This document shows, in pieces, positions 1 to 64,000 of a stretch of 64,000 nt of DNA; position 1 is the stretch's first letter; each line of letters begins with the position of its first letter. The notes below the pieces were generated by a model that worked only from the letters and a program-made list of their open reading frames with translations, was not told the DNA's origin and searched no databases. The DNA is from Promethearchaeia archaeon (GTDB taxonomy: Archaea; Asgardarchaeota; Lokiarchaeia; Sigyniarchaeales; SOKP01): NCBI GenBank assembly GCA_029856045.1, contig JAHQWG010000047.1, forward strand, positions 64,001-128,000, written 5' to 3'. The position numbers were made by a program, and so were the translations under genes.

Positions 1-176
1 TTTCGCGTAAAAGTAGATATATCTGCAAATGAAGGATCCATTCGCTCCCACAATCCTGTGCCGGGACTGCGAAAATCTGGAATACCGCTTTCTGTGGACA
101 TCCCCGCTCCAGTAAGCGCTAATATATTTTCTGATTCAAGTATTAATTCAGCAAATTTTTGAAATTTTTCTTTCAT
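1..176 (-). CDS. cobB: Sir2-family NAD-dependent protein deacylase (5' part; runs off window start)
   Basis: Not in ORF track. Manual translation from ATG at 176 gives MKEKFQKFAELILESENILALTGAGMSTESGIPDFRSPGTGLW, the sirtuin GAGxSxxSGIPDFR motif. Confidence 0.92.
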   Translation of the reverse strand, partial: MKEKFQKFAELILESENILALTGAGMSTESGIPDFRSPGTGLWERMDPSFADISTFTR

Positions 177-259
177 TTCTTTTCAATACAATTCTTTTGG
201 AATTTAATTTTATTATATTTGTTAATATCTTAAATAAATATTGATATAATGAATAAGGT

Positions 260-2749
260 TTAAATTTTAAAAGTTCGAATTTTCCATGGATTAATTTTAT
301 CTATTCGATTTTTTTTAGATTTTATTTCATTGTAATTAAAATTGATTTCTCTTAGTTGTTTTCTAACTAATGCTCCTTCAAATTGGATATTATTTTGTTT
401 ATCACTGGGATTAAATATACGTAAATAGGAATTATTTTTCCGTCTCCATAAGTTAATAAGTTTAACCGGTTGGTTTATTGTAAGAAATGACATAGATTTC
501 TTTTCAAATTTATAATTATTATTAATTCTTATCCCCAATAATCTAAATTGAAATGAATTTGTATAGTTTAAGGCAGAATGTAATTCATCCCCATTAGTAA
601 TTGATAAAGCAAATTCAAATCTTCCCTTAGAAGTTAAAAAATTACGTATTTTGAAATTATGACGGTCAATATGGAATTTCTGACTATTTTTTTGCATGAA
701 AATAATGCCTTCATTTTTTCCTTTTAACCATAGAAAGTCAAGCGCCTTAATATTTGTTCTTTTTGTCTCTTCGATACCAAATGGATAATTAATAAAAACT
801 TTTGAAATCTTAATTTTGGGAATAAGTATTATTTCTCTTAATAAATTAGAATCCAAATTGAATTCAAGTCTATTCACACCGTTATATTGAATAAGTTCAA
901 TTTGGAAAGTTTTTTCATCCAATTCTCCGGTCAATATGAATTTTTCTTCAATGTTATCTTTATAATGCTTCTTTATTGATAGGTTGTAATCAAATTTTGA
1001 TTGAAATTTCAATTCACATACATTTTTATCCTTATATTTTATCTCAATTGTTTTATGATCTTCCAGAATTTTCACTATATAAGAATAAACTGTATTTGGT
1101 TTAGAGATTTTAGCATTTTGTTGAGTTAATGAATATATCTTGAAACCTATTCCTGGGATTTCAGCCATAAATTTTAAGGTAGAATTTTGATATTGAAAGG
1201 GAATTTCTTCATTATCTTCAATAAGTCTCATTTTGGAAGGATTTTCTAACCATAATTGAATTGAAAAGGCATCTCGTCTCGGAATTGCCGTCGGGTTGAA
1301 TATTAGAAAACTGATATTATTGTTTTTAATAACTTTAGTTTTTGAGCCCAATTTTTCTGCTAATTTAGAAAGAGCCTCACGAGAATAATCTCTACATCGA
1401 TTTTGGATTTCATTCTGTAATTTAAGACTTAATTCAGAAATTGAAATTTTATCATATTCTATCTCCAATTTATGTAATTCTTCACGACTCAATTGTTGCG
1501 CAGAATAGTCTCCTGATCGTATAAATGGAACCGCATAATTATCATGGGCTTGAGTAAGTAATAGTTTCTTCCACAAATCATCAAAAAAAAAATCACTTGA
1601 TGTTTCATTATATAACCCCAAAATGCAATTTAAAATCTCGGCAGATAATAAACTAATCTCACATTTTTTATTATTAAGGAATAGTTCATTTGAAACAAAG
1701 ATACTATCTGCTAATACGAAATTATCCCGGAGAAATTTGAACTCTCCATCCTTTTCAATTTTTTGAAAAAATTCAGAACATGAAATAAATTTTCCAAATA
1801 TCTCAGAAAATCTCGAAATCCTCCAAATCTCTTCTTGATAAGGTTGTGGCATAATAAAATCCTCAATGGAAGAATATACAATGGAATTCATGAATGGACG
1901 AGAAACAGATTGAAATAAAAGATTTGGGATTTCTTTAAAAAATGTTCCATGCCAATATTCTCCATTAAAAACTCCAGACTGCTCTGTGATTGTATTTATT
2001 TTAGTATTGTCTAAACCAATCCAATCGATATTTCCAGAGGGGGTAGTAGGATTTAATCCAATAAGCCGCGTCCTTAAAGAACCAAATTCAATTTCAAATC
2101 CTTTTAAAATTTGAGGGATTTGAGGATATATCGAACTTTCTGAACAATAATAAATCTTGCAATCTAATCCCAATTGTTTTAATACATTTAATCCGTATTC
2201 GAATTGCTTAATATTCGACTCCGCACCAATGATTAAACTGTATGGTTGTGAAAAAGTAGGATTAATTATCTCAAACCTACCGAGTTTAAATAATCTTAAA
2301 AATTCTGAGATTTTTTCGGGATATTTTTTATTCAACCATTCCAAACAACTTATTGCAATTTCAATATGATAGGGCATATTGGTCTTAATTGCGAGTTCCA
2401 TTTTTTCTAACAAGCGATTTATTGCAAATTTTGGAGAGTCAAATTCACAAAAACCAAGATCATTGATTATTACACCTCCATGACCTCCAATAATGAAAAA
2501 TAATTCTGGATGGAATTCTCGCTTGACAATTAACTTTAATTTTCTTAAAATGATTTTAAATAAATTATATTTCGATTCATTATCTTTATCTTTTAAACAT
2601 TTTAATTGATTTACTTTTTCTTTAATATTCTTAAAATTAATTTTATACTTCTTAATTGGATTCTTATTGGAAAAATCTTTAATTAAATTAATAACTCTGT
2701 CAAGGGCTAAAATATCTTCAATATCTATTTTTGAATTGTTACTTTTCAT
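260..2749 (-). CDS. GH38/GH57-like glycoside hydrolase (alpha-mannosidase-like architecture)
   Basis: GRFEII..QP..IGAES..Q, PQIPQIL, WIGLD, middle-domain QAHD and FNP beta-sandwich start. Confidence 0.7.
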   Translation of the reverse strand: MKSNNSKIDIEDILALDRVINLIKDFSNKNPIKKYKINFKNIKEKVNQLKCLKDKDNESKYNLFKIILRKLKLIVKREFHPELFFIIGGHGGVIINDLGFCEFDSPKFAINRLLEKMELAIKTNMPYHIEIAISCLEWLNKKYPEKISEFLRLFKLGRFEIINPTFSQPYSLIIGAESNIKQFEYGLNVLKQLGLDCKIYYCSESSIYPQIPQILKGFEIEFGSLRTRLIGLNPTTPSGNIDWIGLDNTKINTITEQSGVFNGEYWHGTFFKEIPNLLFQSVSRPFMNSIVYSSIEDFIMPQPYQEEIWRISRFSEIFGKFISCSEFFQKIEKDGEFKFLRDNFVLADSIFVSNELFLNNKKCEISLLSAEILNCILGLYNETSSDFFFDDLWKKLLLTQAHDNYAVPFIRSGDYSAQQLSREELHKLEIEYDKISISELSLKLQNEIQNRCRDYSREALSKLAEKLGSKTKVIKNNNISFLIFNPTAIPRRDAFSIQLWLENPSKMRLIEDNEEIPFQYQNSTLKFMAEIPGIGFKIYSLTQQNAKISKPNTVYSYIVKILEDHKTIEIKYKDKNVCELKFQSKFDYNLSIKKHYKDNIEEKFILTGELDEKTFQIELIQYNGVNRLEFNLDSNLLREIILIPKIKISKVFINYPFGIEETKRTNIKALDFLWLKGKNEGIIFMQKNSQKFHIDRHNFKIRNFLTSKGRFEFALSITNGDELHSALNYTNSFQFRLLGIRINNNYKFEKKSMSFLTINQPVKLINLWRRKNNSYLRIFNPSDKQNNIQFEGALVRKQLREINFNYNEIKSKKNRIDKINPWKIRTFKI

Positions 2750-2820
2750 TAGATAATAATAGAGAAATCAATTTTAAAAAACTTGATAATAAAAAAATAG
2801 GAGGAGGGGAAAAAAAAATA

Positions 2821-3276
2821 TCAGATTTCATATTCAAGAGGTATAATTGCATGTTCTGGGCAAAGTGTTTCGCATTTTAAACAACCCTTACACTTACCAA
2901 CCACTTTATAATTAAATTTTATTATTTCAGTTTCATTACCATTAACTTTTGCCTTTCCAAGATAAAATAAGTTATTAGGACAAAATGAGCCATCATCTTT
3001 TAAGCATTCCTTACACATTGTGCATTTATGATGATCTATTTTAATAGTAAGTACTTGGTTGGACGTTGTTACAGAAGTGATAACAATTGCATTCCTTGGA
3101 CAAACTTGAACACATGTTAAACAACCTTTGCACTTAGTATAATCTATGTGTCTTAGGCTATTTTCAAAATAAATAGCATTATTTTTGCAAGCTCTCAAAC
3201 ATCGTTCGCATCTTATGCATAAATCGGGATCAATTTGAACAGGGATAAACTTCTCTTTAAACATTTCCTTAATCAA
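2821..3276 (-). CDS. Polyferredoxin (multiple 4Fe-4S)
   Basis: Repeated CxxCxxCxxxC(P) motifs; likely start is ATG 3264. Confidence 0.9.
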   Translation of the reverse strand: MIKEMFKEKFIPVQIDPDLCIRCERCLRACKNNAIYFENSLRHIDYTKCKGCLTCVQVCPRNAIVITSVTTSNQVLTIKIDHHKCTMCKECLKDDGSFCPNNLFYLGKAKVNGNETEIIKFNYKVVGKCKGCLKCETLCPEHAIIPLEYEI

Positions 3277-3664
3277 CCTTGAAATTCTGAATAAACCGTT
3301 TCATTTGGCTATACCACTCTTCTAAAAGGGTATTAAATCTTTTCTTAATCTGTTTTTTATCGATGGTATCATAAAGATATAAATAACCACTTTTCCTATT
3401 ATTTTTCTTCGATTTTTTATTTAATTCTTTAATAGAAATTGGTTCACGTAGAATTAATTCCAAATTTATAAGGTTTTGTAAAGCCCTTTGAATTGTACTT
3501 CTATCTTTCTTTAGGTTTTGAGCTATTTCTAATGTTTCTGAGGCATGATTTTCAATTAGATAATATAAAACCTCAATCTCAACCTGATTTAAACCTAATG
3601 TGCATTTGAATAAATCTTTATTTGAAAAATTTCCACGTTTTAGAAGTTGGTTTAAATTTTCCAA
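3269..3664 (-). CDS. Archaeal wHTH transcriptional regulator (TrmB/MarR-like)
   Basis: CTLGL..EIAQNLKKDRSTIQRALQNL...GYLYLY, typical of this HTH family. Confidence 0.8.
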   Translation of the reverse strand: MENLNQLLKRGNFSNKDLFKCTLGLNQVEIEVLYYLIENHASETLEIAQNLKKDRSTIQRALQNLINLELILREPISIKELNKKSKKNNRKSGYLYLYDTIDKKQIKKRFNTLLEEWYSQMKRFIQNFKVD

Positions 3665-3685
3665 AATCTTATCTCCTCAGATTTT

Positions 3686-4093
3686 TTATGATTTAAACCT
3701 CAGAAGGAGTTCTTTCATTTTTTCATAAGGTAATGCTCCTTTTAATTGATTAATCATTTTTCCACCTTTTAAGAAAACTGTCGTAGGAACCACGGCAATA
3801 GCAAATTGCATAGCAATATCCCGAGCTTCATCAACATCAACATTGGCAAAAATAAAATCGTTTCCTAATTCTGTTTGAAGTTTTTCGAAAATAGGAGAAA
3901 ACCATTGGCATGGACCGCACCAAACTGCCGAACAATCTATTATTATAACTGTATTAGGATATTTATTTGCTAAGTTTTCCAATTCAGAGGAGTTTTTAAG
4001 ATGTAGAACATCTCGTGGCATTTGCGGCATAATAAGCATTTCTTTTAATAATTTTTCCTTTTTTCTACGAATATCAATCAAATTTTCATCCAT
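3686..4093 (-). CDS. trxA: Thioredoxin
   Basis: WCGPC active site and VPT cis-Pro motif. Confidence 0.93.
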   Translation of the reverse strand: MDENLIDIRRKKEKLLKEMLIMPQMPRDVLHLKNSSELENLANKYPNTVIIIDCSAVWCGPCQWFSPIFEKLQTELGNDFIFANVDVDEARDIAMQFAIAVVPTTVFLKGGKMINQLKGALPYEKMKELLLRFKS

Positions 4094-4130
4094 TTTATAT
4101 CATCTTAATAATTTTATTTTTAATTGTGGT

Positions 4131-4155
4131 AATTATGCGAACAATATACATAATT
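4131..4155. promoter_or_regulatory. Candidate operator palindrome upstream of the trxA-regulator-ferredoxin operon
   Basis: AATTATG-N11-CATAATT, about 40 bp upstream of the trxA start. Confidence 0.35.
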
Positions 4156-4505
4156 TAATTTTTATTCTTATAAATTATAAAAAATTAATACTTAAAATTT
4201 AACCAAAAAAATTTTCATGCCATCATTTAATTTAAGATTTTTCAAATTTTATAATGCAAGCAAGGCAATACATTTTATATAATGATTTTTCTCCTTTTTT
4301 TTACTTTTGTAATGATTTTAATACCTCTATCGTCTTGCATTCTTCTAAAAACCGATAAAATTTCACCTCAAATATAAGAATCAAATTTTACTTCTTATAA
4401 TTTAATTAAAACAGGAATTGATTCTATATTATATAACGATAATTGTTTGTAAGGCTTAAAAATTAATAGTAAGATTTAAAGTGTAATCTAGCCCATATTT
4501 ATATT

Positions 4506-4799
4506 ATGCCTATATATATACTTGCAACCAAACTTCAACATCCTGACCTAGTTAAGAAAAGGAAAGAACAGGGTGAAAAGTGGTTAAAGCTAGTCAGAGA
4601 AAAAGTTCCAGATATTAAATGGATCGCACATTATGCTATATTAGGTCCTTATGACTTTCTTGATATTTTTGAAGTGATAGATGAAAAAGAAGCTGCAAAA
4701 GTTTCGCTACTTTCCCGTTCTGCGGGGGCTACTTTCGCAGAAAGTTGGACGGCTATTGCATACAGAGAATTTCTTGAATTAGCTGAGGACTTGAAATAA
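4506..4799 (+). CDS. GYD domain protein
   Basis: LGPYDFLDIFE motif, 97 aa. Confidence 0.85.
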   Translation: MPIYILATKLQHPDLVKKRKEQGEKWLKLVREKVPDIKWIAHYAILGPYDFLDIFEVIDEKEAAKVSLLSRSAGATFAESWTAIAYREFLELAEDLK

Positions 4800-4878
4800 A
4801 AAAACATTAATAGCGCGAATGTGTTTAGTAATAAAGGTAATCTTATTTTGAAACAATTAAAGCGAGTTTGTTTGTAAT

Positions 4879-5643
4879 ATGGAAAATTTCATATTTGCTC
4901 TAATATTAACGACTATTGCTGGTTTATCAACCACAATTGGTAGTGTAATTGCGATTTTTTTTAAGGAACCCGGTCCAAAATTTATTACAATCTCTATGGG
5001 CTTTTCCGCTGGAGTAATGATTCTCGTATCTTTTGTTGAACTATTACAGCAAGGTATAGATTCCTTAGGATTTTTTAATGGACATCTATGGTTTTTTATT
5101 GGAATGATAGCTATGTTTGCAATTGATTTGGGGATTTCACATAAATATGAATTTGAAGATTCTTATAAAAAAGAGGAAATTGAAAAAAGAGAACCTAAAT
5201 TAGAAAAAACCTCACTATTAGTTTGCCTTGGTATTTTTATCCATAACTTTCCAGAAGGAATGGCTACATTTGCGGGTACATTAAAAGATGTTGAAATAGG
5301 GATTTTATTGGCGGTCGCTATTGCACTTCATAATATTCCGGAAGGAATAGCAGTGGCAGTTCCTGTTTATCAATCAACAAAAAGCAGTAAAAAAGCTTTT
5401 TTATGGTCCTTTTTCTCTGGAGTTAGTGAACCTATAGGTGCTCTAATTGCAGGATTAATACTTTTGCCTTTTTTGAATGATTTCATATTAGGAGTAATGT
5501 TATCTATTGTTGGAGGATTTATGGTGTTTATTTCATTGGATGAATTACTACCCGTTTCTCGTTCGTTTGGTAAAGAACATCTCTCAATTTTAGGAATTAT
5601 TGCAGGAATGATTGTAATGGCATTGAGTTTATCATTATTATAG
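4879..5643 (+). CDS. zupT: ZIP-family zinc transporter ZupT
   Basis: HNFPEG and HNIPEG motifs, multiple TM helices. Confidence 0.92.
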   Translation: MENFIFALILTTIAGLSTTIGSVIAIFFKEPGPKFITISMGFSAGVMILVSFVELLQQGIDSLGFFNGHLWFFIGMIAMFAIDLGISHKYEFEDSYKKEEIEKREPKLEKTSLLVCLGIFIHNFPEGMATFAGTLKDVEIGILLAVAIALHNIPEGIAVAVPVYQSTKSSKKAFLWSFFSGVSEPIGALIAGLILLPFLNDFILGVMLSIVGGFMVFISLDELLPVSRSFGKEHLSILGIIAGMIVMALSLSLL

Positions 5644-5687
5644 GGGGAAAAAGTAGTAATTTAATATGAAAACATATTGGAATGAAT

Positions 5688-6836
5688 TTAATAAAAAGGG
5701 AATGCATTTCTTGCTTGTGCCTGATCTTTTAGATATTTTCGTTTAATTTCTTTATTAATAAGCCCTTCAATTTTACATAAATACTCATATTCATCCTTTA
5801 AACAGAGGGTAATTGCTGTTCCTTTTTTACTCATGCGAGATGTTCTTCCTATCCGATGTACATAGTTTTCCGAGTACTTTGGTAAATCATAATTTATAAC
5901 ATGAGAAATATTTTCAATATCTAAACCTCTTGCAGCCACATCAGTAGCGATGAGCATATTAATCTTATGAGATTTAAATTCTTTTAAGATTTTTTCTCGC
6001 TGAAATTGGGATAAATCACCGGATAATAATCCGATTTTATACCATGTTTTCTTTCTATTTAATTTATTAAACAGCCAAGATGCTGTTTTTTTTGTATTGA
6101 CAAATAAAAGAACATTTTTGGGGTTTTCTTTTTTTAAAATTTGAAGAAAAGTGCTAAATTTTTGTTCAAATAAATCAATTAAATAAAAAAATTGTCTGGT
6201 ACTTCTTACAGTTAGGTCATCTCTACTTAAATTAAGAAATGTAAATTTATTTCTTGTATATTTTTTAACTAACTCTCTTATATCATAATCTAATGTGGCT
6301 GAGAATAACATAAATTGATATTTAGTTTTAATTAAGCTTAAGATGTATTTAATGTCCGGTGCAAATCCCATATCCCAGAGCCTGTCTCCTTCATCTAAAA
6401 CCACAAATTTAATATTATTAAAATTTATTTTACCTCTTTTGTAGAGATCAATGAGTCTTCCGGGTGTTGCAATGATTATATGGATACCTTGCTCCAATTT
6501 TCTTATCTGATTAGTAATTGAAACTCCACCATATATAGGTAAAGATTTTACTCTATTATCTCTCAAATCATTTATTACTTCATAAACTTGTTTTGCAAGT
6601 TCGCGTGTGGGTACTAAAATTAGACATTCATTATTATGAAACTTTAATTTTTCCACAATTGGAATAACATATGCTAAGGTCTTTCCCGTTCCAGTCTTGG
6701 CTTGAGCCATTATATTATGATTCTCTAGAATTAAAGGAATAGCTTTTTCTTGAACTGGTGTTGGTGATGTAATATTCATATTGCTTTTTAAAGCATTAAT
6801 ACGTTCTACGCTAATATCTAATTCTTCGAAATTCAC
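5688..6836 (-). CDS. DEAD-box RNA helicase (motif II = DEGD)
   Basis: Q motif, AKTGTGKT, PTRELA, DEGD, SAT, ARGLD, HRIGRTSR. Confidence 0.95.
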   Translation of the reverse strand: MNFEELDISVERINALKSNMNITSPTPVQEKAIPLILENHNIMAQAKTGTGKTLAYVIPIVEKLKFHNNECLILVPTRELAKQVYEVINDLRDNRVKSLPIYGGVSITNQIRKLEQGIHIIIATPGRLIDLYKRGKINFNNIKFVVLDEGDRLWDMGFAPDIKYILSLIKTKYQFMLFSATLDYDIRELVKKYTRNKFTFLNLSRDDLTVRSTRQFFYLIDLFEQKFSTFLQILKKENPKNVLLFVNTKKTASWLFNKLNRKKTWYKIGLLSGDLSQFQREKILKEFKSHKINMLIATDVAARGLDIENISHVINYDLPKYSENYVHRIGRTSRMSKKGTAITLCLKDEYEYLCKIEGLINKEIKRKYLKDQAQARNAFPFY

Positions 6837-7066
6837 TGAAATTCACTTTCAAAGTTTGCTTTTTTCATCATTTGTTAAATAAAAAAATATTTCATAATTA
6901 TTAAACTCTTGCAAATTCAATTTTAGAGATACTTCAGGAAATATTTGCAACGCTAATTGAATTTTCTAATTTTTAAAAATTATTTTTTTTTCTCGCTATT
7001 AAGTAAATAAAATTTAATTTAATTTACAAGGATAAAAACAAGGTTTCTATAAAAAAATTGAATTAA

Positions 7067-8230
7067 TTAATCAGTAAAATATAAATGTTCATCAAATCCT
7101 GTTTCAGCAGTTAGATCTTGCCCTAACTTCTGGATTCGCTCTTTTGTTGGATTTGCAAGAAGCCTATTCATAATTTTTATAACTTTTTCTAATTTTCTTT
7201 CAGAAAATTCTTCTACAATTCTGTCATACCGACCGAATGGAATTCCCGCAGTATACACTCCTGCTTGGGACCTTGTTGCTTGGGAGGAAACTTGCCAATG
7301 TTCTACTTTTACATCAATATTTTCTAAATAGTAGGATAATTTAAACCATTCCAACAATAAATTGAATCTTTTACTCTTTCGATTAAAATTTTTTAAAATA
7401 TTATTAATTCGATTTAATCTATCTGGATGGATTTCGTGAAAAATTGATTCTTGATCTTCTGTAAGTGAATCTTTAGCTTTTTCTTTAATTAATTTCATTA
7501 TTTCCTCAACTTTTTTTGCTCGCTCCTCAGTAATTTCGGGAACTTGCCTTCGTAGATCTTGAGGGGAAAATTCTAATGTGTCATCAGCCCCTCCTACACC
7601 TTCAGATAGACCTTGTCCTATCGTTTCACCTGGAGATGTTCTTTGAGGTTGCGAAGGTTGAGAATAAATAGTTTTTTCTGGTAATGAAAATAATGTATCC
7701 AAGTTTTTTGGATCTTCACCTGCTTCTTTAATTCTTTGTTCTATTTCTTCATGTGGGTATCCCATTTCTCTAAGATAAAATCGAATATTTTGTAGTGTAT
7801 TATCAAAAGAAATCTGTTGCTGATTAAGAGAACCTCCAAATTCTTTCTCCAAGAATTCATCTGCAATTTGATTTATTTTTTCAGAAACAATATCTTCCAT
7901 TTTTAAAATCTCAATTTTTTCAAGAATGTATTTGACTTGTTCTTCGGTTAAATATGATAATTCACCTAATGGCCCTACAAGATAAGAAATTTTATTTAAT
8001 TTATTTAAAAAATTAACAAAATCTTGGTTTGATATCCCTTTTAATTTATGAAAAAAGAATTCTAAAAATTTTTTATCAAAACCTACAATATGTTCTAATG
8101 TATCAAGGGGAAGTATGGTCAAATATTTTTCAAGATTCTCCCCTTGTAGATGATCTGGTAATTGAATACCTAGAACCAATACATTATCTTTTATCATATA
8201 AATATAATCGGATTTTTCCATATTAAACAA
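7067..8230 (-). CDS. Hypothetical protein with UBA-like segment and low-complexity linker
   Basis: 387-aa ORF; LREMGYPHEEIEQRIKEAGED followed by a P/Q/S/G-rich linker. Confidence 0.7.
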   Translation of the reverse strand: MFNMEKSDYIYMIKDNVLVLGIQLPDHLQGENLEKYLTILPLDTLEHIVGFDKKFLEFFFHKLKGISNQDFVNFLNKLNKISYLVGPLGELSYLTEEQVKYILEKIEILKMEDIVSEKINQIADEFLEKEFGGSLNQQQISFDNTLQNIRFYLREMGYPHEEIEQRIKEAGEDPKNLDTLFSLPEKTIYSQPSQPQRTSPGETIGQGLSEGVGGADDTLEFSPQDLRRQVPEITEERAKKVEEIMKLIKEKAKDSLTEDQESIFHEIHPDRLNRINNILKNFNRKSKRFNLLLEWFKLSYYLENIDVKVEHWQVSSQATRSQAGVYTAGIPFGRYDRIVEEFSERKLEKVIKIMNRLLANPTKERIQKLGQDLTAETGFDEHLYFTD

Positions 8231-8341
8231 AAAAATTAATTTACGATTGGTTTAGTTACAATAGTAATTTGTTTTCAAAATTAAAATTTTCACTACTCAA
8301 TTCCCATTTATAAATTCTTCAAATATAAAAGAATAGTAAGA

Positions 8342-8824
8342 GTGAAAAATACTGTGAGAAAAAAAAAGAAATTAACAACATATGACACACGAAAATATCC
8401 TGTTAGACCTCATATTGGCGTAGGTATTCTCTTAGTTAGGGATGATAATTTATTATTAGTTAAAAGAAAATTTGATCCTGATGCAGGATATTGGAGTATT
8501 CCAGGGGGTCATTTGGAGCTAGGAGAGAGGACTCAGCATGCAGCAGAAAGGGAAGGTTTTGAAGAAACTGGTTTTAAGGTTAAAGTAACAAAATTAGCTG
8601 GAATAATTGATAAAATAATGTATGATGAGAATAACAGAATAGAATATCATTATGTACTAATCAATTATTTTGTCGAACAAGTTGAGGGAGATTTTTCTCA
8701 ACCTCCAAAAGCATCTTCTGACGCTTTAGAAGCTAAATTTGTTCCATTTGAGGAATTGAATAAATATCAATTGACTGATTCTTTAATCGAACTTTTAAAA
8801 CAGTTAAAAATTGGGTTCGACTAA
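8342..8824 (+). CDS. Nudix hydrolase
   Basis: Nudix box GGHLELGE..AAEREGFEETG. Confidence 0.93.
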   Translation: MKNTVRKKKKLTTYDTRKYPVRPHIGVGILLVRDDNLLLVKRKFDPDAGYWSIPGGHLELGERTQHAAEREGFEETGFKVKVTKLAGIIDKIMYDENNRIEYHYVLINYFVEQVEGDFSQPPKASSDALEAKFVPFEELNKYQLTDSLIELLKQLKIGFD

Positions 8825-9013
8825 GTAAGTTATGTGGAAAAAAAAGATTAAGTATAATATTTTTGAAATAGAGAATACTTCTTTTTTGGAAAATTTCTTC
8901 TGATTTTTATTTGAAAGCTATAATTCTTTTTATAAATATGTAAAAATTTAAATACGAAAATATCGAATTATCGATCTGGTAGAATCTAAATTATTAAAAA
9001 AAAAAACTATTAA

Positions 9014-9349
9014 ATGAGGTTTAAGAAAATGCCAATTGTTATTACAACTTTTGCATATCCGAGTCACAAACAAAATGAAATTGTGAAAAGATATCTTCAA
9101 GTAAGAAAAAAATATCCCTTGGATGAATCTCTCGGAGAAAACGTTGCATCGCCTGTAAAAGTAACTACAGATGGAATAAGAGTTTTAAACATTATAATTG
9201 TAAAAGAAGGGAAACTTGAAGAAGTTTTAAAAAATCGACAAAAGGATAACCAACAGTACATGGACATAGAGGGATTTGAATTTTCATTTGAAGTTTGGAG
9301 TACATTCGAAGAAGCCTTAGGAATAGTAGGATTAGAAATACCAGAGTAG
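9014..9349 (+). CDS. Small hypothetical protein (likely start ATG 9029)
   Basis: Clean ORF with GAGG before MPIVITT and a T-rich tract downstream. Confidence 0.7.
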   Translation: MRFKKMPIVITTFAYPSHKQNEIVKRYLQVRKKYPLDESLGENVASPVKVTTDGIRVLNIIIVKEGKLEEVLKNRQKDNQQYMDIEGFEFSFEVWSTFEEALGIVGLEIPE

Positions 9350-9700
9350 TCAAAAAACAACAAAAATCTTTCAAATTCTTTTTTTTTTTTGTCTGGTTTA
9401 ATTTGATTTTTTTTGCAACTATTCTTATGCGATTCTTCAAAAGAAGATAAAGAACTTTATAGATGGATAAGTTGAATTTCTGTTTTAACTGCAACTTAAC
9501 ATATTATTTTGAAAATAAAAATTCCAATTATTAAAAAACTTAAAAATACTCAAATAGAGATTATTTTTTTTATAAAAATTGAAAAAGGAATTACATTTTA
9601 ATAAAAAATAAGAATAATAATCAAATATCCATATTTATATTTATATTCTTAAGAATTGTTTAATTTATTACATTATAATAGCACTCTTTAAAGATTTTTT

Positions 9701-11014
9701 ATGACAACGCAAGTTGATATAGCAAAGCAAGGAAAAATTTCAGAAGAAATGAAAATAGTTGCTCAGAAAGAAGGTGTAGATGCTGAATTTGTTAGAAAAG
9801 GATTAGAAGCCGGCAGGATTATCATACCAAAATCTAACATACGTGATTATGAACCAATTGGTATTGGAAAGGGTTTGTTAGTCAAGATAAATGCCAATAT
9901 TGGATCAAGCATGACTATTTGTAATATTGAGGAAGAATTAGAAAAAGCAAAAATTGCGGTGAAATTTGGCGCTGATACTGTTATGGATTTAAGCACTGGT
10001 GTAACTGAACAAAATTTAATTAATATTAGGAAAAATATTCTAAAAGAAGTAAAAGTCCCCCTCGGAACGGTTCCGATATATCAAGTAGGTCTAAGGAGTT
10101 TGGAAAGAGATGGAGCCATCATAGATATGACCGAAGATGATATGTTTAAGATTGTAGAGGAACAAGCCAAAGAAGGTGTAGATTTTTTTACAATTCATGC
10201 AGGCGTAACTAAAGAGATTATTAATTACCTGAAAGATCATCCTAGAATGATGGGCGTAGTTTCAAGAGGAGGGACTTTTTTGGCTGCTTGGATAATTCAT
10301 CATGATTTAGAAAATCCTTATTATAAAAATTTTGATTACCTTCTCGAAATGGCAAGAGAGTATGATTTTTCACTCTCTTTAGGAGATGGAATGCGCCCAG
10401 GAGGGATTTTTGATTCAACAGATTATGTGCAAATCCAAGAATTATTAACGATATCAAAATTAGTAAAAAGATGTTGGAAAAAAAATATACAAGTTATGGT
10501 TGAAGGTCCGGGACACATTCCAGCTCATGAGATTGAACGGAATGTAAAACTCCAAAAATCAATATGTAATGATGCCCCTTTTTATGTTTTGGGTCCTTTA
10601 GTTACTGATATTGCAAGTGGTTATGATGAAATTGTAAGTGCAATTGGTGGAACAATTGCAGGGTTAGCCGGAGCTGACTTTTTATGTTATGTTACTCCAT
10701 CGGAACATTTAAGCCTTCCTAATATCGAAGAAGTAAAACGAGGGGTAATTGCAACGAAAATAGCAGCACATGCTGTAAATATTTCAAAATACGGAGAACG
10801 TGCTTCAAATTGGGATCGAAAAATGAATATTGCACGCAATAATTTAAATTGGAAAGAAATGATAAAGTTATCAATAGATCCCGAAACAGCGAGAAGCATA
10901 CATAATAGAAGTGGAGAATCTATGGATATGGAGCCTTGCTCTATGTGCGGAGACTTCTGCGCAATTAAAATACTGAAGGAAGCTTTAAGCAGATCTAAAA
11001 AGAAAAAAGGCTAA
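9701..11014 (+). CDS. thiC: Phosphomethylpyrimidine synthase ThiC (radical SAM)
   Basis: KINANIG, GADTVMDLST, VSRGG, SLGDGMRPG, EGPGH, C-terminal CSMCGDFC. Confidence 0.92.
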   Translation: MTTQVDIAKQGKISEEMKIVAQKEGVDAEFVRKGLEAGRIIIPKSNIRDYEPIGIGKGLLVKINANIGSSMTICNIEEELEKAKIAVKFGADTVMDLSTGVTEQNLINIRKNILKEVKVPLGTVPIYQVGLRSLERDGAIIDMTEDDMFKIVEEQAKEGVDFFTIHAGVTKEIINYLKDHPRMMGVVSRGGTFLAAWIIHHDLENPYYKNFDYLLEMAREYDFSLSLGDGMRPGGIFDSTDYVQIQELLTISKLVKRCWKKNIQVMVEGPGHIPAHEIERNVKLQKSICNDAPFYVLGPLVTDIASGYDEIVSAIGGTIAGLAGADFLCYVTPSEHLSLPNIEEVKRGVIATKIAAHAVNISKYGERASNWDRKMNIARNNLNWKEMIKLSIDPETARSIHNRSGESMDMEPCSMCGDFCAIKILKEALSRSKKKKG

Positions 11015-11364
11015 CTTTTATTTCTGATAATTGGAACAATACAAATAAAAATTAAATCATTTTGGCCTAAATTTTTTATTCCATGTTTTTCATTGGGAGG
11101 AATATATAATACGTCTCCTTCATTTACTATTTCCTCTTGTCCAGCGTCATTATAAAAGCTTGCATTACCTCTTAAAATATAGATTTCATGATCTTCGGAG
11201 TGTTCATGAAGAGGAATACTACCTTTTGGTTTTACTTCAAATCGTCTCATAGCATAGTATTTAGCTCCATCACTTTCATCAATCAGCCACCTTACATAAG
11301 CATCTTTGGTATTCTCTAAAGCTACGGGAATACTATCTACGTCTTTATAATTTTTTTTTAACAT
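11011..11364 (-). CDS. Cupin domain protein
   Basis: PLHEH..HEIYIL and IPPNEKHG cupin motifs. Confidence 0.9.
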   Translation of the reverse strand: MLKKNYKDVDSIPVALENTKDAYVRWLIDESDGAKYYAMRRFEVKPKGSIPLHEHSEDHEIYILRGNASFYNDAGQEEIVNEGDVLYIPPNEKHGIKNLGQNDLIFICIVPIIRNKS

Positions 11365-11554
11365 AATAATTTAAAGTAATTTTTTCACATTAAATAATTT
11401 TAATTTAATTTAAATTGAAATCCTAATGAGTTTTTTTAAGTCATAAATGAACTTCATTACAAACTCAAACAAGGCATATCCATTTTTATAAAAATTAATA
11501 TATTATAAAAATAAATTTTGGATATAAAACTATATCAGAAATAGTGTTATAATA

Positions 11555-11941
11555 ATGTTAGAAAATTTACCTATAGGTTTGATAGAGAAAATTATAGATA
11601 GTTTACCTGTTGAAATATCTTTTATTGACGCGGAAGATACGGTTAGGTATTATAGTAAGGGGGATAAAAGAATATTCAAGCGAAGTCCTGCTGTAATTGG
11701 AAGAAAAGTTCAAAAATGTCATCCACCTAAAAGTATTGATAAAGTAGAAGCTATTTTAAATGATTTTAAACAGAATAAGAGAGATGTTGCGCAATTTTGG
11801 ATACATTTGGGAGATCTATTTGTATATATTCGATATTTTGCAGTGCGTGATAAGGAGGGAAATTATTTAGGAACTTTAGAAGTATCTCAAGAAATTACTG
11901 ATATACAAAATCTAAAGGGAGAAAAAAGGCTTTTAGATTAG
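11555..11941 (+). CDS. Stand-alone PAS domain protein (PAS_10/DUF438-associated type)
   Basis: LPVEISFID, IGRKVQKCHPPKS, YLGTLEVSQEIT. Confidence 0.85.
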   Translation: MLENLPIGLIEKIIDSLPVEISFIDAEDTVRYYSKGDKRIFKRSPAVIGRKVQKCHPPKSIDKVEAILNDFKQNKRDVAQFWIHLGDLFVYIRYFAVRDKEGNYLGTLEVSQEITDIQNLKGEKRLLD

Positions 11942-11964
11942 AGAAAAATCTTAAAAACTAAATC

Positions 11965-13491
11965 TCACTTATAATTCAACAGGGATTTTCCTACAACACT
12001 CCAATGCGGTTTAATACCCAACAAATCTAATAAGGTTGGAACTACATCCGTAGTTTTACAATAAGGAATCTCGAGAGATGGAATTTCAAGAGAGCCTCCT
12101 ATAATCAACGGGACGGTCATTGATTTTTTAATAGCAATGTCGTGAGAATATGGATAAGTAGCAACTGTCTTACCGTGTTCGTATCCAAAACCATATTCAC
12201 CAATTGTAGAGATCATAATATCACATGCCCTTGGATTTTTGAAATATCGTGGAAGTTGGTCTATGAAGATAGGATAATCGATTTGGTTAGTTGCTATTAA
12301 CCATTCATCAATACTGTGTGCTTTATAATCTAAAAACCTTTTTGCATCCTCATGATTCTCGTACCCAAATAAATCCTGACTATCAAAAGTGTATTTTGTT
12401 TTTTGGTTTTTTCCATGTCCATCATATTCAATCCTACCTTTCAAAATTTTTCCCGTCTTTTTATCCCGTCGCTCAAGATGGATTATACCTCGATCTGGTG
12501 TATTGTTATCATCACGATAATACATTAATTTTACACCTGGAATTTCCCATAAGGTTTCGAATAAATCCAATTTTTTACTCCCTATTCCACTTGGTTCAAA
12601 ATTTCGCATTTGTTTAATAGTAGGATGATGATGCCAAGTATCTCCTCGGAAATTGAAAAATCCGATAGAGCCGAATGCTGCGTCAAAATCGCCAACTTCT
12701 TTTTTAGGGATATAAGGGATTAATCCTTTTTTCTGGAAGAAAGGCTCTAGGTCATACATATTTTGTGCTTTATAATTACCATGATCTGAAATAATACAAA
12801 TTGCTGTATCCTCATAATATCCTGTATCTTTAAGTGTGCTAAGTAAAGACCCAATATACTCATCACAACTTAAGACTTCATTAATATAATCTGGATGGTC
12901 AAATCCTTTATGGTGCATAAGATCATCCGTTTTTGGTATATATCCTACAGTGATTTTTGGAACTTCCTTAATAGAAAAGAATTTTTCTGGTTCTTGGTAA
13001 GCCTCCTCAATAGTTTTTAATGTTGTTTCTGTTTCAAATTTTTTAGGAGTCTGAAAAAGTGAACCACGAAATATTACGTTTAATGCGCTTAGAAAGTTTC
13101 CTTCACCAGCTTGTTCGAAAATTGTTTGAACATTAGGTCCCAGATCTTTACTAATTTTCCATACTTGCCGTCCATCTCCGTAATTGCGAATAAAAGGAAG
13201 CTTTTTACCTTCTGATGTGGGGGGGTCTGTTCGATTAACCCAATGATAAGTCGGAATACCACTTCCTTCTTTAGGGTAATAACCTGAATAAGCGCCAGTT
13301 ATAATATTGCAATAACAAGGATAAGTGATGCTCGGAAAAGTTGTAATACAATTCTGGCACGAGATTCCATTTTTAGCAAGTTGTGCCATGTTTGGAAGTT
13401 TTCCTCGGTTAATCCATCCATAAAGATGCGAAGCCCTAACATCATCAATAACAATTAAAATTACTTGATTGACTTTAGCAGTTCGATTCAT
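11965..13491 (-). CDS. Alkaline-phosphatase superfamily / nucleotide pyrophosphatase-phosphodiesterase
   Basis: IVIDD, TTFPSIT nucleophile, DDLMH, SDHG, YSHD, TDVVPTLL. Confidence 0.88.
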   Translation of the reverse strand: MNRTAKVNQVILIVIDDVRASHLYGWINRGKLPNMAQLAKNGISCQNCITTFPSITYPCYCNIITGAYSGYYPKEGSGIPTYHWVNRTDPPTSEGKKLPFIRNYGDGRQVWKISKDLGPNVQTIFEQAGEGNFLSALNVIFRGSLFQTPKKFETETTLKTIEEAYQEPEKFFSIKEVPKITVGYIPKTDDLMHHKGFDHPDYINEVLSCDEYIGSLLSTLKDTGYYEDTAICIISDHGNYKAQNMYDLEPFFQKKGLIPYIPKKEVGDFDAAFGSIGFFNFRGDTWHHHPTIKQMRNFEPSGIGSKKLDLFETLWEIPGVKLMYYRDDNNTPDRGIIHLERRDKKTGKILKGRIEYDGHGKNQKTKYTFDSQDLFGYENHEDAKRFLDYKAHSIDEWLIATNQIDYPIFIDQLPRYFKNPRACDIMISTIGEYGFGYEHGKTVATYPYSHDIAIKKSMTVPLIIGGSLEIPSLEIPYCKTTDVVPTLLDLLGIKPHWSVVGKSLLNYK

Positions 13492-13620
13492 AATTAATTC
13501 TATTTTTTATAAGTTATAAGTTTAAATTTAAAATAAAAGAACGATTATGATTTGAATATAAAAATTTGTATAAGTAATAGAAGTTAATTTTTGGTAGCAT
13601 AAACCAAAATAAAATATTAT

Positions 13621-14493
13621 TTAAACGATAACATAAGAAAGTTTAATTCCTACATCTTCTTTAAGATTTAATGTTCTTCTAATGGCATTTCTAACTAATA
13701 TGCCCCCTATATGAAGGATTGTATCCTTTAATATATTATCTTGATCCATAGAGGCATTACAAGGATATGAGTGATGGGCTTTACTAATATATTCATTTAA
13801 GGAAAGCTCTTTATCGTTAATCTCTTTTGATTTCAATTGCTGGGCAATATAATAAGTAGAACCGCATGGAGCGGATTGTATTACGCATGTATCTTCAATT
13901 GTTTTTCTATCTTTACTTATTAAAAAAGAAATAATCGGCTCTCCAATCTTAAAATAATCAATAAACTCATCAATATTAGAACTTTCTTGTGTTATATTAA
14001 AGCCGGGTTTATTTAGTTCATTTATTTCTTTACTCAGGGAACAAAATGGTTTTGGAAATGCTGCTTGAATTCCGAATTTTTCAAATTCTTCTAATACTTG
14101 TTGTTGAAGTCCTGGAGATACCCATTTTGGATCTTCGATTGGAATAATAACTGCCTTTATATTTTGATCTTTTAAATATTCCGGAAGTCCAGTTAATAGG
14201 TCTGGATGAATTCCAACTACTAAAAGGAAATCCACTTCAGGAAGATTTTTAGGAAAAAAATTCAGCGGTTCTTCAACAAATTCAGGAAGATTTTCGCCAA
14301 TTTGCTCATAAAAAAAAATGATATCAGCATAGCTTTTCAAATGTTCTCTGCAATGATCACATTTTATTTTAACTACCATTTCCTCGCAAGCTTCACAAAA
14401 TTTGTCATCGTTAATCAAATTACCTACAAATCTTTGAGTTAACATCTCTGTGTCTGAGTCGGTTCCATAGAATATTCCCAGTTTATATACCAA
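13621..14493 (-). CDS. DUF166 family protein
   Basis: HPDL, PKPFCSL, SAPCGST, HHSYPCNASM. Confidence 0.8.
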   Translation of the reverse strand: MVYKLGIFYGTDSDTEMLTQRFVGNLINDDKFCEACEEMVVKIKCDHCREHLKSYADIIFFYEQIGENLPEFVEEPLNFFPKNLPEVDFLLVVGIHPDLLTGLPEYLKDQNIKAVIIPIEDPKWVSPGLQQQVLEEFEKFGIQAAFPKPFCSLSKEINELNKPGFNITQESSNIDEFIDYFKIGEPIISFLISKDRKTIEDTCVIQSAPCGSTYYIAQQLKSKEINDKELSLNEYISKAHHSYPCNASMDQDNILKDTILHIGGILVRNAIRRTLNLKEDVGIKLSYVIV

Positions 14494-14630
14494 AGATTAT
14501 CCCTAACAATTATTTATTTAATTCTTAAAATTAATTTATATTGTTCATTTTATTAAGATTGAAACGCAAATTTCAAAATTGTGATTATTTTTTATAAGAA
14601 AATACAATTTAAAACGATTAACGAACATGT

Positions 14631-16043
14631 TCAATTAGATTTTTCTAAATAATTTAATATTTTTTCAATTTTCATAATCATTTCCTCTGCGTTTTTTGCA
14701 AAAACTCTCATAATTGGCTCTTTACCAATTTCACCTTTATCCCATATAATATCTGGAATTGTTCCATGTTGTTCAAAAATTTTCTTTATTATCCACTGCA
14801 TTGTTGATTCCTCTTTTAAGCTTATATTTTCAGGTTGTTTGCTTCTATCTATTTCCGCAATCTTAAAGAATGAGTCGTTTTCTAATTTTTGTATTAAATC
14901 CGGAACATATTTCATATTCATGACAATGTTTAGTGAATTATCAAATTTTTTAGCGGTTAATATCAGTCTTGCAGTATGATCAGATACACCGAATTTTATT
15001 TTTCCTATAGCCTTAGGATACCCATTAATGATACTAATTCGCCCTTCAATCGCAGCAACCTCAATTGTCGATTGCGCATTAGGTAAAGATACAGAGATAT
15101 TAGTTCTAACTTCTGGAATTAATCTTGAGAAATTTTTTGAACTTGAAATAAAGTTATAAATTTCTTTTACTTGATTTAATACTGCTTTTTTTTCTGGTGA
15201 ATAATCCAATGCTAGAATATATGCTCTATCGCTAATTTTCGTGATATTTTCAAAATTTTTATCAAAAAATTCTTCTGCATTTTGTATTGCAAAATTTAAA
15301 TCCTTTTTAATGGCTAATGCAGCTGTTAAAGCAGCTGAAAAAACACATCCAGTGCCATGAACGTTTTGTTCAATTGGTTTCTGATCTTTTAAGAATTTTA
15401 AGAAATATTGTTTTTTTTTCTTGTTTTCAAAATCAGATATTAATGCTATGTCAGCTATTTTGTTTTTTTCAGGATGACCCCCTTTAATAATAACTGCCTT
15501 AGATTTATGCTCAATTCTTTCATTAGTCATCATAGATAAAATTTCTAAGGCTGCCTTTCTCATTAATTCAATATCATCAAATTCTTGTGTTTTAATATTA
15601 ATACCGGAGAAATACTCTGCTTCTTTAAGATTAGGAGTAATAATTTGTGCACTTGGGAAGAGAGTTTTTTTAAGCTCTGATTCAGTACCTTCTTCTGCTA
15701 GTCTCACTCCAACGCTAGAAACAGTTACTGGATCAACAACGTAATGTACTTGATATTTATTTAAATATTCTGCGATAATTTTTACAGATTCTTTTGTTGG
15801 AATCATACCAGTTTTTGCATATTTTATGGGGTATTTTTCAAATAATATTTTTAATTGTTCCTCTAAAGACTTAATTGGAATCGGAAAATACCCTGAAAAT
15901 GAATCTGCCGTTTGATATGTAACAGCAGTAATAACGGAAAAAGGATAGACTTCAAATTTCTCAAAAGTTCTAATATCAGCCTGAATTCCGGCACCACAGC
16001 TTGGGTCGGTTCCTGCAATTGTTAAACAAAATATTTTTTCCAT
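14631..16043 (-). CDS. thiD: Bifunctional HMP/HMP-P kinase - thiamine-phosphate synthase (ThiDN)
   Basis: TIAGTDPSCGAGIQAD, TPN, KGGH, HGTGC; C-terminal ThiN with LIPEVRTN, FGVSDH, GKEP. Confidence 0.93.
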   Translation of the reverse strand: MEKIFCLTIAGTDPSCGAGIQADIRTFEKFEVYPFSVITAVTYQTADSFSGYFPIPIKSLEEQLKILFEKYPIKYAKTGMIPTKESVKIIAEYLNKYQVHYVVDPVTVSSVGVRLAEEGTESELKKTLFPSAQIITPNLKEAEYFSGINIKTQEFDDIELMRKAALEILSMMTNERIEHKSKAVIIKGGHPEKNKIADIALISDFENKKKKQYFLKFLKDQKPIEQNVHGTGCVFSAALTAALAIKKDLNFAIQNAEEFFDKNFENITKISDRAYILALDYSPEKKAVLNQVKEIYNFISSSKNFSRLIPEVRTNISVSLPNAQSTIEVAAIEGRISIINGYPKAIGKIKFGVSDHTARLILTAKKFDNSLNIVMNMKYVPDLIQKLENDSFFKIAEIDRSKQPENISLKEESTMQWIIKKIFEQHGTIPDIIWDKGEIGKEPIMRVFAKNAEEMIMKIEKILNYLEKSN

Positions 16044-16067
16044 GAAAATACTTCTTTTGCTTTAAAA

Positions 16068-16661
16068 TTAGGACTTTGATTCTTCAGAAGGAACTCGATC
16101 AAATGCCCATTTTGCTTTGTCATCAAGACCCAAGGCTTGGTATGTTTTTCCTAAATAATAAAAACCTTGAGGATATTTAAAATCTTTTTTTACTAGTTTC
16201 ATTAAATGATTTACAGCTAATGCAAATTGTTTATCTAAATAAAACGCTTTTCCTATTAAAAATAAAACATCTAAATTTTGGCCGTTATCATCTATCAAAA
16301 CAAATAACTTTTCTAATGCCTTTTTAAACTCCTTTTGTTTGATTAATTTCCGTGGAAGTTCCAATTTTTCTAAAAGAATAATATCATCCGCAATACTACT
16401 AAAAACTTTCTCTAGTTCTATATCAACTTTTATCTGTTTTTCTTGCTCTTTTTGTGCTTCTATTTTATTAAAATAGTCTGTAAATTCTGAAATTGTATTT
16501 GAGTCATATTTTTCAGTGCATAATGGACAAACTTGAGAATGAACTAACCATTCTTCTAAACATTTTCTATGAACTTGATGTCCGTTTGGGCAAGTGTAGC
16601 TTTTAATGTTAGAACCTTCTTCTATTTCAATTTTTTCATGGCAAATTATACAAGTAGGCAT
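16068..16661 (-). CDS. RING-H2 finger + TPR protein (putative E3 ubiquitin ligase)
   Basis: CxxC..CPNGHxxHxxC..W..CPLC (C3H2C3), coiled linker and 2-3 TPRs (YYLGKTYQALG). Confidence 0.85.
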   Translation of the reverse strand: MPTCIICHEKIEIEEGSNIKSYTCPNGHQVHRKCLEEWLVHSQVCPLCTEKYDSNTISEFTDYFNKIEAQKEQEKQIKVDIELEKVFSSIADDIILLEKLELPRKLIKQKEFKKALEKLFVLIDDNGQNLDVLFLIGKAFYLDKQFALAVNHLMKLVKKDFKYPQGFYYLGKTYQALGLDDKAKWAFDRVPSEESKS

Positions 16662-16774
16662 TTTGCACCAAATTCAATAAAGCTTCTACACTATAAGAGT
16701 GATTAGATATTAAAAAATTTATTTTTTTCTTAATTAATTTCATTAAAATATACAAAAGATATATTAATATTTTT

Positions 16775-18346
16775 TTGTATTTTCATTTTGAGCATCTTAT
16801 GTCAAAATTAGAATTATTTAATGGTTTGCTAAAAAATTTTATAAGTGTTGTACCTGATGTTGAAGCGGTAATTGTTTCTGACGATGAAGGGTTGATAATT
16901 GCTGCGAAATTAGATAAATCTCTTGAGGAAAAAACGGATTCTATATCTGTACTTTCTTCTCTTGTAAACCCAATTTTAGAAAGAATTAGGTACGAATTTT
17001 CTTTTAAAAAATTTGGAACTGCTAGTTTTGAAACTGAAGATTCTAGAATTTTATTTGTATCTGTAAAAGATAATGCTACTGTAAGTATTATATTAAACAC
17101 ACTTGCTTCTATTGATAAAACTGCTCCCTATGCCTACTTCTTAGCTGAAAAATGTGCCCAAATATTGACAGAGGATAACATAAATCGGATTCAGATATAT
17201 ATTCCAAATTTTGAATATGACGAAAGACAAGAGTTTGATAGGTTAAAAAATCAAATTTATCAAATGAGACTCGCCAAGGGACAATATAAATTTAAATTTA
17301 TTATTGTTGGTGACCACACGGTTGGTAAGACATCAATCGTAATGAGATTTGTTGAAAACAGATTTTCAACCGATTATCGTGCCACTATTGGTTTAAATAT
17401 TTTAACACATAACTATAAATTCTTAAATACAGTGATTAATTTAATGATTTGGGATATTGGAGCCCAAAAATTCTTCCAAAGAGTTCGAAAGACTTATTAT
17501 CAAGGAGCTCATTCAGCATTTTTAGTATTCGATCTTACAAATAGATCTTCTTTTGAGAATCTTGAAAATTGGTATAATGAATTAAAGGGTTTTATTAGTA
17601 TAGATATTCCGGTTGTTGTTGTGGGGAATAAAACCGATTTAAGTAAGGAAAGAAAAATATCTTATCAAGAGGGTGTTTCATTAGCAAATAAGCTAAGAGC
17701 TTCTTATATAGAAACTAGTGCAAAAACAGGGGAAAATGTAGAAGATGCGTTCTCTTTAATCTCCTATCACTATATAGTAAAATCACAACTTGAAGAGGAA
17801 AAAATAGTAAAAGAGAATCTAATTTCAGAAATTAATAGAATAATTGATGTTAAAGGTAAATTAATTTTATCATTTATTGGTTTAAATAAATACTGGAATC
17901 CTGCTCTACAATTGTTTACTGAATTTCGAGATTGGGGTGAAATGAAGACATTGAAAAATGAAGAATTAGAAAAAATTTATTCATTTAATGATAAAGTTAT
18001 TGTTCAAAATTATATAAATCATATTGGAGAGATTAGAGAATCTGATGGAGTTTTATTTATATTTGATGCTAGAAATAAAAAATCCATTGATTTAGAATGG
18101 CGAAATTTAGTAATTAACGGTTTAGATAAGATGAATGAAAATACGAGTGTATTAATTGGCTTAAGAACTTCCGAAGACCATACTCAAACAGGAGTTTGGT
18201 CTAGACTCATCGAAGAATTTAACTTAAATGAATATCTTGAAAAAAAGATGATTTCCATATTATTCTTTAAAATAACTACTGAATATCGATTGGAATTTTT
18301 GGATCAATTCAATACTTGGATTAGTACAATAAGCTCTTTCTTATAA
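16775..18346 (+). CDS. Roadblock domain - Rab-like small GTPase - degenerate GTPase-like domain fusion
   Basis: N-terminal VEAVIVSDDEGLIIA (roadblock); G1 GDHTVGKTS, G2 ATIG, G3 WDIGAQ, G4 NKTD, G5 ETSAK. Likely start is ATG 16799. Confidence 0.9.
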   Translation: MYFHFEHLMSKLELFNGLLKNFISVVPDVEAVIVSDDEGLIIAAKLDKSLEEKTDSISVLSSLVNPILERIRYEFSFKKFGTASFETEDSRILFVSVKDNATVSIILNTLASIDKTAPYAYFLAEKCAQILTEDNINRIQIYIPNFEYDERQEFDRLKNQIYQMRLAKGQYKFKFIIVGDHTVGKTSIVMRFVENRFSTDYRATIGLNILTHNYKFLNTVINLMIWDIGAQKFFQRVRKTYYQGAHSAFLVFDLTNRSSFENLENWYNELKGFISIDIPVVVVGNKTDLSKERKISYQEGVSLANKLRASYIETSAKTGENVEDAFSLISYHYIVKSQLEEEKIVKENLISEINRIIDVKGKLILSFIGLNKYWNPALQLFTEFRDWGEMKTLKNEELEKIYSFNDKVIVQNYINHIGEIRESDGVLFIFDARNKKSIDLEWRNLVINGLDKMNENTSVLIGLRTSEDHTQTGVWSRLIEEFNLNEYLEKKMISILFFKITTEYRLEFLDQFNTWISTISSFL

Positions 18347-18565
18347 AATAAGTAATTCTAATAAATGTTTGTTTATTCAAATTTTTTAAATATTTCAAAT
18401 GAATAATTAATTATTGGTTTATTCTTCATTCATTGATAACTATATCGTCTTCCTTTAAAATAGAAAAATTTTTGAGAAAACAGATTTTAGTGAGAATGAT
18501 TTATTTACTAAAGCTCGTTAAAAAGACTAAGAATTCGTAAATTTAACCTATAAATTCAAATAGAG

Positions 18566-19900
18566 TTGAAATATATGAATAAAAAAATAGTACTTATAGG
18601 GGCTGGTAGTGCAATGTTTGGACCACCTACTTTGACTGATATCTTCCTGAGTAAGGTATTAAGCGATTCAACAATAGTTTTGCATGATATTAATGAAGAA
18701 AAATTAGAAATGATTTATGATTTAGTTGTAGTTGAGAATGAAAGAACTGGAAATAAATTTAAAATAGAAAAAACTATAAGCAGAACTACAGCACTTAAGA
18801 ATGCAGATTTTATATTATGTTCTATTGAAAAAGGTGATAGATTCAAGTTGCGTTGGCAAGATAATACATTCCCAAGAAAACATGGCTCGACTGAAATGAT
18901 GGCTGAAAATGGTGGTCCAGGAGGTTTTTTCCATTCAGCTCGACAAATTCCAGAAATTGTGAAGATTGTAAAGGATGTTGAAAAAATATGCCCTGATGCT
19001 TTATTTATCAATTATTCAAATCCTATGTCTCGAATTTGTTTAGCAATTAAAAGAGTTGCTCCAGATTTGAAGTGTATCGGCCTTTGTCATCAAATAGAGC
19101 TTTTGACAAATTATCATCTATCTAGAATGCTAAATCGGAAGTTAGAAGATATGCAAATAACTACAGGAGGATTAAATCACTTTGCTTTTATCCTTGGAAT
19201 AAAAGATTTAACAACAGGAATAGATTTAATGCCAGAATTTAATTCAAAATGTATTGAATATTTTAAGGACAAATGGGATCGATTTGAGTTTGCAGATTTA
19301 ACTTTTGAAATATTTTCTCGTTTTGGATATTTCCCGTATGTAGGTGATAATCACATATGTGAATATGTCCAATGGTCATCTAATTATATTAAAATCGAAG
19401 ATATCCGAGATTGGATAAAATTAATGGAAGGATCAGGAAAAGTGATAAATGACAAAGTCTTTCGATATCATAAAAGACTTAGAAACGGAAGATATCCAAG
19501 AAAAGGTATGTTTCTTAAAAACCCTTCAGGAGAAAGGGCAATCCCTGTTATTGAAGCAATTATTGAAGATAAAAACTCCCATGAAACAGCTGTAAATATT
19601 CCCAACGATAATATTATCGAAAACCTACCCAAAGATTTATTTATTGAATGTTCTGCCATTGTTAATAAGGATGGTGTTCATGGAAAAAAAATTGGAATAA
19701 TACCTAAAAATATTGCTGCCATTTTGAGGATTGAAGCTTCAATTCAAGATTTATGTGTTGAAGCAATTCTAAAAGAATCTAAGGATCTCGCAATTGCTTG
19801 CTTGGCAATTGACACAAATTGTGGAAGTTTTAAAATGGCTGAAAATATATATAACGAGATGATTGAGATTCAGAAGGATTATTTACCTAAGTTTAAATAA
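18566..19900 (+). CDS. GH4 NAD-dependent glycosidase (alpha-galactosidase/glucosidase type)
   Basis: IGAGS, GPGG, NYSNP, GLCH, GLNH. Confidence 0.92.
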   Translation: MKYMNKKIVLIGAGSAMFGPPTLTDIFLSKVLSDSTIVLHDINEEKLEMIYDLVVVENERTGNKFKIEKTISRTTALKNADFILCSIEKGDRFKLRWQDNTFPRKHGSTEMMAENGGPGGFFHSARQIPEIVKIVKDVEKICPDALFINYSNPMSRICLAIKRVAPDLKCIGLCHQIELLTNYHLSRMLNRKLEDMQITTGGLNHFAFILGIKDLTTGIDLMPEFNSKCIEYFKDKWDRFEFADLTFEIFSRFGYFPYVGDNHICEYVQWSSNYIKIEDIRDWIKLMEGSGKVINDKVFRYHKRLRNGRYPRKGMFLKNPSGERAIPVIEAIIEDKNSHETAVNIPNDNIIENLPKDLFIECSAIVNKDGVHGKKIGIIPKNIAAILRIEASIQDLCVEAILKESKDLAIACLAIDTNCGSFKMAENIYNEMIEIQKDYLPKFK

Positions 19901-19923
19901 AATATCTTTTCAAGAACATGTAA

Positions 19924-20076
19924 TATTTACTTTTTCAACCTTTCTTTTAATTTATTAGTAATTAGATTGCCCATATCAACTGTAGAAAGAATTTTTAATT
20001 TATCTGATTTAATATCCACAGTTCTACCTTCACCTAAGGCCTGTTCTATACAATTCTCAATATCATTTCCTATATC
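19924..20076. repeat. Direct repeat A, copy 1 (pairs with 22358-22510)
   Basis: 153 bp ungapped with 14 mismatches by manual alignment. Confidence 0.95.
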
Positions 20077-20085
20077 ATATTTCTG
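19927..20085 (-). pseudogene. leuB: Orphan copy of the leuB 3' end (about last 50 codons)
   Basis: DIGNDIENCIEQALGEGRTVDIKSDKLKILSTVDMGNLITNKLKERLKK versus LeuB C-terminus DLGKDIENCVEQALGEGRTMDIKSDNLKILSTIDMGNLITNKLKERLKK. Confidence 0.92.
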
Positions 20086-20196
20086 AATCTCTACTAATGC
20101 AAGAGATTGAGATAATATTATTTTAACGTACATCTTATTTAAAACGAATAAATGCTGAAAATTGACTAGATCCTTAAAAGCTGTAGAAAGTTGGGA

Positions 20197-21075
20197 TTAT
20201 TCATTTAGATTTATCTTTTTTTGTTTTCTTCTTTTCTGAATCAGTATATAAGCGAAAATTCCAGCAAAGGAACCAATTATTATTATAATCAGAACAAAAA
20301 ACCAAGTGAAATCTAAACCTTCGGGAATAGGTTCACAATAAATCACAATTTCTATATCTTCGGATGTTACCGTAACAATTTTTTGTCCGATTAAAACAGC
20401 TTCTTGATATACTTCAAGTTTATATATGCCAGCTGCTACCAAGAAAAAACCACTTCCATTATGGGTAAACTCAGATGTATATTCTAAATAGTTATTCGTA
20501 TCCATCAAACGATGTATTACAACTTCCACATTTGGAATTATCTCATCAGTTATATTATTTTTCACAATAAAGGTTATTTTACGAGTTTCTAAAATTTCAA
20601 ACAAGATGTTAATTTTTGCGGATGTTACTACTGGGTTTCCAGCCTGTTCTCCGCTTAATCCTAAAATATTAATACTGCTGATTCCTGTTATGGCGGGGTC
20701 TGTTATATTAATCGAGAAATCAACTGCTTGATTAGTTCCTTTCTCGAGAAGGAAATTATTTTGATTAGGAGAAAAAGTTATTCCACTCTTTTGAAAGCCA
20801 ATAGAGATGATGAGATCCTCATCACCAGTATTATAAATTCTAATCGTATTTTGGCTACCGTTAATAAATTGACCTTGGCAAACGACAAGATGTTCTATTT
20901 CTGGGGAATATGATATACCTATGCCTGTATTAGCAGTATGCGGAGAAAAAATTTGATTTATGTATTGAATTCTATTAATTGGATGCGAAGTTGAAAATAT
21001 TATTAAATTAATTATAACGGAATATAATAATAAAAAAGAAAAAAAAGATTTTATTTTTGCTTTTACAAATTTCAA
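20197..21075 (-). CDS. Membrane-anchored surface protein: signal, Ig/PapD-like domain, prealbumin-like domain, C-terminal TM
   Basis: N-terminal hydrophobic stretch, IRIYNTGD..F.L Ig-like strand pattern, IPNVEV..G.Y.LEV, then TM and KRRKQKK. Confidence 0.7.
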   Translation of the reverse strand: MKFVKAKIKSFFSFLLLYSVIINLIIFSTSHPINRIQYINQIFSPHTANTGIGISYSPEIEHLVVCQGQFINGSQNTIRIYNTGDEDLIISIGFQKSGITFSPNQNNFLLEKGTNQAVDFSINITDPAITGISSINILGLSGEQAGNPVVTSAKINILFEILETRKITFIVKNNITDEIIPNVEVVIHRLMDTNNYLEYTSEFTHNGSGFFLVAAGIYKLEVYQEAVLIGQKIVTVTSEDIEIVIYCEPIPEGLDFTWFFVLIIIIIGSFAGIFAYILIQKRRKQKKINLNE

Positions 21076-21095
21076 CCATTATTCACATACTAGTT

Positions 21096-22007
21096 TTATA
21101 CCGAAGCTATAGTTGCAGTAAGAGTAAATGTATATGTTGTATCGGGAACGCCCGTATCAACATCGAGGAATAGAGATAATTGGTGCGTTGTGCCAGCTTC
21201 TGCTGAAGGTGCATCTTGGTTCGTCTTCCAATCAGCTGCATTTGTTGTTATTTCAGTTCCACCACCCGAATCACGAGTTATTTCGAATTTTGAATCGAGA
21301 GAACTCCAAGAGCTCCTACTCAATTGCATTGTGTAATTATAATTCGCAATAGCCGTAATAGTTAAGTAACCAGAAACAGGATCTGCGATCACATTATCAT
21401 CTGTTCCAGGATTAACGCTACCAAAATTAAAATTCGCCTCGCTGATGTCAAGTGAGAAATACTTATTAACTGTAAAAGCAGTAGAAGTCATAGTACCTTC
21501 ATTACCATCATTATCAGTTGCTTTTACTCTAACATACCAATAAGCCCCAACAGCTTGCGATACTGTTGAGAATTTGAAATATGCTTTATAGTCTCCACTT
21601 ACTACAGTTTTATCACTAGGTTCTATAGAATTAGCAGAATCTACATAACCAGAAGGAGAAGATGTCCAAGTATCAGTAGAATTTACATATGTGAGTGTAA
21701 AATGATCAGTGACATTATCCGTTCCATCCCAAGCAGAATAATTAGAGTTATAAATGTAGAAAGTTAGATTATCAATATCATTCAAAGTATTATCATCACT
21801 AATAGTTGCATTAATGTAAAAATATGTATTTACATCTGTAGAAGATGGCAATGCAATTGCTGTAACAGACGGGCTTGTTGAATTTATGATAACAGAACCA
21901 TTTGAAGTATCAGATAGAGCATTAGGAATGAATATACAAAACAAAATGATAAGAAGAGCACTAAATGATAATTTGGTTAATTTTTTATATTTCATATAAA
22001 TTTTCAC
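21096..22007 (-). CDS. Secreted S/T/D-rich protein with Ig-like domain and C-terminal WxL/Csu-pilin-like domain
   Basis: Signal peptide, VRVKATD..GN, FNFGSVNPG, C-terminal GVPDTTYTFTLTATI, no TM anchor. Confidence 0.65.
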   Translation of the reverse strand: MKIYMKYKKLTKLSFSALLIILFCIFIPNALSDTSNGSVIINSTSPSVTAIALPSSTDVNTYFYINATISDDNTLNDIDNLTFYIYNSNYSAWDGTDNVTDHFTLTYVNSTDTWTSSPSGYVDSANSIEPSDKTVVSGDYKAYFKFSTVSQAVGAYWYVRVKATDNDGNEGTMTSTAFTVNKYFSLDISEANFNFGSVNPGTDDNVIADPVSGYLTITAIANYNYTMQLSRSSWSSLDSKFEITRDSGGGTEITTNAADWKTNQDAPSAEAGTTHQLSLFLDVDTGVPDTTYTFTLTATIASV

Positions 22008-22357
22008 ATTCTTGTCTTTTTATAGTTTTGTTAGCAAAATTGTATATAATTTTTAATATATTTAAATTTATCGTAATAAATGCTATTTCATCTCCTACTT
22101 AGATCTAGTTTTGTGTGTGTAAGGAGAGAGTTGTGTGTAAATAAGAATAGTAAAGTACTAAATTCAACTATTTACTCACCTTGAAAATACCCATTGAATC
22201 TTATATATAATCACCCAGCGTGTGAATTGAACGTATAAGTTCAGATACAAAAATTGTACTGTACAAATCGAAAAAAAGGGCAAGGAATAGAATTTAAAAC
22301 AAACAATTTTTTGAAATATTTATTTAAATTTTTTTTCAAACACTATCATAACTAAAT

Positions 22358-22510
22358 TATTTACTTTTTCAACCTTTCTTTTAATTTATTAGTAATTAAA
22401 TTACCCATGTCAATTGTTGATAGAATTTTTAAGTTATCTGATTTAATGTCCATGGTTCTACCTTCACCTAAGGCCTGTTCTACACAATTCTCAATATCTT
22501 TACCTAAATC
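22358..22510. repeat. Direct repeat A, copy 2 (3' end of intact leuB)
   Basis: Matches 19924-20076. Confidence 0.95.
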
Positions 22511-23431
22511 TTTCCGTTGAAAAGATTCTTCAACCATCAATTTTACACTTAATATTGTTCCCACAGGGTTTGCAATTCCTTGACCCGCAATATCGGGAGC
22601 AGCGCCATGAATTGGTTCGTACATTGATAGATTCCCAGGATTAATATTACCGCTCGGTGCCATGCCCAGACTTCCTAAAAGATAAGCAGCCTCGTCGCTA
22701 ATAATATCTCCAAATAAGTTACCAGTAACTACAGTTTGACATGTATATGGTTTGCGAATTATCCATTGACAAAACGAATCAATTAAGAAGTTCTCTTTAT
22801 CGATATTGGGATATTTCATACCTATTTCTTCAAATATCTTTCTCCACAATTGACTGCATGCTAAGACATTAGCTTTATCAACTGAAGTGATTTTTTTATG
22901 ATTCCTTTTTTTTGTATATTCAAAAGCATATTTGATAACTCTCTCGCATCCTTTACGGGTATAAAGCATAATATTTGTAGCAATTTCATCTCTTAAGATT
23001 CCCCCAATTTTTGCATATAAGCCCTCAGTATTCTCTCGAACGATAGTCATATCAATACCATCTCCTATATATTCATCTTTCAACGGACAACAATCTCTTA
23101 TCGTATCAAATAATTTAACAGGTCTTAGGTTTATATATAAATCAAAATTTTGTCTTATTTTTAAGATAGCAAGCTCAGCAACACCAGGTGGTAAATCAGG
23201 TAATCCTATCGCACCAAAAAGAATTGCATCCGACTTTTTTATAATATTTAACGATTTTTCTGGGAGGCTTTCCCCGTAAGTTTTATAGATAGATCCACCA
23301 GCAGGAGCCTCAATATATTCCATACTTAAATCTGAATACTCATTAATAATCTTAAGAATTTTTAATCCTTCATTTACCACTTCGGGACCTACTCCATCCC
23401 CCTTTATAATCGCAATTTTTTTTGTTTCCAT
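22361..23431 (-). CDS. leuB: 3-isopropylmalate dehydrogenase
   Basis: GDGVGPEV, NLRP, RENTEGLY, DKANVL, NLFGDIISD, EPIHGAAPDIAG. Confidence 0.88.
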   Translation of the reverse strand: METKKIAIIKGDGVGPEVVNEGLKILKIINEYSDLSMEYIEAPAGGSIYKTYGESLPEKSLNIIKKSDAILFGAIGLPDLPPGVAELAILKIRQNFDLYINLRPVKLFDTIRDCCPLKDEYIGDGIDMTIVRENTEGLYAKIGGILRDEIATNIMLYTRKGCERVIKYAFEYTKKRNHKKITSVDKANVLACSQLWRKIFEEIGMKYPNIDKENFLIDSFCQWIIRKPYTCQTVVTGNLFGDIISDEAAYLLGSLGMAPSGNINPGNLSMYEPIHGAAPDIAGQGIANPVGTILSVKLMVEESFQRKDLGKDIENCVEQALGEGRTMDIKSDNLKILSTIDMGNLITNKLKERLKK

Positions 23432-23599
23432 ATTAATTCAGACACCTAATAATAATATTTTAGAACATTATTTAAAAAATAAGTATATTAGAACAATTAA
23501 AAATGCAAATAACTCAATTTTTTATTGATAAAAATTGGCTCATAGAAGATTTAAAAATAATTAAATAAATTATTATCAAAAATAAAAGGAGAAAACTTT

Positions 23600-24067
23600 A
23601 TGGATGAAATAAAAACTAGATTAGAATATCGAGAAGCAGTTATTGGATCATGCACAGCTTTTATTATTGTTATAATTGTCATGATCATGCTCACGATAAC
23701 TATTTTCAGAGTGTGGCAGTTTTGGATGTGGTTTCCTGTTTTTGGAGTGTTAATTGCTGTTCTTGTTACCACGATTCAATATTTTACTGAGGGGAATATA
23801 AAAATTTGCCCAAAATGTGGAAAAAGGCTTGAAGGGACATCTCAATTTTGTAATAATTGTGGAATGAAAATCCTATCTAGATGTCATTCTTGTGGTGCGA
23901 AAGTTAATGGAGAAGTCAAATTCTGTGAACAATGCGGGCAAAAATTAGGAGATGTGATTACACCGAATGCAACCACAAAAATGGAAAATAGTAAATTCTG
24001 TCCCGAATGTGGCATTGAATTTAACCCCAATGCAAAATTCTGCTTCCGTTGCGGCACTCAATTATAA
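23600..24067 (+). CDS. 2-TM membrane protein with repeated zinc ribbons (DZR)
   Basis: Two hydrophobic helices followed by six CxxCG motifs. Confidence 0.85.
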   Translation: MDEIKTRLEYREAVIGSCTAFIIVIIVMIMLTITIFRVWQFWMWFPVFGVLIAVLVTTIQYFTEGNIKICPKCGKRLEGTSQFCNNCGMKILSRCHSCGAKVNGEVKFCEQCGQKLGDVITPNATTKMENSKFCPECGIEFNPNAKFCFRCGTQL

Positions 24068-24630
24068 TTTTTTTTATATCTCTTTTTTTTTTCAAATTTT
24101 AAGGAAAATTAAAACTTTAAAAAAAGAAGCATATAACTAATGACTTGTTTGAATTAATTAACTACTAAATCTCAAGATTTAATAAACTAATTTATCTACA
24201 ATAAATAATCTAAAAACTAATTTTAATTAGAATATTAGCAAATAATTTTAATCATGGATTATCAGAGCATTAATAATTTTAGAGATTTAAAATCTTTTTT
24301 CTTAGGCTATTTTCGTGAAGATTTGTAATAATAATTTATGAATTTTTAAATTTCTTTAACGATTAGTTAGGGTTTATGGCATTATTTTTTTTAGTCGATT
24401 TTCATATTCTCAATTTTCTAATTTTAGTTTGAGATCTCTGATTTAATGGCTCAGAGATGTTTCCAGCATCATACTTATAGAAAATCAATATTTTTGTCGA
24501 AGCATCAAAAATTTTAACCAAACTACTATTTATCGCAACATTTATTAATGAGAAAGAAGAAATGATAAATATACACCTTAAAATTAAAAATTAAAAAATT
24601 TTAAAAATAAAAAATTGGAGGAAATAAATT

Positions 24631-24843
24631 ATGGTCAAAAAAGTATTTGCATGGAGCCCAATCCGCTCACTTATGAAAAATAATGGTGCTGAAATGGTTG
24701 CAAAAGATGCAGTAGACGCATTAATTGGATATCTTGAAAAATTAGCAAAAAATGTCACTTGTAAAGCTCTAGAATTTTGCCGACACGCTGGTAGAAAGAA
24801 ATTAACCTTATCGGATATGACTCTAGCAATCAGTACATTATAA
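24631..24843 (+). CDS. Archaeal histone
   Basis: 70 aa; SPIRSLMK..GAEMVAKDA...HAGRKKL..SD histone fold; GGAGG RBS. Confidence 0.93.
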   Translation: MVKKVFAWSPIRSLMKNNGAEMVAKDAVDALIGYLEKLAKNVTCKALEFCRHAGRKKLTLSDMTLAISTL

Positions 24844-24849
24844 ATTTAG

Positions 24850-24946
24850 TTTAAAAAAATTCAAATTTTTTAACTTTTTCTTTTTTTTTTTTTCCAATTT
24901 ATGTAATAATCTTAGATTTCTATCGTTGATTCTGAAATTAAAATTA
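24850..24946. repeat. Direct repeat B, copy 1 (histone terminator region; pairs with 27535-27636)
   Basis: TTTAAAAAAATTCAAATTTTTTAACTTTTT block, CCAATTTAT, and a 44-bp block with 6 mismatches. Confidence 0.85.
24875..24893 (+). terminator. Poly-T terminator of histone gene
   Basis: Long T tract about 30 bp after the stop codon. Confidence 0.55.
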
Positions 24947-25104
24947 TTAAAAGATAATAAAAGTAGTTCTTAGAAACTTAACAAGTTAATAAATGAATAT
25001 TTATTTATTTTAGTTGAGAAGAATTAATTATTATAGACAGAATAAAAAAAATTATCTTTGATTTTATCGATATTAATGAATTAGAAGCAATTTTGTGATC
25101 AATT

Positions 25105-27141
25105 TTGAATGACATGAATATAAATTTAGAGGAAAAAAGATTTCAGAAATATCTTGATTTTGCAGGTGTTTTAATTGTAGTTATTGAAGCTGATCAAAGA
25201 GTTAGCTTTATCAATAAAAAGGGTTGTGAACTTTTAGGTTATAATAAGGAAGATGTTATTGGTAAAAATTGGTTCGATAATTTTATTCCAGAAACAATGA
25301 AAAATAAAGTAAAATCAGTATTTGATGAATTAATGGCTGGAAAAATCGAACCTATTGAATTTTTTGAGAATCCAATCATAACAAAGAAAGGTAAGGAAAG
25401 AATTATTGAATGGCACAATACAATATTAAAGGATGAGCAAGGTAAGATTTACGCAACATTAAGTTCTGGATTGGATATCACCGAGCGCAAGAAGGCGGAA
25501 GAGAAGATAAAACATCTAAATTTAGTGTTGCGAGCCATTAGGAATGTTAATCAACTTATTACAACAGAAAAGAGTTGTGAAAAATTACTTCAAGGTATTT
25601 GTGATAACCTTACAGAAACTCGTGGCTATTTTAATGCTTGGGTCGCCTTATTAGATAATTCCCACAATGTTATTATGACCGCTGAATCTGGTTTGGGTGA
25701 AGATTTTTTACCTATAGTTGAAACGTTAAAAAAAGGAGAGTTTACTAAATGCGGCCAGACAGCACTAACTCAATCCGAAGTATTAATAATTGAAGAGCCC
25801 CGTTTGACTTGCCTTGACTGTTCTTTATCAAAAAAATATGAAGGTAGAGCTGCAATGGTCGTTCGGTTGGAACGTGGAGAAAAAATTTTCGGTTGGTTAT
25901 CTTTATCCATTCCTAGAAATGTAGTTAAGGATGAAGATGAGCAAAAATTATTTAAAGAAGTCGCGAATGATATTGCTTTTGCACTTTATAGCATTGAACT
26001 TGAGGAAGAACGTGAGAAGGTGGAAAAAGCTTTAAAAGAGAGAATGAAGGAACTCGAAGCTTTTTATGAACTTTCTAAAATTGTAGAGGAACCTAATATT
26101 AAGGAAGAAATCTTAATACAAAAAATTATCAATATGATTCCAAAATCCATGCAATATCCTGAAATAACCTGTGCTAGAATTAAATTAAAGGGTCAAGAAT
26201 TTAGAACAGAGAATTTTGAAGAAACAAAATGGGTTTTAAAAAGTGATATAAAGATACTTGGAGAATTAGAGGGAACATTTGAAATTTATTATCTAAAAGA
26301 AAAACCTGAAATTGACGAAGGACCATTTATGAAAGAGGAGAAGGCTTTAATAGACGCATTAACCGAAAGGTTGGGAAGGATTATACAACGTATGGAAGTT
26401 GAGCAAAAATTAAAAGAATCCGAGGAAAAATATCGTGTGGCTTATAATCGGGCAGAATTTTATAAGGATATTTTTACTCATGATATTAATAATATACTTC
26501 AAAATATGAAATCCTCCATGGAGCTTCTTTCAACTTTTAAAAATATGTTAGAAAAATCGGATGAAGTTAACGAATTAACTAATATTATTGAAGAACAAAT
26601 CGTAAGGGGTTCAAAATTAGCTTGGAATATTCGGAAGCTGTCTCAAATTGAGGAAACCGAGAGCTCATTGGAACCTGTAGAAATATTTCAGGTTTTAAAA
26701 GAAGCTATTAATTTTATTCAAAAAAGTTATCATAATAAAGAGATAGATATTCAAATTGATTCTCAAATCAAACAGGGTTTTGTTCAAGCAAATGAATTAC
26801 TATTAGATTTGTTTGAAAACATCCTATTCAATGCAGTAAAACACAATGAAAATCCGAAAATTGAGATTTCAGTTAAAATATCTAAAGTGGATAAAGATAG
26901 GAAAAAATATGTGAAATTTGAATTTTTAGATAATGGAATTGGTGTTCCAGATGCATTGAAAAAACATCTTTTCAAGGATATTTTAAGTATAAAAAGGAAA
27001 ACTAAAGGAATGGGCTTAGGCTTATTACTTGTGAGCAAAATTCTTTCTATTTATGAAGGACAAATTTCGGTTGAGGATAAAATTAAAGGAGACCCCTCTA
27101 AAGGAAGTAATTTTATCATTTTACTTTCGGAGGTGATATAA
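25105..27141 (+). CDS. PAS-GAF sensor histidine kinase
   Basis: PAS (IGKNWFD, DITERK), GAF, H-box THDINN, N-box NAVKH, DNGIG, GMGLGL. Confidence 0.93.
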   Translation: MNDMNINLEEKRFQKYLDFAGVLIVVIEADQRVSFINKKGCELLGYNKEDVIGKNWFDNFIPETMKNKVKSVFDELMAGKIEPIEFFENPIITKKGKERIIEWHNTILKDEQGKIYATLSSGLDITERKKAEEKIKHLNLVLRAIRNVNQLITTEKSCEKLLQGICDNLTETRGYFNAWVALLDNSHNVIMTAESGLGEDFLPIVETLKKGEFTKCGQTALTQSEVLIIEEPRLTCLDCSLSKKYEGRAAMVVRLERGEKIFGWLSLSIPRNVVKDEDEQKLFKEVANDIAFALYSIELEEEREKVEKALKERMKELEAFYELSKIVEEPNIKEEILIQKIINMIPKSMQYPEITCARIKLKGQEFRTENFEETKWVLKSDIKILGELEGTFEIYYLKEKPEIDEGPFMKEEKALIDALTERLGRIIQRMEVEQKLKESEEKYRVAYNRAEFYKDIFTHDINNILQNMKSSMELLSTFKNMLEKSDEVNELTNIIEEQIVRGSKLAWNIRKLSQIEETESSLEPVEIFQVLKEAINFIQKSYHNKEIDIQIDSQIKQGFVQANELLLDLFENILFNAVKHNENPKIEISVKISKVDKDRKKYVKFEFLDNGIGVPDALKKHLFKDILSIKRKTKGMGLGLLLVSKILSIYEGQISVEDKIKGDPSKGSNFIILLSEVI

Positions 27142-27143
27142 AA

Positions 27144-27539
27144 ATAGCAACAATAATGATTGTGGAAGACGAGTTATCAATCCAAAAAATATATAAGATA
27201 TTGTTAACTTCCTCTGGATTTGATATTATTGGGATGGCAAAAAATGGAGAGGAAGCAGTAAATATGTATAAATCATTTTTAAAAAAACCTGATATTATAA
27301 TAATGGATCATCGAATGCCTGTAAAAGATGGCATTGAAGCTACAAAGGAAATCCAACAGATTGATAAACATGCTAAGATTATTTTTGCTAGTGCAGATAT
27401 AACTACAGAAAAATTAGCTATGTCATTAGGAGCACTATCCTTTAAGATTAAACCTTTCGATAATGAAAGGTTAATTAATAATATTAAAGAAAAGTTAGGA
27501 ATAGAGCCTTTTTCTAAAAAGGTTAAAAATTTAATTTAA
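27144..27539 (+). CDS. Stand-alone response regulator receiver (probable ATA start at 27144)
   Basis: IVEDE, DIIIMDHRMP, KPF. GGAGGTGA RBS lies 7 nt before an in-frame ATA; the ORF track start is ATG 27156. Confidence 0.9.
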   Translation: MATIMIVEDELSIQKIYKILLTSSGFDIIGMAKNGEEAVNMYKSFLKKPDIIIMDHRMPVKDGIEATKEIQQIDKHAKIIFASADITTEKLAMSLGALSFKIKPFDNERLINNIKEKLGIEPFSKKVKNLI

Positions 27540-27636
27540 AAAAAATTCAAATTTTTTAACTTTTTTTTTTCCCCCCAATTTATTTAGTTTAAGTAATTAT
27601 CATAGATTTTTATCGCTGATTCTAAAATTACAATTA
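27535..27636. repeat. Direct repeat B, copy 2
   Basis: Matches 24850-24946 with a small insertion. Confidence 0.85.
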
Positions 27637-27838
27637 AATATAATAAATTTTTTATTATAAGCTATTAAATATAATTGATAAGAATATTAATTGGTTTATC
27701 AGTAGGAACTTCTAATTTTGCCTTAGATACAAAAATTAGATCTTTTTATATTGACTGAAAATAAAAAGATATTTATAAAAAAGTTTAAATAAATCTAAAT
27801 GAAAAAATAAATATTACAAAAAAAGAAGATTCAATATT

Positions 27839-28537
27839 ATGGCTTCAACTATTTGTTGGTTAGATGGTATTACTGCAGTAGGAGTTGTGATTTTTGGTAT
27901 TGTAGTTGGAATTTTTTCTTATTATAAATCAAGAAAATTGGAACAAAAACTCCTTAAGTATTTTGGAATAATGATTGTTTGCGTTGGACTCCTGTATCTC
28001 GGTCCCTCCATAGATTTTTTATCAATCTTTTTTACAGGGAATAATATGGATAATTCTTTTGGATTGTACGGTATATTATGTTATATGTGGGTGGCGCCAG
28101 GCTTAATTTTTGCAATGTATCTTGGTGCAGTTCTTATCGCTCCAGAGAAGAAAACATATATTCTAATATTTTATATGATTTTAGGTATTATTTTTGAGAT
28201 ATTTTTATTTTTAGATACAGAAGGAACCTTTACATATGATTATCCCGCTATTCCTGGTGAAGATCTTATTAAATCTCACTTAAATTTAACAAGTCCAGCA
28301 TTCATATTAATAGTAATATTTCTTTTATCTGTCCTTTTTTTTAATGGATTTGGAGCATTATATAGAGCAATTCAATCAACGGGTGAATTGAGGAAAAAAT
28401 TTTTATATATTTCTTTTGGGTTCTTTTTATTTTGCATTTGTTCGATTTTTAACGCGTTTTTAGAAGATGTTTTATTTTTTGTAGTGAATATGGGAATGAT
28501 AATATATACCGTGTTATTGTATATTGGTGTAAAATAG
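27839..28537 (+). CDS. Polytopic (about 7 TM) membrane protein of unknown function
   Basis: About seven hydrophobic segments and no soluble output domain. Confidence 0.75.
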   Translation: MASTICWLDGITAVGVVIFGIVVGIFSYYKSRKLEQKLLKYFGIMIVCVGLLYLGPSIDFLSIFFTGNNMDNSFGLYGILCYMWVAPGLIFAMYLGAVLIAPEKKTYILIFYMILGIIFEIFLFLDTEGTFTYDYPAIPGEDLIKSHLNLTSPAFILIVIFLLSVLFFNGFGALYRAIQSTGELRKKFLYISFGFFLFCICSIFNAFLEDVLFFVVNMGMIIYTVLLYIGVK

Positions 28538-28798
28538 ATAAATTAAATGCAAATATTTTATATTAAAAATTTTTTTTTTCGAAAAAAGATATAGAAATCA
28601 AATAATAATAAAAGTGAAACCTTAAAACTAGTCCTTGTTATTATTTTAGATCAACTAATTGACTAGTAGGCAATTATTGAGTAACATAAAGACACTTTGG
28701 CATATTATTAATATTATTATGGATAATATTATGATTTAATCCTCGAATTTTATTTTTAATTAGACTTAGTTAATTTTAAGGAATAGAAATTATAAAAA

Positions 28799-28885
28799 AT
28801 GGAAAAAATTGGACTACAAAAATATTTTAATAAAGTAAATTTTAATTTTTTTTATAAAAATTTCATTTTTTTATCGAAATTTAAA
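28799..28885. repeat. Direct repeat C, copy 1 (pairs with 35307-35396)
   Basis: ATGGA..AATTGGA.TACA, ATTTTAATA, TTTTATAAAAA and an identical 21-mer ATTTTTTTATCGAAATTTAAA, in the same order. Confidence 0.7.
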
Positions 28886-29014
28886 ATGAATAGATACTCT
28901 CATAATTTTGAAGATATTATTTTTTAGCAATATTATTATCGAGATAAAAGGAATTGCAAGAAGTGATTAACTGGAATCTTTAACGTTAATTTAAATGCAA
29001 TTGGTGGTTAATAA

Positions 29015-29629
29015 ATGAAAATGACTAAAATAGAAAAGAAGTTTGTTAATAGTAAAGGGCATGCTCAAAAGAATATAGAACTTATTGATCAATTGTTTAG
29101 TAAAGTCGATTTAAGTAATGTTAATAAAGTATTGGAAATCGGATGCGGAGTCGGAGTAGTTTCCGCACATTTGAATAAGAATTATAAGATGGATGTTGTT
29201 GGAACAGATTTAGATCAAGAGCAGATTAAAATAGCAAAAATATATAATAAAATGAATGAAAATTTAAAATTTATTAAAGCAGATGCTATAAAACTTCCAT
29301 TTGAGAATAATAAATTTGAGATTATCTTATCACTATGGGTTATGCATCATATAAATGATTGGGGTAGGGCGTTGAAAGAAATTAATCGAGTTTTAAAGCC
29401 AAAAGGTTTTCTTATTTTCTCTGACCTCGCATATTCAAAGATATTGCTGAGTGTCGGTAATATGGTAAATTCTATTAGAATTTTTAATCCCATTGTGAAG
29501 AATTATGGTTTTTATACAATTAATGATATAATCCATTTTTTGAAGAAAAATAACTTTGAAATTATTTATAAAGAGAAGCCTAAAGGAGTAATATTTAAAA
29601 ATCATACTATAGTGTTTCAGAAAAACTAA
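29015..29629 (+). CDS. Class I SAM-dependent methyltransferase
   Basis: VLEIGCGVG, DA..LPF, LHH-like MHH, RVLKPKG. Confidence 0.92.
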   Translation: MKMTKIEKKFVNSKGHAQKNIELIDQLFSKVDLSNVNKVLEIGCGVGVVSAHLNKNYKMDVVGTDLDQEQIKIAKIYNKMNENLKFIKADAIKLPFENNKFEIILSLWVMHHINDWGRALKEINRVLKPKGFLIFSDLAYSKILLSVGNMVNSIRIFNPIVKNYGFYTINDIIHFLKKNNFEIIYKEKPKGVIFKNHTIVFQKN

Positions 29630-29870
29630 AATGAAACTTCAATATGGTGTATGTAACTCACCATGATCATATGAATTCCTAACTTTACAATTGATTATTA
29701 TGGTAATTGAATTAAGAGTAAAATGGATAGGGAATATGATATAGACATTTAAAAAAAATACATATTATTAGTTTTATTAAATATTATATGGAATTAGTAT
29801 ATAAACGAGTTGTATAAAATTATCCTTAGCATTATAAAAAGGAGGGCCATTTAGTGACTCCCGCTGAAGT

Positions 29871-30416
29871 ATGGGGAAGGTTAAAATTATGAAGAGAATA
29901 ATGATCAGTGCAAAGAGATTGGGAACTATTGCACATTACATTGGAGTGATTTGTGAGTATCTCTTTGTAATCTTTTTGGCAGTATGGCTTAATAATGTTT
30001 TGAAATTACCAAATTTGTTTAATTTTCTAATCAGGATATTTGGTCTTTTATTGTCTGCTTTTGGGTTGTTTCTTATCTTTTGGAGTAGCTGGCTTCAGTT
30101 TAAGATAGGGCAAGGAACTACTGGGTTTTCTGAGCCTACTAAGAGGTTGGTCACTTATGGGCCATATGGACATGTAAGGAACCCTATGATGGAGGGTCAA
30201 TTTCTTTTTTTTGCAGGTTTTGGATTTCTTCTGGATCTTTTAGCAATGTTTATTATACTACCAATTTTAATTCTTGCAATACATGGATTTATCGTTTATA
30301 GTGAGGAACCTAATTTAAAAAGACGATTTGGACAAGATTGGGTAAGTTATACCGAGAGAGTGGCTAGATGGTTTCCTAGAATTTATAGGACTCACAACAA
30401 CACATATACAAAGTAA
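29871..30416 (+). CDS. Isoprenylcysteine carboxylmethyltransferase / PEMT family membrane protein
   Basis: LVTYGPYGHVRNPM, EE..L..RFG..Y..V.RW. Confidence 0.88.
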   Translation: MGKVKIMKRIMISAKRLGTIAHYIGVICEYLFVIFLAVWLNNVLKLPNLFNFLIRIFGLLLSAFGLFLIFWSSWLQFKIGQGTTGFSEPTKRLVTYGPYGHVRNPMMEGQFLFFAGFGFLLDLLAMFIILPILILAIHGFIVYSEEPNLKRRFGQDWVSYTERVARWFPRIYRTHNNTYTK

Positions 30417-30549
30417 TAATAAAATACAGAATTTAGGCGGGGTGAGATTGAGAATTTGCCAGTTGCAAATAATTCAGTAGATGTAATTATAATATGAAAA
30501 ATCTAATTAAGTATTTCAATAATTGAAATAAATAAAAAATTTTACAAGA

Positions 30550-31437
30550 TTAAGTAATTTCTTGCTTTGAAGGTTGTGGAGCCTTTTCAGTTAGTTTTCG
30601 CTCAGAAATATCTTGAACTATAACTTGAATTTGGATTTCATTTTGTAATTTAACTAAAGTATTTATAACATTCACCCAAATTAATTCACCATCTTTGGTA
30701 TAAATTTGAATCTCAATAGGATTTAACTTTTCTCCTCTACACAACTTTTTATAAGCATTCTCAATCTTAGTATATGCTTTTGAAGGAAATGCTGCCAATT
30801 CTAGAAAATTTCTGCCAATTAATTCATCTTTTTTTAGGTTAAATAATCTTTCAGCAACAGAATTGCAGTCTATAATTATACCTAGAAATTTTAGTAGAAA
30901 TATCGCAAATGGAGATGTTTCAAATAAATGACGAAATTTTTTTTCTGATTCTTTAAAATCTATTGTTGTTTCTGAAACTTTTTGTTCTAACTTTTTGCAT
31001 AATTCTTTATACTTTTCTTGGGATTCTTTTATTTTTTGTTCTGCTTTTTTTTGTTTGGTAATATCTCTAATAACTGCAATGAATTTGGTATTTCCATTAT
31101 CCTTATATATTCCTCCTCTCGCTTGAACAGGAATATAATGACCATTTTTATGGCGTGTTCTATATATAACTTCTACAATATCTCCTGAATAAATTGCTTT
31201 ATTCATTTTTTTTGCAATTTCTGGCAAATCTTCTGGATGGACGAAACTGAATGCATTCATTCCAATAATTTCCTCCAGTTGATACCCAAACAAATCAAAA
31301 GATCGCGGATTTACGAATGTAAATGTCCCATTTGAATCCAATTCTATAATAGCATCTATTATACTATTAATAAGTGTGCGGTATTTTTCCTCGGAATTTC
31401 TTATTTTTTCAATAGATTTTCTTTTTTTTGATCCCAT
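30550..31437 (-). CDS. Two-PAS-domain protein without output domain
   Basis: FVHPEDL, RDITKQK, QDISERK, then stop. Confidence 0.85.
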   Translation of the reverse strand: MGSKKRKSIEKIRNSEEKYRTLINSIIDAIIELDSNGTFTFVNPRSFDLFGYQLEEIIGMNAFSFVHPEDLPEIAKKMNKAIYSGDIVEVIYRTRHKNGHYIPVQARGGIYKDNGNTKFIAVIRDITKQKKAEQKIKESQEKYKELCKKLEQKVSETTIDFKESEKKFRHLFETSPFAIFLLKFLGIIIDCNSVAERLFNLKKDELIGRNFLELAAFPSKAYTKIENAYKKLCRGEKLNPIEIQIYTKDGELIWVNVINTLVKLQNEIQIQVIVQDISERKLTEKAPQPSKQEIT

Positions 31438-31776
31438 AAAAATTTACACCTATATGGAATATCTCTTTTTAAAATTCACTCGATTTTAAATTTTTTTTTA
31501 CTAATAATGTATTCCCTTACAACTACATCTTTTTTAAACAGAAATTAATTGTTCAAAGAAATTTAATATTCTTTAACTATATAATATTTTCTATCTAATA
31601 TTACAACCATTTTCTAAAAAATAAAAAATTTGTATTAAAAAAAAAAATTAAAAAAAAAATCTAGGTTTTTTTTGACAATCTTAATCATTTAATTCTGAGA
31701 TTTAGTTAAATAAATTGTTAAATAATAATAAGTGTAAAATTATAATATATTTTTAAAACTTTAGATTTGTGCTAAT

Positions 31777-32934
31777 ATGAATATTAAAGAAGTAAATGAA
31801 CTCATTTCTCATATTTCTGAAATTATAGATTACCAAGTTAAGAAAAGAGGTCTTTTGGAATCACAACTGTTTCCAGTAACTGCTTATGTTTGTGTTTCTT
31901 TTTATAATGCCTATGATATGCTTTATGATATTTTAAAAAAAATATCTGAAAAAACCACACCAGAGCGTATGGGGAAAGAGAGTAGAAAGATTCTCTCAGA
32001 ACTCCATGCATTATCTCTGTTCTATATTCCGTTATATTATATGATTGGCAGGATGGGAGAAATCCAGAGAAATAATGGGGATCCAAAAAGTGAAACTAGA
32101 GAGAAGAGGGAACAAACTATGTTTATTCTTGATTTCTGGAAATGTTTAGCTTCTTCATATTTCCTTGATAAAAAACTGACTGTTTATGATTCAAATAAGA
32201 TAAATATTGCTTTAAATCAACCTGATATAGAATGGTCGATAAATCAAATCATGGACGTAACTAGTGAAAAGGCTGTAGAGATTAAGAAAATAATGGGGAA
32301 TCTTGAAGTTGTCTCATTTCTTGATGAATGTGAAGCAAGAGCAAAAATATGTGACCACGGACCTTATAGAATCAGTGAGAATGAAATTATGATCTTCAGA
32401 GAAATTATGCATCTATATGACGGTAAAAAACCACACTTTCCATGGTCGGCTACTGAAGCAAAGGCACCTTATAGTAATATCGCTTTTGCATTTAGATTAA
32501 AAGATGTAGATGCAAAATTTGATGACTTCGCAACAATGACTACTACTCCTCTCAATTTCTCAGAAAATATAACAGGTGTTGCTTTATTTACACGAGATGG
32601 AAACACTGTGAAACCTATTGAGTTTGATGTCATAGATGCATTTAGTGATTATGCAGTAAAAGCTAATAAAGAATTATTTCTAAAATTCTCAAAATGGGAT
32701 AGGAAACAGCGTTTAATCGCGGGAGCATTTGCCTATTGCTATGGATATGCGAGGTATACTAATTTTGTGGGTATTACAGACCAAATAAACTGGGAACTCA
32801 CAGAACGAACGATGAATAAATACATTCCAATCTTCATGGAAAGCGATTTTGATCCTGGCATACCTAGATTATTCAGAAGTAAGCGACAAGTAGCTAAGGA
32901 AGGACCCTCCTTATATCTCCTACCTGAGGATTAA
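31777..32934 (+). CDS. Uncharacterised soluble protein (385 aa)
   Basis: Long ORF with enzyme-like motifs (ES.LFPVTAY, DECEAR..DHGPY, FPWS); family not assignable with confidence. Confidence 0.8.
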   Translation: MNIKEVNELISHISEIIDYQVKKRGLLESQLFPVTAYVCVSFYNAYDMLYDILKKISEKTTPERMGKESRKILSELHALSLFYIPLYYMIGRMGEIQRNNGDPKSETREKREQTMFILDFWKCLASSYFLDKKLTVYDSNKINIALNQPDIEWSINQIMDVTSEKAVEIKKIMGNLEVVSFLDECEARAKICDHGPYRISENEIMIFREIMHLYDGKKPHFPWSATEAKAPYSNIAFAFRLKDVDAKFDDFATMTTTPLNFSENITGVALFTRDGNTVKPIEFDVIDAFSDYAVKANKELFLKFSKWDRKQRLIAGAFAYCYGYARYTNFVGITDQINWELTERTMNKYIPIFMESDFDPGIPRLFRSKRQVAKEGPSLYLLPED

Positions 32935-32939
32935 TTAAA

Positions 32940-33860
32940 ATGACTCCAGAAGAAAGGGATCATACATTATCAGAAGATTTTGAACTATTCCACAAACCTA
33001 ATAACGATTTAAAATGGAGAGAATCTTATTATTTCAATTGGGCGGACCTAAAAAACAAGATTTCAGGTTTTTCTACAATTGGAATATTACCTAACGATAA
33101 AAAAAGAGAACTCGTTTTTGTTCTTTTCTTGGACAACAAAATGGAAGTTTATTATAAGGAACCTTTTTTAGAAAACTACGTGAATGACATTAATATCATG
33201 TTAAGAGATAATAAATTAACCTATAAAATGATTAAACCCCTTCAAACATGGGAGATAGATTATAAGTGTAGGAAATTTGAATTTAACTTGACTTTTAAAA
33301 CGAGATTTTCACCTTTTAATTTTGGACAAGATTCCTCTAGGTCTTGGCATCGACATTTTGAAGCGTCAGGAATAGTTAAAGGTGTAATAAAGTTCAAAGA
33401 TAATAGTATTAGGACGATTCATGGTTTTGGTGAACGAGATAAAAGTTGGGGGTATAGAGATTGGCATCAATTTGACAAATGGTTCGCTGGTCATTTCCAA
33501 TTCAAAAAATGGTCATGCGCATTCCGAAAAGATTATGAAAAGAATAAAATTAACCTTTCAGGGTATATTGCAAATGAAAAAGGTAATACTCCACTTGCTC
33601 AGCTTGATATCAAAACTATTAATGATACTGATCAATTTCAAAGTCCTCTTACGTCAATGTATATTATCACTGATATCGAAGGTAAGTCATATACTATCAA
33701 GTCAAAACGAATGGAACAAAATAGTTATATACGGTTTGCAAGAGAGTTTCCAGGAGGGTATACTGAATTATTTGAACAGATGGTCATTATGGAATCTATT
33801 GACACAGGTGAAATTGGAACGGGCATGACAGAGTATTTACGCACTATAAAATCGGATTAA
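32940..33860 (+). CDS. CrtC/tocopherol-cyclase-like beta-fold protein (DUF7064/7065-like)
   Basis: WRESYYFNW and HFEASG..G.....GERDKSWGYRDW motifs. Confidence 0.65.
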   Translation: MTPEERDHTLSEDFELFHKPNNDLKWRESYYFNWADLKNKISGFSTIGILPNDKKRELVFVLFLDNKMEVYYKEPFLENYVNDINIMLRDNKLTYKMIKPLQTWEIDYKCRKFEFNLTFKTRFSPFNFGQDSSRSWHRHFEASGIVKGVIKFKDNSIRTIHGFGERDKSWGYRDWHQFDKWFAGHFQFKKWSCAFRKDYEKNKINLSGYIANEKGNTPLAQLDIKTINDTDQFQSPLTSMYIITDIEGKSYTIKSKRMEQNSYIRFAREFPGGYTELFEQMVIMESIDTGEIGTGMTEYLRTIKSD

Positions 33861-34092
33861 CTAATTTTTTCAATTCTTAATTGCTCTCTATTCGTAATAA
33901 TAATCTTATAGAGAATTTTCTTTTCTACAAAAAATATTTTATTATATTTAGGAAACTTTGTAGTAATATTATCTTAATTTAACTTCATTGGTTTAATTTT
34001 TAGAAATCTTTATATAGACTAAAATTGATGTAATAACAATTAAATTAACAATACTCGTTAATTTTTTAAAAATAAATGGAGCTTTTTTAATT

Positions 34093-34962
34093 TTGTGTGA
34101 TTGGTGTTTAAAACATGGTAATGGGAAAAAGTGGTATATGAATGCTAAAAATTACTCTAATGAGCTTGCTAAGGATTTAGATTTGGAAGATTATTTAACA
34201 GAACAGTGGATGAATTTTGAAACTGTTTTTATTAGAAAAATTATGGGTATTTCTTCCAAAGGTCTGGGATACAAACTCAAGATGCCTATTATTGGGAGGG
34301 TATTACGTTGGCTAGCTGAGAGGATGATTCATAGTGAAAGTAAAAATAGAAACCCTATGAGAGCTGATGGCCATTTTGGACAAGTTTTACCTTTGGAGGA
34401 CGCACAGATTATTCTCTCTGAGTTAGCTGCTGAACCAATAATGGAAAACTACTGTATGTGCCGATGGATGCAGAAAGGAAAAAAAGAAGCTTGTTGCATC
34501 AATTTTGGTGTATTATCTGGAGTTATAGAGAAACTTCCAAGATTTATTCCAAAAGACAGAGTTGTAATGTTAGATCGAGAACAAGCAATGGAGAGATTGG
34601 AAGAACATAATAAAAAAGGCTATATAGCTTCTGTCTGGTTTCAACCAGTACCGTATATATGCGCTATATGTTCATGTGAAACTCCTGAATGTGGCGGACT
34701 TCGTTTAAGAAATGATTTCAATTTGAAAGCTGTATATAAGGCAGAATATATTATTCAATTAGATCATGATAAATGTGAAGGATGTAAGGCATGTGTATCT
34801 ATGTGTCAATTCAGCGCTATAAGATTTATACCCTCAATAAATAGAGTCATGATAGATTATGATAAATGTTTTGGGTGCGGGGTCTGCCGTCATGCATGTA
34901 AATTTGATGCATTACACCTCATTCCAAGAGAAGAATATCCAGGATTTGATGGAAAATACTAG
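34093..34962 (+). CDS. 4Fe-4S binding protein
   Basis: CMCR, ICAICSC..C, and two C-terminal CxxCxxCxxxC motifs. Confidence 0.85.
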   Translation: MCDWCLKHGNGKKWYMNAKNYSNELAKDLDLEDYLTEQWMNFETVFIRKIMGISSKGLGYKLKMPIIGRVLRWLAERMIHSESKNRNPMRADGHFGQVLPLEDAQIILSELAAEPIMENYCMCRWMQKGKKEACCINFGVLSGVIEKLPRFIPKDRVVMLDREQAMERLEEHNKKGYIASVWFQPVPYICAICSCETPECGGLRLRNDFNLKAVYKAEYIIQLDHDKCEGCKACVSMCQFSAIRFIPSINRVMIDYDKCFGCGVCRHACKFDALHLIPREEYPGFDGKY

Positions 34963-34970
34963 GTGATTAT

Positions 34971-35225
34971 ATGAGTAAAACAAAAATAAGAATAGATTAT
35001 TCAAAATGTGGAGAGAATGGGAAGGTCGACCCCAGAGATTGCCGTAAATGTCTTGAAGTATGTGATCCATGTGTCTTTTTAATGCACGAAGCGTTAGGTT
35101 ATAAAGAAGAGGACCCATATAATCCACAACATTGGCGAATCACACCAGTATGGCCCTCTGTTTGTACACGCTGTTTCTATTGTGTTAAAGCATGCCCTGA
35201 AAAAGCAATAAAGATATCTTGGTAA
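34971..35225 (+). CDS. Small ferredoxin
   Basis: C..CRKCLEVCDP and CTRCFYCVKACP; AGGTGA RBS. Confidence 0.85.
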   Translation: MSKTKIRIDYSKCGENGKVDPRDCRKCLEVCDPCVFLMHEALGYKEEDPYNPQHWRITPVWPSVCTRCFYCVKACPEKAIKISW

Positions 35226-35306
35226 TTATTTAAGCTCTTTTCTTTTACCTTATTTAATAAATTGTATGTCCAATATTTCTTCCTTCTAAATAAATATTTT
35301 AAAAAT

Positions 35307-35396
35307 ATGGACAAGAATTGGAATACATTAATTTTAATAGAAAATTAGAGTTCCAATTTTATAAAAAAAAATCTTATTTTTTTATCGAAATTTAAA
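35307..35396. repeat. Direct repeat C, copy 2 (contains hairpin AATTGGAA..TAATTTT-N5-AAAATTA..TTCCAATT)
   Basis: Matches 28799-28885. Confidence 0.7.
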
Positions 35397-35406
35397 TGGG
35401 AGAATT

Positions 35407-35763
35407 ATGATAGGGTTTAGAAGAGGTATACAATTAAAAATGAGTGATTTTGATAATTTCTCGGAGATTGATTATTATGATAAAATCCTTCAATTTTTTT
35501 CTTCGAAAAATAGAAACGCAGAAGAAACAGAGAGATGGAAGGAATCAATGATAATTGAACTTATGAAATTATTTAAGAAGAAAGAAAAATCAAGTAATTT
35601 AATTGAAATTAAGAATTTAATTCAAAATGCAATAATTCTAATTCTTTCACTTTCAGAAAATATACCTCTCGATTATTACGATACAATGGGTAAAGATTCA
35701 AAAAATCTTTCTTTAACTGAAAAAAAAGAATTAAAAAATAAATTATGCAAATTAATTGCATAA
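35407..35763 (+). CDS. Hypothetical protein (likely start ATG 35440)
   Basis: ORF with GAGGT RBS before MSDFD. Confidence 0.65.
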   Translation: MIGFRRGIQLKMSDFDNFSEIDYYDKILQFFSSKNRNAEETERWKESMIIELMKLFKKKEKSSNLIEIKNLIQNAIILILSLSENIPLDYYDTMGKDSKNLSLTEKKELKNKLCKLIA

Positions 35764-35886
35764 AAAAAATTAATCTACACTAAGGTAGAATTCGCTAATT
35801 TTTTAATTAATATTAATTGCAAAAAGCCTATCGAATAATTTTATATATTATTAGTACAAATTAGTTATTAAATAAAAATTAGATTT

Positions 35887-36552
35887 TTGATAAATATGAG
35901 TACAGAAGCTTCGCTACAGGCGCTGGAGGGGCTTAGAGATCTTTCAACGCTTAAATGGTATGTAATCCCCCTCCTTGCAATTGTTTTATATATCTATACA
36001 ATCGAGATCAAGAAAGCCCGTGAATCTGGTAATTGGAATGTTATTTATTCTGGTTTGACTCTTTTTGGCATGGATTTTATTAATGAAACTTGGAATGGTT
36101 GGGTATATCATCTTACACAACATTCAGCGTTTTGGACTACACCCGGCCAAACTGCGTTGCGGGTGATGATGGGTTGGAATGTTGAGATTATTTTCATGTT
36201 CTTAATAGCAGGCATCGTTTTCGCAAATGCACTTCCAGAAGATAAGAATGCAAAAATTTTGGGGATTCCGAATCGCTGGGCTTTAGCTATAGGATTTTCA
36301 GTTTTTTGTGTTTTCATAGAAGTCCTTTTGAATATTGGAGGTCTTCTAGTTTGGGAATATCCCTTTTGGAACGCCTCTATCACTGGGATTTGGTTGATTT
36401 TCTTTCTTGGATACTTTCACTTCTATGTAGTTACATTTTGGGTACATGACATGAGAGATAATAAGAATAAACTCAAAGTTTTAGGAATTATTTATGGATT
36501 TGCGATTTTGGCTAATATAATATTTCTCGGATTCCTTGGTTGGGTATATTAA
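35887..36552 (+). CDS. Conserved-looking polytopic membrane protein, Trp-rich
   Basis: About 6 TM with intramembrane acidic residues (MDFINETWNG, GWNVEI, FIEVLLN). Confidence 0.8.
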   Translation: MINMSTEASLQALEGLRDLSTLKWYVIPLLAIVLYIYTIEIKKARESGNWNVIYSGLTLFGMDFINETWNGWVYHLTQHSAFWTTPGQTALRVMMGWNVEIIFMFLIAGIVFANALPEDKNAKILGIPNRWALAIGFSVFCVFIEVLLNIGGLLVWEYPFWNASITGIWLIFFLGYFHFYVVTFWVHDMRDNKNKLKVLGIIYGFAILANIIFLGFLGWVY

Positions 36553-36630
36553 AAAAAAATCTATATAGGCGAATATCGTTTAATCGCTAAATTTTTTTTT
36601 TTCTAAAAACTATAAAATAATTAGATAATA

Positions 36631-37470
36631 ATGAAAATTCCAATTATCTATTTCTCATCTTCTGGTAATACAAAATACATAGCTCAATTAATTAGTGAAG
36701 GGTTAAAATTCGCTAATTTCAAAACTGAATTGATTCCATTTAATTCTTTAAAGGAAAAGAATTTAGATTTTAATAGAATTAATGTATTTGGAATTGGAGC
36801 CCCAATTTATGCCATGTCTTTCACTCCCAATATAAGAGATTGGGTTAAAAAAATTCCAAGCGTTAATAGAAAAATAAAATTCTTTTTATTCGATACGAAT
36901 GCTGGACTGCCCGGACCATCAATTAAAAATATAAGGAAAATCCTAGGAAAAAAAAAATTTGAATTTATAGGAGCACTTGAAATAATAGTTCCAACAAGGG
37001 ATTCAGTTTTTGAGATGAAATTTTTTAAATACGTTAAGTGGTCAAGAAGGAATATTGAAAAATCTTTTCAATTTGGGATTAAACTTGGCAAAATAATTAG
37101 ATTGGGAAAAGGCACTTTGGATTTGTCATCACTTCCTATACCTTTTGGTAGAGTAATTTATGCCTACTTTAAAATATTAGAAAGACCATCTTATAACCTT
37201 TTAAGTCGTTTATTTGGATTTAACTCAAAAAAATGCATTAAATGTAAAACTTGTGAGAAAGAATGCCCTACTAAAGCTATAATTTTTAAAAATGGCCCTA
37301 TAATTGACCATAATAGGTGCATACTCTGTTTTAAATGTACCCGAAATTGCCCTACAAGTGCTCTTTTTTTCAAATTAATTCCCAAAGCAACATATTTTAA
37401 AGGTCCTAAAAATATTCGAGGATATATATCTCCGGATCAGTTATTAGAAGAATATAAAAGAAGAGTTTGA
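36631..37470 (+). CDS. EFR1-family flavodoxin-ferredoxin fusion
   Basis: YFSSSGNT flavodoxin loop plus two CxxCxxCxxxCP motifs. Confidence 0.9.
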   Translation: MKIPIIYFSSSGNTKYIAQLISEGLKFANFKTELIPFNSLKEKNLDFNRINVFGIGAPIYAMSFTPNIRDWVKKIPSVNRKIKFFLFDTNAGLPGPSIKNIRKILGKKKFEFIGALEIIVPTRDSVFEMKFFKYVKWSRRNIEKSFQFGIKLGKIIRLGKGTLDLSSLPIPFGRVIYAYFKILERPSYNLLSRLFGFNSKKCIKCKTCEKECPTKAIIFKNGPIIDHNRCILCFKCTRNCPTSALFFKLIPKATYFKGPKNIRGYISPDQLLEEYKRRV

Positions 37471-37528
37471 ACCAAGGTTAATTAAAATAGATAAAATAAA
37501 GTTAATAAACATTAGATATCTTATTTTT

Positions 37529-39487
37529 TTGATACTTAAAATGAAAAATGTTTATCGATTTCTTCTAATAATCTTAATTACTTCTTTCAGTATTTATAGT
37601 GTTTTTTATATGATTTGCCTTCCCATTTATTCTGATTCCTCACAAGAGAAAATTCTAATTTCTGAAAGTGTTCCTACAGAGAATTTAAAGTTACCCAAAA
37701 TGGCTTCAATTGAGGGAAATTTCTCAAGTTATAATCTATCTGTTATATTGGATGAGGCCAGTTCAATTATTCAAGGAAATTTGAGTGTTGATTTTTATAA
37801 TAATGATCCTGTAAGTTTTATTAAACTTCCTTTTCATCTCTATTTATCCGGAATGGAGTTTGAAAGTAGAAGAGGTAATATTGAAATTGTAAATGTGACA
37901 AAAGCAGATAACCCCGATATTGGTCTCGCATTTGAAGTAGATTCAGAAGAGCAAATTATGTGGGTAACTTTAGACACCACTTTAGAATCATTTCAGCGGG
38001 TTTCATTCATTATTAGTTTTACTGCTACTCTACCAGATGGGGGTATTGATAGAGCAAATTCACACGGAGATGATATTAACCAATCTCGAATTTATAAAGT
38101 TTCAGGTTTTTATCCCATGCCGTGTGTTTATGATAAGTATGATGGTTGGAATACAGATCCGTATCTGAAAATAGGGGATCCATTCTATTTTGATATGGCT
38201 TACTATCACTTGTTCGTTGAAGTCCCTAATGAAATGGTTATAGCAGCAACAGGAAATTTAACTGAAAGAATAAATAATAGCAACTATACAATTTATCATT
38301 TTGATACGATTTATCCTGTTCGAGAGGTCACATTTTCAGCTTCAAAATATTTTATGGTTGATTCCAAGAGAGTAAATGGTGTCAATATTTCGACTTATTA
38401 CTTACCAAAATCCGAATCTATTTGGAAAAATAATGCATTAAATTATGGTATTAATGCTATTACCCTATATAATGAAACATTTGGCTTATATCCTTATCCC
38501 ACATTTAACATTGTTGAGGAATACACAAACTATGGGGGAATGGAATATCCAAATCAAGTTTATATAACAGAATCTATTGATTATTGGGATTATCCTCAAT
38601 GGTTTCTCGAGAAAATTATCGCACATGAAACTAGTCATCAATGGTGGTATAATCTTGTGGGAAATGATGAAGTAGATTGGGGTTTTTTAGATGAGATGCT
38701 CGCATGTTGGTCTACAGATTATTATGCTGAGATATATCATTCTGATTGGAAATATTTTCAATATGAACTATATATCAACGAAGTGAGGACTTATTTCGAA
38801 GAATTAGTACTACCAAATAGAATAAACCAATCGATATATGAGTGTAATACAAGTTATACTGATTATTGGTATGTCGCATATAAAAAAGCTCCCTTGATTT
38901 TAGAAAAATTTCGTAATAGCATCGGTGATGTGAATTTTTTCTCAGGATTAAAACTCTACTTTGAGCGATATCAATATAAAATTGCTTTATTATCAGATTT
39001 ACAGCATTGTTTTGAAGATACCATTGGGACATCATTGGATTGGTTCTTTTTGCCTTGGTTTGATAATCCATATCTTCCCAGCTACGTTTTTACGAGTGTT
39101 ATTTACGAATTGTATGAGAACATACTATATATTACTGTTGAAGACCTCAATGAAGCAAATAATAACTATCCTTATTCTCAACAAATTCCACTTCAGGTAT
39201 ATGACGCGAATGGACAAATTTTATTCAATGAAATTGTTTGGATAAATAGTACTACGACTTTTTCCATACCAATGACAACTAATCCAACTGAAGTGAGTTT
39301 AATATACAATGAAAATGTTTTAGTTCAATTAAGTTCTGTTGATATTGAATCATTAAAGGCAGGTGTTGAAAACCCAGTTATTGCGTTTATTATAATTATA
39401 ATAATTATTGCATGCAGTGTCCCAGTGGGGTTGTTGATAATTTTTAAGATACTACGAAAACGCAAAAAAATTTTAATGGAAAACTAA
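37529..39487 (+). CDS. Membrane-anchored extracellular M1-family aminopeptidase
   Basis: GGMEYP, HETSHQWW..DE, YKKA; N-terminal signal and C-terminal TM. Confidence 0.92.
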   Translation: MILKMKNVYRFLLIILITSFSIYSVFYMICLPIYSDSSQEKILISESVPTENLKLPKMASIEGNFSSYNLSVILDEASSIIQGNLSVDFYNNDPVSFIKLPFHLYLSGMEFESRRGNIEIVNVTKADNPDIGLAFEVDSEEQIMWVTLDTTLESFQRVSFIISFTATLPDGGIDRANSHGDDINQSRIYKVSGFYPMPCVYDKYDGWNTDPYLKIGDPFYFDMAYYHLFVEVPNEMVIAATGNLTERINNSNYTIYHFDTIYPVREVTFSASKYFMVDSKRVNGVNISTYYLPKSESIWKNNALNYGINAITLYNETFGLYPYPTFNIVEEYTNYGGMEYPNQVYITESIDYWDYPQWFLEKIIAHETSHQWWYNLVGNDEVDWGFLDEMLACWSTDYYAEIYHSDWKYFQYELYINEVRTYFEELVLPNRINQSIYECNTSYTDYWYVAYKKAPLILEKFRNSIGDVNFFSGLKLYFERYQYKIALLSDLQHCFEDTIGTSLDWFFLPWFDNPYLPSYVFTSVIYELYENILYITVEDLNEANNNYPYSQQIPLQVYDANGQILFNEIVWINSTTTFSIPMTTNPTEVSLIYNENVLVQLSSVDIESLKAGVENPVIAFIIIIIIIACSVPVGLLIIFKILRKRKKILMEN

Positions 39488-39586
39488 TATTTAGAATTTT
39501 TTTTAAAATTTTTCTCCTTGATAATTATTAAATAGTTCAAAATGGAATAAGAAATATTAATTTAAAAAATAAATATTTGATAATTA

Positions 39587-40978
39587 ATGGAAAATAACAA
39601 ATCCGAGAAACTCACCAATAAACAAATGCTAGGATATTCATTTGGTGGCATTCCTATGGCATTATTAGCGTTTGTTTTCACACTATATTATGTAGAATTT
39701 TTCTTTGATGATTTACAACTGTTACCCATATATTTTATCGTTGGTCAAATAATATATGCTATTGTTAATGCAATTAACGATCCTCTACTTGGTCAACTTT
39801 CTGACCGAACAGATCGAAAAAAGTGGGGAGGTCGAAGATTACCTTATATTAAATGGGGTGCTCCGATCTGGGGTATAAGTCTTATATTTACATTTTTTCC
39901 ATTTGTAGGTCCTGAAAATCAAATATTACTTTTCATTCATTTTGTAGTGAGTATTTGTGCATATGATACGATGTTAACCCTCGTAGTTCTCTGTTGGATG
40001 GCTCTTATGCCAGAAATGACCACTGATATCGATGAACGTAATAAAATTAATTTTTTTGTTTTAATTTGGGCTGTAATTGGCGTATTACCTTTTTTTTTCA
40101 TTTTGCCAATTTTTAAAGCAGCAGGATTTCCATGGTTTCAAATCTTAAATACAATTATTGCAATTGTTTCAATTATTTGTTATTGGATTGTTGTAAAAAC
40201 GTCTGAAGAAAAGCCAGAATTTCAAAAAGACGAAGTTTTTCCTCTATGGAAATCCATCAAGGAAACAGTTAAATTAAAATCATTCTTGGTTTTTATCGGA
40301 TATAATTTTTGCAGTGTATTTAATAGCTCTATTGGATTTAGTTACCTTTTTACATATATTTTTATACTTGGTATTGATCCAGGTTTAGCAATAGCTTTAT
40401 TTTTTTGCGTTTTTCTATTTATTGGCTATGGTTCAAATTATCTTTGTATGAAATTGAGATCTAAATGGAGCATGAAAAAAATTATTTTGCGATTTGGAAT
40501 ATTAAAAGTTATAGGAGCTTTCATTACATTTATTTTAATTTTAAATCCGATAACAGAATCATTAATTTGGTTCGGTTTTATCTGGACAACGTTTTTTGGA
40601 GGATATGGTGTGTTTACTGTACCGATCATGAGTCTGAGCATGGATGAAGATGAAGTAAATCAAGGTACTCGCAGAGAAGGGATGTTTCTTGGTATGAATG
40701 CTTTTTTTACTAAGCCAGCACAAAGTCTTGGGCCAATAGTTGCCACAATAATATTAACTACCTATGGTTATGCACAAAATGAAATAATTCAGACCCCTGA
40801 AGCATTATTTGGAATTAAAATATTGTTTCTTTTAGTGCCGGCTGTTGCTTCATTAATCAGCTTAATTGTTATATATTTTTATCCATTATATGGAGATAGA
40901 TTAAAAGATCTTCAAGTAAGATTAGAAGAAATTCATCAGCAAAAAAGGGAACGACTCACTTCTGCTCTTAAAAATTAA
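39587..40978 (+). CDS. MFS transporter, GPH/MelB-like family
   Basis: NDPLLGQLSDRT..GRRLPY, DEDE..G.RREG. Confidence 0.92.
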   Translation: MENNKSEKLTNKQMLGYSFGGIPMALLAFVFTLYYVEFFFDDLQLLPIYFIVGQIIYAIVNAINDPLLGQLSDRTDRKKWGGRRLPYIKWGAPIWGISLIFTFFPFVGPENQILLFIHFVVSICAYDTMLTLVVLCWMALMPEMTTDIDERNKINFFVLIWAVIGVLPFFFILPIFKAAGFPWFQILNTIIAIVSIICYWIVVKTSEEKPEFQKDEVFPLWKSIKETVKLKSFLVFIGYNFCSVFNSSIGFSYLFTYIFILGIDPGLAIALFFCVFLFIGYGSNYLCMKLRSKWSMKKIILRFGILKVIGAFITFILILNPITESLIWFGFIWTTFFGGYGVFTVPIMSLSMDEDEVNQGTRREGMFLGMNAFFTKPAQSLGPIVATIILTTYGYAQNEIIQTPEALFGIKILFLLVPAVASLISLIVIYFYPLYGDRLKDLQVRLEEIHQQKRERLTSALKN

Positions 40979-41015
40979 TAAAATTAAAATTTTTTTATTG
41001 GGTAATATATATTTC

Positions 41016-41149
41016 TTATAGTTCATCTCTGGGTAATCTTTCATTCACCGGTAAGAGTTAATTAAATTTTTTATGGGTTCTGTTTGATACCAGAACGCAG
41101 TTGAGAAATAATCGTTTATTCTGCAATCTAAATGTCCGTGTTCAAACTT
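41016..41149 (-). pseudogene. Degraded 3' remnant of a GH172 (DUF2961) gene
   Basis: Manual translation: KFEHGHLDCRINDYFSTAFWYQTEP, then a frameshift to HKKFN*LLPVNERLPRDEL*. Confidence 0.75.
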
Positions 41150-41193
41150 TTACAATTTCTCTCTTTTATTAAGACAATTTATTATTATAATTA

Positions 41194-41547
41194 TCAATAA
41201 TCAGGAATATCTTTCAATCGAGTTAAATCTCCAGCAATAAATTCTTCCAAAAGATCAACAGTATTATCCCAAATGTTATTTATAATCGCTCTAATTTTAT
41301 TTAAATCTTCTTTAGTTTGAAATTTTATATTAATCTTTTGAGCTTTATTGTCAATGTTTATCTCCATAGGAATTTCTTCTTTTAATCCACCTAACATTTG
41401 AATCATCGTTATAACTTCATCTGGTTCTGCTAAAGGTCCTTTTACTTCTTTTTTAACAATTAAAGTAATTTTTAAGTTATTTTCATCAACTTTATGTTCA
41501 ATGGTTTGTTTTAACATATTTCTTAAAGAAGGAATTATTTCTTCCAT
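41194..41547 (-). CDS. Hypothetical protein
   Basis: 117-aa ORF downstream of the CocE/NonD gene, with a GTGA RBS. Confidence 0.7.
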   Translation of the reverse strand: MEEIIPSLRNMLKQTIEHKVDENNLKITLIVKKEVKGPLAEPDEVITMIQMLGGLKEEIPMEINIDNKAQKINIKFQTKEDLNKIRAIINNIWDNTVDLLEEFIAGDLTRLKDIPDY

Positions 41548-41578
41548 TTTTTTATCACTTCATTTGATTATTATATTA

Positions 41579-43405
41579 TTAAATTTCTTTTTTAATTATA
41601 GGAAGATCAATATAGGAAGCAAACTTCTCATTTCTTTCAATTTTAATTGTTGGTCTACCTTTTGAGGGATAACGATAAAAAGTATCTTTATCATGACCAG
41701 CTATAGCAATTCTAATTCTGTGGTTTTTACGAATAACAACAGAAGTTGCATGTAGTCCAAATTTTAATTCTGCAATCTCACTAGGAGTAAGTGGTTGAGC
41801 ATCTTCCTCATTATATGTATGATATGGTATGAATATTTTATATGGTGGTTTATCTGTTGAAATTTTTCGATGGATAACGCGAAGTTGACCATCAGTAATG
41901 TAAGTTACATTACCTTTTTCATCAATATCTTCTAAATATACATATACAGCATTATCTTCATGAGTTGAAGAAAAATATATGCTAACAATACAATGTCCAG
42001 TAATTTCCAAATCCTCTTCTAATGGTACGCTTGTATAAGTAAGCAATTTTTCATCCATTTTTATTCTATTTTCATAGATTATTGGTAAGCCTAATAAAGT
42101 CCACCAACGATTATTTCTCCCTGTAGTAGCGCTGAAATTTATTTTATAGGAATCTGCACCAGATTTGATTCGAGGTAAAGTTCTTGATAAAGAATTGTTT
42201 TCCGAAAGGTACCATCTTTGCATTTTTTGTCCCTTTGGTGGCCATATAATAGTTTTTTTCCATTTTTCTTCCACCATAGTATAATAATAAAGTGTTTTTC
42301 CTTGTACACTATTACCTTTCACACATTTATCAAAAAAATTAATCCAAGCATTAATACGTTCTCTTGGAGAAGGAGTTACTTTCACTCTTTCAGGAAAAAA
42401 TTGATTTGCGGGATAACCAGCTCCATGATTCCAATCACCTAAAATTGCGATCTGGGGATTATCTAAATTAGCAAATCGATGTATAATTACATCTACATAA
42501 CCAGAATCAAGCCATGAACACCAAGCAAGAATAGGAACTCTTGTTTTTTCAAGCTCTTCTTTATGTGGATAAATACAAGTATCAATGATTTTAGTACCAT
42601 CAGGGAGAGGGTCATCTCTATAGTTTTTATCAAGCGTCATTTCATAAACATATCTATTAGATTTATGTTGATTCAAAGCCCCAATTAAAATTTTTAGGTC
42701 TTTATCCGAATCAACAGGTTTAACTCCTTTTGCAATCAACCAAACTGCAGGAAGTAATTGCTTGAAAACTTTAGGATTATTTTTATCCAAATTTTTTCCT
42801 AAGAAAGACCATATTTCCATAAATTTCCAATCATAACACCCTCCAGGAAAAGCGAGATCTATATATGCATCCCACATAGCATGCCCCGGCATAATAGCCT
42901 TAACAGCAGGATGATTATTTAAAGCAAAAAATTCTGAGCAAATGCCAGGATATGATATTCCATTAGAAACTACATTTCCATCTGACCATGGTTGAGAAAT
43001 AATCCAATCAACAACATCAGCTCCATCTTTGATTTCATCAATATACCAAGGATGTGGTCTTGTACCTTCTGATGCACCAGTTCCTCTCACATCTGTATAA
43101 ACTATTGCATAACCTCGACTTGTATAAATTTCCGGATTAGGTGTAGAGGATATTACATCATCCAAAATCCATCTAAAAGGAATTCGAAGTTCCATTGCTC
43201 TCCAATACCGTGTTTGCACCAATAAGGTAGGTAATTTTTCACTAGAAGACAAACCTTTAGGAAGGCAAATGGTGGCTGCAATTTTTATTCCGTCTCTCAT
43301 TGGGATATAAGTTGAGCTAATTTTATAACCATCGTGATATTTTTTCTCTGGAATTTCACCTAATTCCTTAAAAGGATTATTTTCAATAGCATTAGGATCT
43401 GTCAT
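41579..43405 (-). CDS. CocE/NonD (S15) family hydrolase
   Basis: MRDGIKIA, DVRGTGASEG, WIISQPWSDG, GISYPG, GDWNH. Confidence 0.93.
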   Translation of the reverse strand: MTDPNAIENNPFKELGEIPEKKYHDGYKISSTYIPMRDGIKIAATICLPKGLSSSEKLPTLLVQTRYWRAMELRIPFRWILDDVISSTPNPEIYTSRGYAIVYTDVRGTGASEGTRPHPWYIDEIKDGADVVDWIISQPWSDGNVVSNGISYPGICSEFFALNNHPAVKAIMPGHAMWDAYIDLAFPGGCYDWKFMEIWSFLGKNLDKNNPKVFKQLLPAVWLIAKGVKPVDSDKDLKILIGALNQHKSNRYVYEMTLDKNYRDDPLPDGTKIIDTCIYPHKEELEKTRVPILAWCSWLDSGYVDVIIHRFANLDNPQIAILGDWNHGAGYPANQFFPERVKVTPSPRERINAWINFFDKCVKGNSVQGKTLYYYTMVEEKWKKTIIWPPKGQKMQRWYLSENNSLSRTLPRIKSGADSYKINFSATTGRNNRWWTLLGLPIIYENRIKMDEKLLTYTSVPLEEDLEITGHCIVSIYFSSTHEDNAVYVYLEDIDEKGNVTYITDGQLRVIHRKISTDKPPYKIFIPYHTYNEEDAQPLTPSEIAELKFGLHATSVVIRKNHRIRIAIAGHDKDTFYRYPSKGRPTIKIERNEKFASYIDLPIIKKEI

Positions 43406-43679
43406 TTTTATACCATTTGTTTGATTATAATTTTTTTAATTTTGGTATAATCTTATTCTGTTTTTTAAAAAATATAAATAATTCATAAGAATCATAGTTA
43501 TTAAGTAAATTATCAAAAAACTTAAAATTATTAAAGAAATTTCTGAAATTAATAAATTTTCTCAAATTATAATCACAAAATCAAGAAAATCCTAAGTGAT
43601 ATTTGATTTAAATTTAATAGATTTCTTAACTTTTTTTGATTTTAATTAATCTACTAGTAAATATAAGATAAATTATCCA

Positions 43680-44858
43680 TTAAATTGTTGTTTTCTCTAA
43701 ATTTTTAAGAAATTCTTCTTTAATATCTGCTCCATGACCAGGAGAATCAGGAATAATAATTCTACCATTATCTTTTTCAATATATTCAATTCCCCCTATA
43801 ACAGGGTCCTCTTTATGCATTAAAGCAGAATCTAAGTCAACAAAAATTACATTAGGATTAGCGCTTACAAAGTGAGCCGCTGCAGTTAACCCCAATCGAG
43901 ATTCACCAAAACATCCGATCATACATTTCATTCCACAGCTTTCTGCAATAGTATTTATTTTTAATGCCGTAGAAATTCCTCCCGATTTTCCCAGTTTGAT
44001 ATTTAAATAATCACAAGCTCCCATAGAAGCCAATTTAAATGCATCATGGTGATCGAATACAGATTCATCTGCACAAATTGGAGCTATTTCCATATCTCTT
44101 AATCGACGCATATTTTCATAATCCCAGTATGCAAGAGGTTGCTCAGCATATTCTAGGTTATAAGGTTTCATTGCTTTAAGAACCTCTATAGCCGTTGTTA
44201 AATCCCAACCTTGGTTTGTATCAATTCGAATTGAAATATCTTTACTTATTTCTTCTCTTATTTTCTTAATTAGTTCTATATCCATCCTTTTATTTAATCC
44301 TACTTTCAACTTTATTGCTGAAAAACCCATATCAATAACATTTTTTACTTCATTTATGGCAGTCTCCAGATTTTCTTGAATGCCGATTGTGTAATCTGTG
44401 AAGATATCTCTTTTTTCGCCACCTAATATAACATAAAGAGGAACTCCTGTAGCTTTACCTAAAATATCATAAAGCGCAATATTAAATGCTGATTTAATTT
44501 GAGTTTGTTTAACAACAGTTTGATTAATTTCTTTCATGCGGGTACCTATTGCTAATGGATCTTTACCCTTAATAACTTTAGCTATCAATATTCCTGCTTC
44601 ATAAGCAGTGTTTTGAGTATCACCAGTAATTCTTAATGAGGAACATGCTTCCCCAAGTCCATAAATATCCTTATTTGTATTAATTCGAACCAGCAAATTA
44701 TTTGCTTCATAAATCGTACCTAATGAGATTTTGAACGGAAATTTCATAGGAATATTGAATTTAAAGATTTCAACACTAGTTATTTTTAAAGAATTATTTG
44801 GATTCATTTTGAATAATAATTCTAGCAATAATTTAATTTTTTTTTCTATCAAAATCAA
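43680..44858 (-). CDS. L-Ala-D/L-Glu dipeptide epimerase (enolase superfamily)
   Basis: KLKVG, DTNQGW, EQP, ADES, NIKLGK, DLD; likely start ATG 44807. Confidence 0.88.
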   Translation of the reverse strand: MILIEKKIKLLLELLFKMNPNNSLKITSVEIFKFNIPMKFPFKISLGTIYEANNLLVRINTNKDIYGLGEACSSLRITGDTQNTAYEAGILIAKVIKGKDPLAIGTRMKEINQTVVKQTQIKSAFNIALYDILGKATGVPLYVILGGEKRDIFTDYTIGIQENLETAINEVKNVIDMGFSAIKLKVGLNKRMDIELIKKIREEISKDISIRIDTNQGWDLTTAIEVLKAMKPYNLEYAEQPLAYWDYENMRRLRDMEIAPICADESVFDHHDAFKLASMGACDYLNIKLGKSGGISTALKINTIAESCGMKCMIGCFGESRLGLTAAAHFVSANPNVIFVDLDSALMHKEDPVIGGIEYIEKDNGRIIIPDSPGHGADIKEEFLKNLEKTTI

Positions 44859-44909
44859 ATAATAAAAAAATATTCCCGACTTACTATTATGTAGGTTATT
44901 TTTTCAAAT

Positions 44910-46319
44910 GTGAGAAATATGAACGAAAATCAATTTGAGGAATTTGAAGGAAGAATAGTCGAGATAATGAGGGAATTTAAAATTCCTGGTCTTTCCATTG
45001 GAGTTGTAAAAGATGGAAAATCCATATATATTAAAGGATTTGGTGCAAGAAATTTAGAAAAAAACCTTCCTTTTACTCCAGATACTCTGTTTGGAATTGG
45101 GTCCATTTCAAAATCTTTTACGACTTTAGCAGTAATGCAACTCTATGAACAAGAGAAAATTAATATACAAGATCCTGTAGGTATGTATTTAAATTTCAAA
45201 TTAGGAAAAAAGGACAATCCAATAAAGATTTATCATATGTTTTCACATTCTACAGGAATCCCTGAACTTGATGGTAATGAAGTTGCATTATTACGACATT
45301 TAGGAATTTTAGAGCCAATCATTCCTATGAGCAGTTGGGATGACTTTTTGCTTCACATGAATAGTGCAAATACAGAAATATTCGGTTCGCCAGAAAAATA
45401 CTTCTTCTATAATAATGATATGTTTACATGCCTTGGATTGATTGTTGAAAAAATTACAAATATGAAATTCGAAGATTATATGAAAGAAAATATTCTAAAA
45501 CCGCTTGAAATGAATAGATCAACCTATTTAAAGCAGGATTTTGAAAAAGATGATGATGTTTTAACTGGATACCTCCCCTCTAATGAAAAGAAACTCGTTA
45601 AAGATGCTATGCATCCATTTGATAAGATTGTATATGCACCCGGAGGGTTATTAAGCTCAGTAAGTGAAATGCAAAATTATATTATTGCTCTAATTAATGG
45701 CGGAAAGTTTAACCAATCACAAATCATTCAAAAGTCTTCATTAGAGAAAATGTGGACTCCTTATATAAAAATCCCAGAAGAAACTAGTTATAGCATGGGA
45801 GATTCTTGGTATGGCTATGGTTGGATTATAGAAAAAAACTTTCTTGGACATAAATTATTACAACATGGCGGAAATGTAGGAACATCTACTGCATTTTTAG
45901 CTATCATTCCAAACCAAAAGATTGGTGTTATTATAGGAGCGAATAGTGATGCATCAATTGTTCTAGGATCAATTGCTCGTATTTTTCTTGCAATTCTTTT
46001 AGATAAAGATTTTGATGAAGCTGCTCCATTAATAAAAATTCATAATAAATTAAAATCATTAACAGGAAAATATAAAATCTACAAAGAATTGCAAACTATG
46101 GATATTTCACTTGATAATGGTGTTCTTTTTGCAAAAATTAAAAATCCTATTGAACCTAAACCAAGAAATTTACCTTTAGCTCCTGAGAATTTAGAAGAAT
46201 TAAAATTTTACGTTCCAATTGCATATCCAAATCGAAAAATAAAGGTTCAATTTTTTATTGATGAAGAAACAGATGAGATACACCTAACATTTGATAGGTA
46301 TTATTTTCATAAAATATGA
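44910..46319 (+). CDS. Serine hydrolase, class C beta-lactamase / Pab87-like D-peptidase
   Basis: SISK (SxxK), YNN, HGG, plus C-terminal extension. Confidence 0.88.
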   Translation: MRNMNENQFEEFEGRIVEIMREFKIPGLSIGVVKDGKSIYIKGFGARNLEKNLPFTPDTLFGIGSISKSFTTLAVMQLYEQEKINIQDPVGMYLNFKLGKKDNPIKIYHMFSHSTGIPELDGNEVALLRHLGILEPIIPMSSWDDFLLHMNSANTEIFGSPEKYFFYNNDMFTCLGLIVEKITNMKFEDYMKENILKPLEMNRSTYLKQDFEKDDDVLTGYLPSNEKKLVKDAMHPFDKIVYAPGGLLSSVSEMQNYIIALINGGKFNQSQIIQKSSLEKMWTPYIKIPEETSYSMGDSWYGYGWIIEKNFLGHKLLQHGGNVGTSTAFLAIIPNQKIGVIIGANSDASIVLGSIARIFLAILLDKDFDEAAPLIKIHNKLKSLTGKYKIYKELQTMDISLDNGVLFAKIKNPIEPKPRNLPLAPENLEELKFYVPIAYPNRKIKVQFFIDEETDEIHLTFDRYYFHKI

Positions 46320-46384
46320 AGGTATAATGATTATTATAACTCTTTTGACTCATCTTTAGGTAAACTTTCATTTACTGGTAAGAT

Positions 46385-46416
46385 AATTTCCAATATTATA
46401 TTAGAAATTGGAAATT
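46385..46416. terminator. Inverted repeat between convergent genes
   Basis: AATTTCCAAT-N12-ATTGGAAATT. Confidence 0.35.
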
Positions 46417-46451
46417 GTTATAATTGATAAATTAAAAAGATTAAGTTCAAT

Positions 46452-47765
46452 CTAAATTGGAATTGAGCCCTTATGTCCATTGGGAGTTCCAATACCAAAT
46501 GAGTTAAAAGTCATAAAACTAATGGTTCCCATAGAAAAAAACCCATTTTCATCACGACATATTATGGGTTTATCTCCTAAAATTTTAATCAACTCCTCTT
46601 CTGTTAATTTATTGTCTTCATAAGATTCTAATAGTAATGCCTCTGCATATGATTGCCTTTCTTTTGAATATTGAGGATCCAATAGTGTATCTTGCCAAAA
46701 TGGGTTTAAAAAGGTATTAGTAAATACAATTCTATTAGCTGCATATGTCTTAGTTTGATTATAAGGAAGGGCCTGTACTGCGAGTATTGAACTACTATTT
46801 GCGATTATGTAATTATGACTATATGAGCTTGAATTATTTGGAAAAAGGGTATTATATAACCCCTCTATACTTTTTTCTTTTACCAGACCCTCCCGAACTA
46901 AAACAAAAGTTGGAATCGTATAGGGAGCAACTTCTTTTGTTTGCACCAAATTAACGGTTAATACTAATCCATATTCGTTTTTTCCCATGGGTGAAGTTAG
47001 ACCCCCCCCTAAACGATGGGTAAAAACCAATGGGTCGTTTCCTAACTTATGTAATACAAAAGATTGGAATGAACCCATAGGTTTGATAAGATCCATATTC
47101 TGACCCACAAGAACGCTTCCATCGTTATTTATAGCTCCAAGTGCTGTGCAACCGAAATCAGACATAATTGATAATTCAGCAGGAATGTGTCTACCATATA
47201 AAGCTTCAATAAATACTGATTGAACTAATATATCCGCATAAGAAATCAAAAATCCACCCCCTGCAGTAGCCCCCTCACTCATCCCTAATATTTCTTGTTT
47301 ATAATTTTCCGGGATATAAGAATTATACTCGTTGCATATTTTTTCAATATCAAAATAAGACAATCCAAAAGAACTTGAACATATTAACAATAGAGCTTTC
47401 ATAGCTAAGATTTTATCTGAAAGAGCATAACCTGTTTGATAACCCAAATCATAATGATTGTTTGCTTCTACATACAGATATTTTTGTCCGTTTGAATCAC
47501 ACCATTCCGAATGACCAGAAATGCCTATTCTTAAGAAAGCAAGGCGATTACTAATATTATGAGAAGAAAAAATTATACTTGCACCAATAAATATAATTAA
47601 AACAATTGCTAAAATTTTTTTTACCTTTGCAAATTTTCTTGTAAATTTTAATTCCGCACAAATACCTCTCTTGCTAATTTTACACAATTTTTTGCGAAAT
47701 AAATATATTAGAAAGAATATAACTCCACTTAAAATAAATGTTATTATAATACTAAGCCCCAACAT
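46452..47765 (-). CDS. Membrane-anchored C45-family (Ntn) peptidase / acyltransferase
   Basis: Two N-terminal TM, GCTA autoproteolysis site, GQNMD, NEYGL, TN. Confidence 0.85.
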   Translation of the reverse strand: MLGLSIIITFILSGVIFFLIYLFRKKLCKISKRGICAELKFTRKFAKVKKILAIVLIIFIGASIIFSSHNISNRLAFLRIGISGHSEWCDSNGQKYLYVEANNHYDLGYQTGYALSDKILAMKALLLICSSSFGLSYFDIEKICNEYNSYIPENYKQEILGMSEGATAGGGFLISYADILVQSVFIEALYGRHIPAELSIMSDFGCTALGAINNDGSVLVGQNMDLIKPMGSFQSFVLHKLGNDPLVFTHRLGGGLTSPMGKNEYGLVLTVNLVQTKEVAPYTIPTFVLVREGLVKEKSIEGLYNTLFPNNSSSYSHNYIIANSSSILAVQALPYNQTKTYAANRIVFTNTFLNPFWQDTLLDPQYSKERQSYAEALLLESYEDNKLTEEELIKILGDKPIICRDENGFFSMGTISFMTFNSFGIGTPNGHKGSIPI

Positions 47766-47994
47766 TTATTATACTCCTTTTTGATTTGATTCGATTTTTT
47801 AACTAGCTTATTTATTTTTAAATTCGATTCCCACTGAAATTTCAATAATATGGGTGTTTTCTTTTTATTTACAAGTAATTATAAAAATAGCAATGAAATC
47901 TCCAATTTTTTTCACATAAAGAATTATGAAAAGAAAAAAAGATAATTTGAATTTTTTAAAAATTGGATTTTTTAAGGTATATCATATCTTAGAT

Positions 47995-48297
47995 TTAGGA
48001 AGATTTTACTTTAGTAATTTTTAATTTTATACATGCCTCTGCTTTAACATCCGCTTTTGCAATGATTATTGATAATTTTCCTGATGCGCTAATAGTTAGA
48101 CTTAATTCAATTTCGCTTAATTCATATTTTTCTGATTCAATTTTTAATTTTTTAATAATTTTTTGAATTGTACTTCTTGCTTTCTCAACCGATTCATCAT
48201 CGATTTCAAGGGGTGGTTCTGGTGTTCCTTTAATTGCTAACATTTCTGAAATTTGTTCAGGCCTAATGGCATAAACTTCCCATTTATCACTGCTCAT
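47995..48297 (-). CDS. Pepco/Trypco-like small protein
   Basis: YELSEIELSLTISASGKL..A.VKAEACIKLKIT beta-hairpin pattern. Confidence 0.6.
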   Translation of the reverse strand: MSSDKWEVYAIRPEQISEMLAIKGTPEPPLEIDDESVEKARSTIQKIIKKLKIESEKYELSEIELSLTISASGKLSIIIAKADVKAEACIKLKITKVKSS

Positions 48298-48446
48298 TTC
48301 AAACCCTCTTCATTGTTTAATATTTTTATATTGTTTTTAAAGTAATATCAATGAAGAAATTTTTTTAAAATTATTCTTCAATAGTTAATTGCTAGTGAAC
48401 CTTCAATTCATGATTAATTTAAGAAATTTTAAGATAATATAAGAAA

Positions 48447-48521
48447 CGGACCCGGAGGGATTTGAACCCCCGTAAACCACCTTAGGAGGGTGGCGCGAGA
48501 TCCAGGCTTCGCGACGGGTCC
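48447..48521 (-). tRNA. tRNA-Arg (CCU)
   Basis: Acceptor GGACCCG/CGGGTCC, anticodon arm CCACC-CTCCTAA-GGTGG, T loop TTCAAAT; CCA not encoded. Confidence 0.96.
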
Positions 48522-48731
48522 TCTTCTATTCACCAAATAAACCTAATATTAATTTGGTATTGCTATAATTATTATAGAAGTTAATTTTTTCTATTAAAAC
48601 CTAATTTTATAACAATTCTTCTTTTTATATATTATTTAAGATCCGTAAATTTACAAAAGGTTTTAATTAGTATAATTTTAAAATAAAATAAGATTAAAAA
48701 TTTTTCTTAAAGAGATAGGTATTTAAAAAGG

Positions 48732-48992
48732 ATGCACAGCCGCCAACAACAGAAACCCCTTGATTTTTTAAGAGGTAGTATTGATAAAGTTATACTAATA
48801 AAGGTTAAAAAAAATAGACTTTTTCGTGCAAAATTGAAGGGTTATGATGAGCACTTAAACCTTTTTTTAGAGGAAGCAACTCAGATATTTGAGTATCAGG
48901 ATGATGATGGGAATATAAGAGAAGAGAATGAAAATCTTGGCCGGATTGTAATAAGAGGAGATAATATCGTATTTTTAAATCTGGCTCAGTAA
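48732..48992 (+). CDS. Sm-like archaeal protein (Lsm/SmAP)
   Basis: PLDFL, L.GYDEHLNL.L, IRGDNIV. Confidence 0.93.
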   Translation: MHSRQQQKPLDFLRGSIDKVILIKVKKNRLFRAKLKGYDEHLNLFLEEATQIFEYQDDDGNIREENENLGRIVIRGDNIVFLNLAQ

Positions 48993-49024
48993 ATTTAAAA
49001 AATATTTTCTGGTTTTAGAAATAG

Positions 49025-50329
49025 ATGAAAATAAGAGCTATTACTATTGGATTACAATTTCCCTTTTATCAGCCTTCAGGAAGTAAAAATTTAGAATCAG
49101 TTTTAGATGTTCAATTTCAATCTTTTAAAGAATTATTAGATGAATTAAAAGAGAGATTTGAAAAAATTGGAATAGAAATACAAACTACAAGGGTTTGTAC
49201 TCAACCATTATATCAAAAAGAAGGAAATCCCTTTTTGAAAGAGAGCTCAAATTTTAATGAGAATTTGAACAATCTTAGAAAAGGAATAGAATTATTAATT
49301 TCCTATTGTAAAAAGGCCAATATTGACTATGTCGCTTGTCTAACTATTTTGGCTGATGAATTTGAGAATTATAATTTAACAGAGCAAAAATTTCTTAAAA
49401 AAGTTCCAAAGATTCTTGAAGACTATGAAAATCTTTTTACTTCTATTCAAGTTGCTTCTCAAAAATATGGAATTAACCTTCTTTCAATAAAAGATTGTGC
49501 GAAAATAATAAAGCAAATACCGCTTAATAAACCATTTAATTCACATAAATTCTGCGTGAATGTTAATGTACCAGAAGATACACCATTTTTCCCTGCTTCT
49601 TATCACTTATCAGATAAACCAAAATTCTCAATAGCATTAGAAATGGCCGATGAAGTTGTATCAACAATAAAACAATCAGATAGCTTAAATGATTTTCAAA
49701 AAAATCTCAAATCTAAATTTGAAGAGATATTTAAGAATATTTCAAATATTTGTGAGAATTGTGAGAAAAAATTCAATATTCAATTTCATGGTATTGATTT
49801 TTCTCCTGCTCCATTTCCTGAAGATTTAAAAAGTATCGGTAAAGTGATCGAAGAAATGGGTATTGAATATTTTGGTGCCCAAGGAACATTTTTTGCCGTT
49901 TATATGATAATGAATATTATCAAATCTTTAAATATTAAAAAAATTGGTTTCTCGGGATTCATGCAGCCAATTCTTGAAGATTCTATTTTATCCAAAAGGT
50001 TGGATGAAGGAAAATATACAATTGATTCATTATTACTTTATTCTGCAACTTGTGGAACCGGACTTGATTGCGTACCATTACAAGGAGATGTAAGTGAGAG
50101 AGAGATTTTTTACATACTATTAGATCTTGCATCTTTAGGCTTATCTTTAGAAAAACCATTAACAGCAAGATTAATGGTAGTTCCTGGCAAAAAAGAGAAC
50201 GAAAAATCTGATTTTGAATCAATTTATTTTTGTAATTCTCAAATGATGAAATTAAAAAGATTAACAAAAGCTCCTTCAAATGATTTATTTGAAAATGCAG
50301 AAAAGATCAAATTCATAAGATTTTTATGA
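49025..50329 (+). CDS. DUF711 (UPF0210) family protein
   Basis: MKIRAIT, PFFPA, GFSG.M.P.LED, CGTGLDCVPL, KPLTARL. Confidence 0.88.
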   Translation: MKIRAITIGLQFPFYQPSGSKNLESVLDVQFQSFKELLDELKERFEKIGIEIQTTRVCTQPLYQKEGNPFLKESSNFNENLNNLRKGIELLISYCKKANIDYVACLTILADEFENYNLTEQKFLKKVPKILEDYENLFTSIQVASQKYGINLLSIKDCAKIIKQIPLNKPFNSHKFCVNVNVPEDTPFFPASYHLSDKPKFSIALEMADEVVSTIKQSDSLNDFQKNLKSKFEEIFKNISNICENCEKKFNIQFHGIDFSPAPFPEDLKSIGKVIEEMGIEYFGAQGTFFAVYMIMNIIKSLNIKKIGFSGFMQPILEDSILSKRLDEGKYTIDSLLLYSATCGTGLDCVPLQGDVSEREIFYILLDLASLGLSLEKPLTARLMVVPGKKENEKSDFESIYFCNSQMMKLKRLTKAPSNDLFENAEKIKFIRFL

Positions 50330-50361
50330 AGGTTAAAAATACATATACTTTATAATTGTAG

Positions 50362-51120
50362 GTGGAAATTTCTATGGAATCATTTGAGCAATTTTATGAC
50401 AGTCAAACATTAAAACCCAATTTTAAATATGCTCATTTAATTTTATCTCTATTTTTATTTAATGAATACCCAGGAGGGTTTGGTAGATACAGATTAGAAC
50501 AAGAACTATTAATCTCCTCGGGAATGGCAAAATCTATCTTTAATAAATTAAAAAAATTTGATATGATACAATCTAAATCTCAAAGGAAAGGGCATGAGCT
50601 AACCAAAAAAGGAAATGAGATCTTAAAGAAAATAAAGGAACAAATTGTTTGCATTAAGAAAGGAAGTAAAATTTTATCAAAAATGGCATTTGGTGAAAGT
50701 TTTTATATAGCTCAAATAAAGGATGTTTTCAATAAAATAACTGATGGAATGGCACAGAGAGACGCAACAATAAAAATTAAAGAAATAGTTGATGGTTTAA
50801 AAATTAAGATTGAAGATTATAATTTCACGATTAAAGTAAATAATATTGGAGCTACTTGTTTAATATATGAGAACAATCAAATTAAATTACCAGGATTCAA
50901 AGAGAAATCAAATTTCATCTATGATTTTTCTATCAATAAGGATATTCTAGATTATTTATATAAAGAATTAAACCTTCAGAATAAAGATACTATTGTTATT
51001 GGAGGAGCAAGCATAGAAATTAAAGAAAATAAGGGAAAAGAACAAAAAGAGATAATAGAAGAAAGAATTGCGAGATTAGTTGCAACAAATTCTGCATTAA
51101 GCTTTTTTAATATGGATTAA
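50362..51120 (+). CDS. wHTH + DUF4443 putative regulator
   Basis: GRYRL..L, GHELTKKG, QRDA..K..GAT motifs. Confidence 0.7.
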   Translation: MEISMESFEQFYDSQTLKPNFKYAHLILSLFLFNEYPGGFGRYRLEQELLISSGMAKSIFNKLKKFDMIQSKSQRKGHELTKKGNEILKKIKEQIVCIKKGSKILSKMAFGESFYIAQIKDVFNKITDGMAQRDATIKIKEIVDGLKIKIEDYNFTIKVNNIGATCLIYENNQIKLPGFKEKSNFIYDFSINKDILDYLYKELNLQNKDTIVIGGASIEIKENKGKEQKEIIEERIARLVATNSALSFFNMD

Positions 51121-51145
51121 ATCACACTAAGATTATATAGATAAA

Positions 51146-51625
51146 ATGAAATTCGAAAAAAATATTGAAATAATTATTCCAGAGAACATTTTTTTTCAAT
51201 TACAGGAATGTTCAAGGAACGCTTCACCAAATGAAGCATGTGGTTTGATTTTTGGAGATATTCAAGAGTTAAAAAATAAAGAGGGATATCAATACATCTA
51301 TTCTGCGAAAAAATTTGAGTGTATAAAATCATCAAAACCTTCTCCAGTTGCTTTTTTAATGGATAATTTGGAAAAATTTAAAGAGATTTTTGAAAGAGCA
51401 TCAAAAAAATTTAGTTTGAGATTAATTAGCATTTTTCATTCTCATCCAGGTTCTGCAATGCCAAGTGGAGTTGATTATAATTATATGAGAATGCTTTATG
51501 ATTGGGGAGATCTAAGATTTAAACATCAAATTTGGACAATTATTGATGGAAAAAAGAAAAAATTGAATGGATTCTTATTTTTAAAAGAAGGTATAATTCA
51601 AATAGATGTAAAGATTCAAAAATAA
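51146..51625 (+). CDS. JAMM/MPN+ metalloprotease (deubiquitinase/desampylase-like)
   Basis: EACG...FHSHP....PS..D. Confidence 0.92.
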   Translation: MKFEKNIEIIIPENIFFQLQECSRNASPNEACGLIFGDIQELKNKEGYQYIYSAKKFECIKSSKPSPVAFLMDNLEKFKEIFERASKKFSLRLISIFHSHPGSAMPSGVDYNYMRMLYDWGDLRFKHQIWTIIDGKKKKLNGFLFLKEGIIQIDVKIQK

Positions 51626-52276
51626 TTATTTTTTTTGCTTAAACCCGTCTTTTGTTATAGTCGCTAATTGCAATTTAAAGCCTGAACCTGCATCTCTTGC
51701 TCGGGATGAATTTATAGCTTTTTCTACCAATTTTAATCCCTCTGGGGCAGTCATATTTTCTTTCCATTCCATTTCCAAAACTCCTAGAGAGTAGGGAGAA
51801 CCAGAACCAAAACTAAGGAACTTTTCTTCTTCATATAAAGTTCCAAGAAGGTCGATACCATAAAGCATTCCTTTGCCTTCTTTCTCAGAATATCCTGCAA
51901 TTATCATTAAGGTAAGAAAATATGAACGACCCTGATAAAGTAGATTCCTAACGGTATTAGCAATATATTTCGGTTCAGGGATCATTTCTTCTTCTACAGT
52001 CTTAAGATTAGATAAAGCAATGGCTTGATTCACAACATATTGACAATCAGCTACACCACCGCTAATCGTGGCAGCACAGAAATCGTTTATTTTGAACAAT
52101 TTCTGGGCTTGTTTTGTTGCAACAAAATATCCCGCTGTTGCTTGAGATTCAGTACCTACAACCACGCCATTACCTATCTTGAGTGCAACCGTAGTTGTAC
52201 CTGTTTTGATAATATTATCTAACGTCTGTGAATCAAATTTATTATTTAAAATGTGTTCGTTCATAATTGCTTGCAC
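51626..52276 (-). CDS. psmB: Proteasome beta subunit
   Basis: Propeptide then KTG-TTTV, GSGS, RD..SG. Confidence 0.95.
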   Translation of the reverse strand: MQAIMNEHILNNKFDSQTLDNIIKTGTTTVALKIGNGVVVGTESQATAGYFVATKQAQKLFKINDFCAATISGGVADCQYVVNQAIALSNLKTVEEEMIPEPKYIANTVRNLLYQGRSYFLTLMIIAGYSEKEGKGMLYGIDLLGTLYEEEKFLSFGSGSPYSLGVLEMEWKENMTAPEGLKLVEKAINSSRARDAGSGFKLQLATITKDGFKQKK

Positions 52277-52381
52277 AATCTTTTATATAATTTAAGTAAT
52301 AATGAGTTCTTTAATATTTATTTTTTTTCTCTATATATCAAAAATGATAAAATTTTAAAGATTTTAAAAATTTAAAGAAAT

Positions 52382-52765
52382 ATGGCAAGGTCGCAAAAAA
52401 GAAGTAATAGAAAATATACTGGAAAAAAGTATAAACATTTTGGAAAAAAGAGAAAAAGGGAGATTGCAAGACCTCCAATCGAAACAACAATTGGAACTGA
52501 GAAAAAGAAAAAACAAAGAACTCTTGGTGGGAAATATAAATTAAAATTATTTTCAAGCTCCTTTTGCATTCTAACAGACCCTTTAAGTAAAAAAACTGAA
52601 AAGACGAAAATTCTCAGATTTGAAGAAAATCCCGCCTCAAAAGAGCTTTCTCGAAGACATATTATAACTAAAGGAGCAATAATTCATACTGAAAAGGGAT
52701 TAGCCAAAATAACAAGTCGCCCTGGTCAAGATGGCATGATCAATGCTGTTCTTATAAAAGAATAA
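52382..52765 (+). CDS. rps8e: 30S ribosomal protein S8e
   Basis: RKYTG, GG..K.KL, IITKGAII, TSRPGQDG. Confidence 0.97.
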   Translation: MARSQKRSNRKYTGKKYKHFGKKRKREIARPPIETTIGTEKKKKQRTLGGKYKLKLFSSSFCILTDPLSKKTEKTKILRFEENPASKELSRRHIITKGAIIHTEKGLAKITSRPGQDGMINAVLIKE

Positions 52766-53140
52766 TCAGTCTGTTTCTATTTTTATATTTTTCACAGTTG
52801 CAGATCGTCCCTTAATAATTTTAGTATCAGTAGAATCACAAAATTTACATTTAAACAATAACAATCCCGTTAATGAATCTGTTTCTTTAAAACTAATTGA
52901 AGATATTTTACCGCATTTATTACATTGAATTTCTGCAGGTGTGACTTGCATGTTTAGTTTGGCTCCCTCTGCAATAGTTCCTGTTGTCGCTATTTTAAAT
53001 GATTGTTTTAAAAGTTCAGGAACAATAAGTGTCAATTCTCCGATTTCTAAAAATACTTCTGTAATTCTAATAGCATTATATTTTAAAGCTGTGTTTAAGG
53101 CAGTTTGATAAATTTGGGATGCAAAAGCGAACTCGTGTAT
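52766..53140 (-). CDS. hypA: Hydrogenase nickel metallochaperone HypA (probable ATA start)
   Basis: The frame extends upstream of the ORF-track start to (ATA)HEFAFASQI..LEIGELT; two CxxC motifs; IIKGR. Confidence 0.9.
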   Translation of the reverse strand: MHEFAFASQIYQTALNTALKYNAIRITEVFLEIGELTLIVPELLKQSFKIATTGTIAEGAKLNMQVTPAEIQCNKCGKISSISFKETDSLTGLLLFKCKFCDSTDTKIIKGRSATVKNIKIETD

Positions 53141-53160
53141 TTTTTTCTCTCCCCGATCAA

Positions 53161-53451
53161 TTAACTTTTTATTTTCCTTATTTGTTTTGCGATTTCAAAT
53201 AACATTTTTCTTTTCTTTTTGCCTTTAGAATCAATGAGAATACGCCCGGGGTTGTCCCACCATGTCTTTGGATACTTTGGAGTATTTTCAATCCTATATT
53301 CATAGCCTAACGCATTCACAGCTTTTTCTATATCTTCCAAAGTTATCTTTTCAATAGCAAGATTTTTAGGTAACCTCCGACCTTGACTGATTGTTCGATT
53401 TTTATCAAAATACTGGGGCCAAAAAATAAGATACGGCGTTCTCTTTCTCAT
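53161..53451 (-). CDS. srp19: Signal recognition particle protein SRP19
   Basis: WPQYFD..GRRLPK.LA, YPKTWW..GR. Confidence 0.95.
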   Translation of the reverse strand: MRKRTPYLIFWPQYFDKNRTISQGRRLPKNLAIEKITLEDIEKAVNALGYEYRIENTPKYPKTWWDNPGRILIDSKGKKKRKMLFEIAKQIRKIKS

Positions 53452-53578
53452 TATTAAACTCTATTTTTTAAATTGATTAACACTTTAAATATTTTTTTTT
53501 GAAATTATTAACAATTTTATATTGTGTTTTACTAAGAGAAATTATAGTATAATATTTGTAAAGTTACCCATATTATAT

Positions 53579-53678
53579 GGGCGGGTGGTCTAGCTTGGTA
53601 ATTATTAATTTGATTAAAAAACAAAATGATTCTCGGCTGGGGGCCGAGAGGTCGGGGATTCGAATTCCCCCTCGCCCA
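53579..53678 (+). tRNA. tRNA-Pro (GGG) with about 25-nt intron in the D-loop
   Basis: Acceptor GGGCGGG/CTCGCCC, anticodon arm CTCGG-CTGGGGG-CCGAG, T arm GGGGA-TTCGAAT-TCCCC; AT-rich insert at about 53601-53626. Confidence 0.92.
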
Positions 53679-53761
53679 TTTTTTATTATTTTTTATTTAG
53701 AATTATCTTTTATCTTTATCCTTTAAATTATTAATTTATTATAAAATTTGGAATATATATT

Positions 53762-54610
53762 ATGAACTTATTTAATGAAATTGAAGAAAAATTTATAGAG
53801 ACTAATGGATTAAAACTTCATACAATTATTGCTGGTTCTGGAGAACCTCTCATATTGCTACATGGATTTCCAGATTTTTGGTATGGCTGGAAAAATGTGA
53901 TTTCAGGACTAAAGGATGAATTTAAATTAATCGTTCCTGATATGCGAGGGTATAATCTTTCAGAAAAACCAGAGGGAATTGAAAATTATACTTTAGACAT
54001 TTTAATAGAAGATATTAAAGGTTTAAGCGAGAAATTAGGCTTTAATGAATTTAATCTTGTAGGACATGATTGGGGAGGAATGGTATCGTGGGCCTTAGCC
54101 GAGAAATACCCTGAAATATTGAAAAAATTAATAGTATTGAATGCACCTCATCCAAAAATATTTAGAAAGTTAATTACAAAAGATAACGACCAAAAGAAAG
54201 CCAGTGGCTATATCGGCAGATTTTTAAAAGAAGGTGAAAATTTTCTCTTTGAAAATAATTTTCAAGCTTTACAATTATCTGTTTTTGGTACAGCAAAAAA
54301 CAAAAAAGCATTTAGTGAATTTGATAAAGAAAAATATATAGAAGCATGGTCCCAACCAGGTGCATTAACTGGAGGAGTAAATTATTACAGGGCAAATCGT
54401 CGTTATGAAGAATGGTCTGGAATAATTAATGTCCCGACTTTGGTTATCTTCGGTATGAAAGATATGTTTGTATTACCTAAAGTACTCGAAGGTTTAGAAG
54501 ATTTTATTAAAGATCTTAAAATTGTTAGAATTGAAAACGCTTCTCATTGGGTTATGCACGATGATCCTGAATTAGTTAATTCAAGTATACAATCATTCCT
54601 TAAAGGATAA
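53762..54610 (+). CDS. Alpha/beta hydrolase, epoxide-hydrolase-like
   Basis: HGFP, PDMRGYN, GHDWGG, NYYRA, SHW. Confidence 0.92.
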   Translation: MNLFNEIEEKFIETNGLKLHTIIAGSGEPLILLHGFPDFWYGWKNVISGLKDEFKLIVPDMRGYNLSEKPEGIENYTLDILIEDIKGLSEKLGFNEFNLVGHDWGGMVSWALAEKYPEILKKLIVLNAPHPKIFRKLITKDNDQKKASGYIGRFLKEGENFLFENNFQALQLSVFGTAKNKKAFSEFDKEKYIEAWSQPGALTGGVNYYRANRRYEEWSGIINVPTLVIFGMKDMFVLPKVLEGLEDFIKDLKIVRIENASHWVMHDDPELVNSSIQSFLKG

Positions 54611-54662
54611 TAAGATATAGATTAAATCATTCTATTTCCTATGGAACAATTCATTGAACAAT

Positions 54663-56156
54663 TTAATCAATTTGCTTTATATAAAATATGTGACCGCTCC
54701 ATGCAGAAAGATCGATATAAAGACCATTAGTATCAAGATCTTTGCCCTTATAGATAAATCTTTTTTGTGTTAGTAAATCAGTAAAACTCCAATTATAAGT
54801 ATCGTAATTTAATTCTTCAATTCTAACATGCCCTTGCGCAGGATTTGGACTATAATTTACAACTATAAGATGATGCTGTTCTCTGGACCTCCATTGATAA
54901 GAAATTAAATTAGTATATGTGTAATTTTCAGTATTTATCGGCTCAATCTTACAGAGAGCCCACTTACCTTTTGTTAATCCCTCTGCAGATACAATACTTA
55001 ATAGTTTTTGATAAAAATTTAGGAGATCTTGATTATCGTCTTCAACTGGACGCCTTCCTAATTGAACCGGTATTTTTACTTTATACCCCTTCATTTGTCC
55101 TTCATGGACTAATTTTGCACCAGGTAAAGGTAAACTGACAATTGCAGCGGCTTGAGAGCGTTCTTCACCAAATGCAGTTATTGCTCTTGACTCATCATGG
55201 TTTTCTATAAATCGTAAAAGCTTCCTTTGATAATCCCATTCTGCATGGAGATGGTCACGAATTGCTTCTGCACTATTATATAACATACGATCATATAGCC
55301 TTTTATCATAGCAAAAATGAAATCCTTGTTGCTGTAATTCCCATTCCATATTCCAATATACTTCTGCAATAAATAAAAAATCTGGAAATTTTTCCAAAAC
55401 CTCAGAGATTACTTCCCGCCAAAAGTCTTTCTCTGGTTGAATTCCTGCTCTTTCACCCCAAGTACGACTAAAAACATCATTAGTCATTAACATTGCCATA
55501 TCACAACGAACACCATCACATTGTTCAGCAATGTTGATTAAAATATTTACTGCTTTCTTTCGGGCTTCCGATGAAAATGCGTTTATTTGCACTGTATCTG
55601 TCCAAGGAGTAAAATAAGGATCTCTTCCATGAGCAAGAACCTTATTTCCCACAGTAAAAAATTCATTCGGGTATATATTCATATCTTTAATAGTTCCTTC
55701 AATGAAAATATTTGATTTTTCTAATGTCCAGTGATGATCAATTGCAACATGATTAGGTACATAATCTAATAATAATTGTATATTCCGTTCGGTTAATTGT
55801 TTACGGAAGTTTTTTAAACTATCTTCACCACCAAGATGAGGATCTACGTGATAGTCAAAGATGGAATAGGGCGAGCCTACAACATCTTCTGTCTTAAAAT
55901 CACTTAAAGCTTTATGATATTCCTGTTGTAACCCAGTGTGGTTAAGAGCAATTTCTCTACTTTGAGGACTGCGTTCCCAGACACCCATAAGCCAAATAAA
56001 ATCGAAAAATTTTAATTCCTGACTGAAAACCTCAGGAGGGATATTATTAAGCGTAATTTCGTGTTTATAAATATTTGATAAAGCTTGAAGCCAAGGCCAG
56101 GTGTTTATTTCATAAATTCTAGGTTGCTCCGGCCAATCCAAATTTTTTCTTCTCAT
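54663..56156 (-). CDS. GH13 alpha-amylase family protein
   Basis: DYVPNH, DGVRCD, AEVY, ENHD. Confidence 0.92.
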   Translation of the reverse strand: MRRKNLDWPEQPRIYEINTWPWLQALSNIYKHEITLNNIPPEVFSQELKFFDFIWLMGVWERSPQSREIALNHTGLQQEYHKALSDFKTEDVVGSPYSIFDYHVDPHLGGEDSLKNFRKQLTERNIQLLLDYVPNHVAIDHHWTLEKSNIFIEGTIKDMNIYPNEFFTVGNKVLAHGRDPYFTPWTDTVQINAFSSEARKKAVNILINIAEQCDGVRCDMAMLMTNDVFSRTWGERAGIQPEKDFWREVISEVLEKFPDFLFIAEVYWNMEWELQQQGFHFCYDKRLYDRMLYNSAEAIRDHLHAEWDYQRKLLRFIENHDESRAITAFGEERSQAAAIVSLPLPGAKLVHEGQMKGYKVKIPVQLGRRPVEDDNQDLLNFYQKLLSIVSAEGLTKGKWALCKIEPINTENYTYTNLISYQWRSREQHHLIVVNYSPNPAQGHVRIEELNYDTYNWSFTDLLTQKRFIYKGKDLDTNGLYIDLSAWSGHIFYIKQID

Positions 56157-56325
56157 ATTAAAATCATCTTTTAAATAAAAGTCAAATATCCTTTATAACA
56201 TATCTCTTAGTTATAAAAATTATTAATCTGTTTTTATTTTAAAGAAAATAAGACAAAAATTGTTTGCGAAAACCAATAAGAAATTATAATAAATTTTAAT
56301 TAAAATGATTTCTTTAATGAATTAT

Positions 56326-56365
56326 CCTATGATTAATGAAAATATTATTGTATATTTGAAGGAGG
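56326..56365 (+). promoter_or_regulatory. Predicted tandem kink-turn 5'-UTR element covering the rpl7ae Shine-Dalgarno
   Basis: CC-UAU-GA-UU-AAU-GA-AAAUAU-loop-AUAUUU-GA-AG-GA-GG. Confidence 0.65.
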
Positions 56366-56377
56366 TTTTTTAAAAAA

Positions 56378-56746
56378 ATGAGTTATGTAAAAATTGAAAT
56401 ACCTGACAAATTAAAAAAAAAAGTAATTGATACAATTTCAAATATTTCGAGGACTTCTGAAACAAAAATTAAAAAGGGAATGAATGAAGTTACTAAATCT
56501 ATTGAAAGAGGAATCGCCCGTCTGGTTATCATTGCCGAAGATGTAGATCCACCAGAAGTTGTTTTCCATTTACCCTTGCTCTGTGATGAGAAGAATATTC
56601 CATATGTTTTTGTTAACACAAAAAAGAATTTGGGAAAAGCGGTGGGTTTAAAAATTGATACATCCTCCCTTGCGATAATTATGCCTGGAGAAGATAATGA
56701 AGCGGCAATTAAAGACATTATCAGCCAAGTTAATAAATTAAAGTAG
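56378..56746 (+). CDS. rpl7ae: 50S ribosomal protein L7Ae
   Basis: KKGMNEVTKSIERG, AEDVDPPEVV.HLP.LC.EK.IPY. Confidence 0.97.
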   Translation: MSYVKIEIPDKLKKKVIDTISNISRTSETKIKKGMNEVTKSIERGIARLVIIAEDVDPPEVVFHLPLLCDEKNIPYVFVNTKKNLGKAVGLKIDTSSLAIIMPGEDNEAAIKDIISQVNKLK

Positions 56747-56766
56747 AAACATCAAGTTGAGATTTA

Positions 56767-57003
56767 TTGAGTAAAAGAGAAAAGGGTAAAGAAGGATATG
56801 TAGATTGGTCTTATCCAGCTCAGGTCATTCAGGTTGTTGGAAAGACTGGGATGACAGGGGAGATAATGCAAGTCAAGGTCAGGATCTTAGAAGGGCCAGA
56901 TAAAAACAGAATTTTAACTCGCAACGTTAAGGGGCCAGTTCGTTTAGATGATATTGTTGTATTAAGGGAAGTTGAACGAGAAGCAAGAAAAATTAGAAGA
57001 TAA
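56767..57003 (+). CDS. rps28e: 30S ribosomal protein S28e
   Basis: [24 protein letters not shown]. Confidence 0.97.
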
Positions 57004-57131
57004 AAAGATTTATTATTTGATTTAATTTTTTTAGTATCTTTTTTTTTGTGAGATTTTATTTTAAATTTAACAACTGTTTAATTAAATCTTAATATAAACT
57101 TGAAAAAAATATAAAAATAAAAAAAAATATT

Positions 57132-57218
57132 ATTAATAGGGTGCTTCAGAATTATGAATTTTCAATTCTATCCCATTGAAGCGATAAATTATTAATTCTT
57201 AAGCGCTCCACTATTAAT
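57132..57218. other. Long imperfect hairpin (possible structured RNA) between convergent rps28e and hsp20
   Basis: Nested complementary blocks ATTAATAG/CTATTAAT, GTGCTT/AAGCGC, AGAATTA/TAATTCT, TTCAAT/ATTGAA. Confidence 0.55.
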
Positions 57219-57234
57219 TTTATTAAAACTTCTA

Positions 57235-57780
57235 TTAATTGTTTCCTTCAGTATTTATGTCGATATTTTTTGCTGGCTTTTTTCCAATTTTTATTTCTAA
57301 AAGACCATTAGCCATTTTTGATTTAACCAGGTTTTCATCTGCATCAACTTGTAAGGGAATATCGAGATCTATATCCTTTTTACTCATCCATGAGAAAAAA
57401 TCCATAAAAAATGGTGCTCCATATACTCCATAAGATTTTTTACTCTCATCACTTACACTTTCTTTCTCATCAGATTTTAATCTTTTTGCAGTGACATTTA
57501 AATTTCTCCCAACAATTGAAACTTTAACATCGTCTTTAGTTAGTCCTGGCAAAGGAACAGTGATTAAATATTCATTCTCGTGTTCTTGTATATCGTAAGG
57601 TACCCAACCTTCAAACATTTTCATACCGTGTTTCATACCTTTAAAAACCATTCCCTTTAATGCGGCGATATCATGTGGAGAAGATCGAAAATGGCTATGC
57701 AGAAATCTTGGATTAAAGCTTCCTTCATAACACATACTTTTTTTTAACCTCTTTTTTATTTTTTTATTTATTAAATTCAT
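57235..57780 (-). CDS. Small heat-shock protein (Hsp20/alpha-crystallin)
   Basis: DI.E...Y.I...LPG..K.DV.V, NGLLEI.I, C-terminal IDI motif. Confidence 0.9.
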   Translation of the reverse strand: MNLINKKIKKRLKKSMCYEGSFNPRFLHSHFRSSPHDIAALKGMVFKGMKHGMKMFEGWVPYDIQEHENEYLITVPLPGLTKDDVKVSIVGRNLNVTAKRLKSDEKESVSDESKKSYGVYGAPFFMDFFSWMSKKDIDLDIPLQVDADENLVKSKMANGLLEIKIGKKPAKNIDINTEGNN

Positions 57781-57797
57781 TTAATTTGCTTAAATTT

Positions 57798-58445
57798 CTA
57801 AAAATCTTCATCATCATCGATAATTGGAATAACTCTTGTATGTTTTTCTCGTTCATTCTTGAGTTTCTCGAGAATTGATTTATATTTCTCTAATCTATCA
57901 TCAAGCATGTTAATTCTTTCTGTAAAGTGCTTTTTTTTCTCTTCTAATTCCTGGACGATACTTTGAATTCGTTCTATATTATCTGAAGTATAATCAGATT
58001 CGTCAATTTTTTTAGTATGTCCTGGAAATTCTGGAAAAGCATAAGGAAAGCTACAAAACATTTGTTCAAAATGTTTTTTACTCGGTATAGCCTTTAGAAC
58101 AGTTTGAATATAATCACCAAGAGTATCTATATTTGGCTGGAGATTATTTTCTAACACTTCTTTTAATCCTTCAATACCCCTTTTAGTTAGTCTATAAATC
58201 TTTTTTAATCTATTATTTTCAGTTTTTTCCTCTATATCAACGAATTGCTTTTCTGCTAATCGATTTAAGAGTGGATAAATTGTACCAGTTGAAACTTTCC
58301 ATACATTTTTAAATTTTTTATTTATTTTCTGAATTATTTCATATCCAGAAATACCATCATTATTTTTAATCATAGATAAGACTAGAATTTCCAATCCTGA
58401 TGAATGACCCCCGTGATGTCCGCTGAATCTTTTGCCAAAAAACAT
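57798..58445 (-). CDS. PadR-family regulator with C-terminal coiled coil
   Basis: SGYEII, S.GTIYPLL.RL, KKIYRLT..G. Confidence 0.92.
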   Translation of the reverse strand: MFFGKRFSGHHGGHSSGLEILVLSMIKNNDGISGYEIIQKINKKFKNVWKVSTGTIYPLLNRLAEKQFVDIEEKTENNRLKKIYRLTKRGIEGLKEVLENNLQPNIDTLGDYIQTVLKAIPSKKHFEQMFCSFPYAFPEFPGHTKKIDESDYTSDNIERIQSIVQELEEKKKHFTERINMLDDRLEKYKSILEKLKNEREKHTRVIPIIDDDEDF

Positions 58446-58505
58446 TTTTTTTAATTCACCAATTTAAACAAATTATTAATCTATTCAAAATAAATTTTTT
58501 TTATA

Positions 58506-58573
58506 TATATCAATTTAGATATAGATAATTCATAGAAGGATAGATATTTAAATATATCGGAATTTGATATATT
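58506..58573. promoter_or_regulatory. Candidate PadR operator palindromes
   Basis: TATATC-N6-GATATA (58506-58523) and AATATATC-N7-GATATATT (58551-58573). Confidence 0.5.
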
Positions 58574-58697
58574 AGAAAATGATATATTGAAAATATGTAA
58601 TTTTTAAAAAAAATTAAAAAATAATTTATTGCCTAATAAAAAAATAATTTAAGCAATAAAACAGACATAATTAATAATAGAAAATGAGAGATTATTC

Positions 58698-59501
58698 ATG
58701 AATTTAGGATTAGAACAAAAGAATGCTTTAGTTTTAGCATCAAGTAAGGGGTTAGGGTTAGCTAGTGCTAAAGGTCTTTATGAAGAAGGAGTAAATGTCG
58801 TAATTTGTAGTAGATCAAAGGAGAATTTAATAAAAGCAAAAAAAGAAATCGAACAAATTAAATCCTTAACAAAAGAAAATAAAGTCATTTCGGTAGTTGC
58901 AGATTTATTGAAAGAGGGAGATATAAAGAATCTTGTTGATAAAGTTTTAGAAGAATTTGGGAAAATAGATATTTTAGTGCATAACGCTGGAGGTCCACCA
59001 TCGGGTTCAATAAATAAAATTACTAAAGAAGAGTGGTTAAATTCTATTGATTTAAATTTACTTTCTTTTATTTGGATTACTCGAATGATATTACCAATAA
59101 TGCAGAAGCGGAAATCAGGTAGGATAATAGCAATAACTTCAGTTTCAGTAAAACAGCCCTTAGAAAATTTGGTTTTATCAAATACAACTCGTCTTGGTAT
59201 TGTTGGATATGCAAAAACTCTTGCTAATGAGTATGCAAAAGATAATATTTTAGTAAATGTTGTATGTCCTGGACCAAATTTAACAGATAGAATGAAGGAA
59301 TTAATTAATAGAACTGTTAAAGAAACAGGAAAATCGGAAATAGAAGTTAAAAGAGCATGGACAAGCCAAATTCCCTTAGGTCGATTGGGAAAACCTGAAG
59401 AGTTTGCTAATTTAGTCGTATTTTTAGCTTCCGAAAAGGCTAGTTATATAACCGGAACGGTTATTCAAGTAGATGGAGGTTTCATAAAAGGACCTTTTTA
59501 A
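58698..59501 (+). CDS. SDR-family oxidoreductase
   Basis: ASSKGLG, NAGGP, SNTTR, VDGG. Confidence 0.92.
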   Translation: MNLGLEQKNALVLASSKGLGLASAKGLYEEGVNVVICSRSKENLIKAKKEIEQIKSLTKENKVISVVADLLKEGDIKNLVDKVLEEFGKIDILVHNAGGPPSGSINKITKEEWLNSIDLNLLSFIWITRMILPIMQKRKSGRIIAITSVSVKQPLENLVLSNTTRLGIVGYAKTLANEYAKDNILVNVVCPGPNLTDRMKELINRTVKETGKSEIEVKRAWTSQIPLGRLGKPEEFANLVVFLASEKASYITGTVIQVDGGFIKGPF

Positions 59502-59577
59502 AAGAGTTAAAATTAGGAAATTAGAACTTTTCTTATCAAATTGAATCTTTTTATGCAATTCTAATTAAATTAATAGT

Positions 59578-60903
59578 ATGAAAAATAATTCTAAAAAAAT
59601 TCCTATTTTATCAATAATTTTGTTTATAACGATCGTTACGTTAATTTCATCCATTTCAAATATGATTTCTCCAAATCTCCTCATTATTTCAAACTATTTT
59701 GGATTTGGAGGGAATACTACTCCATTAGGAGTACTCACATTTTCATTTACCATCTTAACAGGGATAGCAATGTTGATCTTTGGTATTTTAGCAGATAAAA
59801 TAATAAGAAAATGGATTGTCTTCATTGGAACGATAATTTTTTCAATATTTTCATTTCTCACGATCTTCATTCCATCAGGATTAACAGGATATTTTTTATT
59901 TTTTTTCTTAACAATCATAACAGGTATTGGATATGGCGCTTTGATTCCATGTATCTTCTCATTGATAGGTGATATTGTCTCTCAAGAGGATCGATCTAAG
60001 GGTTTCTCTTTCTTTTCAATATCGTCGCTAATAGGAATGGTCATCGGAACGGTTTTAGCAATAGTTCTAGGTACCATGGATTGGCGTATCTCTTATTCAG
60101 TTATAGGCATTGCCGGGTTTATTAGTGGTCTGCTCTTTATTTTTTTCCAAGAACCATCTCGAGCTGGCAGAGACTATTCATACATGCTTGAAAAAGATGC
60201 AGTGGAATATACATATAGGATAAATTTTTCTGACCTGAAAGTAATCTTTAAAAAGAAAGCCAATATTTGGTTAATCATCAATTTCGTCGATACAATTCCA
60301 ACTGGTATTATATTATTTTTGCTCTTTGCTTATATGGAAGACTATCATGGGATTTCTTCTGATGTAACTTTGATTTATTTAATATTCATTCTACTTGCCA
60401 CACTAATTGGGACTATAGTATTTGGTTTTATTGGAGATAAACAATTTAAAAAAGGCAGCAAAAAAGCACGTGTAAAACTTGCATTATTGGGAAATATAAT
60501 TCCTATTCCATTTATCTTCATTGCTTTAATAATTCCTTTCAGAGCTCCGGATTTAATTCCCGGAATTTTAATTTGGTTAATATTGTTCATGATTGGAATA
60601 TTTATAAATGGTGCTGTAAATGGTAATTGGTATGCAACGGTCGTTGATTTAAACCTTCCCGAACATCGTGGAACTGTGCTTGCAACCTCTAATTGCTTTG
60701 ATATTATTGGAAGAGCTATAGGTCCATTGATTGGATCAATTTTTGCAGATACATTTGGTTTTGTTTATGGAATGATGATTTCAATTTTCTTTTGGATTTT
60801 TATTCCATTCTTTTGGATTGGTGTACTTAAAAATATTGTTCCTGAAATGGAGGCGACAGAAAAAATATTTGCTGAAAGACTCGAATCATTGATTAAAAAA
60901 TAA
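59578..60903 (+). CDS. MFS transporter
   Basis: About 12 TM, G.LADK..RK, PEHRG. Confidence 0.9.
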   Translation: MKNNSKKIPILSIILFITIVTLISSISNMISPNLLIISNYFGFGGNTTPLGVLTFSFTILTGIAMLIFGILADKIIRKWIVFIGTIIFSIFSFLTIFIPSGLTGYFLFFFLTIITGIGYGALIPCIFSLIGDIVSQEDRSKGFSFFSISSLIGMVIGTVLAIVLGTMDWRISYSVIGIAGFISGLLFIFFQEPSRAGRDYSYMLEKDAVEYTYRINFSDLKVIFKKKANIWLIINFVDTIPTGIILFLLFAYMEDYHGISSDVTLIYLIFILLATLIGTIVFGFIGDKQFKKGSKKARVKLALLGNIIPIPFIFIALIIPFRAPDLIPGILIWLILFMIGIFINGAVNGNWYATVVDLNLPEHRGTVLATSNCFDIIGRAIGPLIGSIFADTFGFVYGMMISIFFWIFIPFFWIGVLKNIVPEMEATEKIFAERLESLIKK

Positions 60904-60960
60904 ATAATTAAAAATAAACAACTTTTTTTTATATATTTCATTTTTAAAATAAATTGAACT

Positions 60961-61656
60961 ATGAGCAGCATTAAAGAATTATTCGGAATTAATTTTAATT
61001 ATCTGTATGAAACAATAGCTGTAACTCTTGCAAAATTAGAGAAGGAAAAAAAAATTATTCCCAATTCTGCTTGTATGGGCGTTAAATTCCTTGATAATAA
61101 CACATTTCAAATGACTCCATATCTTGAGACAGATACATATAAGAATTTGATTAAAAGTCCATATGTTTCAATCAATTTTGTTGATAATATTTATTTTTAT
61201 GCACTTGCCGCTTTATTGGGTGAGAATTCAGGTCACACTGAAAGAGAATTTCCAGATTCCTATTATGATTCAAAAGATGAAATTCCTTACTTAAAGGAAT
61301 CGTGGGGGGTAATTTTTGGAGAGTTGGATGAGCATAAAATAATAACTAAAGCCACTCATCTTGGGGAAAATAATGTTCTTCAAGCTAATTTTAAATTTTT
61401 TGATTTCATTAAGAGAAGAGAATCATTTCATCTTAAAAATAGGGCTGAAAATCTTGCTCTTGAATCAATTATTCTCACAACGAGGTTAAGGATTGCAATT
61501 AAAAAAGAAAACAGAGAAATGTATGAAAAAATCTATGATAGGATCTTATATTACAGGGAACAAATTGATCAATTTTCTAAAAATAAAAATGCGTTAAAAA
61601 CCATGAATTTTATTATGGAATATATTGATAAAAACATTAATATCTTAAAAAAATAA
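60961..61656 (+). CDS. DUF447 family protein
   Basis: YETI, PNSACMG, T.TYKNL, NRA..L.LE..I..TR. Confidence 0.8.
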   Translation: MSSIKELFGINFNYLYETIAVTLAKLEKEKKIIPNSACMGVKFLDNNTFQMTPYLETDTYKNLIKSPYVSINFVDNIYFYALAALLGENSGHTEREFPDSYYDSKDEIPYLKESWGVIFGELDEHKIITKATHLGENNVLQANFKFFDFIKRRESFHLKNRAENLALESIILTTRLRIAIKKENREMYEKIYDRILYYREQIDQFSKNKNALKTMNFIMEYIDKNINILKK

Positions 61657-62199
61657 AAAATATCTGGGGGTTTTCTCCATATATATTCGATATTTTTCAC
61701 CATATTTTTCTAGACAATATCTTTCTTCTGCTAAAATTAATAGATGCAAAAATATTGCATATACTAATATTAATATAATCATAATCCAGGATAAAGAGGC
61801 AATTGCTATTCCAATAAATATAATGGAACTAGAAAAATACATTGGATTTCTTGATATTTTATAAACGCCCTCTATAACTGGTTCATCTGATGAGTGAGTG
61901 AAAAAATTTTTGTATGCAATAATCATAAAAATTATCGCTAGACAATATATAATTAGACCTATATAAAACCAGATTGTCTCCAGAGAGAGAGGAATCCAGA
62001 TACAATAAATCATAATGCCATAAAATAATATATTTGTTATTCCAGCGAATATTTTTTCCCTTTTTTTATAATATGATGTATCAGAGGCACGTTTTACAAA
62101 TTCTTTATAAAATAAATAGGGGAGAAAATTTAATAATAGAATAGGGATCACTAATATCCAGGCATTCAACAATCCAATTTCATGATTTGGAAGGTACAT
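61645..62199 (-). CDS. ICMT/PEMT family membrane methyltransferase
   Basis: G.YKISRNPMY, AEE..C..KYG..Y..Y...PRY. Confidence 0.88.
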   Translation of the reverse strand: MYLPNHEIGLLNAWILVIPILLLNFLPYLFYKEFVKRASDTSYYKKREKIFAGITNILFYGIMIYCIWIPLSLETIWFYIGLIIYCLAIIFMIIAYKNFFTHSSDEPVIEGVYKISRNPMYFSSSIIFIGIAIASLSWIMIILILVYAIFLHLLILAEERYCLEKYGEKYRIYMEKTPRYFLFF

Positions 62200-62329
62200 A
62201 TTTAATATTATTCTCGTCTTTAGTATTTGTAGTTAAAAATTGGGAAAATTCTACAAAAATTGAAGATTCGATTCTTGAGAAAATTCAATAATCATAATAT
62301 ATTAATTATTAAAATAATTTAAACATAGA

Positions 62330-63577
62330 GTGATAATGAGAAAAATTGAATTAATGTGCCCCGCAAAGAATTGGAAATCTCTTAAAGCAATGCTGGGCAA
62401 TGCTGATGCTGTTTATTTCGGAATCGAAATTTTAAACATGCGAATGATGGCAGACAATTTTAAATTGGAGGAATTGCCAAGGGTTGTAAAATTTTGCCAT
62501 GAAAATAATATTCAAACGTACTTAACAACTAATATAATTATTTACGAAAATGAAATAGAAAAACTTTCGCAGGTTTTAGATGAGGCTGCAACCGCAGAAA
62601 TTGACGCAGTTATTGTCCATGATGTAGGGGCAATCGAACTAGCAAAAGAAAGAAACCTTGATTTTCATATTTCAACACAAGCAAGTATATCAAATTCGAT
62701 GTCTGCAAAATATTATGAAAGTTTAGGGGCGAATAGGCTTATACTTGCTAGAGAACTTACTCTTGAACAAATTAAAGAAATAAAACAAAAATTAGAGAGA
62801 ACTGAAATCGAGGTTTTTGTGCATGGGGCACAATGCACTTCAATATCAGGAAGATGTTACTTCTCAGCCGATGTTTTAGAATCATCTGAGTTTTCAGCTA
62901 ATAGGGGAAAGTGTATACAACCTTGTAGAAGGAGTTGGATTGTTACTGATGATACAGGAAAGAGTTTTATTTATGATGGAGTCTATTTTTTGAATACAAA
63001 GGATTTATGCATGATTGAATACATCCCACAGCTTATTGAAGCGAATATAGATGCATTTAAAATTGAAGGAAGAATGCGGGACCCTATTTATGTGGAGATA
63101 ACTTCAAAATGTTATCGGGAAGCAATTGATTCATATTATAATGGGACCTACACAGAGGAAAAGGTTGAAGATTGGTTAAAAGAACTAAAAAAAGTATATA
63201 ATAGAGGATTTTCTACGGGTTTTTATTTCGGTCAGCCTCAAGCCACTGAAATTGAACGTGAAACATCTGGAAATGTTTCAGAGTTTAGAAAAAGAGAAGT
63301 TGGTCGAGTTCTTAGTTATTTTCGAAAGAAAAAAGCGGCGAAAATTTTACTTACTTGGGGTCAATTAAAAGTGGGAGATGAGATAATTATAATGGGAATA
63401 AAAACCGATACTTATCTTCGTCAAAAAATATCATCTCTTCAAATTAAGAAAAAGATTGTAACAGAAACACCGAAGGCATCTAAAGGAAATCATATAACCG
63501 TTGGAATTTTAGTTGATTCTCCAATTAAAGAAAATGATAGAATATACATATTGGATAGATACTCATCAAATAATTAA
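62330..63577 (+). CDS. U32 peptidase family (Fe-S; RNA hydroxylase-like)
   Basis: ADAVY.G, H.STQ, LAREL, E.FVHGA.C.S.SGRC, NRG.C.Q.CR, KIEGR. Confidence 0.93.
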   Translation: MIMRKIELMCPAKNWKSLKAMLGNADAVYFGIEILNMRMMADNFKLEELPRVVKFCHENNIQTYLTTNIIIYENEIEKLSQVLDEAATAEIDAVIVHDVGAIELAKERNLDFHISTQASISNSMSAKYYESLGANRLILARELTLEQIKEIKQKLERTEIEVFVHGAQCTSISGRCYFSADVLESSEFSANRGKCIQPCRRSWIVTDDTGKSFIYDGVYFLNTKDLCMIEYIPQLIEANIDAFKIEGRMRDPIYVEITSKCYREAIDSYYNGTYTEEKVEDWLKELKKVYNRGFSTGFYFGQPQATEIERETSGNVSEFRKREVGRVLSYFRKKKAAKILLTWGQLKVGDEIIIMGIKTDTYLRQKISSLQIKKKIVTETPKASKGNHITVGILVDSPIKENDRIYILDRYSSNN

Positions 63578-63672
63578 TAGAATTGAAGAAAATTCTATCA
63601 TATACCTATAGTATTTAATTTTTTGATTTGGAAATAAAAAGCATTATTAAATATTTGATTCTATTTGTATTT

Positions 63673-64000
63673 ATGAAAGATATTAAATATCTACTTAAAA
63701 TTATTTTTGGGACATTTTCATTAGTATCCACAGTCGGTTTGATATTCATTGGACTAATGGAGCTTTACCTTTTTAATTTGGATTTACCAGGTGCAGAAGA
63801 TGCCATTATCATCACTATGATAGGCTCGATAGTGGGATTTTTCTTAATGTGGTTTCTTGATAAAAATGAGAAATTTAAAAGCACATTTCAGCGAGTGGAA
63901 GGAAGATTCAATTTCCGATGGTTTATTATCTTGCCAATTGCATTTTCTATAAATATTATTTCGTTTCTTTATTTTTTTATCAATTCTAATATTTCACTTG
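63673..64000 (+). CDS. Membrane protein, 5' part (possibly CPBP/Abi protease)
   Basis: Frame open from ATG 63673 to the window end with three hydrophobic segments; no diagnostic motif visible. Confidence 0.55.
   Translation, partial: MKDIKYLLKIIFGTFSLVSTVGLIFIGLMELYLFNLDLPGAEDAIIITMIGSIVGFFLMWFLDKNEKFKSTFQRVEGRFNFRWFIILPIAFSINIISFLYFFINSNISL

Follow-up and report, generated by a model that had tools for sequence, protein, structure and literature searches.

Candidate recombinase-free insertions flanked by diverged gene-end copies in a Lokiarchaeia genome

Three unique repeat pairs downstream of a Ras-family gene

We analyzed a stretch of 64,000 nt (the window) from the genome of a Promethearchaeia archaeon (G000; 3.34 Mb in 55 contigs, estimated contamination 3.5%) and compared it with three congeners (G001, G002 and G004). 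Downstream of a Ras-family GTPase gene, the window carries leuB, an archaeal histone gene and several blocks of accessory genes, among which lie three pairs of direct repeats. All three are real, and no repeat copy has a better match in the 3.34-Mb genome than its partner: repeat A (19924–20076 and 22358–22510; 153 nt, 91% identity, 214 bits), repeat B (∼24842–24960 and 27528–27645; ∼115 nt (112–127), 79–80% identity with one indel, ∼100 bits versus 46 bits for the next-best genome match) and repeat C (28790–28885 and 35297–35396; 77% over 102 nt, 66 bits versus 45 bits for the next best). These scores, together with the 21-nt exact core of repeat C, which occurs nowhere else in the genome at ≤2 mismatches, rule out that B and C are motifs dispersed through the genome.

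The initial annotation had read the three pairs as the brackets of three successive cassettes captured without an integrase. Its description of the gene content of the blocks agrees with Pfam and other annotation of the window. The bracketing itself did not survive comparison, as the segment at A also includes a glycoside hydrolase gene and the left repeat copy, the kinase pair assigned to block B is present in G002 and block C has no border. Two of the three claimed cases (A and B) hold up: an integrase-free insertion beside a gene end, accompanied by a partial, diverged duplicate of that end, is real at A and likely at B, and C shows no cassette border.

A derived insertion between Ras and leuB

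The features around repeat A are as follows.

16775–18346, + strand: Ras-family GTPase gene (Pfam Ras, 1e-48), conserved left flank
18381–22354, no strand: G000-specific segment of ∼4 kb (synteny BLAST and junction alignments; borders good to ∼30 nt)
18566–19900, + strand: family-4 glycoside hydrolase (GH4) gene (Pfam Glyco_hydro_4), within the inserted segment
19924–20076, − strand: left copy of repeat A, an orphan leuB end comprising the last 50 codons and the stop (alignments)
20197–22007, − strand: two predicted surface-protein genes (292 and 303 aa; signal peptide, S/T/N-rich, C-terminal TM anchor), cargo
22358–22510, − strand: right copy of repeat A, the functional leuB 3′ end (alignments)
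22361–23431, − strand: whole leuB gene (Pfam Iso_dh, 3e-105)

Ras and leuB are convergent and directly abut each other in the three congeners and in seven other genera. The ∼4 kb that separates them in G000 (18381–22354) is therefore a derived insertion, with the Ras–leuB adjacency as the ancestral state polarized by the outgroup genera. The segment, which holds GH4, the orphan and the two surface-protein genes, is missing from G001, G002 and G004, where the flanks are otherwise colinear, and it is larger than the block originally delimited. Both copies of repeat A align to one single-copy target in the relatives, and the empty site is present in all three congeners. The predicted empty allele, with GH4 adjoining leuB, was not found; in the relatives, Ras adjoins leuB. 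The orphan leuB end sits inside an open 68-aa ORF (19927–20133). A putative third copy of the Ras–leuB spacer near Ras was dropped, as it was not significant (P = 0.3).

The GH4 gene of G000 is only 74% identical at the nucleotide level to those of the congeners, whose GH4 loci lie elsewhere, with flanks missing from G000. For the surface-protein genes we found no Pfam match, no DNA match among 20 relatives and, at the protein level, nothing in 150 genomes of the same order; the close homologs, 95% and 85% for the 303-aa protein, come from metagenomes only. Two collection scans for a donor gave only relatives at 27–36%, and the arrangement of this cargo beside leuB was absent from every genome searched.

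A second copy of the histone downstream region

Repeat B lies downstream of the last conserved gene of the backbone.

24631–24843, + strand: archaeal histone gene (Pfam CBFD_NFYB_HMF), last gene of the family-wide conserved backbone
24842–24960, + strand: left copy of repeat B (alignments, synteny)
25105–27539, + strand: PAS-GAF histidine kinase and receiver genes (Pfam, synteny)
27528–27645, + strand: right copy of repeat B, G000 only (alignments, synteny)
27839–28537, + strand: 7TM gene, coding for a membrane protein from a large multicopy family; probably the gene gained in event B

By alignment, repeat B is a second copy of the region downstream of the histone gene. Its first part (B1, 24842–24893), an AT hairpin followed by a T-run, trails the histone gene in all four genomes, and its second part (B2, 24894–24960) is common to G000 and G002 only. 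The kinase and receiver genes, formerly taken for the inserted block, occupy the same site in G002, which has no right B copy. In G000 this copy begins 4–8 nt past the end of the G002 homology (27520) and adds a 9-aa C-terminal extension to the receiver protein. The 7TM gene is missing from this site in G002, G004 and G001, and its best match among 134 family genomes reaches 52% amino acid identity; it is more likely the newcomer of event B than the kinase pair. No genome had the predicted empty allele, in which the 7TM gene would come straight after the histone gene, and the empty site at B is partial, with only B1 present in all relatives. Terminator-like elements trail three genes at this locus.

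Repeat C predates the genus

The region of repeat C contains the following features.

28716–30427, + strand: variable segment with Methyltransf_11 and PEMT genes, present in G004; G001 and G002 have different genes in its place
28790–28885, + strand: left copy of repeat C, upstream of a methyltransferase gene, 95% conserved in G004
30421–30490, no strand: internal gene remnant, a deletion scar in G000; the gene of 266–273 aa is intact in three congeners
35297–35396, + strand: right copy of repeat C, immediately upstream of ORF 35407–35763, 91–96% conserved in three congeners

Block C is colinear with both flanks in G004. No indel border falls at either repeat copy. Block C is therefore not a cassette and repeat C does not mark the border of one, contrary to what had been proposed. 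The similarity between the left and right copies is 75–77% in every genome compared, and repeat C is an old, unique local duplicate of an upstream region that is older than the genus. In five other genera, outgroup synteny stops at the histone gene, short of repeat C. The intact G002 counterpart of the remnant at 30421–30490 is a Methyltransf_31 gene (Pfam).

Inserts carry no recognizable mobility genes

As the initial annotation had stated, Pfam and other profile scans of the window recognized neither an integrase nor a transposase. The whole genome contains a single tyrosine recombinase (PF00589), which lies on a different contig (C8:1445–1963); serine recombinases were covered in the window and among the cargo proteins. 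Pfam and NCBIfam searches of the 58 cargo ORFs found no recombinase in any cargo and none common to them, nor did any cargo hold a transposase. The genome contains no multicopy IS-like repeats, and no integron-type integrase was found in it. Family scans recognized no endonuclease gene in the cargo of A, B or the analogous loci described below. The only families shared between cargos are methyltransferases, PAS domains and ferredoxins, and this cargo-wide comparison ruled out a hidden enzyme common to them. There is likewise no common attachment site, every locus having a different target, and no tRNA target, the sole tRNA gene of the window being at 48447.

The architecture of A recurs across the genome

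The same architecture as at A was found at at least 15 loci in the genome. Among same-contig repeats <15 kb apart, 252 are direct and one is inverted, whereas longer-range pairs on the same contig show direct-to-inverted ratios of 12:18 and 3:5; short isolated repeats number 49 direct and 0 inverted. We compared A with sites elsewhere in G000 (C8, C27, C27c, C29, C46, C49a, C49b and C54). Eight loci, A and seven analogues, were tested for a clean empty site with a single-copy target, and six of them have one: at A, C27c, C29, C46, C49a and C8, the insert is missing from a relative with colinear flanks. The empty site is partial at C54, and C49b offered no usable one. Aligned to the empty genome, the two copies overlap by 253 nt at C29, 84–91 nt at C46, 80 nt at C49a and 44 nt at C8. 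Across loci, the repeats measure 44–301 nt, the inserts are without mobility genes and every orphan is an end fragment that keeps register with its flank.

C27 holds two cassettes in a row, separated by a junction element that occurs three times, and a swapped copy of the 5′ end of the downstream gene is present there as well; this locus may have arisen by integration of a circle or by a tandem duplication with later deletion. The C49a architecture is also present in the independent assembly G004, and the orthologous orphans are 90% alike. Tandem paralogs are very common in G000. Integrase-free insertion with a diverged gene-end copy is recurrent in this genome.

Divergence and polarity of the copies

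Between intact and orphan copies, dN/dS was 0.15–0.24 at five loci, with A at 0.15. The two leuB tails have a dS of 0.34, equal to between-species divergence in the genus; being as different as congeneric species, and mostly at synonymous positions, they fit DNA of related lineages. Pooled over loci, pN/pS was 0.28 versus ∼0.55 expected, and the pooled dN/dS test gave P-values between 2e-4 and 0.08, according to which mutation spectrum was assumed. At C29, C54, C46, B and C, mismatches fell into clusters and left long runs of identity; identical runs inside the repeats span 20–59 nt, and the 41-nt run at A was not significant (P = 0.15). Taken together, low dN/dS and clustered mismatches favor recombination, by the host, with diverged DNA of related lineages.

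The polarity of the copies differed between loci. The orphan at A has 14–17 differences from alleles R, G002 and G001 and 22 from that of G004, and the alleles are star-like, with 13–17 differences in every comparison without G004, in which the leuB end has also recombined (allelic replacement of the tail). The private changes of this orphan, three synonymous and five nonsynonymous, fit neutral decay of an old in situ copy. At C29 and C49a, the orphans are the outliers (85% and 77–80%) and the intact copies are 96.4–98.8% identical to those of the congeners. The proposal that the orphan is the displaced resident copy thus runs against these two readable loci, where the orphan is the outlier copy. 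Nearly all divergence at C29 falls on the orphan branch, where 16 of 31 changes are nonsynonymous versus 74–80% expected and neutrality was rejected under all mutation spectra tested. Beside the intact C29 copy, no imported high-identity tract was visible, identity being 86–98% throughout. The copies of the youngest case, C27c, are ∼98% (97.8%) alike, and both are 86–90% identical to relatives.

Discussion

We lean, with modest confidence, towards reading the stretch as a recombinase-free plasticity zone on a Ras–leuB–histone backbone, in which A and B would be insertion scars left by host recombination with DNA of related lineages. Incoming DNA would have carried a partial copy of the target, either a gene end or a downstream region, beside its cargo, and one exchange would have taken place inside that homology. 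The other joint may have been non-homologous, or circular DNA may have integrated by a single crossover. By either route, the cargo would end up with the intact target on one side and a partial, diverged copy on the other, the two always being direct repeats, and one of the two copies would be of foreign origin. The insertions, the empty sites, the single-copy targets, the lack of mobility genes, the orientation bias and the recurrence are observed here; the foreign origin of one copy and the recombination route are inferred from them.

Parts of this pattern resemble known systems. Homology-facilitated illegitimate recombination, reportedly described in naturally transformable bacteria, also fixes DNA beside a homologous anchor without a dedicated recombinase, and the anchor copies here differ like alleles of related lineages; its classical products are said to be insertion-deletions without a duplicated anchor, whereas the anchor is duplicated here. 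Campbell-type integration of a circle by a single crossover always gives direct repeats of the homology around the cargo, in agreement with the swapped copies of the flank at C27 and with the stretches of identity in otherwise diverged repeats; the homology here, however, is short (50–300 nt) and diverged, and the cassettes are known as integrated sequence only. Flexible (replacement or additive) genomic islands likewise hold different gene sets per species between conserved flanks without mobile-element genes, but a double crossover in such flanks leaves no partial duplicates, and the scars here record one-sided events. Relics of a gene 3′ end also pile up downstream of the working copy in the WHO homing elements at yeast FBA1, which reportedly require an endonuclease gene within the element; no endonuclease is recognizable in the cargo here, which at A comprises two surface proteins and GH4. 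Integrase-borne integrative elements (attL/attR) differ in having a recombinase in or beside the insert and a common site, transposons and IS in their transposase, their multiple copies and their terminal inverted repeats, the short repeats here being 0 inverted versus 49 direct, and integron cassette arrays in their IntI integrase.

Closest in architecture is insertion with long target duplication (Nobusato et al. 2000, as cited in Furuta, Abe and Kobayashi 2010, PMC2853133), described there for bacterial restriction-modification genes with copies 93–100% alike; in the account of the screen given in that paper, no archaeal case passed (PMC2853133). Shared features are an empty site with a single-copy target, a copy of the target at either end of the insert, inserts free of mobility genes and repeats (44–301 nt here) that are unique in the genome. 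The differences lie in the cargo, which here consists of ordinary accessory genes at at least 15 loci in one archaeal genome, and in the copies, most pairs being 78–91% identical with low dN/dS.

Such a duplication arising in situ is a real, if on the whole unlikely, alternative to recombination with related-lineage DNA. Foreign cargo would have entered at staggered breaks or by template switching during replication, so that 50–300 nt of the resident target were copied on both sides and later diverged, the functional copy sometimes being overwritten by allelic recombination. Six loci show the architecture that Furuta et al. 2010 (PMC2853133) require. The copies would be expected to be each other's closest relatives, as they are at C27c, where both are equally far from relatives, but not at C29 or C49a, and A is star-like. 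The neutral look of the private changes of the A orphan suits this explanation, and allelic replacement of the leuB tail, as in G004, could mimic low dN/dS. Against it stand the pooled pN/pS, about half the expected value, the shortage of nonsynonymous changes on the C29 orphan branch and mismatches that are clustered rather than uniform at several loci, and its simple version leaves the swapped 5′ end copy at C27 unexplained.

It is improbable that the orphans are what deletion left of full second gene copies, whether xenologs or tandem paralogs. Low dN/dS would be expected of them, tandem paralogs abound in this genome and the remnant at 30421–30490 shows that deletion remnants occur here, but the orphans are invariably in-register end fragments, the empty sites have a single target to which the two copies align, and an extra whole-gene insertion plus a precise deletion would be needed at each of at least 15 loci. 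Still less credible, and in our view very improbable, is site-specific integration by an integrase or nuclease that acted in trans or was lost, as in decayed integrative, integron-like or homing elements. The three junction-element copies at C27 and the terminator-like elements at B recall such systems, and the identical runs of 20–59 nt could be read as cores; however, the one tyrosine recombinase lies on another contig, the target differs at every locus and is never a tRNA gene, and besides methyltransferases, PAS domains and ferredoxins no family runs through the cargos, the cargo proteins at A being surface proteins. We give hardly any credence to an artefact of metagenome assembly mixing related strains. 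The fragmentation into 55 contigs, the 3.5% contamination estimate and a copy divergence typical of related strains or species would be compatible with one, but a strain switch inside a shared stretch would yield a hybrid gene, whereas here the gene is intact and accompanied by a truncated copy that runs into unrelated DNA, chimeric joins would not yield a 252:1 orientation bias, and the C49a architecture recurs in an independent assembly.

The pattern has so far been known only for bacterial restriction-modification genes, and at least 15 archaeal loci with ordinary cargo widen its scope. Extending the recombination reading, gene-end fragments might serve as portable attachment sites: cassettes of a gene end plus cargo would circulate in Loki-type lineages, with RadA-type recombination of the host sufficing for them to loop out and re-enter. 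Such traffic would be a main route by which Asgard archaea gain genes and expand their genomes. We offer this as speculation and consider it doubtful in this full form.

Asgard genomes are large and accessory-rich, and the way they gain genes bears on the gene repertoire of the archaeal ancestor of eukaryotes. The footprint described here, a gene-end direct repeat around cargo with a single-copy target in relatives, can be counted and thus lends itself to Asgard-wide screening. Lineage-specific blocks that bear none of the hallmarks of mobile elements would be explained by a route of gain for which host recombination and a short, diverged stretch of homology are enough.

Direct-repeat pairs in the window and across the genome

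The window corresponds to C51:64001–128000 of a 3.34-Mb genome (55 contigs, roughly 29% GC), which the names of its homologs suggest is that of a Loki-type Asgard archaeon. All three repeat pairs described in the initial annotation were recovered in place and in direct orientation. In a whole-genome comparison, the top match of each copy was its own partner: repeat A spans 153 nt at 91% identity (214 bits), repeat B 112–127 nt at 79–80% (about 100 bits vs 46 bits for the second-best match) and repeat C 102 nt at 77% (66 bits vs 45 bits). The 21-nt core of repeat C had no further copy in the genome at ≤2 mismatches. Since the partners are the best genome-wide matches and the C core occurs nowhere else, repeats B and C are not the dispersed motifs that the initial annotation had named as evidence against its cassettes. 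Its account of the gene content of blocks A–C agreed with the window annotation, and, as it had noted, no recognisable integrase or transposase was found among the window-encoded proteins.

Genome-wide, same-contig repeats <15 kb apart were direct in 252 cases and inverted in one, with no bias at longer range; for short isolated repeats the counts were 49 and zero. An isolated repeat surrounds cargo at at least 15 loci, often as a gene end plus an orphan, i.e. a partial copy of that end beside the cargo. Six of the eight loci tested, including locus A, had clean empty sites, each with one single-copy target (44–253 nt) to which both copies map. The cargo genes are of ordinary types, and methyltransferases, PAS domains and ferredoxins are the only families that cargos share. 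SAM-dependent methyltransferase genes were strikingly frequent, both in cargo (29015–30416, C46, C49a, C49b, C11 and C54) and in the relatives' alternative blocks. The whole genome encodes one tyrosine recombinase and holds no IS-like multicopy repeats.

A cassette behind a RuBisCO-like gene is common to G000, the genome under study (C49:33934–37496, L045), and its congener G004 (G004:C10, L095), with orthologous orphans that are 90% alike; it is not present in the congeners G001 and G002, a distribution that conflicts with the leuB-body tree.

An insertion between the Ras GTPase gene and leuB

The three congeners compared (about 92% nucleotide identity) are syntenic with window positions 10000–43779. 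In each of them, only about 60 nt of spacer separate the Ras GTPase gene from the leuB 3′ end, and this direct adjacency recurs in seven other genera. This distribution marks it as ancestral, so that the about 4 kb at 18381–22354 in G000 is, by sequence comparison, a derived insertion. It comprises a GH4 gene and two surface-protein genes, with the orphan leuB tail between them. Repeat A's left copy, previously taken as a cassette border, lies inside this G000-specific DNA. The GH4 gene is only 74% identical to those of the congeners, which sit at other loci. No donor DNA was found for the insertions; the surface-protein genes had no relative among the 150 genomes of the order searched, and their homologs (95% and 85% identity) came from metagenomes. 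A further variable spot lies at about 11533–11541, with extra DNA of about 1.5 kb in G004 and 3.2 kb in G002; leftward of it, identity falls to 84%.

The orphan and intact leuB tails of G000 differ by a dS of 0.34 (dN/dS 0.15), matching the divergence of whole-gene leuB between G000 and its congeners (dS 0.27–0.30). The orphan differs at 14–17 sites from allele R (apparently the intact G000 tail), G002 and G001 and at 22 from G004, and its private changes are three synonymous and five nonsynonymous. Its frame is still open (19927–20133), and a gained ATG with 18 new N-terminal codons yields a predicted 68-aa ORF. In G004 (L002, G004:C5), the leuB body is nearest to G001 and G002 (dS 0.09–0.10), whereas the last 50 codons (cf. 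window 22361–22510) are nearest to G000 (dS 0.066), and the adjoining spacer is unlike those of all other genomes compared. The G004 tail records a separate recombination at the same gene end as event A; its switch to the G000 type identifies this end as a recurrent recombination breakpoint.

Events downstream of the histone gene

Repeat B's left copy is native DNA 3′ of the histone gene. All four genomes have the part with the hairpin and T-run, whereas the remainder occurs in G000 and G002. The right copy, confined to G000, starts 4–8 nt past the end of homology to the G002 receiver gene and lengthens the receiver protein by nine residues. G002 has the kinase–receiver pair without the right copy or the membrane-protein (7TM) gene (27839–28537); G004 and G001 lack all three. 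The simplest reading of event B is that the right copy and the 7TM gene came in behind the receiver gene. No genome was found with the previously proposed empty allele, a histone gene followed directly by the 7TM gene. The 7TM protein belongs to a family with 2–12 copies per genome throughout genomes of the taxonomic family, its closest member being only 52% identical. Within the histidine kinase gene, a 35-nt stretch (26398–26436) codes for a conserved linker motif and is found again, at 87–97% identity, in many kinase paralogs of G000 and related genomes.

Block C did not hold up as a repeat-bordered cassette: G004 is colinear over the block and both its flanks, and the repeat falls at neither of the nearby indel borders (28716 and 30427). 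Both repeat C copies are kept in the congeners (91–96%), with left and right 75–77% alike within every genome, so the pair predates the genus. In five other genera, synteny stops at the histone gene. The histone-to-PAS interval carries different ordinary genes in each species (regulators, DUF6125 genes, methyltransferases, ferredoxin), and none of its genes in the compared species encodes a recombinase. At 30421–30490, G000 retains 63–70 nt from inside a 266–273-aa gene, a deletion scar; G001, G002 and G004 have this gene intact (Methyltransf_31 by Pfam in G002).

Origin of the duplicated ends

The second copies could derive from recombination with diverged DNA or from simple copying in situ. 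Taken alone, locus A may represent an old in-situ copy, and C27c, the youngest case, fits either origin. Three findings favour the first of these origins. Between orphan and intact copies, dN/dS was low at five loci (pooled pN/pS 0.28 vs about 0.55 expected; P between 2e-4 and 0.08 according to the mutation spectrum assumed, with small counts). At C29 and C49a, the orphan is the outlier, the intact copy matching the congeners. Finally, at C29, C54, C46, B and C, mismatches are clustered and the copies share long stretches of identity.

A two-cassette insertion at C27:514799–519049 (L043), missing in all three congeners, carries three copies of a 65-nt junction element that is not in the empty site. 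At this C27 locus, the 3′ end of the upstream gene (98%) and the 5′ end of the downstream gene (96%) are copied in swapped order, suggesting a circular or tandem-junction intermediate. Diverged-DNA recombination may have left such scars through homology-facilitated illegitimate recombination or single-crossover integration. The architecture found in this archaeon matches insertion with long target duplication as defined in the literature, a pattern to date described in bacteria only (PMC2853133).
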